DNA of 44,476 bases, from IMG/VR virus record IMGVR_UViG_3300025876_000039. One strand, 5' to 3'. The translations under genes were made by a program, and so were the position numbers. Below are positions 1-44,476 of the stretch, one piece after another (position 1 is the first letter of the stretch; every line of letters starts with the position of its first letter). The notes under the pieces were generated by a model. It was given only the letters and a program-made list of their open reading frames with translations, searched no databases and had not been told where the DNA came from. The DNA is from a virus.

Positions 1-125
1 GCACTAAGTATTTTGTTGACAGGTTGAAAGATGATAGAAAAGAGTTGAGTGTTGAAGAAATTATAAATTTAACTCAAGGTCAATATGGGCATGATAAGTT
101 TAAGGATTTCTTTAATAATACTTGA
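1..125 (+). CDS. 3' partial of the octapeptide-repeat protein (wrap-around copy of 44178..44302)
   Basis: Encodes ...GTKYFVDRLKDDRKELSVEEIINLTQGQYGHDKFKDFFNNT with stop TGA at 123..125, identical to the C-terminus of 43094..44302. Confidence 0.85.
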   Translation, partial: TKYFVDRLKDDRKELSVEEIINLTQGQYGHDKFKDFFNNT

Positions 126-150
126 CTATATAAATTATATACATCATAAT
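122..150 (+). promoter_or_regulatory. sigma70-like promoter TTGACT-N17-CATAAT (early promoter/leader cassette, junction copy)
   Basis: TTGACT at 122..127, 17-nt spacer, CATAAT at 145..150, about 30 nt upstream of the ATG at 183. The -35 element overlaps the upstream stop codon. Confidence 0.55.
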
Positions 151-182
151 ACTAAAAATTACTAACTAAAACAAAAAACAAT

Positions 183-1391
183 ATGAACAAAAAACAAGTC
201 CAGCAAAAAGTATTACAAAACGGCAAGCCTCTTGCATTAAGTAAATTTACTTGGTGCGAGAAAACTATGACATTTTCAAGTGATGAAGATAATTTAGTTT
301 TTGCTTTTCAAAATATTGAGGGGGTAAAGATAATATCTAGAGATTGGTCAATTCAAACAGCAGGGTATAATTCAACTCAAACAGCAGGGAATGGCTCAAC
401 TCAAAAAGCAGGGCATAATTCAACTCAAAAAGCAGGGGCTTATTCAACTCAAACAGCAGGGAATGGCTCAACTCAAAAAGCAGGGCATAATTCAACTCAA
501 AAAGCAGGGGCTTATTCAACTCAAACAGCAGGGGCTGGGTCAACTCAAAAAGCAGGGCATAATTCAACTCAAACAGCAGGGGCTTATTCAACTCAAACAG
601 CAGGGGCTTATTCAACTCAAAAAGCAGGGGCTTATTCAACTCAAACAGCAGGGGCTGGGTCAACTCAAAAAGCAGGGCATAATTCAACTCAAACAGCAGG
701 GGCTTATTCAACTCAAAAAGCAGGGGCTTATTCAACTCAAAAAGCAGGGGCTTATTCAACTCAAACAGCAGGGGCTGGGTCAACTCACTTTATTGACGAT
801 CGTTGCCAAGTTGCTACAGGTTATGAATCAATAATTCATGTCAATGGTAATGATTGCGCTATAATTAACAGAAATGTATTCGAGTTAATACAACCAAAAT
901 CAGGAGATATTATCCAGATAAGCCCTGATAATATTGGGGGTCATCTAGTCAATGGTATTCATAGCATAACTGGTAAAAAATCTATCATTGCTGACGGCAT
1001 ATTGTCGGAAGTAATATCAAAGAAAGGTAATGTTTATAAAGTGATAAATCACGGAAAAACTAAGCCAAGCTACTTGATAGAAAGTGAGGTTAATGATAAG
1101 AAGGTATATTCTCACGGCAAAACTTTAAAAGAGGCTAGAGAGTCTCTAATCTATAAACTATCAGATAGAGACAGTTCACAATATAAAGATTTAACTTTAG
1201 ATAGTGTATTGAGTAAAGAAGAGGCTATTAAGTGCTATATGACTATAACTGGAGCTTGTATTAGTGGCACTAAGTATTTTGTTGACAGGTTGAAAGATGA
1301 TAGAAAAGAGTTGAGTGTTGAAGAAATTATAAATTTAACTCAAGGTCAATATGGGCATGATAAGTTTAAGGATTTCTTTAATAATACTTGA
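183..1391 (+). CDS. Ice-nucleation-protein-like octapeptide-repeat protein (copy B of a perfect tandem duplicate)
   Basis: 402-aa ORF. Residues 58-201 are 18 consecutive octapeptides AG-x-x-S-T-Q-(T/K). The first, AGYNSTQT, is one residue off the ice-nucleation octamer AGYGSTxT. No hydrophobic signal peptide. A non-repeat C-terminal domain of ~200 aa follows. Protein is identical to 43094..44302. Confidence 0.85.
   Translation: MNKKQVQQKVLQNGKPLALSKFTWCEKTMTFSSDEDNLVFAFQNIEGVKIISRDWSIQTAGYNSTQTAGNGSTQKAGHNSTQKAGAYSTQTAGNGSTQKAGHNSTQKAGAYSTQTAGAGSTQKAGHNSTQTAGAYSTQTAGAYSTQKAGAYSTQTAGAGSTQKAGHNSTQTAGAYSTQKAGAYSTQKAGAYSTQTAGAGSTHFIDDRCQVATGYESIIHVNGNDCAIINRNVFELIQPKSGDIIQISPDNIGGHLVNGIHSITGKKSIIADGILSEVISKKGNVYKVINHGKTKPSYLIESEVNDKKVYSHGKTLKEARESLIYKLSDRDSSQYKDLTLDSVLSKEEAIKCYMTITGACISGTKYFVDRLKDDRKELSVEEIINLTQGQYGHDKFKDFFNNT
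354..785 (+). repeat. 18 x 24-bp in-frame tandem repeat (octapeptide array) with higher-order blocks
   Basis: Unit caaa[c/a]agcaggg..nnnnnn..tcaact. The variable dipeptides run YN,NG,HN,AY,NG,HN,AY,AG,HN,AY,AY,AY,AG,HN,AY,AY,AY,AG, giving 72-bp and 120-bp superunits. Confidence 0.95.
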
Positions 1392-1416
1392 CTTTATAAA
1401 GCTTATACATCATAAT
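1388..1416 (+). promoter_or_regulatory. sigma70-like promoter TTGACT-N17-CATAAT (early promoter/leader cassette, third copy)
   Basis: TTGACT at 1388..1393 (contains the stop TGA at 1389..1391), CATAAT at 1411..1416. The leader is nearly identical to 122..182. Confidence 0.55.
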
Positions 1417-1447
1417 ACTAAAAATTACTAACTAAACAAAAAACAAT

Positions 1448-1789
1448 ATGAACAAAGAAAAATACCCAAATTTAGAATCAGAGAAAAACTATCAAAACAA
1501 TCTATATATTGAGGTTGACACAAGCGAAGGCTTGTATAGTGGCGAATCATTAAAAGAAATAATTGATGAGATTAACAATGACCACAATGGCTCTTGTGTA
1601 AAAGCTACTGCGATAATATGCTATTTTTCAAGAGATAGCCAAAAAGTATTATCAGATAAGCATTTACAAATATTTAATAAATTTCTTGCAGCTAAACTAG
1701 AAGAAAAAGCAGAAGAAGATCAAGAGGAATCTTGGGAAGACAACGGCTTTGAATTAGCAAGAAAGGATTTACAGGATCAATTACTATAA
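1448..1789 (+). CDS. Acidic early protein, function unknown
   Basis: 113-aa ORF behind the repeated promoter/leader. By my count 25 D/E versus 13 K/R. Acidic C-terminal stretch LEEKAEEDQEESWED. Confidence 0.75.
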   Translation: MNKEKYPNLESEKNYQNNLYIEVDTSEGLYSGESLKEIIDEINNDHNGSCVKATAIICYFSRDSQKVLSDKHLQIFNKFLAAKLEEKAEEDQEESWEDNGFELARKDLQDQLL

Positions 1790-1855
1790 CAATGGACAAT
1801 TTAACATTTTACTTATCCGAAGAAGAATATTTACTAACTAAAAAACAATAGAAAA

Positions 1856-2680
1856 ATGACAAAGAAAATAGATTTAACTAAATACAATTTTGGCGAGAAA
1901 TCAAAAGAAAAATATAAGAATTCAAAAACTAATCAATGGGAAGATTTGGAGGTATGGCAAACTCCTAAATATTTACAATCAAAGAAAAAAGCTATCGAAT
2001 TAATAGAAGATGGTAAATATTTGTTAGACGAGGGGGATTTTTGGATACTTAAAAATAAAGGTGGTTCTAAATTATGCTATACTGGATTAATAATTAGTCA
2101 TAATGGCTGCCTTAAAATTAATGATAAAGAGCCACCTGAAAAGCAATTTAAGCCTTCTTGCGTGTCATTTGTAAGAGATGAAGGGGATAAGTCAAAAGTA
2201 ATGCAATATATAAATGATGAGCAAGGAGTTTTTGAATTTGGAGAGATAAGCCCTTCAAATTGTAAAAATGATTATCCTTATGCAATGGTGCTTAAGCGGT
2301 TGATGGATAGAGTTATTTTAAAGAATAGCAAAGTAGGATTTTTTGGCATTTATTCTGATTCTGAAAGCGATGATTTCAAAGAAAAAATTGAGGAAAAAGA
2401 AACTATAGCTAGTAAATTTATTAAAGAACCTACTGGAGCAATGGCTAATATTGCCAATAGTGCTGATGAAGATTCAAAAGAAGTAAAGAGGCAAGGTGCA
2501 GAAAAATATTTTAGAGATTTTAAGGTAGAAATAGAAGGTTGCGGCAGTTGCTCAGAAATAGAAGGTTTATTTGAAAGAGATAAAACTAAAATTAATAAAT
2601 TAGAGCGAGAGCATAAAGATTTATTTGATAAGCTTATAGAATGTGTAAGAATAATGAAGGGAGAATTGGGCGATGAGTAA
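1856..2680 (+). CDS. Hypothetical early protein (possible ssDNA-annealing/recombination protein; weak)
   Basis: 274-aa ORF in an operon with NinB-like, SSB and VRR-NUC genes. Contains the segment NDYPYAMVLKRLMDRVILK followed by an acidic linker. Assignment to an annealing-protein family is a guess. Confidence 0.55.
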   Translation: MTKKIDLTKYNFGEKSKEKYKNSKTNQWEDLEVWQTPKYLQSKKKAIELIEDGKYLLDEGDFWILKNKGGSKLCYTGLIISHNGCLKINDKEPPEKQFKPSCVSFVRDEGDKSKVMQYINDEQGVFEFGEISPSNCKNDYPYAMVLKRLMDRVILKNSKVGFFGIYSDSESDDFKEKIEEKETIASKFIKEPTGAMANIANSADEDSKEVKRQGAEKYFRDFKVEIEGCGSCSEIEGLFERDKTKINKLEREHKDLFDKLIECVRIMKGELGDE

Positions 2681-3071
2681 AGCATTAAAAGAATATTACA
2701 TAGCTTGCAATAATGTTGTAAGTGAGTTTGTAGGCGAGTATTTCGATTGTGAGCATGTAGATTGGAAAGCTAATCACTATTTTTGCAATTATGGTTACGA
2801 ATTTACAGCTCACGACGGCGATATAACAGATGACGGACTTAGATGCAGTGGGTACTGGGAAAGCCAAGAAGTCGGAGGAAATATTGAGATAGACGGTTAT
2901 ATTTTTAGTATGGATAGAATAATTGAAGCCTTAAAATTAGGAGCTACTAAAGATCAATTAATAGAATACGATGATTTAGAAATTGAGCGAAATGGTAAAG
3001 TCGGCTATAATTTCCAAAACTTTGTTAGATATGGCAAAGATCAAATGGAAGAGGTAATTAAAAAGAAATGA
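2673..3071 (+). CDS. Hypothetical protein
   Basis: 132-aa ORF. Its start overlaps the upstream stop, and a GGGAGA lies ~10 nt upstream. Confidence 0.75.
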   Translation: MSKALKEYYIACNNVVSEFVGEYFDCEHVDWKANHYFCNYGYEFTAHDGDITDDGLRCSGYWESQEVGGNIEIDGYIFSMDRIIEALKLGATKDQLIEYDDLEIERNGKVGYNFQNFVRYGKDQMEEVIKKK

Positions 3072-3337
3072 ATAAATTCGGAGCTTTTATTAGAAAAGAG
3101 CGATTAAATAAAAACTTAGGATTAAGAGAATTTGCAGATATGATTAATCTAAGCCCTACTTTTATTAGCAAAATGGAAGTAGGAGACTACAAGCCGCCTA
3201 AAGAAGAGAATATTGTTAAAATGGCTAATATTCTTGGTGGTGATAAAGATTATTATTTGGCTATGGCTAATAAGATTAGTGAAAAGAATAAACTAAAATT
3301 AATTAATGAGATATTAGGCAATAATGATAGACGATAG
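3068..3337 (+). CDS. XRE (Cro/CI-type) helix-turn-helix transcriptional regulator
   Basis: FIRKERLNKNLGLREFADMINLSPTFISKMEVGD is a classic HTH_3 pattern. 89 aa. Confidence 0.8.
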   Translation: MNKFGAFIRKERLNKNLGLREFADMINLSPTFISKMEVGDYKPPKEENIVKMANILGGDKDYYLAMANKISEKNKLKLINEILGNNDRR

Positions 3338-3746
3338 ATTTAAGTTTAGAGTATTTGACTCAAATAAGATTATGACATATCTTGTAGGCTTTGCTATTCC
3401 TGACTTTTGCAAAGAAGGTGATGGAGAGTTAAATTTTATTGGATTGCAAGGTGGTTTTGGTGGTCAAATAAAAGGGAAATTAAAAGAATTTAATTTAATG
3501 CAATCAACAGGACTTAAAGACAAAAATGGCGTGTTGATATATGAAGGGGATGTCGTTTTATATGAATATGATGCAGGGAGGCTGCATAAAGGCGTGGTTA
3601 ATTGGTGTCAATATGCTTTCTTTGCTAATGCAATAAATGATGAGAAGGAAACCAAGATATTGAATTTACATCCCGATTATTTAGAAGATATGGAAGTAAT
3701 AGGCAATATCTATGAGCATCAACATTTATTAGAATGCAATGAATAA
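3324..3746 (+). CDS. YopX-family protein
   Basis: FKFRVFD...LMQSTGLKDKNGVLIYEGDVV...MEVIGNIYEHQHLLE matches the YopX signature layout. Confidence 0.75.
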   Translation: MIDDRFKFRVFDSNKIMTYLVGFAIPDFCKEGDGELNFIGLQGGFGGQIKGKLKEFNLMQSTGLKDKNGVLIYEGDVVLYEYDAGRLHKGVVNWCQYAFFANAINDEKETKILNLHPDYLEDMEVIGNIYEHQHLLECNE

Positions 3747-4152
3747 AATTACTTTAGACAAAATTGTAATTACAACTAAATATAAATATCCAACATTTGA
3801 TTCGGATTGTTTATTTGATCAAGGTAAATTCTATATTCATAGTTTTGATTATTCTAATTTTAAGGACTTTGAGGAAAAAGTAAATGATACTATTAATAAT
3901 ATTAAAATATTGCCAGCAATATGTTATTATGATCAAAACCATTTATTTTGCGAGGTTGACGGTTATTATCAGTTACTACCAAAACCCCTGCAATATTACA
4001 AAAATAATTTTTCAACTTATGGCGGTATAGTGAATACTAACAAATATTTCTTAAGTATCTCTTTAAATTCTGCCGAATATTTTATAGAAGAAATAAAATT
4101 CAATATTTCAATATGGCTTGATGAACTAAGAGAAAGACTAAGCGATGAATAA
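3739..4152 (+). CDS. Hypothetical protein
   Basis: 137-aa ORF with overlapping start/stop junctions on both sides. Confidence 0.75.
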   Translation: MNKITLDKIVITTKYKYPTFDSDCLFDQGKFYIHSFDYSNFKDFEEKVNDTINNIKILPAICYYDQNHLFCEVDGYYQLLPKPLQYYKNNFSTYGGIVNTNKYFLSISLNSAEYFIEEIKFNISIWLDELRERLSDE

Positions 4153-4582
4153 AATCTATTTCTACGCTAATACAAATACCGCCCAGCAGCAAAAAGAAAA
4201 TAGCAATCTAATGTTGCAATATCTTGAAACTGGCAAAGATTTTTATTGTGAGTTTGGTTTTATAGAAAAAGGTAAAAGCTATCATCAATTAAAAGCTTTT
4301 TATGAAGCATTAAATCAGCTATTACCACAATATAATCAAGGCCAGCAGAATCAAGGTGAGGTTGAGTTTCACAAAGACGAGTTTAAGTTTATTCTTAAAT
4401 ATGTTGGCGGTTGGTGTAAAGAGATTAAAAACAAGAAAGGCGAGCCAATGCCTATTGCCAAGAGTTTTAGTGGTATTAGTAAAAAAGAAATGAGTCTTGT
4501 TCTAGATAGAATAAGCAAGTGGGCTTTTAATAGAGGTTTTGTCTTGAATATTGATAATTATATGCGAGATTTAGTTGAGTAG
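4145..4582 (+). CDS. NinB/Orf-like recombination mediator (tentative)
   Basis: 145 aa, the same size class as lambda NinB. KSYHQLKAFYEALNQLL and a C-terminal SKKEMSLVLDRISKWAFNRGF are arranged like the NinB blocks. Lies among recombination genes. Confidence 0.45.
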   Translation: MNKIYFYANTNTAQQQKENSNLMLQYLETGKDFYCEFGFIEKGKSYHQLKAFYEALNQLLPQYNQGQQNQGEVEFHKDEFKFILKYVGGWCKEIKNKKGEPMPIAKSFSGISKKEMSLVLDRISKWAFNRGFVLNIDNYMRDLVE

Positions 4583-4732
4583 TCGGCACGGCTAAAAGAT
4601 AAGTGCAAATTAATGCAATTCGATTCTGCTAAGTGACGATGTTTGGTAATGTAGGTGGTTCGATTCCATCGAAAGCTTGGTAGCTCAAGTCTGACTGCTA
4701 GGAAAGACTAGTATTTATGGGGAGGGTTTTTT
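4582..4732 (+). ncRNA. Structured intergenic element A with a tRNA T-arm-like hairpin (not a complete tRNA)
   Basis: GTCGGCA at 4582..4588. TTCGATTC occurs twice (4619..4626 and 4659..4666). GGTGG-TTCGATT-CCATC at 4654..4670 folds as a T-arm. AGTCT/AGACT stem at 4688..4710. GGGGAGGG followed by TTTTTT at 4719..4732. Confidence 0.35.
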
Positions 4733-4769
4733 AAAGCTTGCCAATGAAGAAGATGCTTTTAAAGAAGCA

Positions 4770-5015
4770 ATGAAAATTAGAATGGAAAAAAAAGCTATTG
4801 GCGTTAATATGACTATTGATAGCTTTGATTATCTAGTGGATAAATTGCAAAAAACTTTATATTTACCAAAAAGTTTTAAGGCTGCTACAAAAGAAGAAAT
4901 GGTTAAATTAATTACAGAATTTGAAGATTTTGCAATAAGGCAAGGTTGGCACGAGATAAGGCTTGAATCAAAAGAAAAAGAAGAGATGGTTAAATATTAT
5001 AGTAATATCGGTTGA
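4770..5015 (+). CDS. Hypothetical protein with a NinB-C-terminal-like motif
   Basis: 81-aa ORF. PKSFKAATKEEMVKLITEFEDFAIRQGW parallels AKSFSGISKKEMSLVLDRISKWAFNRGF of the preceding gene. Confidence 0.6.
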   Translation: MKIRMEKKAIGVNMTIDSFDYLVDKLQKTLYLPKSFKAATKEEMVKLITEFEDFAIRQGWHEIRLESKEKEEMVKYYSNIG

Positions 5016-5040
5016 CTTTAAAAATAAAATAGTAGATACT
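5012..5040 (+). promoter_or_regulatory. sigma70-like promoter TTGACT-N17-GATACT
   Basis: TTGACT at 5012..5017 overlaps the stop TGA at 5013..5015. GATACT at 5035..5040. Precedes the SSB leader. Confidence 0.4.
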
Positions 5041-5058
5041 AATTATAGTTTAATTTTT

Positions 5059-5106
5059 AGGGCAGGTTCGGTTTTAGTTCATATTTTTACCTTTGTTGCC
5101 TGCCCT
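5059..5106 (+). promoter_or_regulatory. GC-rich 8-bp stem hairpin in the SSB 5' leader
   Basis: AGGGCAGG (5059..5066) pairs with CCTGCCCT (5099..5106) around a 32-nt loop. The loop begins TTCGGTT, which is T-loop-like. Confidence 0.45.
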
Positions 5107-5141
5107 GATGATTAAATTATTAACAAAACAATAAAACAAAT

Positions 5142-5537
5142 ATGCAAAAGCTAAAGCTTCAAAACATTTGGGATGACCAAACTAAATCTTTTTTAAAAGA
5201 TCAATTTCACTTAAGGGAAAGCGATAAGGTTATTAGTGGGAGAGTCGCTTTATCTAGTAAAAAAGAAGACAAGTGGGTATCAAAAGATATGCCATTTGTT
5301 GCTTTTAAATCACAAATAACAGACTCAACAAGAATTGCATTAACTCAAAGCAATGGCAAGTTATTTGATGCTGAATTTACTATTATGGTAGATGAATTTA
5401 CAGATAAAGAGGGTCAAGTTAGAAAATATTTTAAGGTTAATATACTTAATGCCTCTTTGTTAGATGCTCCTACTCAAAGCAATAGCCAGCCAGCAGTTAG
5501 CGAAGAAATCGTTGATGATGAAATTATACCTTTTTAA
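5142..5537 (+). CDS. ssb: Single-stranded DNA-binding protein
   Basis: 131 aa with the acidic C-terminal tail EEIVDDEIIPF, the D-D-D-I-P-F type partner-recruiting tip of bacterial and phage SSBs. Confidence 0.7.
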   Translation: MQKLKLQNIWDDQTKSFLKDQFHLRESDKVISGRVALSSKKEDKWVSKDMPFVAFKSQITDSTRIALTQSNGKLFDAEFTIMVDEFTDKEGQVRKYFKVNILNASLLDAPTQSNSQPAVSEEIVDDEIIPF

Positions 5538-5562
5538 GATACAAAAATAAATAATAAAAAAT

Positions 5563-5715
5563 ATGACTATTCCTTTTAAAGTTAAATTACTTACAGATAC
5601 TGCAAAAGCTCCAGAAATGGCAAATGAAGGCGATCTTTGGGACATATTCGCAGATGGGTTTTGTGCTAAAAATCAAGATTTTAGAGATGTTATTAAAAAG
5701 AATGATTTAGAGTAG
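5563..5715 (+). pseudogene. 50-aa ORF resembling only the N-terminus of dUTPase (possible gene remnant)
   Basis: MTIPFKVKLLTDTAKAPEMANEGDLWDIFA resembles the dUTPase N-terminal strand (..IKvKkL...AklPeyAtegsAGlDL.a). The ORF then terminates, and the later dUTPase motifs are absent. Confidence 0.3.
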
Positions 5716-6089
5716 TGCCATTAGGTCCAGAAGATTTACAGCATAAACAATTTGCAAATACGATAAAGCATTATAAAGCCCTTAACAAGCTTAATTGTTG
5801 TTTTTGGTCTTATAGCCCTAGCGGCGAGAAAAGAAATGCCATAACAGGTTCTCTGTTGAAAGCTAAAGGACTAACAAAAGGAATACCTGACTTTGAATTT
5901 AGATTGCTTAAAGATAAGATTATGCAGCATATTTATATTGAGTTTAAATATGGTAAAAACAAACAATCACCCGAGCAAGTCTATTTTCAAAAAACTTGTG
6001 ATGAATCAATTAATGATAACTATTATCTAGCTTATTCTGTAGATGATGCGATCAACATATTAATTGATAATGGAGTGATTTTAAAATAG
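5715..6089 (+). CDS. VRR-NUC domain nuclease
   Basis: GTG start. GIPDFEFRL...IYIEFKYGKNKQSPEQVYFQ...YYLAYSVDDAINIL fits the VRR-NUC D..ExK / Q layout. Confidence 0.7.
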   Translation: MPLGPEDLQHKQFANTIKHYKALNKLNCCFWSYSPSGEKRNAITGSLLKAKGLTKGIPDFEFRLLKDKIMQHIYIEFKYGKNKQSPEQVYFQKTCDESINDNYYLAYSVDDAINILIDNGVILK

Positions 6090-6170
6090 AATCCACTCAA
6101 CAATAATATAAGCTACTAATACCGCAGCTAGTGGTATAAACATCCAGTAAGTCTTAAGAAATTTAATCAT
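6081..6170 (-). CDS. 29-aa hydrophobic peptide (last gene of the late operon; tentative)
   Basis: MIKFLKTYWMFIPLAAVLVAYIIVEWILF. Its ATG overlaps the upstream stop (ATGATTAA), which suggests translational coupling. Confidence 0.3.
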   Translation of the reverse strand: MIKFLKTYWMFIPLAAVLVAYIIVEWILF

Positions 6171-6492
6171 TGTTAACTTCAAAATAACCTAGTTCTAGTG
6201 CGTCTTGATAAGTAATTAATCCTTTTTTTAACTCTTCCAAAGGGCAATCAGAATTAATAGCATAAATTACATCCGTAATATTACCTTGAATGCTACCAAT
6301 AATAGGCATATGTTTATCATCGCAGTTACAAGTTGAGTTTTTGTGTAAAATAGGCATAGTATATCTATATGTTTTATTGTTAAGATTATACCCTAGTATA
6401 TTGTTAGCCGTACCTACTTTAGGGTTATAGTCATGACCTACTTTATCATAAAAATATTCTAATGACGACTTTTTATATCCTAAAAATATCAT
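6163..6492 (-). CDS. Hypothetical protein
   Basis: 109-aa ORF whose start overlaps the upstream stop. Confidence 0.7.
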   Translation of the reverse strand: MIFLGYKKSSLEYFYDKVGHDYNPKVGTANNILGYNLNNKTYRYTMPILHKNSTCNCDDKHMPIIGSIQGNITDVIYAINSDCPLEELKKGLITYQDALELGYFEVNND

Positions 6493-7265
6493 GAGTCTAA
6501 TGTGTATTTATTGTTTAAGTAATTATATAACTGGTTTCTTTCAGTTGTATTAACATTTTTTGTATAAAAAATTAATTCTTGCATTTCACCTTCAAAATAA
6601 TTATTGAAGGAAACCGCTATTGAAGGCGTAGCTATTGTACTAAAAGTATTAAATGTTGTTGCAAAAGTTAAGCTATTATTTAAATAAACATTCATTGATG
6701 AGTTGTTCACCACTACATTATAAACTTTATTTTTATTAAGAGTGACGCTAGTCTCTGAAAAAGCAACTTGTTTACGGTCGTTAGATCCAAAGTCATCATA
6801 AATATCACCATTTGTTCCTGCTTCAATCCCCCCATAATGATTAGATAATTTAGAAGGTGATCCAAATTTCCAATGCGATCCATTACGAGCGGCGACTGCA
6901 CCAGATGAAGTATCTTTAATAACAACAAATCCACTAATAGTATTTACTCCATTAAATATATCAGGGCAGCTCAAAAAATCATTAACACCATCAAATATAA
7001 CTTTTTTATTTATTGAATCGTAAGTAGGTTGATTTGTAGATGTAACTTGTGTTAGATGGTTGTCGTTACCCGAAGCATCATTCCACTGACTAATCTTAGA
7101 TGCGCCATTAAAAACAAATTGACTAGAATCGTTACATTTAAACCAAGCTATTAAATTAGATATAGTTTCTGGCTCTTCTGGTGGCGGTGGCGTGCCTACA
7201 CCTCCTAATAAGTTCTTTGTCAAATCACTTACTAGATTATTTGTTAAATTTACAGTCAATGTCAT
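6489..7265 (-). CDS. LamG / concanavalin-A-like lectin domain protein
   Basis: LIAWFKCNDSS...ISQWNDASGNDNHLTQ...NQPTY...VIFDGVNDFLSC is the typical Laminin_G_3 N-terminal pattern. A proline-rich linker PPPPEEPE precedes it. Confidence 0.65.
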   Translation of the reverse strand: MTLTVNLTNNLVSDLTKNLLGGVGTPPPPEEPETISNLIAWFKCNDSSQFVFNGASKISQWNDASGNDNHLTQVTSTNQPTYDSINKKVIFDGVNDFLSCPDIFNGVNTISGFVVIKDTSSGAVAARNGSHWKFGSPSKLSNHYGGIEAGTNGDIYDDFGSNDRKQVAFSETSVTLNKNKVYNVVVNNSSMNVYLNNSLTFATTFNTFSTIATPSIAVSFNNYFEGEMQELIFYTKNVNTTERNQLYNYLNNKYTLDS

Positions 7266-7618
7266 TTTTCAATCCAATTAATTTTTAAAGGCAAATTGTA
7301 ATATTTAACAACATATTCAATCCTTTTAGAATATTTGTCATAATCTTCTTTGCTGCCAATAAGTAGGCAATGCGGCTCTTTATTTTGTTTTGCTCCATAA
7401 TATAGAGCTTGCCCTAAACATTCAGCCCATTTCTTTGCGTGGTCATACTCAATGGCTTCTGCCTTAGTTAAGCAATCAACTCTTGTACTATCATCATTTC
7501 TAACCTCTGTAGCGCCATTTACGAGATCGCAATGTATATCTTGATAATACCTTTCTGTCTTTGCTTGCGCGTCCTTAAAAAAGAAAAAGCTAATAAGTAT
7601 TATTAATGATTTTTTCAT
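7262..7618 (-). CDS. Secreted protein with cleavable signal peptide, function unknown
   Basis: MKKSLIILISFFFFKDAQA is followed by a Cys-containing 100-aa domain. Confidence 0.65.
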   Translation of the reverse strand: MKKSLIILISFFFFKDAQAKTERYYQDIHCDLVNGATEVRNDDSTRVDCLTKAEAIEYDHAKKWAECLGQALYYGAKQNKEPHCLLIGSKEDYDKYSKRIEYVVKYYNLPLKINWIEK

Positions 7619-7754
7619 ATAATCCTTTTTGTAAATATCTTTCTTATTTTCTTTGGCAAAGACTTAATAAATCTTTTTAATCTTGTAAACATAATTTGTC
7701 ATTTATTTTATAAAAATAACACTAAATCACTACTTTAGTTAAAGTATACTTGTA

Positions 7755-8354
7755 TTAAATACTTATTTTTCTAGTTACCCAGTTGCCTTTTATTTTTTCA
7801 GCAAATTTAACCTCATTTCTATTATCGGCTTCATGTTCGCTAAAGCCTAGATGCAATATATTATTTTCAATTAATAATTGGTCAAATTGAATTCTAGATT
7901 GAATAACTAACCTTGCTAGTTTATCAGGGGCTAATTCCATACCCAATATTGTAGCTTTAATATCAGCGGCTAAACCTGCCATGTGGCGGCTAGTAGGAGA
8001 GCCACCGACTAATAGATTAACCTGCCAATTTCTGTAGCCACTTGTTATTGTAATTACAACATTACTAGTATTAAATTTTTCTTGTAGAAATAGATGCAGG
8101 TGCTGCAATTTATCGGAGGTTTTAAGCAAATTTTCTAATATTCTTTGCTCGGTCGGTCTATTATTTATACCTTGTTCTCTAGCTGTTCTTGAAGCGTAAA
8201 ACTCGGTATAGTGAAAATTAGCATTTCCAAGTTCTTCAATTTCAATGAGGCTGGCACTATTTTGCTGATACCTTTCATTATTGCCATATATGTTCTTGCT
8301 TGGCTTTTTCTTTTTGCAAAAAATAGATAGTAGGTTTTTAATAAATTTCATCAT
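7755..8354 (-). CDS. Endolysin, peptidase M15-type (D-Ala-D-Ala carboxypeptidase-like zinc peptidase)
   Basis: ITSGYRNWQVNLLVGGSPTSRHMAGLAADI plus a downstream His (ILHLGF) matches the SxHxxGxAxD zinc-binding layout. Sits in a lysis-cassette context. Confidence 0.75.
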   Translation of the reverse strand: MMKFIKNLLSIFCKKKKPSKNIYGNNERYQQNSASLIEIEELGNANFHYTEFYASRTAREQGINNRPTEQRILENLLKTSDKLQHLHLFLQEKFNTSNVVITITSGYRNWQVNLLVGGSPTSRHMAGLAADIKATILGMELAPDKLARLVIQSRIQFDQLLIENNILHLGFSEHEADNRNEVKFAEKIKGNWVTRKISI

Positions 8355-8415
8355 AAATATTTTTTAAGGCGCTTTAAACCCAAGTAAATCAAGGGTTTTT
8401 GCTTTGGTAGCGACA

Positions 8416-8730
8416 TCAATGTCGTCGACTTAATTTATCACATTTTTCAATATATCGCTGCTTGTTTCGATCAATTAATTTGCTAAAATATAAAATTAAT
8501 TTTTCTTCATTTGTAAATTCTTGATTATTTTTTTCTTTTCTTAAAATTTCTTCTTCAAGAATAAAGGCATATTCTTCTAAAGATTTATCCATATAATCTT
8601 GCGGGTAAATATAAGTGCTGCAAAAATCACTTTCTATCTTTATTAGTTTTTTGCTCTCGCAAGATGATGCTAAACATAGAACTAGACTTAGTATTGCTAT
8701 GCTTTTTATCAGCTTTATTAATGCTTTCAT
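8416..8730 (-). CDS. o-spanin-like lipoprotein
   Basis: Signal peptide with a lipobox: LVLCLASSC. The 5' 104 nt overlap the preceding TM-protein gene in another frame, the Rz/Rz1 type arrangement. Confidence 0.6.
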   Translation of the reverse strand: MKALIKLIKSIAILSLVLCLASSCESKKLIKIESDFCSTYIYPQDYMDKSLEEYAFILEEEILRKEKNNQEFTNEEKLILYFSKLIDRNKQRYIEKCDKLSRRH

Positions 8731-8866
8731 TATGCTTAATTTTAAATTCTTTAGTTTCTTTTTTTAGATTATCAATAACCTTTCTTTTGCCTTTGCTTTC
8801 GCCACTTTTAAAAATAACTAGAAAGGATAAAAGTATTGATCCAGCAACTGCAAATATTTCAAACAT
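8627..8866 (-). CDS. i-spanin-like protein (N-terminal TM anchor, charged periplasmic part)
   Basis: MFEIFAVAGSILLSFLVIF is followed by a K/E-rich sequence. Overlaps the lipoprotein gene. Confidence 0.55.
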   Translation of the reverse strand: MFEIFAVAGSILLSFLVIFKSGESKGKRKVIDNLKKETKEFKIKHNESINKADKKHSNTKSSSMFSIILREQKTNKDRK

Positions 8867-9044
8867 TGTTTTTTAATTCGATTAATTGCTGCAAATTTGT
8901 ATTACTAGCAACAAGTATTAAAGCATATCCAATACAACAACCTAAAATAAATATTGTCAAAAAAAATATCCTTGATTGCCATTTTCCCATACCCATACTT
9001 CTTAGATATTTAAAATAGTCTAATATATCTTTGATAGCTTTCAT
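8859..9044 (-). CDS. Holin candidate (61-aa membrane protein)
   Basis: Hydrophobic span IFFLTIFILGCCIGYALILVA. Lies immediately upstream of the spanin pair. Confidence 0.5.
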   Translation of the reverse strand: MKAIKDILDYFKYLRSMGMGKWQSRIFFLTIFILGCCIGYALILVASNTNLQQLIELKNNV

Positions 9045-9728
9045 TTATTTTTTGCAAAAAAGTTTAATACTGCTTGCATAATGCAAAGCGAGTTGAAATA
9101 CATTATATGGTGTCATTTCTTTAGCTACTCCATTTTCAATAATAGAAGTATCATGACCAAGTTTTTCTAAAAGTAGTGCAGTTTTAAAACTACAAAATAT
9201 CTTTTCTAAACTAATATCAAGTATTTCTTCATTATCTTTGCTATCTACTTTGAAGTTTAGTTTTTTAGTTATATCGTTAATAGTGTCGCTATCTAGTGCT
9301 GACATTGCTGCTGACATCTCACCATAAGGCAAGCCGTGTATTTTTTTTGTAAAATCTTTAATAATTTTTTTATCAAATTTATCAAAAGTGGCTATAATAA
9401 CTCTGCCATCATAGTGCTTGACAAAATCCAATAAATCATTAATCTCAACACCACTAAGCATAGCGTCTACTGTTTCAGCTTTATAAATACTTGTTGAGTC
9501 TATTTCATCAAAGCCTTTAATATAACCAACATGATCTATTGCTAAATCGCCGTTGATCTTATGGACTAATCTTGTGAGCGAAAATAACGGATTAAGTAGG
9601 TTTTTAAAATTGAGGTTTTTAATATAAAACAAAGCGTGAAATTTATCATGCTCTAGCTTGTTTATTTCTTCCTGGATATTCTCTAGCCTGTGTATACGCT
9701 CTAACTGTTTAATATTTATTTTTTTCAT
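9045..9728 (-). CDS. Possible permuted papain-fold (NlpC/P60-like, YiiX/C92-type) peptidase; tentative
   Basis: The His block AIDHVGYIKGF comes before the Cys block EKIFCSFKTALLLEKLG, the order seen in permuted NlpC/P60 amidases. Lies within the lysis region. Confidence 0.35.
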   Translation of the reverse strand: MKKINIKQLERIHRLENIQEEINKLEHDKFHALFYIKNLNFKNLLNPLFSLTRLVHKINGDLAIDHVGYIKGFDEIDSTSIYKAETVDAMLSGVEINDLLDFVKHYDGRVIIATFDKFDKKIIKDFTKKIHGLPYGEMSAAMSALDSDTINDITKKLNFKVDSKDNEEILDISLEKIFCSFKTALLLEKLGHDTSIIENGVAKEMTPYNVFQLALHYASSIKLFCKK

Positions 9729-10071
9729 TTTTATCTTTTTCTAGTAATTTAAATAATCTATCTAAAGGCTCTTGCATATTTCTACTGGCGTGCCTAGCAA
9801 CACTTAGCTTCAAATCATCTTCCATCTGATCTAATCTAGTATTAAAATAATCTTTTAATTCCTCTTTGATAGCTTGCCGCTGTTTAGTCTCTTTACAATC
9901 TATTTTGGTAATTCTTTTTTCTAAATCGTCAAATCTTTCTCCAATTCTTGACTTATAAACAGTAACACCCAATTTTGAAATAAGTGTAACCATGCCTAAA
10001 AATAAGAAAGCAACAAAACCATAGATAATTGAAGAGATATAATCTAACATTAGTTTAAAAGGTATTTGCAT
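9709..10071 (-). CDS. Membrane-anchored coiled-coil protein (holin/antiholin or lysis regulator candidate)
   Basis: N-terminal TM segment IIYGFVAFLFLGMVTLI followed by a charged helical region. Overlaps the next gene. Confidence 0.55.
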   Translation of the reverse strand: MQIPFKLMLDYISSIIYGFVAFLFLGMVTLISKLGVTVYKSRIGERFDDLEKRITKIDCKETKQRQAIKEELKDYFNTRLDQMEDDLKLSVARHASRNMQEPLDRLFKLLEKDKNEKNKY

Positions 10072-10104
10072 AAAATTATGTTTGTTTTGTGGGAGTGTTT
10101 CATT

Positions 10105-10773
10105 TCAAGATAAATCAAGCCTTGTGCCATTTTCATTTTTAGGAATTTCGATTGATTCAATTTCTGCAACTGTTGTTGAGTTATTAATAGATTCTTTAAT
10201 GCTTCTAAAATAAGTGCTATTGATAGCTAATCTATACAACACATGACCCTCTAAAGCCCTTGCTAATTTAATATCAAGCCTAACTTGTCCTTTGCGTAAA
10301 AAATTACCAGCACTATCTATAATATCACAAAAATAGTCTATAAACTCTTGCAACTTATCTGTATTACTCTCAAGAGTTCTTACTCTATTCTCAAAATTAG
10401 CATTTTTAATATAGTTAATAATATCAACAATATTTCTGCCATTAACTTGCCTAAATTGTAAATCTACTTGAAAGCTTACACCGCCTGCCTCTGTTTGCAA
10501 AACACCATCAATTACTTCATAAGCTGGAAATAAATCATCGTGATAATGATTATAATTACTTGAATCTAAATCATCTTTTATACCCTCAAGCTCTTTTAGC
10601 TTTTTTTCTTTAGCTTGCGTTAGCTCCCAAGTGTCAATTAAAGGCTTCTCATCAGCTTTTATATTCCCAGTTGTGCGGTCAATGCAATCTACCCAATCAT
10701 TTATTCTAAAAGTGCCGCTTAGGTTAGTTTCTTTTTTAATTTCGCCTGTTACTGTATTTCTTGAAATATCCAT
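10105..10773 (-). CDS. Hypothetical protein downstream of the tail fibres (possible fibre accessory/assembly protein)
   Basis: 222-aa ORF. Assigned by position only, plus the segment LTQAKEKKLKELEGIKDDL, which resembles tail-fibre-associated DUF4376-type proteins. Confidence 0.45.
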   Translation of the reverse strand: MDISRNTVTGEIKKETNLSGTFRINDWVDCIDRTTGNIKADEKPLIDTWELTQAKEKKLKELEGIKDDLDSSNYNHYHDDLFPAYEVIDGVLQTEAGGVSFQVDLQFRQVNGRNIVDIINYIKNANFENRVRTLESNTDKLQEFIDYFCDIIDSAGNFLRKGQVRLDIKLARALEGHVLYRLAINSTYFRSIKESINNSTTVAEIESIEIPKNENGTRLDLS

Positions 10774-10785
10774 AGTTTTATTAAT

Positions 10786-11973
10786 TTAATATTTTTCTTC
10801 CCAGCCTTTAGTTCGTGTAGAATTAAAGCTTGTTAATAAATTATTACTCCTTTTGCCGATTTCACCGTTCTCATTTGCTGTTTCTGAAAGTTGAGAGTAT
10901 CCTCCAAAATTAATATTTGTTCCTTGACTGCAATAATTGTTCTGAGGATTAATATTAAAGTCATTTAAATTTGTGTACAATGTAAAACAAATTGTTGAAC
11001 TATTGCCCCCTGATTGAGCTAAAAAATCTACCTTTGCATTGGGTGGTACTCTCATGTTAATAGCTTTTCTTGAAATAGAACTTGAGTTATCAACAAAAAT
11101 ATAACCTTTATATTGGAATCTATACCCGCTTTTATTTACAAAATATTGACCAGCCAATATATTATTACTAGCATCGGTATAAAAAGCACCGATATATTGC
11201 TTTTTGGTTAAGCTATTAGTGCTAACAACACTATCGCCACTAATTGTTGAGCCATCTCTTGTTGTAGTGCCTATAATGTCAGTTAGCGTTCCATCTGCTG
11301 TTGATATAACAAACATATAAACTAAGCCATCAGTTGGTAAAGACTCGCCGCTTACCATACCACCTGCATCATCGCCAAGAGCAAAGGTTGCATCAAATTG
11401 TTTAGTCAATGCACTAGTTGCCGCCTGTCCGCTGCCATCATCAAAATTCATAACACCAGCTCCAAAATCTATATCGTGGTCAGAGTCGGTTGAGTTGTTG
11501 GCTATTGTTATTGGTTTAGGGAGTAGGGTTGTTCCTAGTGCTGTTGTGGTGGCTTGTTGCGTATTAATTAAATTAGCTAAATCACCTAATAATTGCCAAT
11601 TAGCAACATCAGTTAAGGCGTTACCTTCATTGTTATTTGTGATTGATTCATAAACCTTTGAGCCACCTATTTCTCTTGTTATGTCTCCTATATGATAGTC
11701 AAGTGATGCGTTATATTCGGGAATACCTTTTTGTGTTAAATAATAAATTTGGCGGCTATTGTTATATTGCAAGCCTTGCATTTCTTCAAGTGGTGGTAGC
11801 TTAGTAGCTCCGCTTGTAGCATCTAACCAGCCGTTATCATAAGCAGCTAGGGCTTGGATAATGTCGGGGTCATTGCTTTCTATTTTAGTTCCTGCTTGTG
11901 ATGATCCAAATTGACCATTGTTAGTAGCAGCGTTTGCAAATAATTTGTAATGCTTTCTTGTAATATTAGCCAT
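10786..11973 (-). CDS. Tail fibre protein 2 (shares its N-terminal anchor with fibre 1)
   Basis: The N-terminal ~130 aa are paralogous to 12283..14367 (MA..TRK..KLFA, FGS, D.IQ, NGW, YL.Q.GI.EY.A...YHI, W..LG). The C-terminus is divergent and rich in G/S/T/N. Confidence 0.7.
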   Translation of the reverse strand: MANITRKHYKLFANAATNNGQFGSSQAGTKIESNDPDIIQALAAYDNGWLDATSGATKLPPLEEMQGLQYNNSRQIYYLTQKGIPEYNASLDYHIGDITREIGGSKVYESITNNNEGNALTDVANWQLLGDLANLINTQQATTTALGTTLLPKPITIANNSTDSDHDIDFGAGVMNFDDGSGQAATSALTKQFDATFALGDDAGGMVSGESLPTDGLVYMFVISTADGTLTDIIGTTTRDGSTISGDSVVSTNSLTKKQYIGAFYTDASNNILAGQYFVNKSGYRFQYKGYIFVDNSSSISRKAINMRVPPNAKVDFLAQSGGNSSTICFTLYTNLNDFNINPQNNYCSQGTNINFGGYSQLSETANENGEIGKRSNNLLTSFNSTRTKGWEEKY

Positions 11974-12283
11974 AATTTCTTAAATCTTCTTCAGTTGATA
12001 AGTTATTTATTTCAGAAATTTTTAAATCTATTGTTGATTGATCTCCTGCATATTTACTATTGACATAATCTATCTTGGCATCTTTTAAATCATTTAATAA
12101 AGCTTCTTTAATTTCATTGTGGGAAAAAGAAGGCTTAGGGCAGTTAAACCGCCACAGAGGAAACTCTATTTTATAAAAGCCATTATCTGCTTTATAAATT
12201 CTAGTAGTGTATCGCAAGAATAAGATTTTAAAGTCTTCATTGATACCTTGCGATTCTAAATAAGGTTTTATTAATGCTTTCAT
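11966..12283 (-). CDS. Small protein between the two fibre genes (possible fibre chaperone)
   Basis: 105-aa ORF with overlapping junctions on both sides. Assigned by position only. Confidence 0.45.
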   Translation of the reverse strand: MKALIKPYLESQGINEDFKILFLRYTTRIYKADNGFYKIEFPLWRFNCPKPSFSHNEIKEALLNDLKDAKIDYVNSKYAGDQSTIDLKISEINNLSTEEDLRNYG

Positions 12284-14367
12284 TATTTTTTAATATTCAT
12301 ATCGATTGAAAAAATATCTACAGTAAAAGAGGAATCGCCAGCAATACCAATTGCTATTTCATCGCCTGTGCTTATGCTATCAATAATTGTTGTTATTGGA
12401 TAAGTGTTAGCTCTTGATGATAGTAGTTCTCCTCTAGTTGATGGATGATTGCTTATTTCTACAAAAGAAGGTTGACCAGCATCTTTACGCATTACATTAA
12501 CAAATAATTCAGCAGTTGTGCCTGATGTTTTTTGAGCTATTACTTTCGCAGATATTGAGACTGTAGCAGTTGTTTTGCCTGTATAAATCAAGCTGCCAGT
12601 CGATGTCGCTTTAAATCTTTCCGTTTCATCACTTAACCAAGTACCAGTTACTACCTCTATTAGTGTTGTAGTCGCAGGAAAGGCAATTGTTGAAGTCAAT
12701 ATGTTGTTACCTAGCGTTTGAGAGTCGGGAATAATGCCGCCAGTATTATTCGTAGTTACAACATTATTTGTTTGATCTAAGCTACCTGTATTAAATATTG
12801 CATTTGCTGGAGTCTCAGCAGAGGTGAATGGAACGGCTACACCAAAGCTATCAAGTAAAGTAAATGTTGTTCCAGTTACATTAACTGCATAACCCCCTTG
12901 ATCGTAATTATTAGTGCCTTTGATAAATAATGATTGCCCAGTTGTTGGAGCTGTGCCAGTTGTAGTAAATAAAGCTAGACCTCCGCTATCTGTTACAGAT
13001 GTTATATCGTCGATTACTCCCTGTTTAAAAAAGTTATCTATATAGATATTACTGCCATCAAGTAGCGTTGCTACACCTTGAGCATCATCAGCTACAAAAG
13101 TAGCGGTTATATCAAAAGTTCCAAATTGGAAAGTCGGATCTATATTAATGACATTAGATACAGTATAGCTACCATTATAATTAGCAGTAAAAGCAATATT
13201 AACTACATCGCTATTTTCAAAGGAATGTCCACCAGCTACAATAACCCTAGTTTGACCACCTCCTAAATCTGCAAATTGGATTATACCACCAAATACATCT
13301 CCTTGATAAGGGACGGCAGCCCCTACAGACAGTCCAGAAGTAGGTAAAATTGCAGGATCAACATTTAAAATAGATTCTCCTTTTGCTTGAAAAAAAGCAG
13401 ATGATGAAATATTGGCTTGCCTTAAATTTGTTTTAAAAGTATAAAAAGGATTTCCAGTTGATACAAAATGGCGACCAACAAAATTAATATGATTAACAAC
13501 CGAAACATTATCATAAATTAATTCTCCAACTTGAAATTGCTTAACTCCAAGCCAAAAAACACCAGTCATATTGATAAAAGTTGCACCTGAGAAATTTTCA
13601 AACTGACATAGTGAACATACTACCTCACTTTCTAAAGAGTTTGTGGGGTGACCTGTCAATGTTGCAAGTGGAGTAGTACCTGTTGCACCTGAAAATCTTA
13701 AATTCTTCCAATATAGATATTTAACTCTTTTTCCAGAAGTATTACTAAATCCGTTAGAAGTAGCAGCAAAAATAATTTGAGTATTGGGTAAACCCGAGCC
13801 AACAAAAGCAACAGATAAATCATCTAAATCACAGACTATATTCTTTGTAATAATTAATTGACTAACTGATATATAATACATCGTGTTAGTATCTCTTAAA
13901 TAGATATTAGATGCGTCTTGATTTTTGAAATCACTTTCTTGCTTAACAATTACAACATTGTTAGCTTGATCTAAATTACCAAGTTTACGCCATTTTGAAG
14001 CATTGCTTAGAGCTTGCCCAATATTGGTATTGATTAAAGATTTATAAATTAAACCTGTGCCATTCTCTTTAACCATTGAATCAATATGGTATTCTGTGCC
14101 TGCATCATATTCCGCTATACCCTCTTGCAACAAATAAGCATTTTGATAATCATTGACATATTTTAAAGCATTTTGCTCTTCAATAGCAGCTTGCTTATCC
14201 CCGTTATTATCTTTATAGCCTTCAATCCAGCCGTTCAAATAATCGCTTGATTGTATTAAATCTAAATCGGTTGTTGTGGTTGGCGTGCCATCTTTGAAGC
14301 TACCAAATACTCCTTTATCAACATTTTTTGCAAATAGTTTTTGCGTTTTTCTTGTGAGTTTAGCCAT
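12283..14367 (-). CDS. Tail fibre protein 1 (long)
   Basis: 694 aa. Its N-terminal anchor is homologous to fibre 2. The distal part is long and T/S/G/N-rich. Follows the baseplate genes. Confidence 0.7.
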   Translation of the reverse strand: MAKLTRKTQKLFAKNVDKGVFGSFKDGTPTTTTDLDLIQSSDYLNGWIEGYKDNNGDKQAAIEEQNALKYVNDYQNAYLLQEGIAEYDAGTEYHIDSMVKENGTGLIYKSLINTNIGQALSNASKWRKLGNLDQANNVVIVKQESDFKNQDASNIYLRDTNTMYYISVSQLIITKNIVCDLDDLSVAFVGSGLPNTQIIFAATSNGFSNTSGKRVKYLYWKNLRFSGATGTTPLATLTGHPTNSLESEVVCSLCQFENFSGATFINMTGVFWLGVKQFQVGELIYDNVSVVNHINFVGRHFVSTGNPFYTFKTNLRQANISSSAFFQAKGESILNVDPAILPTSGLSVGAAVPYQGDVFGGIIQFADLGGGQTRVIVAGGHSFENSDVVNIAFTANYNGSYTVSNVINIDPTFQFGTFDITATFVADDAQGVATLLDGSNIYIDNFFKQGVIDDITSVTDSGGLALFTTTGTAPTTGQSLFIKGTNNYDQGGYAVNVTGTTFTLLDSFGVAVPFTSAETPANAIFNTGSLDQTNNVVTTNNTGGIIPDSQTLGNNILTSTIAFPATTTLIEVVTGTWLSDETERFKATSTGSLIYTGKTTATVSISAKVIAQKTSGTTAELFVNVMRKDAGQPSFVEISNHPSTRGELLSSRANTYPITTIIDSISTGDEIAIGIAGDSSFTVDIFSIDMNIKK

Positions 14368-15113
14368 TATAATTGAATTATTTTATCATAAGTTAATATT
14401 TCGCCAGCAGCATCAGTATCATAAGTCGTAAAGCCTGCAACATTGCTACTATCTATTTGTGTATCATAAGTCGTAAAGCCAAAGAAAGGCTGATCTCTTA
14501 CAATTAATCCATTTAGATTTACACCCATCGGCCTTGGCAATACACCTTTGCTAAATGCAATTAAAGCTACTCGGCTTTCATTACTTTTTACAAAATAAAC
14601 CATAGTCATATTATCACTTGCTGATTGCACTATCCTATCTTCAAAAAATAGAAATAATCCGTCATCGATAGATTTTTCGCTATGATCTGAATTATTTTGA
14701 ACAATCCTAAGTTTTAAAATTAAGCGATAATCATTATCATTTAATTTATTACCGATTTGCAAGCTTGCATATTCTGAAACTTCCAAGCCATAAGTATTAC
14801 TGTTATAATCAGCTATTTCTACATTATAAAGCGTGTTTACATCGATATATTCTACAACCTGACCATTATCACCTATAGCCTCGCCTGTAGCTTGATAAAA
14901 TCTATTTACACCGACTAGCTTACCTATAACATCTAACTGCTTACCAACCGCAGTTTCAAGATTAAAAGCATTTTCGACTTGCGAATAAATATCATTATTG
15001 AGTAAGTTTTTTACAAATAAATCAATCTCAGCCTTAGCTTTTTCTTTTTGATTATATTGTATAATCAATAAGTTTTGATAATATTTCGAAACTTCTTTAA
15101 TATCTATTGCCAT
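14367..15113 (-). CDS. Baseplate wedge / fibre-attachment protein (DUF2612-like, P2 gpI position)
   Basis: Directly downstream of the baseplate-J gene. The N-terminus ...YYQNLLIIQYNQKEKA resembles DUF2612 starts. Confidence 0.5.
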   Translation of the reverse strand: MAIDIKEVSKYYQNLLIIQYNQKEKAKAEIDLFVKNLLNNDIYSQVENAFNLETAVGKQLDVIGKLVGVNRFYQATGEAIGDNGQVVEYIDVNTLYNVEIADYNSNTYGLEVSEYASLQIGNKLNDNDYRLILKLRIVQNNSDHSEKSIDDGLFLFFEDRIVQSASDNMTMVYFVKSNESRVALIAFSKGVLPRPMGVNLNGLIVRDQPFFGFTTYDTQIDSSNVAGFTTYDTDAAGEILTYDKIIQL

Positions 15114-15114
15114 T

Positions 15115-16311
15115 TTAGATTTCTGTAATAGTTATCCTTGCATTATCAACAATCCATTTTTCATCAACTGTTGCAACATCTAAAAAGTTAACATAAGTTA
15201 TACCATCATCTGACACTTCTAAATTTAAGGGCACACCACCCCCTCCTAAAGAGTTTATAGCTTCTAAAGCAATAGCTGTTACTCTTGAAGTCTCAGCAGC
15301 CTCGCCAATCTCAAAAGTTAGGTTATCAGTTATATATTGCTTTATGCCGTCAATATCAAAAGAAGTTCCTGCAACTGTCGATTTTAAATTAAATTGAATC
15401 CATAGATTTTTAGAAGTAGGTCGGTCAAACTTAGCTTGGAATATCTCGCCATTATCTTTAATTATATCAACGGCTACACTACCTTTTAAACCACATCCGC
15501 TATTTTTCTTGGTATATATACCATTAGCAATATCAGTATTAGAACCACCTTCTACGATAGCCCAAATTGAATGAGCTGGTATTGAGTTTGCATCAGTTGT
15601 ATTTGTGAAATTCTCATAAACTCTTGCATCGGTTACGCTATCTACATTTAACAAATCGCCTAACAAGCCATCTGTAAAGCCCTTTGATCTATTAGCACTT
15701 GATCTTGATAATCTTAATCTAAATTGAGAATCTAATTCTCCATCCTTGCCAAGCTCCAAAACACCGCTTGGATTGTCAATATTAGTTACGCCTAGAACAA
15801 CGGTTATTGGGTTTGTTATTGTGTTAGGTAGCGTTGTTATTGAGCCTAATTCTTTAGCTCTAAAAGTTAAAAGATAAGTACCAGCACTAGCGATATTAGT
15901 TGTATCAAGCAAAATAAATTCATTACCTGTATTATCTGCTACTGTGTAGCCTGTGCCATCAATATTATTTGCGTCATCGTCAAGCCCTTCTAAAGTTAAA
16001 CTTCTATCAGTTGTTATTTCTACTTGTTGCTGTGTGAATGTTGCACCTTGCCTAGCAATATTTAACAATGGAGCTAGTCTATCCAAAGCCTCGCCATTGG
16101 CTTGATCTAAATCAAAATTGTTGTAGATTGTTTGCAATAATTCCAATAAATCTCTTATTGCTTGAGCTTCAATATTTATTCTCTGTCCATCGGGTGAGTC
16201 GCTAGAAATAGCTATATCATTGCCATAAATATTTTTATAGCCAGTTTCAAAAGCCGTGATAATTTCATTTAAGCTATCAGTAACTAATCCGTTTTGATCT
16301 AATGTACTCAT
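15115..16311 (-). CDS. Baseplate J-like protein
   Basis: 398 aa. SSDSPDGQRINIEAQAIRDLLELLQTIYNN is a typical gpJ N-terminal block. Gene order V-W-J-I is preserved. Confidence 0.7.
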   Translation of the reverse strand: MSTLDQNGLVTDSLNEIITAFETGYKNIYGNDIAISSDSPDGQRINIEAQAIRDLLELLQTIYNNFDLDQANGEALDRLAPLLNIARQGATFTQQQVEITTDRSLTLEGLDDDANNIDGTGYTVADNTGNEFILLDTTNIASAGTYLLTFRAKELGSITTLPNTITNPITVVLGVTNIDNPSGVLELGKDGELDSQFRLRLSRSSANRSKGFTDGLLGDLLNVDSVTDARVYENFTNTTDANSIPAHSIWAIVEGGSNTDIANGIYTKKNSGCGLKGSVAVDIIKDNGEIFQAKFDRPTSKNLWIQFNLKSTVAGTSFDIDGIKQYITDNLTFEIGEAAETSRVTAIALEAINSLGGGGVPLNLEVSDDGITYVNFLDVATVDEKWIVDNARITITEI

Positions 16312-16661
16312 TATTGAGTTATAACTATAGTTTCACTTTGTGAATATATAGTTTTGATTTTTGCCGTTACTGTTGCTTGTCTGTTTTCTATGTTCGCATC
16401 TAAACTTAAAACCTCCGTTACTTCGTTAGTTTTAAGTAAAATGTCCCTTACTTCATCAATTAATATATCTTTTTGCTTTTTGTAGCCCAATCTATTATTC
16501 CAATCTACGCCGTTATTTTGAGCAAAAAAACAATCAGTTTTCCACTCTCTAACCCTAGATATGATATGTTGTTTTAAGCCTTCATTGGATTTTTTATAAT
16601 CAGCTTTACCCTTACCAAAAGTCCAATCATCATTTTTATCTAAAGATCTAATAGTAGTCAT
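16311..16661 (-). CDS. Small baseplate wedge protein (gpW/gp25 position)
   Basis: 116 aa, between the spike and J genes. Start and stop overlap the neighbours. Confidence 0.5.
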   Translation of the reverse strand: MTTIRSLDKNDDWTFGKGKADYKKSNEGLKQHIISRVREWKTDCFFAQNNGVDWNNRLGYKKQKDILIDEVRDILLKTNEVTEVLSLDANIENRQATVTAKIKTIYSQSETIVITQ

Positions 16662-17353
16662 TTTAATAAATTACTTACTCTAGTTGATAATGCACTTAAG
16701 CTTGAAGCCGTGCCAGCGTCAATAGGTAGATTGCCACTAACTGGGTCTACACATTGCAAGCTAGTTATAATTGTTATTAATTCATCAATTATAGCCTTTA
16801 AGCTTTCTGCTGTATTTTTAAGCTCCAATTTATCATCTAAATTTATTTGACCGCCAGCACTATTAAGCAAGCTAATTTTTGAATTATCAAGTAAAATCTT
16901 ATTTGCTAGATAATTAAGCTCTGTCGCCGTATTATTATAATCAGTTATTTTATTAACTTGACTTCTAATACCTACTAAAGCAATAGCATCTGCTAAGTCG
17001 TGAGTTCTCTTTGTATTAGGTTTTTGGCTTAATCCATCATCAAACCAATTATCAATATCTCTATCATTAAATAGCACTAGGCAAGTATCGCCAGCATTTA
17101 TAGGTATTGTTAAGCCACCGCTCGCCCCTTTGTTTACAATAACTGGCACATCTTGCAACAATGAATAAGTTTGTAACACCTCGCCATCAATAGTATCTCT
17201 TACGCCTTTATCAATTAAGCTAACTGTAGCAGTTTGATTATCACTATCAAAGCTTTCTATCGTGCCTATTTTATGGCAATTTAATTCTTTGAAAATATCT
17301 ATTTTCAATCCATCTAAAATATCTATTAAGTCGGGGTTTGATTTATCTATCAT
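16658..17353 (-). CDS. Baseplate spike / assembly protein V (Gp138 N-terminal-like)
   Basis: IGTIESFDSDNQTATVSL...VPVI...IPINAGDTCLVLFNDRDIDNWF...HDLADAIALVG resembles the gpV/Mu gp45 OB-fold spike. Confidence 0.6.
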   Translation of the reverse strand: MIDKSNPDLIDILDGLKIDIFKELNCHKIGTIESFDSDNQTATVSLIDKGVRDTIDGEVLQTYSLLQDVPVIVNKGASGGLTIPINAGDTCLVLFNDRDIDNWFDDGLSQKPNTKRTHDLADAIALVGIRSQVNKITDYNNTATELNYLANKILLDNSKISLLNSAGGQINLDDKLELKNTAESLKAIIDELITIITSLQCVDPVSGNLPIDAGTASSLSALSTRVSNLLK

Positions 17354-18225
17354 GATACAAATTTTAAGCCTTTAGTTAATTTATCGCCAGTTAGTAGCTG
17401 TAAGTTAGTTTTAGCCTCGCCACTTGTAGCCTCTGAGATCGTGCCACTATGCTTAACGCCAATTACTTTATATTGACCGTCAAACTTTGGATTAAAAGCC
17501 GATTCAATTTGCACCACTTGACCCACTCTTATTCTTGGCTCAAATATCAGATCAATATTAATAAAAGTTCCTTGCAATAATGGCGTGCCTAACAGTCCAG
17601 TTTCTGAATTAATATTAAATAATTGGCCTTTTATAGCCTCATTAGGTTTTAACTTGTTTATAGTCTCTAAGTCAATAAAATATTCATCTTTGAAATTTTT
17701 ATCAAGTAAATTAAAAGTATTGCCATTAATTGGCACGGCTCTTTTATATTCCCCTTCTGTTTCGCCTACCGCACCTTTTTTTAACCCAATAAAATTGGCT
17801 AATTCATCAAATAAATCCTTCCTAGTTATACCTTTATCAAAGGTTTTATTTATATATGAATTATAGGTAAGTGCCGCACTATCTAATGCTTGCATATAGG
17901 TTATTATATCGCTGCCTTGCCTGTATGAATAAGCCTCCATCAAATCACCTATAAAGATTGTTGATAGCTCGCCATAACCAGCTTGCAAAACAATTCTACG
18001 CTTGTCAATAGTTCGATTTTTCATATCGAATCTATTTTGAAATATAACCGACCTGCTACTTTCTTTTAAATTGTAAACCCTAAGTATTGCATTATTAAGA
18101 GACGCCCCCGTGCTTCGTTCAATCTGAAATTCAATCGTCAATGGATTAGCTATTTCTATAAATTCAGTTAGCTTGCCTTTTTCTTTGATCTCTACCAATA
18201 ATTTATATTGTCTGCCAAATTTCAT
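17350..18225 (-). CDS. Baseplate hub protein (Mu gpP / XkdQ position)
   Basis: 291 aa, upstream of the spike gene. Assigned by position and size. Confidence 0.45.
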   Translation of the reverse strand: MKFGRQYKLLVEIKEKGKLTEFIEIANPLTIEFQIERSTGASLNNAILRVYNLKESSRSVIFQNRFDMKNRTIDKRRIVLQAGYGELSTIFIGDLMEAYSYRQGSDIITYMQALDSAALTYNSYINKTFDKGITRKDLFDELANFIGLKKGAVGETEGEYKRAVPINGNTFNLLDKNFKDEYFIDLETINKLKPNEAIKGQLFNINSETGLLGTPLLQGTFINIDLIFEPRIRVGQVVQIESAFNPKFDGQYKVIGVKHSGTISEATSGEAKTNLQLLTGDKLTKGLKFVS

Positions 18226-18566
18226 GAAATATAAATATCTGTTTCAATTTGAACCACTTCTTCCGCTTCCAAAACTATTAATTCTATCCTGCCGATTGAA
18301 AAATCATCAAGAAATATTGGCTCGCCTGCATCTGTTGAGGTTATAGCAATGCCAAAAGGTAAAACATTTCTAAAAGCTCTTAATATATTAGCAGCATTTA
18401 CAATTCTACGACCGTTAATTACAGTATCGCCAAAAGTGATATTATAGAACCAAGCTTGCTGCAAGTCGCTATAAGATAACTCTAAGCTAAAAGTATCTTG
18501 CGCGTCGGTTGTTATTGTTAATAACTGCCTAGCATCGCTTGAAATTTCTGTTATTTGTTTAGACAT
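18222..18566 (-). CDS. Small tail/baseplate protein
   Basis: 114-aa ORF in the baseplate module. Position only. Confidence 0.45.
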   Translation of the reverse strand: MSKQITEISSDARQLLTITTDAQDTFSLELSYSDLQQAWFYNITFGDTVINGRRIVNAANILRAFRNVLPFGIAITSTDAGEPIFLDDFSIGRIELIVLEAEEVVQIETDIYIS

Positions 18567-18569
18567 ATC

Positions 18570-19379
18570 TTAACCTCCAAAAAATCTACTTGCTATTGAT
18601 TTTAAATCCTTTTTCTTACCTTCAACCTTGCCTTTGTTTTTTACATCTGATCTTTGATTAGCCGTCCTACTTTGATATTGATTAGCATCTAGCTCTATTG
18701 TCTGAGTAGTGGCAAATCTAATTTGTTTTAAAGTAACCGATAAATCCGACTGAAAAGCATTATCCCCTTGTGTTATAACCAAGCTTTGAATTGCCATATT
18801 CTTTAAAAAGCCAAAAGGAGTGTCAACACCTACTAATTGTTTAGCATCATATAAGGCTTTCAAAAAATTATATGCCTTAGCTTGTTTCGTCTTTGGTGGA
18901 TTTAATTCTTTAAATGTTTTAAAAATATCAACACCAGCACCTAAAGAATCATCTAGTAACTGCACTTTGTCAGCTTTTTGACCAGTTATAACATTATTTA
19001 ATTGTCTTGCTTGTTGTGTTACTATTGGGACATAGCTATTGATTACAGTTAGCTTTTTAAATAGCTCTACAAATTCCCCTTTAGAATCCGCCCTTTCTGC
19101 TACTTGCTCGGCTACAAGACCCCTTAAGGTGCACATAAGCGGCTTGTTAGCTATATTATCTTGAACGGCTGTGTTTTGCTCCGTGTAATGATCCGTTATA
19201 TCAGCTTGCAATTCTATTTTATGCTCTTCATAAATATCAAAGCCAAGCCCTGCAAGCCCTAAATTGGCAATAGGAGATACAACATATTTACCAACTAAAC
19301 CACTAGCTATATCAGCATTTTTAGTTATGCCATCTACTGTTGGTATTGATAAACTTGTATTTGGAGGTGCTGCAACCAT
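18570..19379 (-). CDS. Tail protein following the tape measure (Mu DNA-circulation-protein position)
   Basis: 269-aa ORF immediately downstream of the tape measure gene. Position only. Confidence 0.45.
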   Translation of the reverse strand: MVAAPPNTSLSIPTVDGITKNADIASGLVGKYVVSPIANLGLAGLGFDIYEEHKIELQADITDHYTEQNTAVQDNIANKPLMCTLRGLVAEQVAERADSKGEFVELFKKLTVINSYVPIVTQQARQLNNVITGQKADKVQLLDDSLGAGVDIFKTFKELNPPKTKQAKAYNFLKALYDAKQLVGVDTPFGFLKNMAIQSLVITQGDNAFQSDLSVTLKQIRFATTQTIELDANQYQSRTANQRSDVKNKGKVEGKKKDLKSIASRFFGG

Positions 19380-19380
19380 A

Positions 19381-20811
19381 TTATAAATTATTACCTTGAC
19401 TTGATTGAACCCTTTTTAAAGTATCGCTTGTGATATTATCAAGACCCCTTGTTAATTCATTTCTTACCGCTATTGGATCTTGAATACCGTTAATACTTAC
19501 ATTATTATTAATCGTTGTAACTCCTGTTGCTGATGATAAAGCAGGATTTAAGCCTATTCTTTGATTTATAGAATTTTGGTTGTTACCTAGTATTTTATCA
19601 ATAAAATTAGTAAAGCCTTCATTTTCATTTAAAGCACCTGCACCCATCTTGCCTAATTTTGCACCTGTGAAGCCTGCACCAAATACCAAGCCACCTATTC
19701 CAAGTAACTTGCCAAGCATTAAAAGATTAGCGCCTTTAAATAATTTCAACGAATTACCAAGTCTACCAAAAGATAAAGCTAACAACCCTACACCTACCGC
19801 AAAGGCTTTTAGACCTACTACCTTATCGCCACCTGAGAACATATCCATAAAGTTACCAATAAGACTTTCACCGCCTTTTTGATATACTGCTATATCATCT
19901 AATATAATCAACAATGCAGTAAAGCCAAGAAGCATAGGACGCATTGCCAAAGTTATTGCACCAAAGGCTAGGGCTAGGGCTTTAACACCGCTTTCAATTC
20001 CTGTAATATTTGAAATAAAATTAGCTAGAACATTAAAGGCGTTACCTATGGCTTGAGCAAATAAAGTAAATCCCTTTGCAAACCCTGTAATTATATTTAT
20101 TACTTTATCGCCATTATCTTTTAACCAACTAAAGAATTGCTGCACTAGCTCGTTTAGTTGTGGAGCTATCTTTGCAACCGCTTGATCTTTTAAGGCTATG
20201 AATCTTAATTTTAGGGCTTTTATGCTAGTTCCTACCCTGTCAATATTTTCTCTTTGCTTTGGATTTAAAAAAGTGTTTTCGCTTAATTCTTCAAATTCCT
20301 GTCTGCTTAATTTTAAAATATTGATAAAGTCGGGGGTTAATCCAATTTGAGTTAATAGGTTAGTAGCTGTTGCATTGTCTAAACCTTTAATTGAGCCTCT
20401 TAATTCATCTAATACGCCAAAAGCATCTTGACCAACATTGACGCCTAATAATTGAAAGGGGGTTATATCGCCTTGACCTAGTCTTATTTGTGATAGGTTT
20501 TGTTGAACATTGCCTATTGATTGAGCTATTTGGTCAGCACTAATAGCTAGATTAGATAATTGACCTGCTTGTTGCCATTTTTGCAACTCTTCAATCGCAA
20601 GCCCTGTTTGATTAGATAAATTTTGTAAAGCTACAACGCCACGCAAAGAGCCATCAACAAATCTATCAAGCCCTACAACTGCACCAGCAAAGGCGGCACC
20701 GAGAGCAATAGTTCCATTTCTAATTGATTTAATCCCATTATCTACACGCTTAAGGCTAGCCTCATCGGCTTTAATTCCTAAACTTATAAATAATTCTCCT
20801 ACGCTAGCCAT
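19381..20811 (-). CDS. Tail tape measure protein
   Basis: 476 aa, directly after the chaperone pair. Helical N-terminal part and a Gly/Ala-rich hydrophobic segment (GLLALSFGRLG...GGLVFGAGFTGAKLGKMGAG). Confidence 0.8.
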   Translation of the reverse strand: MASVGELFISLGIKADEASLKRVDNGIKSIRNGTIALGAAFAGAVVGLDRFVDGSLRGVVALQNLSNQTGLAIEELQKWQQAGQLSNLAISADQIAQSIGNVQQNLSQIRLGQGDITPFQLLGVNVGQDAFGVLDELRGSIKGLDNATATNLLTQIGLTPDFINILKLSRQEFEELSENTFLNPKQRENIDRVGTSIKALKLRFIALKDQAVAKIAPQLNELVQQFFSWLKDNGDKVINIITGFAKGFTLFAQAIGNAFNVLANFISNITGIESGVKALALAFGAITLAMRPMLLGFTALLIILDDIAVYQKGGESLIGNFMDMFSGGDKVVGLKAFAVGVGLLALSFGRLGNSLKLFKGANLLMLGKLLGIGGLVFGAGFTGAKLGKMGAGALNENEGFTNFIDKILGNNQNSINQRIGLNPALSSATGVTTINNNVSINGIQDPIAVRNELTRGLDNITSDTLKRVQSSQGNNL

Positions 20812-21073
20812 TTTTATTTAAATCTAAATATGCTTTTTCATAATCACTGCAAAAATCTTCATATTGAATTATTTTCATAACCCAATCACAATCCATATCT
20901 GCAATGCTTTGAGGTATGCCCCCGCCATACCCTGCCTTAGCTAGTCTTAAACAAATTAAATCTAGCTCGCTTGCTGCAATTTCTATTTCAGGCTTCCTTC
21001 CTTTTTGACCGCTAAGCCATTTAACTTTGAAATAAGGGGCTTGAGAAAAGGGCTTAAATTTAGCTTTAAGCAC
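20804..21073 (-). CDS. -1 frame extension of the tail chaperone (GT-like frameshift product)
   Basis: This frame opens right after a TGA at 21074..21076 and has no ATG. It is in the -1 phase relative to 20983..21384. Candidate slippery sites are A-AAT-TTA (21055..21061) and C-AAA-AAG (21001..21007). Confidence 0.55.
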   Translation of the reverse strand: MLKAKFKPFSQAPYFKVKWLSGQKGRKPEIEIAASELDLICLRLAKAGYGGGIPQSIADMDCDWVMKIIQYEDFCSDYEKAYLDLNKNG

Positions 21074-21384
21074 TCAATGATTATTTCATAATAATTTTCC
21101 CTAGCTTTCTCATCTTCAAAGGTAGCCTCTGTTATTCTTTCTTTGTTATAAGTAGATTTACCAATACAAGCAAAGACTGCTTTTAAAACATCTTCGCTGC
21201 AATCTACTGCCAAAATGCTATCAATGATAGTTTCAGCATTGTTTAAATCAATATTAGCTAGCTTTACGCCTTGAGCTAATAGAGCTCTAGCTATTGCACT
21301 TTTTAGTTTGATACAGTTTGAAAATGAAGCAATATTAATTACCGCCTCATCTCCATTATCAAATATTATTTCGTTGCTTGTCAT
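20983..21384 (-). CDS. Tail assembly chaperone (G-like)
   Basis: 133 aa, between the tube and tape measure genes. Overlapped at its 3' end by a -1 frame ORF. Confidence 0.65.
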   Translation of the reverse strand: MTSNEIIFDNGDEAVINIASFSNCIKLKSAIARALLAQGVKLANIDLNNAETIIDSILAVDCSEDVLKAVFACIGKSTYNKERITEATFEDEKARENYYEIIIECLKLNLSPFLKPLISKLNGLAVKKEGSLK

Positions 21385-21388
21385 AAAT

Positions 21389-21844
21389 TTATGCTATTGA
21401 TTTTGAGCCGTTAGAAAATTTTAATCTATAAATTGTTAAAGCCTGTTCAGTGTCACCTTCAACATTGCTTTGAGTGTCGTTGCTTTGTGAAAATACACCA
21501 CCACTAAGTGATATTATTTCACGGCTAACACCACCTAAGCCATCACCAATTCTTTTAACAAATTCGCCATTAAGAAGGACAAAGGATGCAATATCAGATT
21601 GCATTGATAGCTTGATTGAGTTTAAGAATTTATCATCGCTAGAACCTCTTAAAATCCTTAATTCAACATCAGCTTGCTTACCAGTTTCATTAAGAGAATA
21701 AATAGCATTGCCATTTTTACCAGTCTTTACTGCAACTAATTCATTTGGGAATGTTATACTTACAACCGAACCATCGCCGAAGTCGGTTAAAACTCTATCG
21801 TTAATTGTGATAGTGTCGTTTCCTGTTTGTGTACTTGTAGACAT
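21389..21844 (-). CDS. Tail tube protein
   Basis: 151 aa, directly downstream of the sheath gene. Confidence 0.65.
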   Translation of the reverse strand: MSTSTQTGNDTITINDRVLTDFGDGSVVSITFPNELVAVKTGKNGNAIYSLNETGKQADVELRILRGSSDDKFLNSIKLSMQSDIASFVLLNGEFVKRIGDGLGGVSREIISLSGGVFSQSNDTQSNVEGDTEQALTIYRLKFSNGSKSIA

Positions 21845-21851
21845 AATTTAA

Positions 21852-23336
21852 TTATCTTTCAATGTTAACAATAATATTTACTGAATGTAAAGCCCCTGCT
21901 AATTTAATAGCAATTTGAACAAGTGGAGCTTGTCTTGCTTCACGCTCTGACTGGTCTTGTTGTGCAATAGGTAGGCTATAAATGAAATAACCTTTGTCGG
22001 TTATATTTCTTCTAAAGTCTTCTGGATTACCAAATGTTTCTGCTGAATTCCAAGTTAAGCCAAGTGCAATAACTCCATTATTAACTGCCTTTTCGCACGC
22101 ATTATTAGCTATAGTGGCTTTTAGTCCGTCCATACCGCTTTCAATTTGTGGTTTCTTGGTATTAGTTTTCCTTAGATAATTAAAACTAGATACTTCAACG
22201 GTAAATTTAAACCATTGTTGATTATAGACATTATCAAAGAAATCATTAGCACCATGCGAAAAAGTAACACCTAAACCACTAACCGATCCGTAAATATCAG
22301 CCCCAGCATCTTTTGCTTTAGTTAGTATAGTTTGATTTATTGCAACATCTGGAGTTATTCCTGCCAATGTTTTATTGAACATTGTTTGAGAAGTATTTGA
22401 CCCGCTAAAATTAACACTAAAAGCACGACCAACCCAAGCAGCCTTCATTTTATTAGCTTCTTGAGGGCTAACCGAATAATACAAGCATCTAGTTTTAGTT
22501 TGTGTTGCATCTTTGATTATTGAGCAAATACCCGTTGTATCTTCTAAATCTTCACTACTAGAAAAATGATGAATAAACATTTTATTTTTAGCTTGTATCG
22601 CTGTAGCTGTTGAGCTGACAACCGCATCTTCAATTTGTAAGTTAGAGAATACACCAACAAAACCAGTTTGCTCTTCTACTCTAGCCAAAGCTTCAAGTAT
22701 AGTTTCACCGCTTGAATTAGCCCCACTAGTAGCAGTGCCACTCGCAACATTAAGTAAGCTAGCACCGCTTAAATCAGAGCCGCTACCAGTTGGTAATTGA
22801 ACAACATCAACATCAGAATCAAGCCCGACTTTCTTTGAAGTGAATTTAATTGTATTACCTACTGCCTCAACTATAACATCAGTTAGCTTTTTTTGTATAA
22901 TAGCAGCTATATTTTCAAGAGTAGTGGCATTTGTAAAATTTAAACCTGTTAAATCAATATTATTGCCATTTAAGACAACTCTAATATCGCCATCAGCAAT
23001 AGCAATTAGGTTTGCTAGATTGCCGCTTATGTCATCAGTTGTAAAATCGCCTTGCGTGGCACTTACTGCCGCCTGCATAGGAACAATAGTTAAGCTACCA
23101 TTGCCGCTTAAGATATTAGGGCTTTGCGAGAATATAAGGTTTGCAAATTCTGCTGTTTTTGCATTAGTGCCATAATCAGTTATAACCGACTTAGCTTCTA
23201 AATAAACCCTGTAATCATCTACATTGTCTGGAGCTTCTGTTGTGAATAATGCAATATTGTTTACACTTGGCACTTGTAGCCCTTGCGGCGTAGAAGTAAC
23301 CGAAACATTAATTATATTTGTTAATGGTATAGTCAT
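21852..23336 (-). CDS. Contractile tail sheath protein
   Basis: 494 aa. Gene order is sheath, tube, chaperones, tape measure. Confidence 0.75.
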   Translation of the reverse strand: MTIPLTNIINVSVTSTPQGLQVPSVNNIALFTTEAPDNVDDYRVYLEAKSVITDYGTNAKTAEFANLIFSQSPNILSGNGSLTIVPMQAAVSATQGDFTTDDISGNLANLIAIADGDIRVVLNGNNIDLTGLNFTNATTLENIAAIIQKKLTDVIVEAVGNTIKFTSKKVGLDSDVDVVQLPTGSGSDLSGASLLNVASGTATSGANSSGETILEALARVEEQTGFVGVFSNLQIEDAVVSSTATAIQAKNKMFIHHFSSSEDLEDTTGICSIIKDATQTKTRCLYYSVSPQEANKMKAAWVGRAFSVNFSGSNTSQTMFNKTLAGITPDVAINQTILTKAKDAGADIYGSVSGLGVTFSHGANDFFDNVYNQQWFKFTVEVSSFNYLRKTNTKKPQIESGMDGLKATIANNACEKAVNNGVIALGLTWNSAETFGNPEDFRRNITDKGYFIYSLPIAQQDQSEREARQAPLVQIAIKLAGALHSVNIIVNIER

Positions 23337-23363
23337 TTTTTCTTCAAAATATTTAAAATTAAA

Positions 23364-23873
23364 TTACAACTCATCTACTTTGACATCGCCAATAGTAAAA
23401 TCATCATAATAAGGAGCGTCAATTTCTTTCATGTAACTTGTGATTAATGAAATAGTTATCGCAAATCTATTTAAAGCCCCCGAAGCTTCAACCTCCGAAA
23501 CATCAATAAAGCTACTTGATATATTAGCAATACTAAATTGATATTGGTTTTGTAAATCAATGCTTCTTTGAGATATTAGAGCCATTAAAACTTCTTCTTT
23601 TCGCAATCTAGCATCTTCATTTTTAGATAACAAATTAATTGTATAATCTTCTTTTGTTTGCACTCTTAATTGTTGTGTTGCACCTTCTACACCCTCAGTA
23701 TTAGGTTTAAATTTATTAGTTACTGAATAAGGCGTTGAGCTGTTATATTGTATTACAACTTGTAAATCACCTGTATTTCTTTTAAAATCTTGATTATAGA
23801 TATAGACGGCGTTATCATTTAAAGCCATAAACTCTTTTATAATATCTGCAACAATCAAAATAGAATCAGCCAT
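23364..23873 (-). CDS. Neck / tail-completion protein (positional)
   Basis: 169-aa ORF between the head-tail joining genes and the sheath gene. Confidence 0.45.
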   Translation of the reverse strand: MADSILIVADIIKEFMALNDNAVYIYNQDFKRNTGDLQVVIQYNSSTPYSVTNKFKPNTEGVEGATQQLRVQTKEDYTINLLSKNEDARLRKEEVLMALISQRSIDLQNQYQFSIANISSSFIDVSEVEASGALNRFAITISLITSYMKEIDAPYYDDFTIGDVKVDEL

Positions 23874-24204
23874 TATTAAATTCCTCTACAATATGATATT
23901 CAAAATAACCATTTAGCTTGTAATTATTCTTATTCATCACTTTATATTTTAAGCTGTCATAGGTTATCTTATCGCCTACCTTTAATTCTATATTATCTTT
24001 AGTGTGAATCATGAGCCATTGCCAAGCCCTAGTCTCAATAGGCTTTATAGCCAAGTCTTGAGTTTTTAGTGGCTGCACCGTGCCTTTAAATTCAATTACT
24101 GTCGCAGCTTCAACTCTTTTAAAATCAACAATAGATGAAGTTATTTTTTCTATTGTTATTGACTGCTGCCAGCCATTAAAAGCACTTGCAATTTGCGGCA
24201 TCAT
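23866..24204 (-). CDS. Head-tail joining protein (positional)
   Basis: 112-aa ORF with overlapping junctions in the connector module. Confidence 0.45.
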   Translation of the reverse strand: MMPQIASAFNGWQQSITIEKITSSIVDFKRVEAATVIEFKGTVQPLKTQDLAIKPIETRAWQWLMIHTKDNIELKVGDKITYDSLKYKVMNKNNYKLNGYFEYHIVEEFNNG

Positions 24205-24650
24205 AATTTTTCTACTTTAGAAGTTATTGAGCTTCTTAATTGACCCGTATCAATTAATATCGAACCACTTCTTGATATAGGTTTCCAAGTTCCAAAGCCT
24301 CCAGTTTCAAAGGCTTCTTGAACAATAGTTTCACCCAATACCCCTATTTTTTCTAGTATTTGATCTGAATCAACACTATCAGAAATATCTTTATCAATTA
24401 TTTTCCTAGCTCTTTTTAGAAATTCCTTTCTTTTCAAAGCTAATGGATCTTTTAAAAAAGACCTGCGAGGCAAGCCTTCACTAAAAGAACCAAATTCATG
24501 CTTCATTCCTACTTTGACATTTGTTGTATCATCATCTCTTGCATTTTTATTGCCAAAAATACCAACCTTAGCCACTTTTTGCGACTTTAAATTTTTTTCT
24601 AATTTATCTAAACCTGTAAAATCATCTTTAATAACAATATCACTAGGCAT
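24201..24650 (-). CDS. HK97 gp10-family head-tail connector protein
   Basis: ...VGMKHEFGSFSEGLPRRSFLKDPL matches the gp10-family hEfG...P.R.fl block. Confidence 0.6.
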   Translation of the reverse strand: MPSDIVIKDDFTGLDKLEKNLKSQKVAKVGIFGNKNARDDDTTNVKVGMKHEFGSFSEGLPRRSFLKDPLALKRKEFLKRARKIIDKDISDSVDSDQILEKIGVLGETIVQEAFETGGFGTWKPISRSGSILIDTGQLRSSITSKVEKL

Positions 24651-25206
24651 TTGTTCCCCCTTTAGCTATACCTACAACCCCTATCATATAACCTTGAATT
24701 AGATTAAGATATTTTAAACCATAACTTGTCTTTGTGTAAAAAGAAAAAATAGGGCTGTCTAATTGCCATTGCGGGATAGAATAGCTTTCGCTTACATTTC
24801 CAACCGATCTTGAAGCAACTGGGTTTACCGCTTGGCTGTCAAGTCCATTAGCTCCTAAATCATTAACTAGATAATGAGCAGTACAATATAGATAGATTAA
24901 CCTTAAATCATCTTCTCTACTTGTTATAGCGTCGTTTATAGAAGCCTTAGCCTCTTTAAAAGCATTCTCTATATCCTTTGAAGCTACAAGCCCACTAGGC
25001 GGCAATAAATCCCAATCTGCTATTGTGTCTGGCGTTGAACTGATCCCATCACTTTTAGCTTTATAGAATTTATTATTTACAAGGTAAAAAACCCTGTCGC
25101 CCGCGTTATAAGTGCCAGCAGCCCAATCATCAACAAAGTCAAAATCACGATAGAATTGATCTTTGAAGTCATCTACTGTTATTGTGTCGATGAAAGGGTT
25201 TGCCAT
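24643..25206 (-). CDS. Head-tail adaptor (DUF4054-like; positional)
   Basis: 187 aa. The N-terminus ..ITVDDFKDQFYRDFDF resembles DUF4054 starts. Downstream of the capsid gene. Confidence 0.45.
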   Translation of the reverse strand: MANPFIDTITVDDFKDQFYRDFDFVDDWAAGTYNAGDRVFYLVNNKFYKAKSDGISSTPDTIADWDLLPPSGLVASKDIENAFKEAKASINDAITSREDDLRLIYLYCTAHYLVNDLGANGLDSQAVNPVASRSVGNVSESYSIPQWQLDSPIFSFYTKTSYGLKYLNLIQGYMIGVVGIAKGGTNA

Positions 25207-25209
25207 AGC

Positions 25210-25395
25210 TTATTCTTGATAATCTAATTTTTTGCTTTTCTTTGAGCTTACTCTAATATTTTCAAGTAGATTAGCACCAAGTTTTAAGCAAGTTTCTATT
25301 TCTTTTTCATTTTCTAAAATGATAGTTTCGCCAACTTTTACAAGCCCTTGCGAAGTCATCAAATCACTTTTAGAATTGTTAATAATCTCTTTCAT
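25210..25395 (-). CDS. Small hypothetical protein
   Basis: 61-aa ORF between the capsid and adaptor genes. Confidence 0.5.
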   Translation of the reverse strand: MKEIINNSKSDLMTSQGLVKVGETIILENEKEIETCLKLGANLLENIRVSSKKSKKLDYQE

Positions 25396-25413
25396 CTTTA
25401 ATTATGATTTAAA

Positions 25414-26454
25414 TTAGTAACTGAAATATAAAATCTCTTTAGGGCGTTTAGCAATAACACCTGTAAATTGACCATAAGCAACTGAGCTAAAATCAAAGCT
25501 ATTAGAAGTTCCAAAAGAAGTAGAAGTGTAGTCAATCGGTATATTCATTTCTAAAGTTTGTGAGTCGTTTTTGTAAAGAACATATCTTTCAACACCTAAT
25601 CCACTTCTTGAGTTTTTAGCATAAGCTAGAGACTTAATTGCAAAATTAGGATTATCAGTACCAGCTTGGAAAGCTTCTAATAATACTTGTAACTTTGTTT
25701 TATTAAAAAAGCCTGTGCCTGTAACATATTGACTTAAGCCCCTGTAATCGTCACTAGGAACGATAAAGGTATTAGGCAATTCTGTTTCATTAGTAGATGC
25801 AGCGTAAGCATCCAATAAATCTTTAACCAAGTCATTGATCTCTGTTGAAGTCATGCTTGATATTGATTTAGTGATAGCTGCTGTGTTATTGGTAACGCCT
25901 GATAAGTTCAACAAACCTTCCATACCAAGACCACTAACCCCAAGTACCGAAACTTTCTGCAAACCTAAATCCCAGTTTTTTTTCTGAGCTTGCTCTCTTT
26001 GAGTTATAAGAGATATAGCTGATCCCATATTCTTAGCGGCTTGATTGACTTCGACCATTGAATAATCAACTTCTTTAGCCCAGAAGAAAGTAGGGAGCCT
26101 TTTTGCATCATAAGCAACATCAGATTTAGGCTTTCTAGTTCCTGTTCCTTGACCCATAATACCTTCTTCAAACTTGCCCGATAATTCAAAGCTAGTGTAA
26201 TAAAGGAATTCATTGGAAAAAGCACCTTCACCCACTTTTACTGGTACATAATCAGCAATAGGGAACTGGTAAAACTTTTGTTGAATTACTTCTTGCTTGA
26301 TAGTGGTTAGGGTATCGATAGTTTGTTCATAACCAGCTGGAGCTGCATTATAAAGAGCCTTTGATTTACTGTTTTGAACAGATGAAACCAAAGAGCCATC
26401 AGCTAGATTGCCAGCTTCAAGTCCTGCAATCATGTTAAAAATCTTGTTAGACAT
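25414..26454 (-). CDS. Major capsid protein
   Basis: 346 aa. Gene order is portal, MuF, scaffold, 147-aa decoration-like protein, then this gene, typical of the DUF1073/DUF2213/DUF2190/DUF2184 head module. Confidence 0.8.
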   Translation of the reverse strand: MSNKIFNMIAGLEAGNLADGSLVSSVQNSKSKALYNAAPAGYEQTIDTLTTIKQEVIQQKFYQFPIADYVPVKVGEGAFSNEFLYYTSFELSGKFEEGIMGQGTGTRKPKSDVAYDAKRLPTFFWAKEVDYSMVEVNQAAKNMGSAISLITQREQAQKKNWDLGLQKVSVLGVSGLGMEGLLNLSGVTNNTAAITKSISSMTSTEINDLVKDLLDAYAASTNETELPNTFIVPSDDYRGLSQYVTGTGFFNKTKLQVLLEAFQAGTDNPNFAIKSLAYAKNSRSGLGVERYVLYKNDSQTLEMNIPIDYTSTSFGTSNSFDFSSVAYGQFTGVIAKRPKEILYFSY

Positions 26455-26484
26455 TTTAAGTATATATTAAATTAAAATTAATGA

Positions 26485-26928
26485 TTAGTTAGTTTTGATT
26501 AAAACTCTTACCAAGTCGCCATCAGCAGTAGCTTTATCCAAAGCACGACCGATAGTAGTTCCTGTTGATTGAGTAGCTATTTTATCACCAGTCAATACGG
26601 CTTCAACTGCTGCACCTTTAGCAATAGCTGCGGAGGCTTCCATAATTACAACTGAGTTTGCAAAGGCTACCCTTACAAAATCATCAGCAACAAAAGAAGA
26701 TTTTTTAACCTCGTAAAGAACAACACCGAAAATGTCGTTAGTTATTGCAGCCGCTTTATCTACAGTTACAATGCTTCCAGCTTCATCTTGTATTACTACA
26801 ACTGAGCCACCTACTAGGGTATCACTTGAACCACTAGCTACTTTTGCATTCAAAACATTTGGATTGAAAGCCAAATCCAAAATACCTTTCTCGGTAGTTT
26901 GTGAAAATTGGTTTAATTCTTGAGCCAT
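26485..26928 (-). CDS. Head decoration / cement protein (DUF2190-like)
   Basis: 147 aa, Ala/Val/Gly-rich beta-type sequence, immediately upstream of the capsid gene. Confidence 0.55.
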   Translation of the reverse strand: MAQELNQFSQTTEKGILDLAFNPNVLNAKVASGSSDTLVGGSVVVIQDEAGSIVTVDKAAAITNDIFGVVLYEVKKSSFVADDFVRVAFANSVVIMEASAAIAKGAAVEAVLTGDKIATQSTGTTIGRALDKATADGDLVRVLIKTN

Positions 26929-26960
26929 TTTCTTATAAAAATTTAGTTAATAAAAAATAA

Positions 26961-27947
26961 TTACTTTGAAGAGCCATATAGACTCTTACCAAGTGCGAAT
27001 TGCGAAATGTCAGTTGATATTTTAACCTTTCTCGCTTCTGATGAGTTCTCAAATTTAGCCTTAGCTGCCTTTATTTCCTCAAAATCTTTAGAGTTCTTTT
27101 TGACCTCTTCTTTTTCCTTTTTTTCTTTTTCTTCATTTTTTTTCATCTCATCTTCTTTTTTCTTATCATCTTCTTCATTTTCCTTTTTCTTGTCTTCTTC
27201 ATCTTCTTCATTTTTCTTCATCTTGTTTTTGTAAGCAGATACCAAGTCTTTGACCTTTATAAGCTTGCCGTCAATTTCTAATTCATCTTCTGCATTGACT
27301 TTTTTATTTTCTTCTTCCTCTTTTCTTTTTTCTTCCTCTTTGGCATTTTTGTAAACTTCTACCATATCGTTTAATGGTATTGTTTTGCCTTCTTCTATTT
27401 CAAAAAGAGCATTCTCTATTTCAAGCTCTTTAGTTTTTATAGAGTTTTTCTTCTCTTCTTTTTTAAATTTGAAAATAGTCATAACTTTTTCTTTAATTGA
27501 GTTTTTTAAAATTAAGGCATCCTCATATCGAGGGTTAGCCACTATTGCCAAGTGGATTGCTTCTAAACAATCTACTATCTCGTTATCATAAGCTATATTA
27601 TGATAAGTTCCTGCTGTCGGTATTACCTTCGCACTATATGCGCAACTTACCGAATATCCTTTTTCATTGATTAAATCTATTGCTTCTTGACTAGTTATAA
27701 CAACATCGCACCAAGCCCAGCCGTCTTGCATCCATACTTTAGATACATAGCCTACAATTTCCTCTCTATCTTCTTCTGTTAAGTCTTGATGTTCTATAAC
27801 TACATAGACGCCCTTAAACTTCTCAGCTATCTTGGCTAAATTCTCTTGCTTAATTATAGACAAGCTATCTTCATACTGAACAAGTCCAGCTTCAAGAAAT
27901 CTTGATGTATAGGTCTGACCCTTTAAAATAGAATTTTCTTTTTTCAT
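26961..27947 (-). CDS. Scaffold / prohead maturation protein (DUF2213-like) with K/E-rich coiled-coil tail
   Basis: N-terminal YTSRFLEAGLVQYED...VVIEHQD block, then a long KKKEDEMKKNEEKEKKEKEE low-complexity region. Confidence 0.6.
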   Translation of the reverse strand: MKKENSILKGQTYTSRFLEAGLVQYEDSLSIIKQENLAKIAEKFKGVYVVIEHQDLTEEDREEIVGYVSKVWMQDGWAWCDVVITSQEAIDLINEKGYSVSCAYSAKVIPTAGTYHNIAYDNEIVDCLEAIHLAIVANPRYEDALILKNSIKEKVMTIFKFKKEEKKNSIKTKELEIENALFEIEEGKTIPLNDMVEVYKNAKEEEKRKEEEENKKVNAEDELEIDGKLIKVKDLVSAYKNKMKKNEEDEEDKKKENEEDDKKKEDEMKKNEEKEKKEKEEVKKNSKDFEEIKAAKAKFENSSEARKVKISTDISQFALGKSLYGSSK

Positions 27948-28273
27948 TAAGAAATAGTAGCTATAGTTGATTCAGTATTAATGCCTGTAAACACAAGTTC
28001 TGTAGATGTCCCTGATTTTTGCACAATGCATATATAATTAGGTATTGACTCTACCGCCTTTATATCAACATCATCCGCTACCAAAGCCATTTTAGTACTA
28101 ATGTTTGCGAGAGTAAGTCCGACTGGCTCTTTTTCTGATCCGTAAACAGTTAGAAGACCTCCAACGCTAGTAATTCTAGGTTTAATTGATTCACCTAACC
28201 CTGATGGGCTAGCTAATCTAATTAGATATAATGTATTAATTAATACATCTCTTTGATATTTTCTTAATGCCAT
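27947..28273 (-). CDS. Hypothetical head-module protein
   Basis: 108-aa ORF tightly packed between the MuF-like and scaffold genes. Confidence 0.6.
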   Translation of the reverse strand: MALRKYQRDVLINTLYLIRLASPSGLGESIKPRITSVGGLLTVYGSEKEPVGLTLANISTKMALVADDVDIKAVESIPNYICIVQKSGTSTELVFTGINTESTIATIS

Positions 28274-29230
28274 TTAATCGTCAAAAATTGGAATGGCTAC
28301 ACAACGACAACCGTAATCTTCTTGCGGATTGTTGCGTGCGCCTGTTTCTTTATTAGTTATAGGAGGATTAGCAAAGCTGAATATCTTGCCGTTGAGTTGC
28401 TTATGATCTTCTCTTGTTCTTGAGTCCCGAGATGTTGACCATTTATATTGAGTAATACCAAGTTCTAAATATTTAGATTCTTTGTATTTTGCAGTAAATA
28501 AACCGATTTCTTGTTTTGCTAAGAAACTAGCTTTATTTTTACTGATCCCAAATTCTTTTAATATATCATCTTTTAATGATTCTGCTCTTATGCCTGCAAA
28601 AACATTTTTTTCAATCTGACCCCTAAGCTTTAAAACTTCCTTTTCTGCAAAGTCTTTTATATATAACTCTAAGTTATTTGTAAACTCTTGAGCTATCTTA
28701 AGCTTCTGATCTTCTGTTGTGATTATATTTAATCCAACAACATTAGAAGCCGATTTTACTAAATCTTTATCTAGTCTATTTAAAATATCAACATATTTTT
28801 TATTTAATTGAAAATCTTTTATTGATGCGTCAATATTGATATTATCTAATTTAGTAACCAAGCTTTCAGCTAATTGTTGACCTGCTAGGACTGCCCTACC
28901 TACTGTTAGCTGTATTGTTGGTGGCAATTCATTTATATTTGCCTTTATCCTTCTAGTTCTTGTGTCAAAATTAAAACCTAGATTTTTAAAAGCTTTGATC
29001 AGTGATATGTTAAAATTACCTGCAAAATAATTATCTTTGTATCCTATCTTGCCAGTTCTAATGGCTGTAATTATCAAATCATCGCTTGAATTGTAATATA
29101 GCTTTTGTTTTTCTTCTAACTCATCAAGTAAGGGCTGAAATAGGCTTTTTTTAAAGAAAGCTAGTATCTCTTTAGCTATCCTTTCTTCTTCTATTGCTGG
29201 AGTTATAACTGGCTTTAATGTTTTAACCAT
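28274..29230 (-). CDS. Mu F-like / SPP1 gp7-like minor head protein
   Basis: C-terminal WSTSRDSRTREDHKQLNGKIFSF...GCRC is the Phage_Mu_F signature. Confidence 0.75.
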   Translation of the reverse strand: MVKTLKPVITPAIEEERIAKEILAFFKKSLFQPLLDELEEKQKLYYNSSDDLIITAIRTGKIGYKDNYFAGNFNISLIKAFKNLGFNFDTRTRRIKANINELPPTIQLTVGRAVLAGQQLAESLVTKLDNINIDASIKDFQLNKKYVDILNRLDKDLVKSASNVVGLNIITTEDQKLKIAQEFTNNLELYIKDFAEKEVLKLRGQIEKNVFAGIRAESLKDDILKEFGISKNKASFLAKQEIGLFTAKYKESKYLELGITQYKWSTSRDSRTREDHKQLNGKIFSFANPPITNKETGARNNPQEDYGCRCVAIPIFDD

Positions 29231-30503
29231 TAATTTGAGTCATTAAAATATTACGCTTGTTTATTTCTTGCGTGGCTTCTTCTATTGTGATTACGCCCCT
29301 ATCTACCATTGACAAGATATTATTTATCACAACATTATTCATATTGGCTTCTTGCTCTGAATTAAGCTCTCTTAATGGATTATAGCCAATCTTTATATCA
29401 TAAACCTCAGTATCAAATAACTTCTTGGCGTATAACTTAACTATCTTAGCTATAGTGTTATCGTTCTTGCCTCTTATTTCTGCTTCAATCATAGAGTTGT
29501 AATTTTCTATTGAATCTTCACCCGATGCAAAGCCACTTGCGGATTGCCCAAAGAGTTTATTTATTGGCATTTTAACATCACTAGCAATAGCTATTCTTAT
29601 TTCTCTTAATACTTCCGCTAATCCTGTAAATGTTTGTGTTTTTTGCTCGTAATCATCATCTTTATCTTTGATAATAGCGTTTTGATATGATTTAACTTGA
29701 TTCATCATTTGAATTGACTTCAATACCTTTTGAGTACCTTCAGGCGTTCCTATTGTTTGGTGGAAGTTTTTTAAACCGTAAACATCAACCTTTGCCTCAT
29801 CTAGCAAATCAAATATAACATTGTTATTTTTAAGAAATTGATTAAAGCTAATAATAACCCTTTCAACCTCACTCATACCCCAACCCCTCAATTGTGGTCT
29901 TAGTAGTGATGGAGCTGTCTTGCCCTTTATAGCAATAACTCTTGAAGGATCTAGTTTATTACCATAATAATAGAAATCATGCTGCCCACTTCCTGCAATG
30001 TATGGCTTTTCTTCAGTATAGCTACCAGTGCTTGATCTGTTTAGCTCCCATAAATCAGCGGCGTAAATCTCTAGTGGAGTATTTTTATTTATTTGAGTTA
30101 TTCTTAGCGGGCTATCAGACTTACCAACTGTATTAATGATTATACCACTACCACCGAATAACCTTTCCCACCTCATGGCGTCTTTTATGGTATTTAAAAC
30201 CCCTTCATCTTGTAAGAATTTTTGCAAGTCAGATATATCATCATCATCTAACATTTCAGATTTAATCTGTATCCCACCTTTGAAGCAATCTTCAATAGGC
30301 TGGTCAATCAAAGTTTGAATAATACCATAAGTAGAATAAGCATAAGATAGGGTTGGTCGGTCATTACTTACTAGATAAGTACGATTATTGAGCCTTAGCG
30401 TTTCTGTGCTTGATACCTGTTTATCAGTAGCTAAACCGAAAGCTAAGTCGGTTAATCCGTTAAGGGTATAGGAAGCGTGATAATTATCTTTTTTCTTAGC
30501 CAT
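29223..30503 (-). CDS. Portal protein (DUF1073-type)
   Basis: ~426 aa, between TerL and the MuF-like gene. I take the ATG at 30503 as the start; the ORF track extends to a TTG at 30506. Confidence 0.75.
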   Translation of the reverse strand: MAKKKDNYHASYTLNGLTDLAFGLATDKQVSSTETLRLNNRTYLVSNDRPTLSYAYSTYGIIQTLIDQPIEDCFKGGIQIKSEMLDDDDISDLQKFLQDEGVLNTIKDAMRWERLFGGSGIIINTVGKSDSPLRITQINKNTPLEIYAADLWELNRSSTGSYTEEKPYIAGSGQHDFYYYGNKLDPSRVIAIKGKTAPSLLRPQLRGWGMSEVERVIISFNQFLKNNNVIFDLLDEAKVDVYGLKNFHQTIGTPEGTQKVLKSIQMMNQVKSYQNAIIKDKDDDYEQKTQTFTGLAEVLREIRIAIASDVKMPINKLFGQSASGFASGEDSIENYNSMIEAEIRGKNDNTIAKIVKLYAKKLFDTEVYDIKIGYNPLRELNSEQEANMNNVVINNILSMVDRGVITIEEATQEINKRNILMTQING

Positions 30504-30504
30504 C

Positions 30505-30540
30505 AATAGAGTTTTAAGCGTCCCTGCTGGCTACTCTATT
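30505..30540 (-). promoter_or_regulatory. 8-bp stem hairpin abutting the portal start codon
   Basis: AATAGAGT (30505..30512) pairs with ACTCTATT (30533..30540) around a GC-rich 20-nt loop. On the minus-strand mRNA the 3' arm ends 1 nt before the AUG. Confidence 0.4.
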
Positions 30541-30578
30541 ATTGGATAAAAAAAAATCAATAGAAAATAAAAAAGTTC

Positions 30579-30607
30579 TTGAGTATTAAAAAATGATTAA
30601 TTATATA
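30579..30607 (+). promoter_or_regulatory. Candidate sigma70-like promoter TTGAGT-N17-TATATA
   Basis: TTGAGT at 30579..30584 and TATATA at 30602..30607. Oriented against the late operon. Confidence 0.35.
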
Positions 30608-30614
30608 AATTAAT

Positions 30615-30702
30615 AGCTGGCTTGATCACCAGTCCTTTCTTGTTCCACTAGAACAATACAATATGCTATTTTATAAGGCGGTAGCAATACCGCTTTATTT
30701 TT
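30615..30702 (+). ncRNA. Candidate ~85-nt small RNA (three hairpins, the last an intrinsic terminator)
   Basis: Stems CTGG/CCAG (30617..30632), TTGTTC/GAACAA (30640..30656) and GCGGTA-GCAA-TACCGC (30678..30693), followed by TTTATTTTT. The T-run is present only in the + orientation. Confidence 0.3.
30678..30702 (+). terminator. Rho-independent terminator (+ orientation)
   Basis: GCGGTA-gcaa-TACCGC stem-loop followed by TTTATTTTT. Confidence 0.55.
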
Positions 30703-31086
30703 AAAGTATAAGTTTAAATGAATAAGAAGGAAAAAATAGCGCATTGTAAAATAACCAGCAAATTAAAAGAAGTGGTTGTCGGATTCTAGTGACTTAACAG
30801 TGATAAACTTATCCAAATTTTACAATTAAGCTCCTTAACTGATCGCTAAGTTCTGTTTGCAAAGTGAAATAAAACCTTCCTAGTGGTCGTATGCTTGGCT
30901 TTGGGAGGATAAAGTGGAGGTAATGCTCCGACAGTGATTGCTTTATAGCAAGGATTCAGAAGTAATATTATATTAGGGAGAAAATCACCTGCCCGTTTTA
31001 CATCATTTGTGAAAATCTTGTAAAATCTTCTAAGCATATTTTGTTAAAGGACTTTGCGATAACTCAAAAGCATGACTTTTCAAAAT

Positions 31087-31112
31087 AACCCTTTTTAATC
31101 GAAGGGTTTTTT
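31087..31112 (+). terminator. Rho-independent terminator (mainly + orientation, possibly bidirectional)
   Basis: AACCCTT-tttaatcg-AAGGGTT followed by TTTT(G). On the minus strand the stem is followed by ATTTTG. Confidence 0.55.
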
Positions 31113-31176
31113 GCGTCTAAACAATGCTCAAATCTAAAAGCATAACATTAAGTTAATAGTAAATACATTATAGCAC

Positions 31177-31205
31177 TTGACATATTAAGAAAAATATGAT
31201 ATACT
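31177..31205 (+). promoter_or_regulatory. sigma70-like promoter TTGACA-N17-TATACT
   Basis: TTGACA at 31177..31182 and TATACT at 31200..31205, 30 nt upstream of the ATG at 31235. Confidence 0.45.
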
Positions 31206-31234
31206 TGATTTATTACTAATAAAATTAAAAAAAT

Positions 31235-31399
31235 ATGAAAATCCAACACACAATAAAAGAATTAGCAATCATTGAATTATTTAAAGGTCAAGAATTAACT
31301 GGTCAAGCTGCTGAGACTTACAGTCGTTTGATTAACTTGATTAATAGCAATGCTCTTGAGAGATCAAAAAGGCAAGCTGGTTATTATTGGAGTAAATAG
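31235..31399 (+). CDS. 54-aa ORF convergent with terminase (not in the ORF track; tentative)
   Basis: MKIQHTIKELAIIELFKGQELTGQAAETYSRLINLINSNALERSKRQAGYYWSK. Has its own consensus promoter. Its stop lies 1 nt from the TerL stop. Confidence 0.4.
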   Translation: MKIQHTIKELAIIELFKGQELTGQAAETYSRLINLINSNALERSKRQAGYYWSK

Positions 31400-31400
31400 G

Positions 31401-32699
31401 CTACAAGACATCCCAGATAGATATATTTTGCTTGATATAATCCACTAAAGCATATCTAATAGCATCTATCCCATGATCCCAGCCAGCAGTATCATTAACA
31501 ACTGGCAATACTTCTTTAGTGTTTTTGTCGATCTTATAAGAATAGTTTTGAAACTCTTCTAAAACCTTCTTGCAGTCTTCGTGAATTATAACTTTATTAA
31601 ATCCTTTAATATATTCTATACCATCAATTATTAAGCTGCTTTTAGTCTCACCCTCACTCCTATCACTAGACTTTGAAGCCCCTTCTATGTTAAAACCCCT
31701 TCTAGCTAGATAAGATATAGTTTCAGGTCTTGAATTATCCGCTTTTATTTGCCACCTTCTGCTATCAGGTATTTGATCAAATAAGGCTGGTAAGTCATCT
31801 ATTTGTGTTTGATATCCGTAAATCTCTTTATCAATATATAAATTATTATCCATTATAAATAATCTAATTAACACTGTAGGATCATTAGCAAAGCCCCAGT
31901 CTGCACCATAAAACAATCTATTCATATATAGATCGTTTATTGGTGGCGTTTCAAACTTAGCAACCTCATATTTGCCACTAAATATAATCTCTTCAGGATT
32001 CCCGATTGGTATTCCTCCGTATTCGTGCTGGTAAGCTTCAAAGTTATTTATCTTTAGCTTTTCTGCGTCTGCAAAAAACTTCTCACCGAGCCAATGTCTA
32101 GGGACTTCTTGATAATTAGAATGATGAATTAATCTATCATCATTTATTTCATCTTGGACTTTATTTACCCAGTGATTAGGGTTTCTTGGTGGGTTGTAGG
32201 TAAAGAACTCAACAAACTTATCACCACCCCTTAAAACTGATTGCTTGACACTTCTTATTTCTTCTAAGCCGCTGTATTCCTCGCCTTCTTCGAACCATAA
32301 ATATTTAAAATAACCTTTTCTTAATTTGATTGATTTTAACTTGCTAGGCTCATCTAAACCCCGCATAATTATTTTTTGTCCAGTTGGCAAATAAGTTATT
32401 TCAGAAGGGGATTTAATATGATCAAAGTATTTATCCACCCCTAGCATATCAATAGCGAATAATAGCGTTTCTAAAACCGAAGTCCTTATTGTATTAGCTG
32501 TTTTTCTGATAGCGATTGCATTGGCTGTAGGGTCGTTTATTATACCCAAGATTATTTGCTCTGCAACAAAGGTTGATTTAGTGCTACCCCTGCCGCCTCG
32601 TAGCCAAAACTCGTTGTAAGTCTCGTCTCTAATATCTCTATGGACTTGATGAAACGATGGAGCTATTATTTGAGATAATTTAATATCATTAGAGATCAT
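31401..32699 (-). CDS. terL: Terminase large subunit (PBSX/Terminase_3-like)
   Basis: Walker A LRGGRGSTKST, Walker B-like YLWFEEGEE, and a C-terminal nuclease region with AGWDHGIDAIRYAL. Confidence 0.9.
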   Translation of the reverse strand: MISNDIKLSQIIAPSFHQVHRDIRDETYNEFWLRGGRGSTKSTFVAEQIILGIINDPTANAIAIRKTANTIRTSVLETLLFAIDMLGVDKYFDHIKSPSEITYLPTGQKIIMRGLDEPSKLKSIKLRKGYFKYLWFEEGEEYSGLEEIRSVKQSVLRGGDKFVEFFTYNPPRNPNHWVNKVQDEINDDRLIHHSNYQEVPRHWLGEKFFADAEKLKINNFEAYQHEYGGIPIGNPEEIIFSGKYEVAKFETPPINDLYMNRLFYGADWGFANDPTVLIRLFIMDNNLYIDKEIYGYQTQIDDLPALFDQIPDSRRWQIKADNSRPETISYLARRGFNIEGASKSSDRSEGETKSSLIIDGIEYIKGFNKVIIHEDCKKVLEEFQNYSYKIDKNTKEVLPVVNDTAGWDHGIDAIRYALVDYIKQNISIWDVL

Positions 32700-33072
32700 C
32701 TTTTATAACTCTTGGCAATAGGTCGCCACCATCTTTGGCTGTCAATTCATTTCTTAAACTAAACTCTTCTTTGCATTTCCTTTCTAGCCACCATTTGGAG
32801 CTTATATCATCGCCTTCTTTTATCTTGTTTACAATATTCATTTTAGCCTTTATATCTACGCTTTTTCTTACTGCGTTCATTTCGTCAACAAAACTGGGGT
32901 GCCTTTCACTATGATTATAATAAGTCTGCTTTGAAATCTTTGTGAAAATACAAGCTTGATCGATAGTAAGTCCATTTGAAAAAGCTGTTTTAAATTCTTT
33001 GACTTTATCAGGCGTTATTGCCTCAGGTCTTCCAGCGTCTTTATGCAAATGTTTAGGCTTCTTTTTAGTCAT
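32689..33072 (-). CDS. terS: Terminase small subunit (HTH type)
   Basis: AGRPEAITPDKVKEFKTAFSNGLTIDQACIFTKISKQTYYNH...SKWWLERK. Directly upstream of and overlapping TerL. Confidence 0.7.
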   Translation of the reverse strand: MTKKKPKHLHKDAGRPEAITPDKVKEFKTAFSNGLTIDQACIFTKISKQTYYNHSERHPSFVDEMNAVRKSVDIKAKMNIVNKIKEGDDISSKWWLERKCKEEFSLRNELTAKDGGDLLPRVIKDDL

Positions 33073-33073
33073 A

Positions 33074-33844
33074 TTATTTGTTAATAAAAGCTTTTAATGG
33101 ATAAAACACTAGTGAATTGCGATAACCTCCTTTAGCATAATTTTTTATAGGAGTTACGGCGTGCATATTTCTCCAAGCTGGGTAGACAAGCATTGAATTA
33201 TCTGATTGGTCAAATACTGCGTCATAATCAGGAACGACCAAATTGTTCCCCTCACTACCTTTTCTTTTTGTGATAATAACATTCAAAGAATTAGGTATAT
33301 TTCCATTGTCAACGTGAAAATCTGCGTTAATATTAAAATTAGATATAGAGCTGGTAAATATATTGCCAATTTTCCACTTTGGATCCACCTCATTATCAAA
33401 TAAATTTTTTATATAACCATATTGTTTTGGCATATATTCTTGTATTATTTTTTCGCTTTCCTTAGCTAATAATAACATACCTTTTATAAAATTTTGTGCC
33501 GTCTTCACTTGGTGAACAGAAGATAAAGATGGATAAGGTCTTCTCATGTGAGGTTTAGGAGGTATAGAGCCTATAATTGTCGAGTATTGCAATACTTCAT
33601 TACTTGGGTCAGTAAAGCCGCTCGACCTTTTCATTACAGATTTAGGAACTCTTTTACTCCTTAACTCTGTATCACATAAATTCGCTAACTTAGATATTTT
33701 ATTGGGCAAGTTTTTAAGGAAAAATCCAACAACTTCTCCATTTTCAATTAATAAACAAGAATCTAAGATATTGGGATTTAATTCTGGACTTTTACCTCCA
33801 GTTTTAAAGCCGTGAGGATGCTTTTTAAGTAAAATCTTATCCAT
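33074..33844 (-). CDS. TET/JBP-family 2OG-Fe(II) dioxygenase (nucleic-acid base oxygenase)
   Basis: FHVDNGNIPNSLNVIIT (HxD: H177/D179), NMHAVTPIKN (H228) and RNSLVFY (R242) parallel the TET blocks HRDxHN..GST.V, LHATTP and R.SLVFYQH. Confidence 0.75.
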   Translation of the reverse strand: MDKILLKKHPHGFKTGGKSPELNPNILDSCLLIENGEVVGFFLKNLPNKISKLANLCDTELRSKRVPKSVMKRSSGFTDPSNEVLQYSTIIGSIPPKPHMRRPYPSLSSVHQVKTAQNFIKGMLLLAKESEKIIQEYMPKQYGYIKNLFDNEVDPKWKIGNIFTSSISNFNINADFHVDNGNIPNSLNVIITKRKGSEGNNLVVPDYDAVFDQSDNSMLVYPAWRNMHAVTPIKNYAKGGYRNSLVFYPLKAFINK

Positions 33845-34509
33845 TATAAATTGCCTTTTTCTTGTTTTAATTTATCTAATAAAAATTTTCCTATATACAT
33901 CTCTTTACTTCTCCAAAATTTAACTAACTCTGAAGCTTCTTCGTAATGATCGGAGTTAAATTCTATCTGAATTGCCTTTTTAACATCACTAGACATATCA
34001 TTTAATCTTTCGTTATCTTCTTCATCTAAAAGTGAATAATCTATATTATTTTCACCAATTTCTATATGCAAATCTTGAATTTCAACATCTATGTCGTCTA
34101 AATTAGTATTTAACCCTTCTAGCCAATTTTTTAAATTATCTTCATTGATTGGATTAGTTTTTTGATTAAAAACTTGTAATAAATATTTTATAGCTGTTTT
34201 TTTGTTTGGCAAATCTAAGAAGGTGCAGTTTAACTTACTTGGTATATTGTAGCCTTCTGATTCTAGTTCTATTAAAATATCTTTGCGGCAATGCCCGTCT
34301 ATAATATAAATCTTATCTTCATCTTGCCACACATAAATTGAGCTTGCGAAGCCGTTACTAATAATACTTTGCTTAACTTTCTCACTATGGTAATTATTTT
34401 TAAGATTAACTGGCTGTAAATCTTGCAAATCTTGCCAAGTAACTCTTTCAGTTTTTAAAATTAAGTCTTTTATTTGCATTTTGAATATTTGTTGCTGTTT
34501 ATTTAACAA
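33844..34509 (-). CDS. ParB N-terminal (ParB-like nuclease) domain protein
   Basis: ...IYVWQDEDKIYIIDGHCRKDIL is a DGHHR-type ParB/Srx motif. Acidic C-terminal half. Confidence 0.7.
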   Translation of the reverse strand: MLNKQQQIFKMQIKDLILKTERVTWQDLQDLQPVNLKNNYHSEKVKQSIISNGFASSIYVWQDEDKIYIIDGHCRKDILIELESEGYNIPSKLNCTFLDLPNKKTAIKYLLQVFNQKTNPINEDNLKNWLEGLNTNLDDIDVEIQDLHIEIGENNIDYSLLDEEDNERLNDMSSDVKKAIQIEFNSDHYEEASELVKFWRSKEMYIGKFLLDKLKQEKGNL

Positions 34510-34543
34510 TAATTTGACTTTTTAAAATAGCAATATATTAAAA

Positions 34544-34613
34544 GCAACGGGGATAGTTTTGAATATCCGCCGTTGCGCCCTCGTGAGTATGTCCCTATTC
34601 ACGAGGGTTTTTT
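34544..34613. terminator. Double hairpin between the MTase and ParB-like genes (bidirectional terminator, or a small + strand RNA)
   Basis: GCAACGG/CCGTTGC (34544..34576) and CCCTCGTGA/TCACGAGGG (34578..34607) followed by TTTTTT on +. On the minus strand the 7-bp hairpin is followed by TTTT. Confidence 0.5.
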
Positions 34614-36192
34614 AATTTAACAAAAACCTTTCATCAATCTTTATTCTTGTTTGAGAATATTTTAAATATTCCTCTTCAGTAGCTCCCATCTCGTAAGCTT
34701 CGGATTTATCTTTTATCCAGCCCAATAGATTAGACACTTTAACATTGAAATGCTTAATAAACTCTTGATTGAATTTTATATGAATAGTCCCTTTTTTAAA
34801 TATTTTTATTGTTGCAAATAGCTTTATTTTCTCTTCTTGACTATCAGAACAATGTATTTCTCTAGCTTTGCCATATTCCCAAGATTTATGAGGCAAATCA
34901 ACAACATAACCAAGCGTTCTTGCTACTGTGCAGACATCGCTTAAAATGTTTTGTGTTTCATTTCCAGACATACTATAAGAATATCTAAACTCGCCGTCTT
35001 GCAAATGATTCTCGCCCCAAGATTCAAAAATAATTCGATTGTCAAGTATTACCATATCTATTTTTCTTTTGTTATTATATCTAAAATCATCATTAACCCA
35101 AGTTTTTTTATTTGATTTATAATTGATTATATTTTTTTCATCTGTGAATTGATAAAATAAATCTATTAGCTGCTCATCAATATATTTATTAGCATTTTTA
35201 ATAGCCCAAATGACAACCGCATAAATATTTGATTCGTTAAAATCTACTTTATTACTCAATTTTTTCCTAAACTCATCTCGATATTTTATACTTAATCGCT
35301 CATTGATCGGTCTAAATTTTGTAAATAATTCCTGCCAATATATTATTTTCAAATTCTCAATCCTCTTTTGCAAAGCCTCTTTTAAATTTTGTATTGATAC
35401 CCCTAGTTCATTTAATAACCCAGCATCTAATTTTGAGATATTACGATAATTTTCAAAAATACTATTAAGCTCAACATCATATAGATTGCATAGAGTTTTT
35501 ACCAAGCTGTCGCCTTGCACTACATCGCCTAAGCCCTTTTTTATTTTACCTTCTATCTCTTCCCGAATTTCTTTTTTTTCATCTTTTATATTAAAAGTTT
35601 TTTCAAAAAATAGACTAAATGCGTCTTTTTGTTTTGCTCCATAATATAAAGGCTTGCTAAAAATTACAAGATCAACATAAGCCCTTGCTTTCCTTTCAGC
35701 GTCCAAGAAATCATAATTTCCAATAATACGACTATCCCAGCCTCTTTTTTTAATTATATCTTGTATATGCTCATCACTTGACCATCTAGAAGGGATAACC
35801 ATGATTACATTCCTGCTGGTGGACTCTTCTAATATCTTTTTAGTCCATTCCTTAAATTGGCTGTATGGTGGGTTACAAAAAATATTGCCAACTTCTTTAT
35901 CAATTAGTGTTTGTTGGTAAAAATCCGTGCCAATAATTATAATCGATGGATCACAATTTTTTATTAAGATTTCTGATTTTTCAATGCCGAATTTTTGATC
36001 AAAACTATCTAATTTTTGCAAAGTCTGACCATTGCCGCAGCCAATATCTAAAATTGACCCCCCTAATTTAAGACTATTAATTTTATTTATAATTTCATCG
36101 GTTGTCGGATAGAATTCCCAGTCTTGATTGTTTTCTTTGAGATTGCTCAATAAGTCTTTCATATTTTTATTGTTTTTGTTGTTAAAAATCAC
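34612..36192 (-). CDS. SAM-dependent DNA amino-methyltransferase (NPPY type, N6-A or N4-C) with a long C-terminal domain
   Basis: FYPT, motif I ILDIGCGNG and motif IV FCNPPY (aa 105-110) in gamma-class order. About 400 further residues are of unknown function. Confidence 0.75.
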   Translation of the reverse strand: MIFNNKNNKNMKDLLSNLKENNQDWEFYPTTDEIINKINSLKLGGSILDIGCGNGQTLQKLDSFDQKFGIEKSEILIKNCDPSIIIIGTDFYQQTLIDKEVGNIFCNPPYSQFKEWTKKILEESTSRNVIMVIPSRWSSDEHIQDIIKKRGWDSRIIGNYDFLDAERKARAYVDLVIFSKPLYYGAKQKDAFSLFFEKTFNIKDEKKEIREEIEGKIKKGLGDVVQGDSLVKTLCNLYDVELNSIFENYRNISKLDAGLLNELGVSIQNLKEALQKRIENLKIIYWQELFTKFRPINERLSIKYRDEFRKKLSNKVDFNESNIYAVVIWAIKNANKYIDEQLIDLFYQFTDEKNIINYKSNKKTWVNDDFRYNNKRKIDMVILDNRIIFESWGENHLQDGEFRYSYSMSGNETQNILSDVCTVARTLGYVVDLPHKSWEYGKAREIHCSDSQEEKIKLFATIKIFKKGTIHIKFNQEFIKHFNVKVSNLLGWIKDKSEAYEMGATEEEYLKYSQTRIKIDERFLLN

Positions 36193-36213
36193 TTAATCAA
36201 TAAGCTTGTATTT

Positions 36214-36242
36214 ATAATAACATTAAGCTTTTATAATGTCAA
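36214..36242 (-). promoter_or_regulatory. sigma70-like promoter TTGACA-N17-TATTAT driving the late/packaging operon
   Basis: The minus strand reads TTGACATTATAAAAGCTTAATGTTATTAT. Its ends match the divergent + promoter. Confidence 0.5.
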
Positions 36243-36252
36243 CTAAAATAAT

Positions 36253-36359
36253 AAAAAAAGATTAAATAAACTTACTGCTATTATATATAGTGCTAAAAAC
36301 CCTTTAAAATCCTAGCTTTAAAATATTATTTAAAAAAAAGTTAAAAAAAGATTAAATAA
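36253..36359. repeat. 17-bp direct repeat AAAAAAAGATTAAATAA x2 (candidate operator boxes) in the divergent control region
   Basis: Exact copies at 36253..36269 and 36343..36359, between the two divergent promoters. Confidence 0.6.
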
Positions 36360-36363
36360 TTAG

Positions 36364-36392
36364 TTGACATTATAATTGATTAATATTATTAT
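36364..36392 (+). promoter_or_regulatory. sigma70-like promoter TTGACA-N17-TATTAT driving the right early operon
   Basis: TTGACATTATAATTGATTAATATTATTAT, about 40 nt upstream of the ATG at 36435. Confidence 0.55.
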
Positions 36393-36434
36393 TGAACTAC
36401 GCCACAAATTATTAATAATTTAAACAATAAAAAT

Positions 36435-36692
36435 ATGAAAAATTTTAAATTTGCAGGATTCGGACACGGCACCGATAAACAAGGAAGGGAAATTTTAAAA
36501 GACTATCCATTGCCAAGCGGTATTTATCAAGACACTAAAATTGATAAAAGAAAAAAAGGATCAGATTTTTTAATTATATCAATAGGATCAAAGCCTTGTA
36601 TTAGCTGGAAAAATGGCAAAAATGAGCAGTTAAAATCAAGAATTGCTTTAAAAAAATTACAAGAAAAATTTACTTGGGAAACTGATTTTTAA
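36435..36692 (+). CDS. Hypothetical early protein
   Basis: 85-aa ORF, first gene after the promoter. Confidence 0.7.
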   Translation: MKNFKFAGFGHGTDKQGREILKDYPLPSGIYQDTKIDKRKKGSDFLIISIGSKPCISWKNGKNEQLKSRIALKKLQEKFTWETDF

Positions 36693-36755
36693 AATTAATC
36701 AATAAACAACAAATAAACAAAAAAAACTTTTTTATCAACTCAAATTAAAAATAAA

Positions 36756-37070
36756 ATGAACAATTCAACAAAAAAATTTCTAATTTCAAATAGTTTTTAT
36801 GCTGCAAGTGAAATTCTATCAAAGGCTTCTGAAAGCAAAGAAAACCAAGCAGCAAGCAACGCCCTTTTCGGCTTATCAATAGCCGCAAAAATAGGCATGA
36901 ATATCTTTATCGTCAAAGGAGTTTTTGACAAATTAAACGAGAACAACCAAGCACAAACGCAAGCCCAAGCAACTCAAGAATTACAAGAAATAGTTATTGA
37001 GTCACCATCTTCTTTGCCAAGCCAAGCAAGCTCTGCCAGCTTAGTTAGTCTACAAAATACAAGGGCATAA
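36756..37070 (+). CDS. Hypothetical early protein (hydrophobic core, Q/A/S-rich tail)
   Basis: 104-aa ORF. Contains NALFGLSIAAKIGMNIFIV followed by QAQTQAQATQ. Confidence 0.65.
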   Translation: MNNSTKKFLISNSFYAASEILSKASESKENQAASNALFGLSIAAKIGMNIFIVKGVFDKLNENNQAQTQAQATQELQEIVIESPSSLPSQASSASLVSLQNTRA

Positions 37071-37091
37071 TATCAATTAAAATATAAAAAA

Positions 37092-37340
37092 ATGAAAAAT
37101 TACAAAAAGGAAATAAATCAAGCGATAAAAGAAATCAAAGAGCAATTTAAAGATCCTTTAATTATTGACGAATGGGGAGGTAAATTTGAAGATGTTTATA
37201 ATATAATTATGAGCAACTGCCCAAGTGATTTAAATAAATCTTTGCAATCAATTAATAATGAAATCTTAGAAATAGAGCGTACTAAGTTTTTTATGGCTTG
37301 CGTAAAAAAATTAAGCGATCATATCAAGATAAATTTATAA
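37092..37340 (+). CDS. Hypothetical early protein
   Basis: 82-aa ORF. Confidence 0.65.
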   Translation: MKNYKKEINQAIKEIKEQFKDPLIIDEWGGKFEDVYNIIMSNCPSDLNKSLQSINNEILEIERTKFFMACVKKLSDHIKINL

Positions 37341-37343
37341 GAA

Positions 37344-37484
37344 ATGAAATACCTAATATTATTTATTGTATTGCTGCTACTATCTTTTGCACTTGATGCA
37401 ATTAATAGCTCCTTACTAGAATTTTGGGCGGTAACAATTTTTATTATAGTATTATTTGCAATTTTAAAAATAGTAGAAAAATGA
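37344..37484 (+). CDS. 46-aa two-helix membrane peptide (not in the ORF track)
   Basis: MKYLILFIVLLLLSFALDAINSSLLEFWAVTIFIIVLFAILKIVEK. Its stop overlaps the next ATG (ATGA). Confidence 0.45.
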   Translation: MKYLILFIVLLLLSFALDAINSSLLEFWAVTIFIIVLFAILKIVEK

Positions 37485-37663
37485 AAAATAAGGGAAAATT
37501 AAAAGACATAGAATCTTTAATAAATATTCAAAAAGAATACTTAGAAAATCTATTAAATCAGTCTGATGATTATAGGTTACAAAATCCTAATAAGTCAGGA
37601 TTTATTAGGGTATCTTTAGAAATTAACAAACAAATAAACAGAATAAAAAATGAAATTAATTAA
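37481..37663 (+). CDS. Hypothetical early protein (ATG-trimmed version of track ORF 37424..37663)
   Basis: MKNKGKLKDIESL... The ATG at 37481 is coupled to the preceding small ORF. The upstream extension in the track has no ATG. Confidence 0.55.
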   Translation: MKNKGKLKDIESLINIQKEYLENLLNQSDDYRLQNPNKSGFIRVSLEINKQINRIKNEIN

Positions 37664-37773
37664 TGCAATGAGGAACCTTACTAACCGCTTTTTAAAAGCT
37701 AAAAGGGATATAATTTTTAACTATAAATCTAATAAAAGATTTAAGCAAATAACACTTTGGGAAGTTTTGACTG

Positions 37774-38310
37774 ATGAAAAATAAAAAACTAAAGGAATTT
37801 TTAAATAAAACACTAAAGGAATTTTTAAATAAAAATAAAACCTGTAGAGATGGTTATTTATTCGCTAGCAACTTAACTTTGGAAGAATTTTTAAATAAGT
37901 GCCAGCGTGGCGACTGGATTTTGTGGTTATTTGCTAAAATGAATCCGAGATCAATTAAGGAGCTAACACTAGCAAAAGGTCATTGTGCTAATACAGTAAG
38001 ACACTTGATGACTGATGATGAAAGCTTAAAAGCTGTTGATACTGCTATAGCTTTTGGGGAAGGTAGAGCTACAAGGCAAGAGTTAGAAGAGGCTGCTAAT
38101 GATGCTCAGGCTATTAATTCTTATACTGCTCGTTGTGCTGATGAGGCTGCTCATGCTGCTGCTTCTTGGGCTGATGGTCCTGATTATGCTGCTTCTTGGG
38201 CTGCTGAGGCTTATACTGATAATGATGCGGAAAAAGAAAATCAAAAACAAACTGCTGATATTTGCAGGAAATACCTTCCCATTGAGATATGGGATCAATC
38301 TAAATTATAA
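37774..38310 (+). CDS. Hypothetical protein with an Ala/Trp-rich helical repeat region
   Basis: 178 aa. N-terminal duplication LKEFLNKTLKEFLNK. AAHAAASWADGPDYAASWAAEAY is encoded by a GCT-rich segment containing a 16-bp direct repeat (38158..38173 and 38188..38203). Confidence 0.7.
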   Translation: MKNKKLKEFLNKTLKEFLNKNKTCRDGYLFASNLTLEEFLNKCQRGDWILWLFAKMNPRSIKELTLAKGHCANTVRHLMTDDESLKAVDTAIAFGEGRATRQELEEAANDAQAINSYTARCADEAAHAAASWADGPDYAASWAAEAYTDNDAEKENQKQTADICRKYLPIEIWDQSKL

Positions 38311-38403
38311 TTAACTATGGCAACTGCAAGCTTTATTTTTCTTGGAACCATGCTAACTTTAGCAGTAATTTCAACAATATTTTAATTAAAATTAATAAAA
38401 AAC

Positions 38404-39273
38404 ATGAAAAAACAAATAAATATAGATAATATCCTATCTAAAATATGCGTGTCTAAGCCTTATTTTGCATTTAAAGAGCTTTATCTTGACAAAAAAAACA
38501 TAATGACTGGTATTGTTAAAAAAGAGCAGCCTTGTTTGACGCAATCAACAGGTATGAGCTTTGCGGAAATGTCAAGACATTTAGCAATATTGGGTAGTTG
38601 TGCACTTGCTTTAAATGAACCATCAAAAAAATATTATTTGGTAGACAATGCAAAATTAGTAAGCTCCGCAGGAAATTATTTATTGAGAGGTGTAAAATAC
38701 TCCAAATCTTGTAAAATGAAAGCTGTAGTTAAAAAAATTGATAAAAACAGTGCAATTGCAGAAGCTTATATTTTAAATGCTAATGACAATATATTGTATT
38801 CAATGGTAATAAATTATATTGTGTTTAAAGAAAAAAGCTTCCCGAGAATCTTTAAAGATTATAAAGAGGTTTTTCAAAAGCCTTTTTTTAATCCATATAG
38901 AAATCATAGAACATTTAAAAATATTAATATTAGCGGAAATATTTTAATTGCTGATATGCCATTTTTTAAAGCTAAAGATTGCGCAGGTCATTTTGACGAC
39001 TTCCCGATGATGCCAGTTGGTAATACACTTTATATTACATTTAATACTATTGAAAAATTATTATTAACACATGGAGTTAAAAAATATTTTTTAAAAGAAG
39101 GATCTTTAAACGCAAAAAAACCTATTCGATATAATCACAACACCTTTTTAAAAGCTTCTATAAAAAAAGAAGAACATGATGTTTTTATTTTGAATTGGCA
39201 GATGTTTGATAAAAATAATAACGAAGGTTTGAATATTGGCAAAGCTACTATTGTAGCAGTTAATGAATTATAA
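38404..39273 (+). CDS. Possible double-hotdog-fold protein with a FabZ/FabA-like dehydratase motif (tentative)
   Basis: 289 aa. AKDCAGHFDDFPMMPVGNTLYITFNTIEKLL (His196) resembles FabZ/FabA f.GHFp..PvmPGv...Ea. The N-terminal half (AEMSRHLAILGSCALAL...) could be a second, non-catalytic hotdog. Confidence 0.4.
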   Translation: MKKQINIDNILSKICVSKPYFAFKELYLDKKNIMTGIVKKEQPCLTQSTGMSFAEMSRHLAILGSCALALNEPSKKYYLVDNAKLVSSAGNYLLRGVKYSKSCKMKAVVKKIDKNSAIAEAYILNANDNILYSMVINYIVFKEKSFPRIFKDYKEVFQKPFFNPYRNHRTFKNINISGNILIADMPFFKAKDCAGHFDDFPMMPVGNTLYITFNTIEKLLLTHGVKKYFLKEGSLNAKKPIRYNHNTFLKASIKKEEHDVFILNWQMFDKNNNEGLNIGKATIVAVNEL

Positions 39274-39282
39274 TGATTAAAT

Positions 39283-39483
39283 ATGAATAAAATAGTTTAT
39301 GCTAAAAAATGCAATCATAGCAATCGCTATTTTAGAGAGGTTTTGATAAAAAATCAATTAAATGATAATATTATCCTAGATTATCAATGTCAGAAATGCA
39401 GGCTTGATGAGCTTAAAAAACAATATGAATATAAAAAACGGCAAGAAATTTTTAATGAATTAAATAAAATATATGAACAATAA
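39283..39483 (+). CDS. Small Cys-pair (zinc-ribbon-like) protein
   Basis: 66 aa with KKCNHS...YQCQKC. Confidence 0.6.
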   Translation: MNKIVYAKKCNHSNRYFREVLIKNQLNDNIILDYQCQKCRLDELKKQYEYKKRQEIFNELNKIYEQ

Positions 39484-39664
39484 ATTTAAAGAATGTGCAA
39501 AGGATTTAATAGATATAGTCAAAAATAGCAAAAATTATGGCTATCAATTAATCGATACAATGTATTCTACACTTGATAAATATTATCAAGATTTAGACAT
39601 AAATCAAGAAACTGATATTATGATAGAATTATGTGATGAATTAACGAGAGAGGGGCTTTTGTAA
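39473..39664 (+). CDS. Hypothetical protein
   Basis: 63-aa ORF with an overlapping start. Confidence 0.6.
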   Translation: MNNKFKECAKDLIDIVKNSKNYGYQLIDTMYSTLDKYYQDLDINQETDIMIELCDELTREGLL

Positions 39665-40135
39665 ATGGAAAATATGAATAAGCCAAAAAATCTTGGCAAT
39701 AAATGTGTAACTTGTCGCAAATATTATGGATATGAGCTTGATTCTAATCTTGAGTGTATTTCGTGCAAATCAGTATATGATAGCAAGATGAAATATAGCA
39801 ATACTCACTATGAATTAAATAAAAAAAAGATGCCCGAACTTAGACATCTTTTAGACTACTTGAAAGAATTTGGTATTCATAAAACCGCTGAAAGATTTAA
39901 TACAACCAATTATAGCTTGAGAAGCTATTTAAATGAATTTGGGATCAATTTGCAAGACTATTCAAAAAAACCTAGATCGAATTTTAAAGAAATTCTTGAC
40001 AAAATAAGCGACGATAAATTGAAATGGGAATTTAAGGCGATAGGGATAACTAAAATGCGTACAAAATATGGTGGCGATGTGTATAGATTAAAAGAATATA
40101 TTTACAACCGAATTGGCAAACCGAATGAAAATTAA
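39665..40135 (+). CDS. Zinc-ribbon + HTH-module DNA-binding protein
   Basis: CVTCRK...CISCKS, followed by LKEFGIHKTAERFNTTNYSLRSYLNEFGI, a module also found in the next two genes. Confidence 0.6.
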   Translation: MENMNKPKNLGNKCVTCRKYYGYELDSNLECISCKSVYDSKMKYSNTHYELNKKKMPELRHLLDYLKEFGIHKTAERFNTTNYSLRSYLNEFGINLQDYSKKPRSNFKEILDKISDDKLKWEFKAIGITKMRTKYGGDVYRLKEYIYNRIGKPNEN

Positions 40136-40628
40136 GAATAAAGAAATAGATCAATATCTATTTAAAAAAATAGTTAATGATAAAACTTTGACTAGAAGCC
40201 AGCAAGCCCACTTATTGGGAGTCTCGAGGCAATATCTAGGTATCTTGATTGATAAACTTAATTTATCAAAGAGGATAGACACTACTAAAAAGTCTATAAA
40301 TAAATCTAGAGATGAGCTGCAGAGCGATTATAATAATTTTGGGTTATGTGAGCAGGCAAAAGCTTATAAAATATGCGTGGCGACTCTATATAAATTTTTA
40401 AAGCAAAACAATATACCACTTAAAAGAGAAAAAGCTGTCAAAAATAAGTTAGAATTTGAAAAAGTAGTAAGTGATGAGAATTTGACACGCAAAAAGCAGG
40501 CAGATATTTTGAATATATCGATTTCAACGCTTCATAAATACATTAAAGAATTTGGAATATCGGGCAGGTATAACAAGATGAAACAAGACAGGCTAGAATT
40601 TGAGCAAGCTAAGGTTTATAAATATTGA
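40113..40628 (+). CDS. Triple HTH-module DNA-binding protein
   Basis: Three modules: LTRSQQAHLLGVSRQYLGILIDKLNLS, EQAKAYKICVATLYKFLKQNNIP and LTRKKQADILNISISTLHKYIKEFGIS. Confidence 0.6.
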   Translation: MANRMKIKNKEIDQYLFKKIVNDKTLTRSQQAHLLGVSRQYLGILIDKLNLSKRIDTTKKSINKSRDELQSDYNNFGLCEQAKAYKICVATLYKFLKQNNIPLKREKAVKNKLEFEKVVSDENLTRKKQADILNISISTLHKYIKEFGISGRYNKMKQDRLEFEQAKVYKY

Positions 40629-40660
40629 TAAATTAAATCAAATATTATAAAATTGCTATG

Positions 40661-40773
40661 AGGTCGGCAAGCGTCAATGTTAAGCATTTTATGCAAATCA
40701 TGGGGTCAGAAGTGATACCAGCCGTTACGGCGGAAACTTGAGTTGAGGGTCGATCTCTTTTTTATGCAAATCA
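40661..40773 (+). ncRNA. Structured intergenic element B (related to element A at 4582..4732)
   Basis: Blocks collinear with element A: GTCGGCA (40663..40669), TAAGCA, TTATGCAAAT, AAGTGA, GGGTCGATC. GC hairpin GCCG-TTA-CGGC. 14-bp direct repeat TTTTATGCAAATCA at 40687..40700 and 40760..40773. Confidence 0.35.
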
Positions 40774-40812
40774 AGTAAAAATCAAATCATTAAATTTTTT
40801 ATTAAATAATTA

Positions 40813-40841
40813 TTGACAATAATTCATTGCGTCTGATAATT
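40813..40841 (+). promoter_or_regulatory. sigma70-like promoter TTGACA-N16/17-(G)ATAAT
   Basis: TTGACA at 40813..40818 and GATAAT at 40835..40840. Confidence 0.45.
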
Positions 40842-40874
40842 ATCATTATTATTAATATTATTATTTTAATTATT

Positions 40875-41051
40875 ATGAAATTAACAAAGGAAGAATTACA
40901 AAAAATATATTGGGAAAATAGCAACAAAAAAGCTTGTAAAATACTCGGAGTTACTAACTCAACATTAACAAAATATTTGAGAGAGTTTAATATAGCTTTG
41001 AAGGGCTCGGGTAACAGAAACAAAAGGGGCAAGCTTACTATTGAACAATAA
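40875..41051 (+). CDS. Single HTH-module protein (ATG-trimmed version of track ORF 40827..41051)
   Basis: MKLTKEELQKIYWENSNKKACKILGVTNSTLTKYLREFNIA... is the same module family as the two upstream genes. Confidence 0.6.
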   Translation: MKLTKEELQKIYWENSNKKACKILGVTNSTLTKYLREFNIALKGSGNRNKRGKLTIEQ

Positions 41052-41118
41052 CCTATTAGGTTTTTTAGGATATTAATTGGTTTACAAAAAAAACCTATTC
41101 GATCCTATCAAAAGCCTT

Positions 41119-41202
41119 ATAAGATATTAGTTATTAGATATTAGATATTAGATATAAGATATTAGTTATTAGATATTAGATATAAGATATTAGTTATTAG
41201 TT
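41119..41202. repeat. 12 x 7-bp tandem heptamer array (ATTAGAT / ATTAGTT / ATAAGAT); candidate iterons or origin
   Basis: Heptads are in register from 41119 to 41202, with 35/28/21-bp superunits each starting ATAAGAT-ATTAGTT. The array ends 2 nt before the ATG at 41205. Confidence 0.9.
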
Positions 41203-41204
41203 AA

Positions 41205-41879
41205 ATGGAAGAAGATATTAAAAATGAAATTATTAGCAAAGCGGGCTTCCCTCTTTATGTTGATTATTGGGATAAATATTTATCAAAGCTTACTGGCGAT
41301 AAAGTCAAAGAAGTTTTTAAAATAGTATTTCATTTTAACAAAACTTATGAAGTCTTGGCAAGCAATGATTTAGCTGTTGATATGGTTGTAACAACAATTA
41401 TTGATAATATTAAAAGAGATGCAGTAAAAAGGATAAAGCAGTCAAAGGCTAGTAGGAAAAATGGTAAATTAGGCGGCAGACCATCAAATGACAAAATAGC
41501 AAAATCAAGAATTAAAAAAAATACAAATGTAGCTACAAATGATAATACAATCGTAACTACAAATGTAAATCAAGAGCTTGCAGATGGATTAAAATTTATC
41601 TTAGAAGAAAAGCTAAAAAGGAAAATTAAAGCTACTAACTGGAAAGAAGATATTAGGAAGCTTATTGAAAATGATTTAAAGCCGAGATCAAATGCTATAG
41701 ATGATGTAAAAAAAGCAATTCAAGCAGTATCAGATCATTATGGCAAGGAATACTTCCCTGTTATTCAGAGTGCTGGTAGCCTTAAGTATAAATTTTCATC
41801 AATAGAAAATTATTTAGCTAGGAATAGTAAAAAGGATTTATCTTATTTTGATTTAAAAAATATTAATTTAGAGGAATAA
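41205..41879 (+). CDS. Putative replication organiser / DNA-binding protein (tentative)
   Basis: 224 aa. KASRKNGKLGGRPSN resembles the GGRP motif of phage replisome-organiser-like (DUF4373/DUF6291-type) proteins. Preceded by the repeat array. Confidence 0.4.
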   Translation: MEEDIKNEIISKAGFPLYVDYWDKYLSKLTGDKVKEVFKIVFHFNKTYEVLASNDLAVDMVVTTIIDNIKRDAVKRIKQSKASRKNGKLGGRPSNDKIAKSRIKKNTNVATNDNTIVTTNVNQELADGLKFILEEKLKRKIKATNWKEDIRKLIENDLKPRSNAIDDVKKAIQAVSDHYGKEYFPVIQSAGSLKYKFSSIENYLARNSKKDLSYFDLKNINLEE

Positions 41880-42452
41880 ATGATTACACAAGAAAATTTT
41901 AAAACTAATTTTAGCCTAATAAAAACCGCATTTTCAATCAAATTTGAAAGCAATCATACTGAGGAATGCTATTTGAAGCTACTTTTTCAAGTATTAAAAA
42001 ATTCAAATCTTAATGATGAAGATATAGCAAAAAACACAACAAAGCTAATTTGTGAATATTCAAAAAAGAAATTTAACGAAACCTTTGGATTTAGTGGAGT
42101 GCCAGCACCAGCAGACTTTCTAGAATTTTTTGGCAAAGAGATAAAAAGAGAATTAACACCCGAAGAAATAGCAAAGATTGAAGTTGAGAAAATACTACAC
42201 GAGTCAAGAAATTATTATAGCGATTGGAAGCCTACAAGTGAAGTAACTAAAAAGGTTATATCTTGCTTTAACAATGGCTTAGAAACAATCCACTATGATT
42301 TATTTGATAATTGGAACGATAACAAAAAGAATATTTCTTTTTACAAAAAGGATTTAATCGAAAAATGGCTTGCTTTCTTTAATGAAAAAGAAGCCGAGCC
42401 AATGGCTATTGATAGCAATATCAAAGCCGCTTTACCTAACTTTAAAATATGA
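41880..42452 (+). CDS. Hypothetical protein (replication module by position)
   Basis: 190-aa ORF whose start abuts the upstream stop. Confidence 0.65.
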   Translation: MITQENFKTNFSLIKTAFSIKFESNHTEECYLKLLFQVLKNSNLNDEDIAKNTTKLICEYSKKKFNETFGFSGVPAPADFLEFFGKEIKRELTPEEIAKIEVEKILHESRNYYSDWKPTSEVTKKVISCFNNGLETIHYDLFDNWNDNKKNISFYKKDLIEKWLAFFNEKEAEPMAIDSNIKAALPNFKI

Positions 42453-42847
42453 AAATGAAACTTATAAAAAGATCAGTAGTAAAACCATATTTTGATCCAT
42501 TCATTAAGAGGGATAGAAAGCTTTTTTCAGATAAAGAAGCTCAATATATAGCTCATCAATTATACTCTATGAAACACGCCTTCACTATGTCTGGCTGGAA
42601 TGGAACTGATTATAGTAAACGAGGCGATTATCACTCACGATTCCGTATTGCTATGGGTGCAATTAAACTACTTGTGGATAGAGTAAATTATTTTCAAACA
42701 GCTAATGAGGAACTAACTGATTCACTTAAGAGGGTAGAAAACGATAAAAGAAGAGCAGAACTAGATAGAGAACAAAGGATATATGAAGAGAAAAAAGCAA
42801 ATAACAAAAAAGCTTATTTATTTTTAAATAATAATTCTAAAATATAA
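42449..42847 (+). CDS. Hypothetical protein
   Basis: 132-aa ORF with an overlapping start. Confidence 0.65.
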   Translation: MKMKLIKRSVVKPYFDPFIKRDRKLFSDKEAQYIAHQLYSMKHAFTMSGWNGTDYSKRGDYHSRFRIAMGAIKLLVDRVNYFQTANEELTDSLKRVENDKRRAELDREQRIYEEKKANNKKAYLFLNNNSKI

Positions 42848-42851
42848 CAAA

Positions 42852-43028
42852 ATGAGACAATTAGAAGCTTACGCCGAAGAATATCAAGAGAGAATAGCAA
42901 TCCAAATTGAAAATGGGCTTAATGACCAAATAGCAATACCTAAAGCAAGGCGTGAAGTCTTGGAATATGCAAAAAAAGATGGTGCTGATATTGAAAAATT
43001 AATGGATATGCTAAAAGATTATAAATAA
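42852..43028 (+). CDS. 58-aa hypothetical protein (not in the ORF track)
   Basis: MRQLEAYAEEYQERIAIQIENGLNDQIAIPKARREVLEYAKKDGADIEKLMDMLKDYK. Fills the gap before the promoter at 43032. Confidence 0.5.
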   Translation: MRQLEAYAEEYQERIAIQIENGLNDQIAIPKARREVLEYAKKDGADIEKLMDMLKDYK

Positions 43029-43031
43029 TAG

Positions 43032-43060
43032 TTGACTATATAAAGTATATATTTTACAAT
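43032..43060 (+). promoter_or_regulatory. sigma70-like promoter TTGACT-N17-TACAAT (early promoter/leader cassette, first copy)
   Basis: TTGACT at 43032..43037 and TACAAT at 43055..43060. The leader ends ...AAAACAAAAAAACAAT before the ATG. Confidence 0.55.
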
Positions 43061-43093
43061 AACAAAACCTACTAAATAAAACAAAAAAACAAT

Positions 43094-44302
43094 ATGAACA
43101 AAAAACAAGTCCAGCAAAAAGTATTACAAAACGGCAAGCCTCTTGCATTAAGTAAATTTACTTGGTGCGAGAAAACTATGACATTTTCAAGTGATGAAGA
43201 TAATTTAGTTTTTGCTTTTCAAAATATTGAGGGGGTAAAGATAATATCTAGAGATTGGTCAATTCAAACAGCAGGGTATAATTCAACTCAAACAGCAGGG
43301 AATGGCTCAACTCAAAAAGCAGGGCATAATTCAACTCAAAAAGCAGGGGCTTATTCAACTCAAACAGCAGGGAATGGCTCAACTCAAAAAGCAGGGCATA
43401 ATTCAACTCAAAAAGCAGGGGCTTATTCAACTCAAACAGCAGGGGCTGGGTCAACTCAAAAAGCAGGGCATAATTCAACTCAAACAGCAGGGGCTTATTC
43501 AACTCAAACAGCAGGGGCTTATTCAACTCAAAAAGCAGGGGCTTATTCAACTCAAACAGCAGGGGCTGGGTCAACTCAAAAAGCAGGGCATAATTCAACT
43601 CAAACAGCAGGGGCTTATTCAACTCAAAAAGCAGGGGCTTATTCAACTCAAAAAGCAGGGGCTTATTCAACTCAAACAGCAGGGGCTGGGTCAACTCACT
43701 TTATTGACGATCGTTGCCAAGTTGCTACAGGTTATGAATCAATAATTCATGTCAATGGTAATGATTGCGCTATAATTAACAGAAATGTATTCGAGTTAAT
43801 ACAACCAAAATCAGGAGATATTATCCAGATAAGCCCTGATAATATTGGGGGTCATCTAGTCAATGGTATTCATAGCATAACTGGTAAAAAATCTATCATT
43901 GCTGACGGCATATTGTCGGAAGTAATATCAAAGAAAGGTAATGTTTATAAAGTGATAAATCACGGAAAAACTAAGCCAAGCTACTTGATAGAAAGTGAGG
44001 TTAATGATAAGAAGGTATATTCTCACGGCAAAACTTTAAAAGAGGCTAGAGAGTCTCTAATCTATAAACTATCAGATAGAGACAGTTCACAATATAAAGA
44101 TTTAACTTTAGATAGTGTATTGAGTAAAGAAGAGGCTATTAAGTGCTATATGACTATAACTGGAGCTTGTATTAGTGGCACTAAGTATTTTGTTGACAGG
44201 TTGAAAGATGATAGAAAAGAGTTGAGTGTTGAAGAAATTATAAATTTAACTCAAGGTCAATATGGGCATGATAAGTTTAAGGATTTCTTTAATAATACTT
44301 GA
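43094..44302 (+). CDS. Ice-nucleation-protein-like octapeptide-repeat protein (copy A of the tandem duplicate)
   Basis: Identical 402-aa product to 183..1391. The nucleotide sequence is identical wherever I compared it. Confidence 0.85.
   Translation: MNKKQVQQKVLQNGKPLALSKFTWCEKTMTFSSDEDNLVFAFQNIEGVKIISRDWSIQTAGYNSTQTAGNGSTQKAGHNSTQKAGAYSTQTAGNGSTQKAGHNSTQKAGAYSTQTAGAGSTQKAGHNSTQTAGAYSTQTAGAYSTQKAGAYSTQTAGAGSTQKAGHNSTQTAGAYSTQKAGAYSTQKAGAYSTQTAGAGSTHFIDDRCQVATGYESIIHVNGNDCAIINRNVFELIQPKSGDIIQISPDNIGGHLVNGIHSITGKKSIIADGILSEVISKKGNVYKVINHGKTKPSYLIESEVNDKKVYSHGKTLKEARESLIYKLSDRDSSQYKDLTLDSVLSKEEAIKCYMTITGACISGTKYFVDRLKDDRKELSVEEIINLTQGQYGHDKFKDFFNNT
43265..43696 (+). repeat. 18 x 24-bp in-frame tandem repeat (copy A)
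   Basis: Same array as 354..785, offset by 42,911 bp. Confidence 0.95.
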
Positions 44303-44327
44303 CTATATAAATTATATACATCATAAT
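44299..44327 (+). promoter_or_regulatory. sigma70-like promoter TTGACT-N17-CATAAT (same sequence as 122..150)
   Basis: Lies within the wrap-around overlap. Confidence 0.55.
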
Positions 44328-44359
44328 ACTAAAAATTACTAACTAAAACAAAAAACAAT

Positions 44360-44476
44360 ATGAACAAAAAACAAGTCCAGCAAAAAGTATTACAAAACGG
44401 CAAGCCTCTTGCATTAAGTAAATTTACTTGGTGCGAGAAAACTATGACATTTTCAAGTGATGAAGATAATTTAGTT
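44360..44476 (+). CDS. 5' partial of the octapeptide-repeat protein (same sequence as 183..299)
   Basis: MNKKQVQQKVLQNGKPLALSKFTWCEKTMTFSSDEDNLV... runs off the window end. Confidence 0.85.
   Translation, partial: MNKKQVQQKVLQNGKPLALSKFTWCEKTMTFSSDEDNLV

Follow-up and report, generated by a model that had tools for sequence, protein, structure and literature searches.

Why should a phage carry a protein whose centre reads like a bacterial ice-nucleation protein (INP)? The question is raised by a plus-strand gene at 183..1391 of the window, the 44,476-nt stretch of viral DNA analysed here (IMG/VR record IMGVR_UViG_3300025876_000039). Its product, 402 aa long according to the ORF list, is identical to a protein in the JGI metagenome collection (P0096) and comprises an N-terminal cap, an octapeptide array predicted to form a solenoid and a conserved C-terminal domain. 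The answer that we favour, and think rather probable, is a three-part phage protein in which a diversifiable solenoid binding surface is joined to a constant C-terminal module, possibly a Cys/His enzyme.

The first-pass annotation, made from the sequence alone, described 18 octapeptides AGxxSTQ[T/K] in an exact 24-bp array, and both Tandem Repeats Finder (TRF; period 24, 18.3 copies, 348..787, score 572) and an in-frame count of units confirm this for 354..785 on the plus strand. Residues 58-201 make up 18 in-frame units in the register Q[T/K]AGxxST; in the AG register there are 17 full units followed by AGAGST-HF. Each unit consists of the constant TCAACTCAAA[C/A]AGCAGGG and a 6-nt cassette NNTNNN, which together encode AG-x-x-S-T-Q-[T/K]. 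Per-column counts show 18 of the 24 nucleotide columns to be invariant in all 18 units, synonymous sites included. Only columns 5, 13, 14, 16, 17 and 18 vary, giving the choice of T or K and five dipeptide cassettes (YN, NG, HN, AY and AG), and the amino-acid variation falls at positions 3, 4 and 8. As DNA, the array thus belongs to the high-internal-conservation type of repeat. The higher-order blocks reported in the first pass are present (NG-HN-AY twice, AG-HN-AY-AY-AY twice), but their periodicity is 24 and 40 residues, not the 16 and 48 of INPs: identity at the variable positions is 0.30 at a lag of 8, 0.34 at 16, 0.43 at 48 and 0.61 at 24 and 40, the last value reflecting recent block duplications in the DNA.

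The first unit, AGYNSTQT, is identical to AGYGSTQT at seven of eight positions, as had been pointed out, and the INP repeat profile PF00818 matches the protein in 9 stretches with 35.2 bits (gathering score 27; E = 9.3e-9). Like the central domain of InaZ and PbINP, which PF00818 describes, the array has AGYGSTxT-like octapeptides and a predicted beta-solenoid with inward Ser and outward Thr (PMC9418140). A score above threshold, a regular predicted solenoid and T-x-T in 9 of the 18 units are what might be expected of a genuine ice-binding or ice-nucleating protein, with stacked S-T-Q-T ladders ordering water as in INPs or solenoid antifreeze proteins, yet we find this scarcely credible. The 16-residue coil of the INP consensus pairs an AGYGSTxT with an AGxxSxLT octamer (PMC9418140), whereas the phage array repeats a single type of unit 18 times and never alternates with the AGxxSxLT half-coil of the consensus AGYGSTQTAGEESSLT; the 48-residue order is absent too, and half of the T-x-T motifs are T-x-K. 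INPs have 50-80 coils, of which at least 13-15 are needed for activity, and require both arginine-rich R-coils next to the C-terminus and a C-cap (PMC9418140). The 18 octamers of the phage protein amount to 9 coil-equivalents, none of them Arg-rich, and its C-terminal 200 aa are unrelated to INPs. Pfam searches found no INP N- or C-terminal domain in the window protein; unlike INPs, it has no membrane-anchoring N-domain, R-coils or C-cap, and appears to be cytoplasmic.

The relatives point the same way. Orthologues with the same N- and C-terminal domains have units TGxxCTF[KDN], CGxxATI[KN], IGxxSTN[DK] and TGYxSTVT, so that rungs ending in CTF[KDN], ATI[KN] or STN[DK] stand between the same flanks. 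The representatives with such other unit types that were scanned do not reach the PF00818 cut-off (P0044, 16.1 bits; P0005, 11.1 bits; no match for P0002, P0023 and P0038), and by record title many relatives come from metagenome-assembled genomes (MAGs) of gut or rumen source. Thus, INP-like octamers represent one version of a changeable scaffold rather than a conserved functional feature. The ice-nucleation reading failed on periodicity, size, end domains and orthologue units, and ice nucleation and ice binding were rejected on these grounds; the resemblance is most likely a matter of the same structural solution, and a PF00818 match should not be taken to mean ice nucleation.

The structure was predicted with AlphaFold2 (AF2) from a 94-sequence alignment (pLDDT 91 and pTM 0.71 for the whole protein). 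As anticipated, the array is modelled as an ordered beta-solenoid (pLDDT 91), with one 3-residue strand per 8 residues from ~49 to ~256; a sheet (266-312) and then helices (315-400) follow. The N-terminal cap (~aa 1-48, 183..326 on the plus strand, delimited by alignment consensus and model) consists of short strands packed onto the solenoid, with pLDDT 96-97. Its consensus in the alignment, MNKxxVQxRVLxNGKPLxLxKFxWDExTxTFSS, is common to the octapeptide subfamily, and a Pfam search with the N-terminal 57 aa returned no match. On the other side of the array, aa 202-256 (786..950, plus strand) are assigned to degenerate solenoid rungs and a C-side cap from DSSP strand spacing, which stays at ~8 residues up to residue 256, and from the subfamily alignment, in which the segment CVIVNRNVFEVIQPKxGDIIQICP... 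is conserved. The first-pass annotation had taken everything after the array as a non-repeat domain of ~200 aa; a distinct C-terminal domain does exist, but aa 202-256 prolong the solenoid in the model. The reported lack of a signal peptide holds, there being no hydrophobic N-terminal segment (Kyte-Doolittle maximum of 1.17 in a 15-residue window), and to judge from its sequence the protein looks intracellular.

On this model, the N-terminal cap would start a single-chain beta-solenoid of octapeptide rungs and the conserved alpha/beta domain would end it. By analogy with INP models, two rungs probably make one 16-residue coil. S5 and Q7 would face inward and be fixed along with the AG turn, leaving positions 3, 4 and 8 to face outward. 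In the INP model, S5 is inward and threonines and tyrosines are outward (PMC9418140); we map the latter to octamer positions 3, 6 and 8, and thus INP positions 3 and 8 match variable positions of the phage array.

A solenoid with this repeat length also brings to mind the C-terminal beta-helix of T4 gp5 (PF22178, VxGxxxxx), with which the array shares an 8-residue periodicity and weak profile similarity. The PF22178 (Gp5_trimer_C) score is 23 bits, below the cut-off of 30.9, and two relatives lie just above it (P0038, 32.2; P0121, 31.4). The protein might then be a structural part of the virion or tail, a trimeric intertwined beta-helix like the gp5 needle in which array length sets fibre length; variation in length is indeed like that of fibre proteins. 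We hold this to be very unlikely. Unlike the T4 domain, a three-chain intertwined helix in the virion, the phage protein is predicted as a capped single-chain solenoid with pLDDT 91, and its C-terminal domain, with invariant Cys and His, is unlike a receptor-binding tip. The gene lies outside the structural module, on the strand opposite to all virion genes and among replication and regulatory genes, and Bbp36, a Bordetella phage protein with an analogous array, is dispensable for growth (PMC2884959). The neighbours in the plus-strand non-structural module include HTH, YopX, NinB-like and DUF6291 genes, and in one relative DnaB and HNH genes adjoin the gene. The gene would be expressed early. 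That it seemed to be among the very first early genes is due to the point at which the window begins: the module starts near 36364, and the gene is ~6.7 kb into it.

The variation can be followed across related arrays, a set of 72 with 757 units in all. In the 61 arrays that have six or more units, within-array entropy averages 0.18, 0.95, 1.68, 1.76, 0.08, 0.72, 0.36 and 1.42 bits at positions 1 to 8. When the 757 units are pooled, S, Y, D, W, N, G and R, and K, D, N and T, are the chief variable residues. In 7 other complete arrays, 0-1 constant codons have synonymous variants, and in 6 of these 7 there are as many distinct nucleotide units as distinct amino-acid units. Alleles with 100% identical flanks in metagenome assemblies have 5, 6, 7, 10, 10 and 18 units, and a second 18-unit allele differs by one T/K; across the family, the number ranges from ~3 to 22. 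P0002, P0003 and P0004, whose C-terminal flanks are 99.3-100% identical in nucleotides, have 15, 12 and 14 units with differing cassette order, and a Phe codon that is either TTT or TTC is linked to the next residue in these three, which indicates shuffling of cassettes. Short-read metagenome assemblies are unreliable for such repeats (PMC12222747), and most of the arrays come from assemblies of this kind, with about half of the IMG/VR loci breaking inside the array; thus, unit counts and orders may be partly wrong, and the number of repeats read from a short-read phage assembly is not to be relied on.

These data also bear on a simpler idea, that the array simply separates the N-terminal cap from the functional C-terminal domain, as a spacer or ruler of variable length or as a neutral linker prone to expansion, with no recognition role for the rung side chains. 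Identical flanks that tolerate 5 to 18 units, recent block duplications and the range of ~3 to 22 units across the family would all be in keeping with it. A spacer leaves other features unaccounted for: nucleotide variation between units is nearly all non-synonymous and at three positions, with the synonymous sites of constant codons invariant; Y, S, D, W, N, G and R are over-represented where the units vary; the same pattern appears at the x positions of GGxLxLx in 20-aa arrays; and near-identical phages vary in the order of cassettes, beyond their number. We judge a mere spacer unlikely, if less so than a virion part, and continue with a binding surface as the preferred reading.

The 24-bp units may be homogenised by recurrent gain, loss and shuffling, through replication slippage or unequal recombination. 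Surviving variation would then be confined to the cassette codons, and alleles would differ in the number and order of rungs but be identical elsewhere in the gene. Variation so sharply restricted to specific codons could instead be written by a dedicated mutagenic system, such as the reverse transcription of a diversity-generating retroelement (DGR) or another templated mechanism, and the Bordetella phages that carry the VR2 array of Bbp36 also have a DGR. This is extremely improbable here. The window has no reverse transcriptase-like ORF (tblastn with Brt, E > 2), no template copy of the unit occurs outside the two arrays of the window at up to 3 mismatches, the substitutions are not adenine-specific (TCG/TGG and GGC/GGG, for example) and unchanged cassettes recur in different orders. 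Templated mutagenesis was rejected on the first three counts.

The closest described design is VR2 of Bbp36 in Bordetella phages BPP-1, BMP-1 and BIP-1. Its 24-bp element combines a 19-bp repeat with a 5-bp spacer of one of three kinds, and is present in 9-20 copies and non-essential (PMC2884959). In the BPP-1 sequence, we find that the units are GGCACGGCCACCGCTGGC plus TATCGC or GAATCC and that the spacer encodes the dipeptide at positions 3-4 of AG-xx-GTAT. Both arrays therefore have 24-bp units with a constant part of ~18-19 nt and a cassette of 5-6 nt (18 invariant nt and 6 nt in the window), and both encode octapeptides with a variable dipeptide at positions 3-4, AG[YR/ES]GTAT in Bbp36 and AG[xx]STQ[TK] in the window. 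In both, the unit number depends on the isolate (9-20 for Bbp36; 5-18 for relatives of the window gene in metagenome assemblies), and the gene is non-structural and in an early or replication region. A tblastn comparison of the window protein with Bbp36 gives 33-38% identity over the array. The flanks differ: Bbp36 has an N-terminal DUF7666 domain (E = 1.7e-10; phrog_18079, E = 2e-162) and a short C-tail in place of the 140-aa C-terminal domain, and the window protein has no DUF7666 match and meets phrog_18079 via the repeats only (E = 6e-7). Since the description of Bbp36 VR2 (Liu et al. 2002, 2004, via PMC2884959), it has been clear that phage early genes can carry variable in-frame arrays. 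These are not known to have been explained, and they now gain a family context.

Other systems share part of this design. The mycobacteriophage Tweety gene 54 has an in-frame tetrapeptide array, non-structural and dispensable, in which variation falls at codon positions 1 and 2 and copy number varies among related phages (PMC2884959); unlike the window array, its unit is 12 nt or 4 aa, it is unrelated in sequence and it has been suggested to be intrinsically unstructured (PMC2884959). Fungal HNWD NLRs (the WD40 repeats of HET-D/E), TALEs, lamprey VLRs and Flavobacterium LRR loci likewise have near-identical tandem units with a few variable surface positions per unit, and recombination adds, drops and shuffles these so that alleles vary in number and order (PMC12222747, PMC10392669). 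The phage protein differs from them in fold, in its much shorter 8-aa unit, in being a viral intracellular protein and in its partner, a new C-terminal domain rather than NACHT/NB-ARC, a nuclease or an activator.

That partner is the constant part of the design. The alpha/beta domain at aa ~262-402 (966..1388, plus strand) was delimited by conservation among 234 sequences, in which D271, H311, G312, K325, D330, Y352, T356, G357, C359 and T386 are near-invariant; His311 and Cys359 would lie close together in the fold. A profile of this domain of ~135-140 aa, with motifs [YF][SA]HGxT[LI]xEA and ITGACxxG and a tandem array N-terminal to it, has the window protein as its best-scoring match (249 bits) and finds 1,409, 849 and 296 clusters at E <= 1e-3, 1e-10 and 1e-30, with the domain C-terminal in all. 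It is fused to tandem arrays with periods of 8, 9 or 18-22 aa. We call the 20-aa arrays LRR-like from an LxxLxLxx..LP motif only; the best LRR profile for these relatives, LRR_14, scores 22.6 bits against a cut-off of 40. Variation in the 20-aa arrays is likewise at the x positions of GGxLxLx. On sequence grounds, this is a large, widespread and unannotated phage family in which one C-terminal domain is combined with varied hypervariable arrays (8-aa, 9-aa and ~20-aa LRR-like); literature searches on DUF7666, phage beta-solenoid hypervariable repeats and variable residues of phage LRRs found no description of it. That three repeat scaffolds are combined with one invariant domain, in a family of at least 1,400 clusters, speaks for arrays selected as recognition surfaces rather than for mere curiosities.

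Searches for the function of the domain gave little. Pfam on the domain alone and on 20 family members, and PDB sequence profiles (RIO2, E = 0.05-0.24), returned noise only; NCBIfam and PADLOC had no meaningful match, and PHROGs a weak one to phrog_12949, of unknown function (E 7.5e-4). Foldseek against the PDB found no fold match (best E = 0.025 for the whole model and 0.47 for the domain alone), and a BFVD fold search found uncharacterised phage proteins only, plus a DUF7666 protein matched via the repeats. Some BFVD phage proteins are named 'E3 ubiquitin-protein ligase' or 'SspH2 (Leucine-rich repeat protein)'; they match via the repeat part. LRR-NEL effectors (IpaH/SspH), in which a recognition part built of repeats precedes an unvarying domain that contains an essential Cys, are an architectural analogue only; unlike NEL, the phage domain is ~140 aa, mixed alpha/beta and without sequence or fold similarity to NEL or any solved structure. 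Two Vibrio phage matches in tblastn (H5 and H9) are 24-bp arrays with an ambiguous coding frame.

On the preferred reading, the protein would bind a partner and the C-terminal domain would be enzymatic. The array may serve as a rapidly re-tunable surface for a fast-evolving partner, such as a factor or defence protein of the host or a protein of a rival phage, and the constant domain (His311, Cys359, Lys325 and Asp) may perform a fixed task, either catalysis or docking. A DNA mimic of the pentapeptide-repeat, Ocr or ArdA type was considered and rejected, the array having a pI of 9.9, 9 Lys and zero acidic residues. The same architecture could have the opposite role, in a phage-borne sensor or exclusion protein with NLR-like logic: the array would sense proteins made by competing phages, and exclusion or abortive infection would be executed by the C-terminal domain. 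A hypervariable repeat sensor with a constant effector is the design of the fungal HNWD NLRs (PMC12222747), tandem paralogue pairs occur, and contigs are binned with bacterial MAGs, some up to 258 kb long and thus possibly prophages. Against this, the PADLOC search had no match, there is no NTPase or known effector domain, the family occurs in apparently lytic-type contigs and in a 291-kb jumbo-phage-like contig, and the present data do not separate a sensor from counter-defence. Such a sensor seems distinctly unlikely.

For the three-part binding protein that we prefer, a broader and doubtful, though somewhat less unlikely, extension can be imagined: a class of 'programmable' intracellular phage proteins joining a new Cys/His enzyme-like domain to interchangeable hypervariable scaffolds (8-aa solenoid, 9-aa roll, 20-aa LRR-like), with the di-residues of each unit forming a modular recognition code, as in TALEs or VLRs, re-tuned by unit shuffling and gene amplification in arms races with host defence. 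If true, this would add a new class of natural minimal binder scaffolds, with an 8-residue unit, and a new counter-defence or effector enzyme. A rung of 8 residues with two or three free positions would be an unusually compact natural binder scaffold, of possible engineering interest, and the natural allelic series of 5-18 units and residues H311 and C359 provide experimental handles.

The gene is present twice in the window. The window represents a circularly permuted genome of 44,177 bp, 1..299 being identical to 44178..44476 (299/299), and a second gene copy with an identical protein lies at 43094..44302 on the plus strand, with 100% nucleotide identity between ~172 to 1393 and 43083..44304. 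Its 18-unit array is at 43265..43696, plus strand (TRF 43259..43698), at an offset of 42911, and 1266 bp make up the unit duplicated in tandem. An artefact of wrap-around or assembly can be ruled out, because the gene-to-gene junction (126..182, equivalent to 44303..44359) is unique in sequence and 100% identical in an independent assembly, an ENA SPAdes contig (L113). Exact matches to the junction were absent from the IMG/VR and JGI metagenome contigs scanned; an exact-protein look-up likewise missed the 402-aa product, though it is present as P0096. When 20 kb were compared with 50,697 phage records by megablast, no match emerged.

The near-consensus promoter described in the first pass, TTGACT-17-CATAAT at 122..150 (plus strand, before the first copy), lies within this junction and matches the consensus at 10 of 12 positions, but such matches are common in this 32% GC window (14 observed, 8.3 expected). 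A consensus scan places TTGACT-17-TACAAT before the second copy (43032..43060, plus strand), and sequence comparison with the scan identifies a third copy of the promoter and 5'-UTR cassette at 1388..1416 (plus strand), before the next gene (1448..1789). This third cassette is likely to have been a recombination substrate for the duplication. In other phages, the tandem paralogue pairs that were found have diverged.

The best-supported reading of the 402-aa product of ORF 183..1391 (+) is a hypervariable solenoid that would serve as a recognition and binding surface, joined to a C-terminal module that is conserved and possibly enzymatic. What the analysis shows is the anatomy of the protein and the way it evolves. 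The in-frame array occupies 354..785 (+; residues 58-201) and consists of 18 units AG-x-x-S-T-Q-[T/K]; Tandem Repeats Finder (348..787, period 24 nt, 18.3 copies, score 572) and the in-frame unit count agree with the first-pass annotation on this point, and the blocks that it described, NG-HN-AY and AG-HN-AY-AY-AY, are each present twice. Across all 18 units, 18 of the 24 nucleotide columns are invariant, and no synonymous site in the five constant codons differs. Variation is confined to column 5 (ACA/AAA, hence T or K) and to a pair of adjacent codons, where five of six nucleotides change and yield five cassettes: TATAAT (YN), AATGGC (NG), CATAAT (HN), GCTTAT (AY) and GCTGGG (AG). This regularity is far above chance expectation. 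The array has a pI of 9.9, with nine Lys and no Asp or Glu, and the N-terminus of the protein has no hydrophobic segment, in keeping with the earlier statement that a signal peptide is absent.

An AlphaFold2 model built with a 94-sequence alignment (pLDDT 91, pTM 0.71) predicts an ordered, regular beta-solenoid, as the first-pass annotation had anticipated. After a cap (residues 1-48), a three-residue strand (T-Q-T/K) recurs every eight residues from about residue 49 to 256 in one continuous solenoid, followed by a five-stranded sheet (266-312) and helices (315-400). The proposed non-repeat C-terminal domain of ~200 aa is thus distinct but shorter than stated, the modeled solenoid strands running on to ~256. 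Since the array is ordered, the disorder named earlier as one of three outcomes that would count against an ice-nucleation-protein (INP) reading is not seen; two of the three are absent.

That reading is apt only in structural terms. The Pfam ice-nucleation profile PF00818 matches nine stretches of the protein at 35.2 bits (cut-off 27), and Gp5_trimer_C gives a sub-threshold match. In INPs, 16-residue coils (consensus AGYGSTQTAGEESSLT) number 50-80, of which at least 13-15 are needed, together with arginine-rich R-coils, a C-terminal cap and an outer-membrane-binding N-terminal domain (PMC9418140). The 18 octamers here make only nine coils, and neither an INP N-terminal nor an INP C-terminal domain was found in the protein. 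Whereas the INP coil combines two types of half, the array has ‘first-half’ type units throughout, and half of its T-x-T motifs are T-x-K. The 8/16/48-residue hierarchy claimed for the array does not hold: at lags of 8, 16 and 48 residues the variable positions show identities of 0.30, 0.34 and 0.43, against 0.61 at lags of 24 and 40, which match the three- and five-unit DNA block duplications. Decisively, orthologues with the same N-terminal ~50 aa and C-terminal ~200 aa carry different, non-INP rungs (TGxxCTF[KDN], CGxxATI[KN], IGxxSTN[DK], TGYxSTVT, AGxxSTL[KE]), and the representatives scanned do not reach the PF00818 cut-off. INP identity is therefore ruled out by periodicity, coil count, missing end domains and orthologue rungs; the INP-like wording is one of several forms that a variable scaffold takes. 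Even so, the resemblance carries structural meaning. The INP model has S5 facing inward and threonines and tyrosines outward (PMC9418140), the latter corresponding in our mapping to octamer positions 3, 6 and 8; the phage arrays keep positions 5 and 7 constant and vary at 3, 4 and 8.

The same pattern of variation is found in other phages. Seven other complete octapeptide arrays have a synonymous variant in none or one of the constant codons, and in six of them there are as many distinct nucleotide units as distinct peptide units. Among 72 arrays (757 units), mean within-array entropy at positions 1-8, computed for the 61 arrays with at least six units, is 0.18, 0.95, 1.68, 1.76, 0.08, 0.72, 0.36 and 1.42 bits; taken over all 757 units, S, Y, D, W, N, G, F, H and R, and also K, D, N and T, are frequent at the variable positions. 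Alleles with identical flanks have 5 (P0241), 6 (P0243), 7 (P0240), 10 (P0001 and P0239, in different orders) or 18 units, and the two 18-unit alleles, in the window and P0244, differ by one T/K. The closest relative, contig L003, shares 99.3-99.9% identity with the window; its single gene copy carries 10 units, equal to the window array less one copy of each block. In a second lineage, proteins P0002, P0003 and P0004 share a 546-nt C flank (99.3-100% identical); their unit counts are 15, 12 and 14, and their cassettes stand in different orders. Because the Phe codon in this lineage travels with the next residue (TTTAAA versus TTCGAC/TTCAAC), the sequences point to shuffling of pre-existing unit variants. 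Templated mutagenesis was rejected: neither a reverse transcriptase nor a template copy of the unit was found in the window, and substitutions show no adenine bias. The pattern fits concerted evolution, in which slippage or unequal recombination would homogenize units, with diversifying selection acting at three positions on the surface. The same evolutionary logic applies to fungal high-internal-conservation NLR repeats (PMC12222747) and to ‘hypervariable repeat proteins’ (PMC10392669). Short-read assemblies are unreliable for such repeats (PMC12222747); in about half (~40) of 80 IMG/VR loci the contig ends 130-630 nt upstream of the C-terminal domain, within the array.

The closest described system is variable region 2 (VR2) of Bbp36 in Bordetella phages BPP-1, BMP-1 and BIP-1, a dispensable region in which a 24-bp element (a 19-bp repeat plus one of three 5-bp spacers) occurs in 9-20 copies (PMC2884959). 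The BPP-1 octapeptide AG[YR/ES]GTAT also has its variable dipeptide at positions 3-4, with 33-38% identity over the array (tblastn). However, Bbp36 has a DUF7666 N-domain and no C-domain, and the flanks of the window protein are unrelated to both ends; the protein thus resembles VR2 in the way it works, without being homologous to Bbp36. VR2-type arrays are already known; in the literature searched, the family appears undescribed, as do its C-domain and the multi-scaffold pattern. Matching 24-bp tandem arrays were also seen by tblastn in Vibrio phages vB-Vp-ZX1018 (~1900..2400, annotated ‘D-ribose pyranase’ on the opposite strand) and F23s1 (1..572, interrupted by the record start).

A profile of the C-terminal domain (residues ~262-402) alone, a search that the first-pass annotation had suggested, matches 1,409 clusters (50% identity) at E <= 1e-3, 849 of them at E <= 1e-10 and 296 at E <= 1e-30, as well as 325 IMG/VR stretches. 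In the clusters the domain is C-terminal without exception, preceded by tandem arrays of 8-aa, 9-aa (SSG[DY][SY]A[KQ][IL][GA], e.g. Dulem virus 31) or ~20-aa units (LPDNLTVGGxLxLxGTGITS or LPEGFNPTVGGxLxLxSLTS, e.g. Tetrasphaera phage TJE1). The ~20-aa arrays vary at the x positions of GGxLxLx; they reach no Pfam LRR threshold, so ‘LRR-like’ describes only their motif. Fusions to 9-aa and ~20-aa hypervariable arrays occur in hundreds of phage contigs (L007-L086, IMG/VR). In 234 sequences, D271, H311, G312, T314, K325, D330, Y352, T356, G357, C359 and T386 are 93-100% conserved. The model places Cys359 immediately before helix 360-369 and His311 at a strand end, compatible with a putative Cys/His active site. 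The domain matched no family in Pfam, NCBIfam or PADLOC, no solved-structure sequence and no PDB fold; PHROGs gave one weak match, to phrog_12949 of unknown function. Among species-representative genomes, it occurs in contigs binned to Vampirovibrio/Gastranaerophilales, Alphaproteobacteria, Clostridia, Elusimicrobia and Bacteroidales (including the isolate Dysgonomonas sp. 511), several record titles suggesting gut or rumen sources. A 327-aa JGI member with CGxxSTVT rungs (P0020) bears the source name ‘ribosomal protein L36’, evidently a mis-annotation. Another, P0069 (six units; its close relative P0072 has ~16), lies on a 291-kb contig (JGI 3300073671) with T4-like RNA ligase, dCMP deaminase and RlaP genes, probably a jumbo phage.

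Two features of the window escaped the first-pass annotation: circular permutation and a tandem gene duplication. Because 1..299 equals 44178..44476 (299/299), the window is a circularly permuted complete genome with a true length of 44,177 bp, broken inside the repeat-bearing gene region. A second copy at 43094..44302 (+) encodes an identical protein; the copies are 100% identical from about 172 to 1393, in a perfect tandem with a 1266-bp unit. The same promoter/UTR cassette, TTGACT-17-[C/T]A[T/C]AAT, precedes each copy and the next gene, so the near-consensus promoter reported earlier exists, but such matches are common in 32% GC DNA. The junction between copies (126..182 = 44303..44359) is a unique sequence, a hybrid between the cassettes that lie upstream and downstream (P1-left/P2-right; simple unequal crossover would give the opposite). 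An independent ENA SPAdes contig (L113, ERZ807166 NODE_10523; region 1..1363) bears an 18-unit gene, and the 154 nt before it, including the tail of an upstream copy, are 100% identical to the junction; the duplication is therefore real. Other phages have diverged adjacent paralogues with different arrays (L008 3257..5538, L071 1782..4414, L079 3122..5574 (L079/L080)). Amplification followed by divergence thus recurs, and the window stands at its first step.

The virus is a myovirus of about 44 kb, without a match in a nucleotide search with 20 kb of it against 50,697 phage records. Terminase, portal, major head protein, sheath, tape measure, baseplate and fibre genes lie on the minus strand (6163..36192). 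The plus-strand module includes small ORFs and genes for NinB-like, phrog_98 (YopX in relatives' annotation), HTH and DUF6291 proteins. Since its divergent promoter region lies near 36364, the repeat-bearing gene is ~6.7 kb downstream rather than one of the first early genes. The gene would be expressed from this non-structural module, presumably early, and its product probably has a part in host takeover, in counter-defence or in conflict between phages.

Elsewhere in the window, a dense 7-bp (TATTAGA)/28-bp tandem repeat at 41118..41220, just upstream of and overlapping the start of ORF 41205..41879 (a DUF6291 protein in L003), looks like iterons of a replication origin. Imperfect TCT/TTC-rich repeats (27106..27350) lie in a 328-aa minus-strand ORF (26961..27947) adjoining the head genes, probably encoding a Glu/Lys-rich scaffold-like protein. 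The minus-strand block ends with a 526-aa ORF (34612..36192, minus) that is DNA-methyltransferase-like in its N-terminal region (phrog_799/111). One short tandem repeat, 37779..37835 (24 nt x 2.4), falls at the start of ORF 37774..38310 and another, 38126..38211 (33 nt x 2.7), inside it.

Follow-up and report, generated by a model that had tools for sequence, protein, structure and literature searches.

It is rare for a large RNA to combine many pseudoknots with invariant junctions; the examples that have been understood are ribozymes, cores of ribonucleoproteins or, in recent work, cages that assemble themselves. Several phage systems provide points of reference for an RNA encoded near packaging genes. 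The pRNA of phi29 (~174 nt) is an essential part of the motor, and phi29-like phages lack a small terminase. Staphylococcal phages produce cabRNA, a structured RNA of ~400 nt that CBASS senses and that comes from the terminase region, within the terS-terL coding sequence. Lambdoid and other tailed phages also carry morons, which are promoter-gene-terminator units inserted between late genes. A 2023 catalogue of ~10,000 viral structured RNAs describes motifs of 29-151 nt (PMC10690425), and the level of the phage RNA GOLLD increases in lytic growth (PMC12286853).

How does the present locus compare with these systems? The window, by which we mean the whole stretch of DNA analysed (44,476 nt of an uncultured marine phage, IMG/VR record IMGVR_UViG_3300025876_000039), contains a gap of 894 bp between the TerL gene (31401-32699, - strand, with its stop at 31401) and the portal gene (29223-30506, - strand, starting at 30506 with TTG or at 30503 with ATG). 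A first-pass annotation made from the letters of the sequence had described this gap as a non-coding, structured island, and ORF calls, Pfam and PHROG searches and the alignment of the family described below agree that the gap is real and holds no conserved late-strand ORF: the - strand ORFs inside it are only 63, 44 and 33 aa long, and none has a Pfam or PHROG match. Relatives show the TerL-portal junction to be a hot spot for insertions, and the gap measures just 58 nt in three of them (L033-35). The island consists of two independent + strand units, namely a structured RNA gene and a cassette comprising a promoter and a 54-aa ORF (ORF54). Outside the core of the RNA, the features of the region are as follows:

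30489..30556, - strand: 24-nt inverted repeat, 83% complementary (- strand folding, z -2.6 to -2.9)
30579..30607, + strand: sigma-70-type promoter of the RNA gene, TTGAGT-N17-TATATA (8/12, under the scan threshold)
30616-30633, + strand: hairpin hp1, GCTGG...CCAGT, found by scan
30640-30656, + strand: hairpin hp2, TTGTTC...GAACAA, together with hp1 common only to lineage B (L075)
30675..30702, + strand: 5' hairpin (8-nt loop, U-run) showing compensatory changes
31177..31205, + strand: ORF54 promoter, TTGACA-N17-TATACT, with an extended -10 (TG upstream), 11/12 in the scan
31235..31399, + strand: ORF54, a predicted 54-aa protein, with homologues and with gene calls in public assemblies

The inverted repeat flanks the island and is separate from the RNA gene; in the late mRNA, its hairpin would sequester the portal start codon.

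The promoter proposed at 30579-30607 falls below the threshold of our scan, but a TTGAC(A/T) -35 box is aligned at its position in every homologue. These upstream boxes, together with the G-U asymmetry described below, suggest that the RNA, whose environmental contigs are unstranded, is transcribed from the + strand by the host sigma-70 RNA polymerase. Transcription probably starts near 30614 and would end somewhere between 31113 and ~31150, giving a predicted total of 0.5 kb with a conserved core of ~400 nt (30743-31146). Downstream of the promoter, L075 carries equivalents of hp1 and hp2 at the same places (GCTGT...ACAG and CTTTC...GAAAG). The next hairpin, at 30675-30702, had been read as an intrinsic terminator (30678-30702) closing a small RNA of ~85 nt. 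Its stem and U-run are real, and the stem covaries among GGCGG/CCGCT (window), GAGCGG/TCGCTT (L075), GAGCGG/CCGCTC (L028), GAGGGA/TCCCTC (L069) and ACGG/CCGT (L110). However, RNA contigs (30630-30978 and 30654-30929) pass straight through it, and the hairpin is better described as a conserved 5' element of a long RNA, possibly an attenuator or a 5' protective hairpin, at which some premature termination may occur.

Pattern scans and look-ups of context, followed by blastn and nhmmer, gave homologues of the RNA (L028/L036, L069, L075, L110, L115, L060, L252/253, L254/255 and, as a partial copy, L256). They occur in at least four other lineages, in uncultured marine, freshwater and wastewater phages, and their position and orientation vary. 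Relatives retrieved through TerL from viral, genome and metagenome collections were all at most 76% identical, none of them having the island, and a set of 50,697 phage records yielded no match when queried by blastn with three family members. The pattern TCTAGTG-N-GATAAACTT returned chance matches among the matches listed; a stricter TCTAGTG pattern yielded seven extra loci, six of which proved to be conserved protein-coding sequence and the seventh (L130) unrelated to the RNA. A conserved coding frame, which the first-pass annotation had named as evidence against its reading, was also sought in the RNA core and not found: every member contains 3-17 stops per frame in all six frames. The RNAs of close relatives are 1-2-nt indels apart, and L110 differs from L115, whose - strand carries a 71-aa ORF, by a frame-shifting indel in the antisense ORF region.

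The RNA matches no described family and is unannotated by gene callers and RNA libraries. The Rfam 15 covariance models, whose scope includes GOLLD, ROOL, HEARO/omega RNA, pRNA, tmRNA, RNase P, 6S, group I/II introns and riboswitches, gave no match at gathering score over the whole window. A permissive search of 30400-31500 returned, at best, sroB at 27 bits (gathering score 44) and STnc50 at 22.8 bits (55), which are terminator-like chance matches, and ARAGORN detected no tRNA or tmRNA in the window. Of the checks proposed in the first-pass annotation, the covariance-model scan identified no Rfam 15 family, and the search for compensatory base changes in related phages was positive (30/57 pairs on an alignment made with MAFFT only). 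The fold comprises ~13 helices and three pseudoknots, with ~100 invariant nt in loops and junctions:

30743..30860, + strand: 5' domain of the core
30743-52 with 30817-26, + strand: helix P0
30753-57 with 30773-77, + strand: helix Pa, with 6 distinct complementary strand pairs and 5/5 pairs changed on both sides (MAFFT-only alignment)
30758-63 (in the Pa loop) with 30855-60, + strand: pseudoknot P1, with 5 distinct complementary strand pairs
30781-84 with 30811-14, + strand: helix P2, with the invariant internal loop TCTAGTG / GATAAACTT
30792-94 with 30799-801, + strand: helix P2a
30834-37 with 30847-50, + strand: helix P3
30861..31038, + strand: central domain, with the invariant junction AAGTGAAATAAAA
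30875-80 with 30903-08, + strand: helix P4, with the forms CCTTCC/GGGAGG, CCCTCT/AGAGGG and CCCCTTT/AAAGGGG
30890-98 with 31030-38, + strand: long-range helix P5, which crosses P4 and so forms a pseudoknot
30916-19 with 30926-29, + strand: helix P6, GGAG/CTCC
30934-39 with 30983-88, + strand: pseudoknot pk3, with the forms GTGA/TCAC, GCTAG/CTAGC and GTTG/CAAC
30938-42 with 30947-51, + strand: helix P7, TTGCT/AGCAA
30976-80 with 30989-94, + strand: helix P8
30996-31002 with 31019-25, + strand: helix P9
31039..31146, + strand: 3' domain
31061-73, + strand: box 1, AACTCAAAAGCAT
31081-93 with 31102-13, + strand: long hairpin P10, found by terminator scan
31131-46, + strand: tail with box 2, AATCTAAAAGCATAAC

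The evidence for this fold comes from its variation. On the MAFFT-only alignment, which is blind to structure, we tested 57 proposed pairs: 88.9% of the cells were paired, compared with 72.0 +/- 1.3% in shuffles (0/500 as high) and 33-49% when the partners were slid, and 30 of the 57 pairs had changed on both sides, compared with 4-7 when slid. On the same alignment, all P1 cells were paired (100%), and 6/6 of its pairs had changed on both sides. RNAalifold likewise found compensatory changes in 26 of the 48 pairs it predicted. In a hand-made alignment, which was fitted to the model, strands from the same sequence pair at 98.5% of positions and variant-swapped strands at 61%. The P5 variants TATGCTTGG/CTAAGCATA, TGCATTTGG/CTAAATGCA and TCTGTTTGG/CTAAACAGA are all 100% paired. 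G-U occupies 34 cells and A-C only 2, and one G-U pair in P5 is invariant. The family falls into approximately four deep lineages, of which the C lineage is nearly identical in the 3' two-thirds; because of the few lineages and this near identity, P6, P8, the inner part of P10 and the 3' tail rest on little variation. Within the phage population sampled in the DNA runs, which is nearly clonal with one SNP, there was no covariation. By single-sequence folding, the 5' hairpins (z -3.7 to -4.9) and 31020-31199 (z -2.2 to -3.4) are more stable than shuffles, and the central 380 nt show no excess stability (z +0.6 to -1.5). We conclude that the homologues form a family of non-coding RNAs in several uncultured aquatic phage lineages, with a structure kept by compensatory changes; judged from these alignments, the locus is a structured non-coding RNA gene whose base pairs have been retained in independent lineages.

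Several complementarities had already been listed in the first-pass annotation. CCTTCC/GGGAGG (P4), TTGCT/AGCAA (P7) and GTGATT/AATCAC (pk3) are helices in the homologues, changed on both sides. GGAG/CTCC (P6) is present in homologues, where it is invariant in three lineages, but it is doubtful in the L028/L069 lineage. The hairpin previously called the second terminator is P10: a terminator scan does find it, at 31087-31108, but its U-tract, present in the window and L075 and weakly in L110, is absent in L028/L069, which have the same hairpin, and conservation runs 33 nt beyond it. In comparison with phages that have no such RNA, the limit between presence and absence falls directly after box 2. 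P10 takes the covarying forms CAAAA.AACCCTT, GCAAAAAATCTAT, GCAGATAACCTTT and ACAGTAAT.CTCT, and is flanked by twin boxes, CUNAAAAGCAU, that are invariant in 8 members and altered together to AGTTTCAT in L256 (one partial sequence). Targets of the boxes in the phage genome were sought with AAAAGCAT and its complement, which occur 10 times (9.5 expected), none at a start codon. Three further candidates were discarded. A hammerhead-like CUGAUGA in L110 turned out to be the 3' strand of P1, which covaries; the GAAA-tetraloop receptor seen in P5 is limited to the window; and the lineages do not agree on a pairing between the 3' tail and the stretch ahead of box 1.

The RNA is expressed. In each of four estuarine metatranscriptomes, contigs span 30630-31069 at a depth of 6-26, and the RNA is the sole region outside the late structural genes to be assembled in all four. 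The major capsid gene reaches a depth of 45-100 in these runs, TerL and portal are at ~0 barring isolated short contigs, early genes hardly appear, and the depth is 0 at 30510-30610 and 31116-31417. The RNA type of the freshwater homologue L110 occurs in 11 runs labelled RNA-Seq under 8 study codes, and in four of the 11, from wastewater and freshwater and at least three studies, only the RNA (~4912-5408) is covered, the flanking ORFs being bare. Thus, across eight environmental RNA data sets the RNA is far more abundant than its flanking genes, and it is transcribed as a discrete unit, the contigs, albeit unstranded, being confined to the element with empty flanks in all 8 runs. These contigs, the homologues and the covariation together bear out the larger structured RNA that had been one of the initial alternatives.

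The second unit has a separate history. The promoter and ORF54 (31177-31399) recur at 86% nucleotide identity in a different phage context (L026/L027), where the match begins exactly at the -35 box and the promoter is kept. Compared with L027, ORF54 is of equal length, with 8 synonymous and 11 non-synonymous codon differences; its protein clusters number only 3 among 5.8 billion, and it has no Pfam or PHROG match. A terminator for ORF54 was sought and none was found, the ORF converging on the TerL stop, and the estuarine metatranscriptomes show no coverage of it. The promoter-driven ORF predicted earlier is therefore well founded, but as an independent mobile cassette rather than as part of the RNA unit.

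What might the RNA do? We consider it probable that the island comprises two accessory, self-contained + strand units lying inverted in the TerL-portal hot spot, the first producing a folded RNA that would act in trans and the second being an independent moron made of a promoter and ORF54. Action in trans is suggested because neighbours and orientation differ among phages and close relatives live without the RNA. A trans-acting, dispensable RNA would in turn be an accessory function, of the host-takeover or anti-defence type, rather than one in packaging or late-gene control. The likeliest mode would be that of a protein-binding scaffold or decoy, in which the twin single-stranded boxes around P10 would make a bivalent recognition site, because both were switched in concert in the single divergent member (L256, partial). 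Catalysis as a ribozyme would be the main alternative mode.

The RNA abuts packaging genes (TerS, TerL or portal) in seven of the nine readable contexts, and it may on this account be linked to packaging or late expression. It might even represent a new class of large RNAs in tailed phages, catalytic or machine-like in nature: either a ribozyme or an RNA subunit that works with the packaging or late-expression apparatus. We regard this as unlikely. Such a subunit would explain why the RNA recurs at the edges of the TerS/TerL/portal module, and the twin boxes of a machine-like RNA would be substrate- or partner-recognition elements. A packaging RNA of the phi29 type was rejected, as relatives with the same packaging genes (L248-251 and L033-35) do without the RNA.

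An explanation that we find similarly improbable is that of a cis-acting leader RNA, which would control a downstream operon by processive antitermination or attenuation in the manner of HK022 put or the lambda PR'-tR' region. This would fit L110, L060, L115, L252 and L254, in which the RNA lies between a sigma-70 promoter and a 69aa-TerS-TerL-portal operon in the same direction, as well as the U-run hairpin near the RNA 5' end and the terminator-like P10 of three lineages. A cis leader should always be upstream of, and co-oriented with, its operon; yet the RNA in the window is inverted, pointing away from the late genes towards another promoter and then the convergent TerL, and the gene after the RNA in L036 and L069 is on the opposite strand. 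Coverage of the RNA also ends ahead of the downstream ORF, both in the window and in L110. Finally, L248-251 do without the RNA although their 69aa-TerS-TerL operon is the same, and they retain the segment that comes after it in L110.

Could the element instead act as DNA? It might be a pac/cos terminase site, as the first-pass annotation had considered, or a transcript-primed replication origin of the ColE1 RNA II/T4 R-loop type, with the twin boxes and P10 palindrome as a protein-binding or processing site. The position beside TerS, TerL or portal, the direct repeats (D5) that flank an inverted repeat (I21), the joint change of the boxes in L256 and the end of the window's RNA contigs at 31069, inside box 1, are all consistent with this idea. 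However, the helices accept G-U, which is mismatched on the other strand, and not A-C, and the long-range and pseudoknot helices covary, which argues for selection on RNA pairing. The boxes, moreover, are invariant although the terminases of the carriers differ (Terminase_3 in the window and L252, an unassigned large terminase of ~490 aa in L028 and L254); close relatives, including L248-251 with the same packaging operon, lack the element; and one L110 RNA contig extends ~15 nt past P10. Given that the element is also transcribed, a pac region is not supported, and we judge a DNA-level function in general to be quite improbable.

We give very little credence to the original model of an ~85-nt small RNA and antisense transcripts tuning the TerL/portal ratio. 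It would fit the antisense orientation of the units relative to the late operon in the window and the U-run behind the 30675-30702 hairpin, but contigs cross that hairpin, the conserved structure continues for 450 nt more, the RNA is co-directional with the late genes in six homologues (L028, L110, L115, L060, L252 and L254), and an antisense RNA must overlap its target gene, whereas this one is wholly intergenic, overlaps no coding sequence and is mostly on the same strand as its neighbours. A nuclease-resistant fragment of - strand late mRNA, or a small-protein gene, is highly improbable too, since, despite the unstranded contigs, a - strand that also folds better than shuffled sequence (z -2.14) and - strand ORFs of 63 aa (window) and 71 aa (L115), the G-U asymmetry points to the + strand, the flanking genes of L110, whichever their strand, are uncovered, and the antisense ORFs are not conserved, with stops in all frames and no Pfam or PHROG match.

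The RNA is widespread, being found in marine, estuarine, freshwater and wastewater phages, and it offers a ~400-nt object, complete with natural variants and a model of its secondary structure, with which the use that phages make of big RNAs can be studied. It also illustrates that seemingly empty gaps in the late operons of uncultured phages can conceal RNA genes.

The trans-acting, accessory RNA that we favour can be set against the known systems as follows. Like GOLLD and ROOL, it is phage-encoded, several hundred nt long and built of many helices and multiple pseudoknots, and it is accessory, with no known protein partner; GOLLD increases in lytic growth, and the present RNA is likewise abundant in infected communities. 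It differs from both in going undetected by their Rfam models even at E <= 10, in its size (0.4-0.5 kb compared with ~0.6-0.8 kb) and in adjoining packaging genes, with no tRNA in the window, whereas GOLLD and ROOL adjoin tRNA islands. With the pRNA of phi29 it shares the character of a structured phage RNA, several members lying at the edge of a packaging module, but it has no Rfam match and its carriers have ordinary TerS/TerL. The similarity to cabRNA lies in its size and its position near terminase genes, but the present RNA has a non-coding gene and a promoter of its own, and its helices covary. As in HK022 put and the lambda PR'-tR' transcript, a sigma-70 promoter directly precedes a structured RNA, which one lineage carries in front of its late operon; the present RNA, however, is much larger, is not consistently upstream of any operon, and its coverage stops before the downstream genes. 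The comparison with morons extends to both units of the island. The product of the first is an RNA and not a protein, and the end of the RNA unit is terminator-like while no terminator was found for ORF54; nevertheless, each unit has its own promoter, lies between late genes that are adjacent in relatives (L033-35) and is present in some phages and absent in others, and ORF54 travels with its promoter.

We found that the 894 bp separating TerL from portal in the window hold a promoter-driven, non-coding and intricately folded RNA gene, together with a distinct element, a cassette carrying the 54-aa ORF54, which is the sole gene-caller annotation of this gap in the ENA assemblies. The covariance-model scan proposed in the first-pass annotation returned no match for the RNA, whose family is absent from Rfam 15. 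The features concerned are the following.

29223-30506, minus strand: portal (Phage_portal_3)
30743-31146, plus strand: core of the RNA gene
31177-31399, plus strand: ORF54 cassette (ORF54, 31235-31399)
31401-32699, minus strand: TerL (Terminase_3)
32689-33072, minus strand: small terminase (PHROG 4102)
Minus strand: Mu F-like head protein, a late gene

The unit genome of this uncultured phage is 42,911 bp, which the window exceeds by a repeated end of about 1.5 kb. Positions 1-1565 recur at 42912-44476, shifted by 42,911 bp, which makes the assembly circular or terminally redundant; the end repeat contains a 402-aa ORF (183-1391, equal to 43094-44302) with internal repeats (1-127 again at 1267; 601 again at 697). 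Among cultured phages there is no close relative, the best isolate TerL match being 39%, and near-invariant copies of the genome occur in at least 20 marine or estuarine DNA data sets (2014-2025) and in ENA assemblies. Just upstream of the small terminase lies a DNA-modification-like cluster (33074-36192, minus strand) encoding a 256-aa Tet_JBP protein (precomputed Pfam annotation; PHROG 'queuine tRNA-ribosyltransferase'), a 221-aa ParB-like/methyltransferase-like protein and a 526-aa DUF4942/methyltransferase protein.

Relaxed blastn matched 30743-31145 to positions 654-1010 of the phage contig L028 (60%, with blocks of identity), and scans with patterns taken from those blocks, together with inspection of loci carrying a 69-aa gene that neighbours the RNA, added L036, L069, L075, L110, L115, L060, L252/253 and L254/255, as well as a divergent partial copy, L256. 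The promoter that the first-pass annotation had placed at 30579-30607 scores only 8/12; what upholds it is a TTGAC(A/T) -35 box upstream of the RNA, on the same strand, in every member. In L028 the element directly follows TerL and is co-directional with the late genes, so the window carries it inverted with respect to the adjoining genes.

Gene order around the RNA in other phages
L110, L060: promoter, RNA, 69-aa gene, TerS (the L060 contig also spans TerL and portal)
L252, L254: RNA, 65-aa gene (69-aa homologue), inserted methyltransferase or HNH genes, TerS, TerL
L115: RNA, HNH, 69-aa gene, TerS
L028: TerL, RNA, small ORFs, portal
L036: TerS-like gene, RNA, opposite-strand gene
L069: early-type gene, RNA, opposite-strand gene

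Four loci (L248-251) carry the 69aa-TerS-TerL operon and the post-RNA sequence of L110 and lack the RNA, the boundary falling immediately 3' of ...AAAAGCATAAC. The RNA is a presence/absence module in diverse aquatic phages.

The TerL-portal junction is itself a hot spot. It holds only 58 nt in L033-35 (portal 69% identical), 2.9 kb of small ORFs in L028 (portal 75%), and still other genes, part of them on the opposite strand, in L001, L003 and L005; in L031 an HNH endonuclease gene is among those immediately upstream of portal, the stretch examined containing no TerL. HNH-type or NUMOD4/HNH_3 genes lie beside or near the RNA or this junction in several phages (L115 4430-4807; L254 2695-3336; L031 418-897; and, by reading of the translated sequence only, with no domain search, L036 2015-2704 and L069 3678-4034), and may be movers of these modules or merely the usual terminase-associated HNH genes. 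At the portal end of the gap, a 24-nt inverted repeat (83% complementary; 30489-30556, minus strand; folding z-scores -2.6 to -2.9) would, in the predicted late-mRNA fold, bury the portal start codon, and may control portal translation, the island having uncoupled portal from TerL. As the first-pass annotation had recognized, a TTGACA-N17-TATACT promoter precedes ORF54: it matches at 11/12 with a TG extension (31177-31205), and 31177-31398, from the -35 box to the last base of that span in ORF54, has a counterpart of 86% nucleotide identity in the IMG/VR contigs L026 and L027, in a different gene context. ORF54 and its L027 counterpart are of equal length, differ by 8 synonymous and 11 non-synonymous codon changes, and belong to a protein family of only three clusters among 5.8 billion. 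The module is a small mobile moron. A segment TTAGCACTTGG/TAGCACTTGAC, 3' of the RNA in the freshwater lineage (L110 5427-5493) and 5' of the 69-aa gene even in RNA-less phages (L248 2420-2500), resembles the -35 region of the ORF54 promoter (31165-31182) and is possibly a shared promoter module.

How is the RNA folded? A scan picked up a hairpin at 30616-30633 and a terminator-like plus-strand hairpin at 31087-31108, in agreement with the second terminator of the first-pass annotation (31087-31112). In single-sequence folding, only the 5' hairpins and the segment 31020-31199 reached significant z-scores; the 380 nt in the centre folded no better than shuffled sequences, so that, judged on the window alone, the four 'nested complementarities' described there could be chance. 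With relatives aligned by MAFFT, RNAalifold predicted 48 pairs, of which 26 show compensatory changes, and a model was then built by hand, with a hand alignment fitted to it, in which all four complementarities are helices (P4, P6, P7 and pk3). In the 5' domain, P0 closes a junction holding Pa and P2/P2a, and pseudoknot P1 joins the Pa loop to the strand 3' of hairpin P3. An invariant AAGUGAAAUAAAA follows. In the central domain, the P4 hairpin loop forms the long-range helix P5, the second pseudoknot; helix P5 encloses P6, P7, P8 and P9, and the third pseudoknot, pk3, links the P8 loop to the strand that connects P6 to P7. The 3' domain comprises box 1 (31061-31073), hairpin P10 of 12-13 bp and a tail carrying box 2 (31131-31146).

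Strand pairs across members
Pa: AACCA/TGGTT, GGTTA/TAACC, GCCCA/TGGGC, GGCTG/CAGTC, ATTCA/TGGAT, ATTCG/CGAAT
P1: GCAAAT/GTTTGC, TCATCA/TGATGA, CAATCA/TGATTG, AGCACG/CGTGCT, AGCTGG/CCAGCT
P5: TATGCTTGG/CTAAGCATA, TGCATTTGG/CTAAATGCA, TCTGTTTGG/CTAAACAGA

The 57 model pairs were counted on A1, a structure-blind MAFFT-only alignment, in a comparison of only about four deep lineages.

Pair statistics on A1: observed; shuffled (500); 3' partners slid by 1-3 columns
Cells in standard pair: 88.9%; 72.0 +/- 1.3% (0/500 reach observed); 33-49%
Pairs changed on both sides: 30; 17.7 (0/500); 4-7
Covariation score: 0.54; 0.21; 0.08-0.12

The alignment with relatives suggested in the first-pass annotation thus reveals compensatory change well beyond the slid controls, with weak support for P6, P8 and the 3' tail, and about 100 loop or junction positions are invariant in members only ~60% identical overall. 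A 16-nt inverted repeat (88% complementary; 30657-30672 with 30733-30748) surrounds the conserved 5' hairpin and runs into the 5' strand of P0; in the window's lineage only, it may give the leader a second fold. The only SNP in the island across DNA runs, 31074 G>A in run X19, immediately after box 1, restores the base of all other lineages, giving ...AAAAGCATA.

Helix cells contain 34 G-U against 2 A-C, one P5 G-U pair being invariant. Read from the opposite strand, such G-U pairs would be mispaired; these pairs and the conserved upstream promoters point to the plus strand as sense, the RNA contigs being unstranded. No conserved coding frame, which the first-pass annotation had named as grounds for refutation, was found among the homologues: in all members every frame of the RNA core is interrupted by 3-17 stop codons, and close relatives differ there by 1-2-nt indels, indicating that the core is not translated.

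In four estuarine metatranscriptomes, 63-80% of sampled words from 30640-31070 were present, with contigs of depth 6-26 (30630-30978, 30654-30929, 30756-31069, 30712-30979) and no contig coverage of 30510-30610 or 31116-31417. Because these contigs span the hairpin at 30675-30702, it does not delimit the separate ~85-nt RNA previously proposed to end at 30702. In the same runs, depth was 45-100 over the major capsid region and mostly 10-40 over other structural genes (20-23 kb); TerL and portal gave isolated short contigs, each from one run only, and over the early genes and the rest of the late genes there were only scattered contigs. This patchiness argues against contaminating DNA, for which uniform coverage is expected. 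The freshwater-type RNA of L110 occurs in 11 RNA-Seq-labelled runs (wastewater, lakes and rivers; 8 study codes) and in two of unstated library type. In four of the RNA-Seq-labelled runs coverage is confined to ~4912-5408, the RNA itself, leaving flanking ORFs uncovered, and one contig extends ~15 nt beyond P10. Such restriction indicates a discrete species that greatly exceeds neighbouring mRNAs in abundance or stability.

Covarying helices, RNA-confined coverage and homologues in diverse aquatic phages favour the larger structured RNA that the first-pass annotation had listed among its options. We infer that this RNA acts in trans and is accessory. First, its orientation and downstream genes vary between phages. 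Second, its coverage stops short of the downstream genes. Third, the RNA is missing from close relatives that share the packaging operon. Most likely, it would serve as a protein-binding scaffold or decoy, a putative ribozyme being the main alternative. The boxes CUCAAAAGCAU and UCUAAAAGCAU on either side of P10 are invariant in eight members, and in L256 both are AGUUUCAU; this concerted change suggests that the twin boxes are a putative bivalent site co-evolving with a partner. The L256 copy (1-170 of a Logan SRR31564082 contig) covers the RNA 3' half, with boxes AGTTTCAT, not AAAAGCAT, and a 6-bp complement (GCGAGC/GCTCGC), absent from other members, brackets its box 1 and P10. The varying orientation and downstream genes, the coverage limit and the RNA-less relatives speak against a leader RNA, the earlier proposal of antisense control of terminase and portal, the pac region also proposed and a pRNA-like motor part.

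The structured RNAs of viruses catalogued in 2023 are motifs of 29-151 nt only (PMC10690425). Of known kinds, the RNA comes closest to GOLLD and ROOL, large ornate RNAs of phages, which are pseudoknotted and accessory and whose function is not known (PMC12286853). The RNA in the window resembles these neither in sequence nor by their models and has different genomic neighbours, but like them it is pseudoknotted and, we infer, accessory.

Follow-up and report, generated by a model that had tools for sequence, protein, structure and literature searches.

Phage 5mYOX dioxygenases of clades A and B need an adjacent C5-MTase and act on 5-methylcytosine (5mC) at GpC, and their product is often glycosylated next (Burke et al., PNAS 2021; PMC8256090). 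Where a phage 5mYOX gene has a ParB-like neighbour, O'Toole et al. [quoted passage not shown] In that study just ~6% of the contigs with a phage 5mYOX carried a C5-MTase, and in E. coli most of the ParB-associated enzymes assayed produced <5% 5hmU. The ParB-dependent thymine dioxygenases, exemplified by the 5mYOX176/ParB176 pair, make up 5mYOX clade C1 ('clade E' in the preprint); a C-terminal extension, which 5mYOX176 needs for its activity, was reported only in these enzymes, and the ParBs associated with 5mYOXs consist of a nucleotide-binding N-domain, a disordered linker and a C-domain, with no DNA-binding domain (PMC13229309). Trypanosome JBP1 and JBP2, of the TET/JBP family, are also thymine-to-5hmU dioxygenases acting on DNA. 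Finally, the ParB-terminase (Tls) loci, in which a ParB-like gene and genes for DNA-modifying enzymes (methyltransferases, TET/JBP) lie directly upstream of the terminase, were predicted to carry out packaging-linked modification (Iyer, Zhang and Aravind; PMC4738411 and the 2013 NAR paper cited there). They are a type defined computationally, with no demonstrated mechanism.

The locus analysed here comes from an uncultured, marine, myovirus-like phage (IMG/VR record IMGVR_UViG_3300025876_000039; the window is this whole stretch of 44,476 nucleotides). On the minus strand of this ~44-kb genome, directly upstream of the terminase genes, lie the genes for an NPPY methyltransferase with a C-terminal DUF4942 (34612..36192; ORF of 526 aa; Pfam, PHROG), a ParB-like partner protein (33844..34509; 221 aa; AF2, Foldseek, homologs) and a TET/JBP-family (5mYOX) Fe(II)/2OG DNA-base dioxygenase (33074..33844; 256 aa; Pfam, AF2, Foldseek). 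The first-pass annotation had put these three ORFs at the head of the packaging operon; its coordinates were correct, the motifs that it quoted are all present in the translations, and its three domain assignments (NPPY methyltransferase, ParB-like, TET/JBP) proved right. Next come, on the same strand, the small terminase subunit TerS (32689..33072; PHROG 4102, 7.8e-21) and the large subunit TerL (31401..32699; Pfam Terminase_3 and Terminase_3C, 1.2e-34 and 4.6e-12). The ParB stop codon overlaps the TET start codon by 1 nt, a single nucleotide separates the TET stop codon from the TerS start codon, and TerS overlaps TerL by 11 nt, so closely are TET, TerS and TerL packed. ParB and TET adjoin each other directly, in translational coupling with TerS/TerL, and the core of the locus is a two-gene module, ParB-like plus TET/JBP (5mYOX), within a 'ParB-terminase' locus. 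A putative sigma-70-like promoter (36214..36242, minus strand; TTGACA-17-TATTAT, TG-extended, 11/12, a consensus match only) lies ~20 nt upstream of the methyltransferase ORF and faces a divergent plus-strand promoter, also a consensus match, at 36364-36392. Between the methyltransferase and ParB genes, folding of the minus strand predicts two tandem GC-rich hairpins (34544..34607), a probable intrinsic terminator or attenuator, the second of which is followed by UUUU on the coding strand (34540-34543); their MFE is -35.6 kcal/mol (z = -5.6), and equal stability was reached in 0 of 200 shuffles.

The 256-aa protein carries the motifs FHVDNGN (176-182), NMHAVTPIKN (226-235) and RNSLVFY (242-248). 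Its match to Pfam Tet_JBP (PF12851; E 7e-9) scores 35.6 bits against a gathering cutoff of 34.9, which is marginal for the single sequence, and PF12851 is precomputed for all 120 of its homologs among the matches listed. When its AF2 model (pLDDT 91.9, pTM 0.90) was compared with the PDB by Foldseek, ranks 1-26 were taken by TET2, CMD1, NgTET1 and CcTet (E down to 5e-11, TM 0.71), and the TET-family structures outranked FTO and AlkB. The iron triad H177-x-D179 (nt 33308-33316) and H228 (33161-33163), together with the 2OG-binding R242 (33119-33121), are invariant in 38 homologs and also kept when actinophage TETs are aligned with them; the block of the distal His and the Arg can be matched to that of TET2. 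By fold and catalytic residues, the protein is a TET/JBP (5mYOX) Fe(II)/2OG DNA-base dioxygenase. It belongs to a clade that is very common in aquatic metagenomes, with >3,500 clusters when proteins are grouped at 90% identity. JBP1 and JBP2, with which it shares the family, differ in being eukaryotic, large and multidomain (J-binding or SNF2), in lacking a ParB partner and in having their product glucosylated to base J.

As in 5mYOX176-type systems, the dioxygenase gene, with its TET/JBP fold and HxD...H...R residues, immediately follows a ParB-like gene, whose product has the same layout as the published partners: an N-terminal ParB fold, a disordered linker, a C-domain and no DNA-binding domain. 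Its likely real start is the ATG at 34479, 10 codons downstream of the ORF start (211 aa), according to gene calls on identical contigs and the N-termini of homologs. In the AF2 model, a ParB/Srx-fold N-domain (residues 17-130, nt 34120-34461; pLDDT >90) is joined by a linker (152-184, <50) to a conserved two-helix C-domain (186-220, nt 33850-33954), and no HTH DNA-binding domain was seen. Foldseek relates the N-domain to ParB-CDP, Noc, MxParB, PadC and KorB; the DGHCR motif (71-75) supplies the GxxR box (G72/R75), and S48, G72, R75 and N115 are invariant across homologs. The profile searches agree in part with the ParB assignment: fold and homologs are those of ParB, but the window protein itself has no Pfam match at E <= 1, including ParB_N (PF02195), and only weak PHROG matches to ParB families (3e-5). 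The N-domain belongs to a divergent subtype, 'DGHxR', which ParB_N misses, a difference from the 5mYOX176-type partners. Full-length homologs at 32-38% identity are PF02195-positive, and the C-domain shares 58% identity with the one in a ParB_N partner that Pfam does detect, whereas the N-domains have diverged.

We then compared the locus with its relatives. Of 80 related IMG/VR loci, 77 have a ParB with the conserved C-domain upstream of TET; the remaining three each have <750 bp of DNA on that side. The arrangement recurs with at least three types of terminase. Conservation of the C-domain is specific to loci with TET; the same N-domain with different C-termini occurs beside a Mom-family enzyme (L094) or with no TET nearby, and in P0144 a ParB N-domain is fused to an amino-MTase (N6_N4 methyltransferase). 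The closest annotated phages are the Prochlorococcus siphoviruses MED4-184, P-HS2 and MED4-117, with the same ParB-TET-TerS-TerL order and a TET 49% identical to ours; they lack a DUF4942 MTase, and an FkbM-type Methyltransf_21 gene separates their ParB from TET. The TET in these records is wrongly annotated as 'queuine tRNA-ribosyltransferase', and the ParB as 'DNA methylase'. Roughly 60% of the relatives have an FkbM-type methyltransferase or an unknown ~240-aa family in this slot. In loci whose TETs are 54-64% identical, AADT (PF18724), GATase, TAGT or a P-loop protein lies there instead: AADT plus GATase in five loci, AADT alone in L083, and in L069 a P-loop match that is weak and misses the Pfam cutoff. 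Distant actinophage homologs are found in ParB-TET-aGPT-Pplase-'5-hmU DNA kinase' operons. The frequent terminase association and the AADT and GATase of close relatives are features shared with the 5mYOX176-type loci.

These comparisons bear on the role of the ParB-like protein. It could be a packaging or partition factor (binding a pac site, acting as a nuclease or segregating a plasmid-prophage) that merely adjoins the terminase, with TET acting alone. A ParB/Srx fold with a GxxR box, encoded in the packaging operon, is compatible with that, as are the missing C-terminal extension of the window TET and the existence of thymine dioxygenases that are independent of ParB (PMC13229309). However, such a role would not account for a ParB gene that stays ahead of TET next to different terminases, for a C-domain that goes specifically with TET, for the lack of an HTH domain or for the overlap of the ParB stop and TET start codons, and experiments have shown that ParB activates neighbouring 5mYOXs (PMC13229309). 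We therefore regard a packaging or partition role as quite unlikely.

The methyltransferase stands apart from this module. It contains FYPT (27-30), ILDIGCGNG (47-55) and FCNPPY (105-110), with G51, G53, G55 and N107-P108-P109-Y110 invariant in 35 homologs, and 1362 homolog clusters share its length; its likely real start, on the same grounds as for ParB, is the ATG at 36162, 10 codons downstream (516 aa). The first reading as an NPPY amino-type enzyme stood, but its C-terminal ~400 aa are not wholly uncharacterised, as had been thought: the catalytic domain extends over roughly residues 21-199 (nt 35596-36132) and DUF4942 over 279-488 (nt 34729-35358; Pfam E 6e-15). We found no functional literature on DUF4942. 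The protein matches Pfam Dam/MTS weakly (phage Dam included) and PHROG 'DNA methyltransferase' families (2.9e-11), and the best sequence match of its family profile in the PDB is the rRNA adenine-N6 MTase ErmAM (2.2e-7); the enzyme is of the amino type and probably a DNA adenine-N6 methyltransferase.

The first-pass annotation had grouped the three genes into one cluster. If they formed a single pathway, the NPPY/DUF4942 enzyme would make 6mA (or N4-methylcytosine), the TET-like enzyme would oxidise or remove the methyl group, and ParB would target them. The genes are indeed co-oriented and adjoining, with one strong upstream promoter; CcTet, a fungal TET homolog among our structural matches, was crystallised on 6mA-containing DNA; ParB N-domains fused to amino-MTases exist, as in P0144; and MTases have been described as part of ParB-terminase loci (PMC4738411). 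Yet the DUF4942 MTase was found in 0 of the 80 related TET loci, only 3 of 36 loci have an MTase of any kind in the 2.5 kb ahead of ParB (an amino-MTase motif in 1 of 36), and the closest homologs, at 57% and 43% identity, belong to phages with neither ParB nor TET. Since terminator-like hairpins also follow the gene, apparently insulating it transcriptionally from ParB-TET, the MTase is a separate, self-contained module outside the TET pathway, and a functional trio did not survive the comparison. With the TET clade tied to 5hmU-processing enzymes instead, we consider the single pathway very improbable.

The other striking feature of the locus, the absence of a C5-MTase, was borne out: the motifs PCxxxS and ENV were not found in any of the six frames of the window, and PF00145 had no match among its 58 other ORFs. 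The premise that characterised phage TETs oxidise 5mC installed by an adjacent C5-MTase has, however, been overtaken by the demonstration of ParB-dependent thymine dioxygenases (PMC13229309). If a ParB-linked 5mYOX is a thymine dioxygenase, a missing C5-MTase is what one would expect, and most of the puzzle is thus solved by the recent literature. As regards the substrate, the dioxygenase could alternatively act on 5mC, like the clade A and B enzymes of the same superfamily, which also modify DNA after replication, and like the eukaryotic TETs; because this genome, unlike those of clades A and B, has no C5-MTase of its own, the 5mC would have to come from a Dcm-like enzyme of the host. The best structural matches, TET2, NgTET1 and CcTet, are 5mC dioxygenases, a genuine C5-MTase lies close to ParB/TET in 5 of 83 related loci, and the characterised phage thymine dioxygenases also oxidise 5mC in vitro (PMC13229309). 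But no structure of JBP or of a phage thymine dioxygenase is among the PDB matches listed, which makes the bias towards 5mC enzymes uninformative; 94% of the related loci have no C5-MTase within the available sequence; close relatives carry thymidine-specific hypermodification enzymes such as AADT; and His1904 of TET2 corresponds to Leu250 here, invariant across the clade. Oxidation of 5mC is, in our judgement, unlikely.

Taken together, it is rather probable that the ParB-TET module makes 5hmU from thymine in the phage DNA, with ParB as an activator and the methyltransferase apart. Thymine is favoured as substrate by the lack of a C5-MTase, the thymidine-hypermodification genes of relatives, the actinophage operons with a 5-hmU kinase and the published experiments; the first-pass annotation had rightly listed it (JBP-like, giving 5hmU) among the candidates. 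The 'undescribed route' that it also proposed is unlikely, given the ParB-dependent thymine dioxygenases (PMC13229309) and the separable MTase. In the predicted reaction, the dioxygenase, with Fe(II) and 2-oxoglutarate, would hydroxylate thymine at its C5-methyl group after the phage DNA has been replicated. The ParB-like protein, as the cognate partner, would activate this enzyme or load it onto DNA by means of its ParB-fold N-domain and conserved C-domain. The end product would be 5hmU or a further oxidised form, probably at a subset of T sites and late in infection, in step with the packaging genes. 5hmU is the predicted end point since the phage has no gene for a kinase, an amino-acid:DNA transferase, a glycosyltransferase or an FkbM-type methyltransferase: the Pfam census of the window found no kinase, AADT or GT, so that, in contrast to 5mYOX176-type loci, hypermodification genes (P-loop kinase, AADT, GATase) are missing, and neither the ParB-TET slot families nor MT21 occur anywhere in it. 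About half of its ORFs have no Pfam match, and an unrecognised downstream modifier could exist among them. That such modification is coupled to packaging, as the first-pass annotation suggested, is already a published prediction for ParB-terminase loci (PMC4738411; PMC8256090).

The real difference from the known ParB-dependent enzymes is that the marine clade lacks their C-terminal extension. The window TET ends 14 residues after R242, with no extension after the conserved Cys, and all 38 sequences of the clade terminate at the same place. The actinophage ParB-linked TETs run 34-69 residues beyond this Cys in an alignment at only 22-27% identity, in which they stood in for the assayed enzymes 5mYOX176, 185 and 97, making the clade placement indirect. 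The mode, or even the existence, of ParB dependence may consequently differ in this clade. A tentative extension of the thymine reading, which we hold as possible but doubtful, is that the ParB-like protein is a modular adaptor, in which a shared N-domain would load onto or clamp DNA and exchangeable C-domains would pick the enzyme (TET, the Mom-family enzyme of L094 or the fused N6_N4 MTase of P0144). The extension-less marine TETs might then use a different ParB-TET interface, around the strongly conserved 'DYSxLDE...GVKKAIQIEF...HYEEA.ELVKFWR' domain, and plain 5hmU might be a terminal, sequence-selective mark made as the DNA passes to the terminase.

For phage TET loci in general, the absence of a C5-MTase is normal, and the methyltransferase adjoining this one is an independent module. 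The families that fill the ParB-TET slot in relatives, the FkbM-type methyltransferase and the ~240-aa unknown, point to undescribed chemistry, and an abundant ParB-linked clade without the C-terminal extension is a useful contrast for studying ParB activation. If the prediction is true, this phage would be a natural case of post-replicative thymine oxidation that ends at 5hmU, without bulky hypermodification.

On the minus strand the genes of the locus run in the order MTase (34612-36192, 526 aa), ParB-like protein (33844-34509, 221 aa), TET-like protein (33074-33844, 256 aa), TerS (32689-33072, 127 aa) and TerL (31401-32699, 432 aa), the two terminase subunits being clear by both Pfam and PHROG. 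The first-pass annotation had reported this cluster, and all of the motifs it quoted were recovered in translations of the window ORFs. Since the first 299 bases of the contig are identical to bases 44178-44476, the genome is circular or terminally redundant, with a length of ~44.2 kb. It has a G+C content of ~31% and a myovirus-like structural module. A 10-kb Megablast query had no match among cultured phages, and the best tblastn identities to cultured phages reached only 39% for TerL and 33% for the tail sheath, so the phage has no close cultured relative. tRNA and Rfam scans of the window found nothing, and a repeated promoter-like motif, TTGACTATATAAA, was not clearly above chance.

Two other regions of this genome deserve mention. 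A 402-aa gene with Pfam Ice_nucleation repeats and a weak match to the gp5 C-terminal beta-helix is present in two identical tandem copies (183-1391 and 43094-44302) that span the contig junction. The spacer between them is promoter-like and slightly unlike the upstream regions of other copies; the pair may reflect either a true tandem duplication or an error of assembly. The interval between TerL and the portal gene (30507-31400, ~0.9 kb) holds unusually few genes. It contains a reverse-oriented ORF of 54 aa (31235-31399, plus strand), which the gene calls of the identical contigs L004 and L005 include as well, preceded by a near-consensus TG-extended promoter (31177-31205, by consensus match), as well as a terminator-like hairpin (31087-31108, plus strand).

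The TET-like protein matched Pfam Tet_JBP just above the gathering score (E 7e-9; 35.6 bits against 34.9). A single-sequence PDB search gave only E ~2 to TET2, so a structure-based search was needed. The AlphaFold model (pLDDT 91.9, pTM 0.90) found TET2 (E 5e-11, TM 0.71), CMD1, NgTET1 and CcTet as best PDB matches, with FTO and AlkB behind. As these best matches are all TET-family DNA-base dioxygenases, membership of a non-nucleic-acid 2OG oxygenase family is excluded and the proposed TET/JBP identity holds. Residues H177, D179, H228 and R242 are invariant in the 38 clade members. The family is very large: at E <= 1e-5 it comprises over 3,553 clusters, and many members, recovered from metagenomes of JGI, ENA, Logan and Tara, are ~60% identical. 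In the contig collection an identical copy of the protein was found in 40 blocks, including ENA ERZ807159 and JGI 3300009505 (23 contigs read). The label 'queuine tRNA-ribosyltransferase' (PHROG 6059, RefSeq) was rejected as a misannotation, both Pfam and fold giving TET/JBP; it is carried by the TET/JBP gene within 5656-7780 of NC_020847.1 (related locus L001) and by several actinophage RefSeq records.

A six-frame scan of the window revealed neither C5-MTase motif IV (PCxxxS) nor motif VI (ENV), and the only NPPY within a real ORF was that of the reported MTase. A Pfam census of the 58 further ORFs (two runs, 13 families each, lists complete) contained no PF00145, and likewise no kinase, glycosyltransferase, amino-acid:DNA transferase or amidotransferase. 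The scan and the census thus uphold the absence of a C5-MTase. The first-pass annotation had treated this absence as a puzzle, to which the answer is already in print: phage TET/JBP enzymes encoded away from any C5-MTase gene act as thymine dioxygenases (O'Toole et al., PNAS 2026; preprint 2025; PMC13229309). In the same study ParB proteins co-occur on 27% of the mined 5mYOX contigs, terminases on 19% and C5-MTases on only 6%. One 5mYOX subclass needs a co-encoded ParB-like activator, as illustrated by 5mYOX176, which produces ~1% 5hmU alone and ~35% with ParB176 (PMC13229309).

We surveyed 80 IMG/VR loci in which the TET shares 54-64% identity with that of the window, and classified the neighbour genes using HMMs derived from sequences collected for the analysis. 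A ParB with the conserved C-domain lies upstream of the TET in 77 of them, and in the 3 exceptions the available upstream sequence is shorter than 750 bp. Of the 45 loci with enough downstream DNA, at least 32 have TerL after TET. ParB is directly adjacent to TET, as in the window, in 16 loci; an FkbM-type Methyltransf_21 (MT21) gene separates the two in 30, and one or more other genes do so in 31. These other genes include a conserved 234-249-aa family with no Pfam match (16/80 loci, including L042 1407-2255 and L048 2381-3085), a TAGT glycosyltransferase (PF20691, 1.4e-8; 7 loci), AADT (PF18724, 2.7e-17) together with GATase_6 (5 loci; AADT also in locus L083) and, in locus L069, a gene that matches P-loop (AAA_18) weakly, with a score under the Pfam cutoff. 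Distant actinophage homologs lie in operons of ParB, TET, aGPT-Pplase, '5-hmU DNA kinase' and terminase. Among annotated phages, the Prochlorococcus siphoviruses MED4-184, P-HS2 and MED4-117 come closest (TET 49% identical), in which the order is ParB, MT21, TET, TerS, TerL and the product names are wrong; the ParB_N gene of MED4-184, for example, is mislabelled 'DNA methylase'.

AADT and the kinase act on thymidine-derived 5hmU, an established pathway cited in PMC13229309, and the presence of these genes in relatives therefore argues by context that the clade oxidises thymine. A genuine C5-MTase ORF does lie close to ParB/TET in 5 of 83 related loci (L073 377-1441, L034 3538-4659, L039 3851-4978, L027 2177-3268 and L080 5780-6883), either immediately before ParB or in the interval from TET to TerL, and the characterised thymine dioxygenases also oxidise 5mC in vitro (PMC13229309). 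On these grounds 5mC is a possible, though less likely, substrate of the clade: the same enzymes might act on 5mC besides or instead of thymine in these five phages, and host-installed 5mC is a possible substrate in the window. Thymine is the favoured substrate of the window dioxygenase and, since none of the slot families of the relatives occurs anywhere in the window, the predicted end product is 5hmU or a further-oxidised form.

The first-pass annotation had tied the MTase to this system, and here it was mistaken: the DUF4942 MTase was found in 0 of the 80 related TET loci, its closest homologs (57% and 43% identical) belong to phages without ParB or TET nearby, and a search by motif placed a methyltransferase of any kind in the 2.5 kb ahead of ParB in just 3 of 36 loci. 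We therefore rejected it as a conserved third partner. Its architecture, with DUF4942 at residues 279-488 (6e-15) and weak Pfam matches to Dam and MTS around the NPPY region, is that of a distinct and widespread family (1,362 clusters, ~525-550 aa). The 100-130-nt gap between MTase and ParB contains two tandem GC-rich hairpins followed by a U-run (34540-34607, minus strand; MFE -35.6 kcal/mol, z = -5.6), which probably act as a terminator or attenuator and would allow separate regulation of ParB-TET-terminase. A single-sequence PDB search gave nothing useful, so a family profile was needed; this matched ErmAM, an rRNA adenine-N6 methyltransferase, over residues 21-199 (2.2e-7). Together with the NPPY motif, invariant across homologs, this match supports an amino-methyltransferase, probably one that acts on adenine N6, with DNA suggested as its target only by PHROG labels. 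We found no functional literature on DUF4942, which from its position may be a target-recognition domain.

The ParB-like protein has no Pfam match and only weak ParB-like PHROG matches. Its nearest relatives are likewise Pfam-negative; relatives 32-38% identical over ~90% of the length match Pfam ParB_N. Residues S48, G72, R75 (GxxR box) and N115 are invariant in the alignment. The AlphaFold model has a confident N-domain (17-130), which matches the fold of B. subtilis ParB-CDP, Noc, M. xanthus ParB, PadC and KorB; a linker predicted as disordered (152-184) leads to two helices at the C-terminus, and a helix-turn-helix DNA-binding domain is absent. The 5mYOX-associated ParBs of O'Toole et al. 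are built in the same way (PMC13229309). We also considered the 221-aa protein as a counterpart of the relatives' FkbM-type methyltransferase and rejected this, as it matches their ParB.

The two parts of this protein appear to be modular. The C-domain (156-218) shares 58% identity with its counterpart in a Pfam-positive ParB_N partner, and the N-domains of the same two proteins are not alignable by BLAST. The window-type N-domain with the same C-domain is found in the order ParB, TAGT, TET, terminase. With a different C-terminus (L094 5001-6310; also L095) it is directly followed by a DNA-modification gene of the Mom family (PF25680) with a terminase downstream, and with a third C-terminus there is no TET nearby. 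These three context comparisons show the C-domain to be the part of ParB that tracks with TET. In the homolog P0144 the N-domain is fused to an N6_N4 methyltransferase.

The placement of the TET-like protein in its clade rests on gene context and actinophage proxies. A C-terminal extension, starting after a conserved Cys (C280 of 5mYOX176), has been reported only in ParB-dependent 5mYOXs and is essential in 5mYOX176 (PMC13229309). In our alignment five actinophage ParB-linked TETs have this Cys followed by 34-69 further residues, whereas the window TET and four other marine or cyanophage sequences end at it, as do all 38 marine-clade members. The window clade is thus ParB-associated but lacks the extension, and the window also lacks the hypermodification genes typical of the subclass. 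What distinguishes it is a dioxygenase without the extension, a divergent ParB N-domain and no downstream modifiers.

The description that fits the cluster best is that of a ParB-partnered phage 5mYOX, a putative thymine dioxygenase, at a ParB-terminase locus. Thymine, one of the candidate substrates in the initial interpretation, is the favoured one; that interpretation overstated the novelty, as the idea of modification coupled to packaging was already in print (PMC4738411) and was repeated by Burke et al. (PMC8256090). The pairing with a Mom-family gene in L094 suggests that ParB adaptors serve several modification enzymes, and the 234-249-aa slot family is a candidate for a new 5hmU-modifying enzyme. 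MT21 occupies the slot in ~40% of relatives (30/80; for example L013, L014, L016, L017, L027, L001 at 6297-6998 and L006 at 6322-7014), the culturable phage MED4-184 among its carriers. The PNAS authors only counted the FkbM-type gene as 'O-MT' (PMC13229309), and the literature we searched describes no chemistry linking such a methyltransferase to 5hmU DNA or JBP in phage; its presence may mark an undescribed methylated 5hmU derivative.
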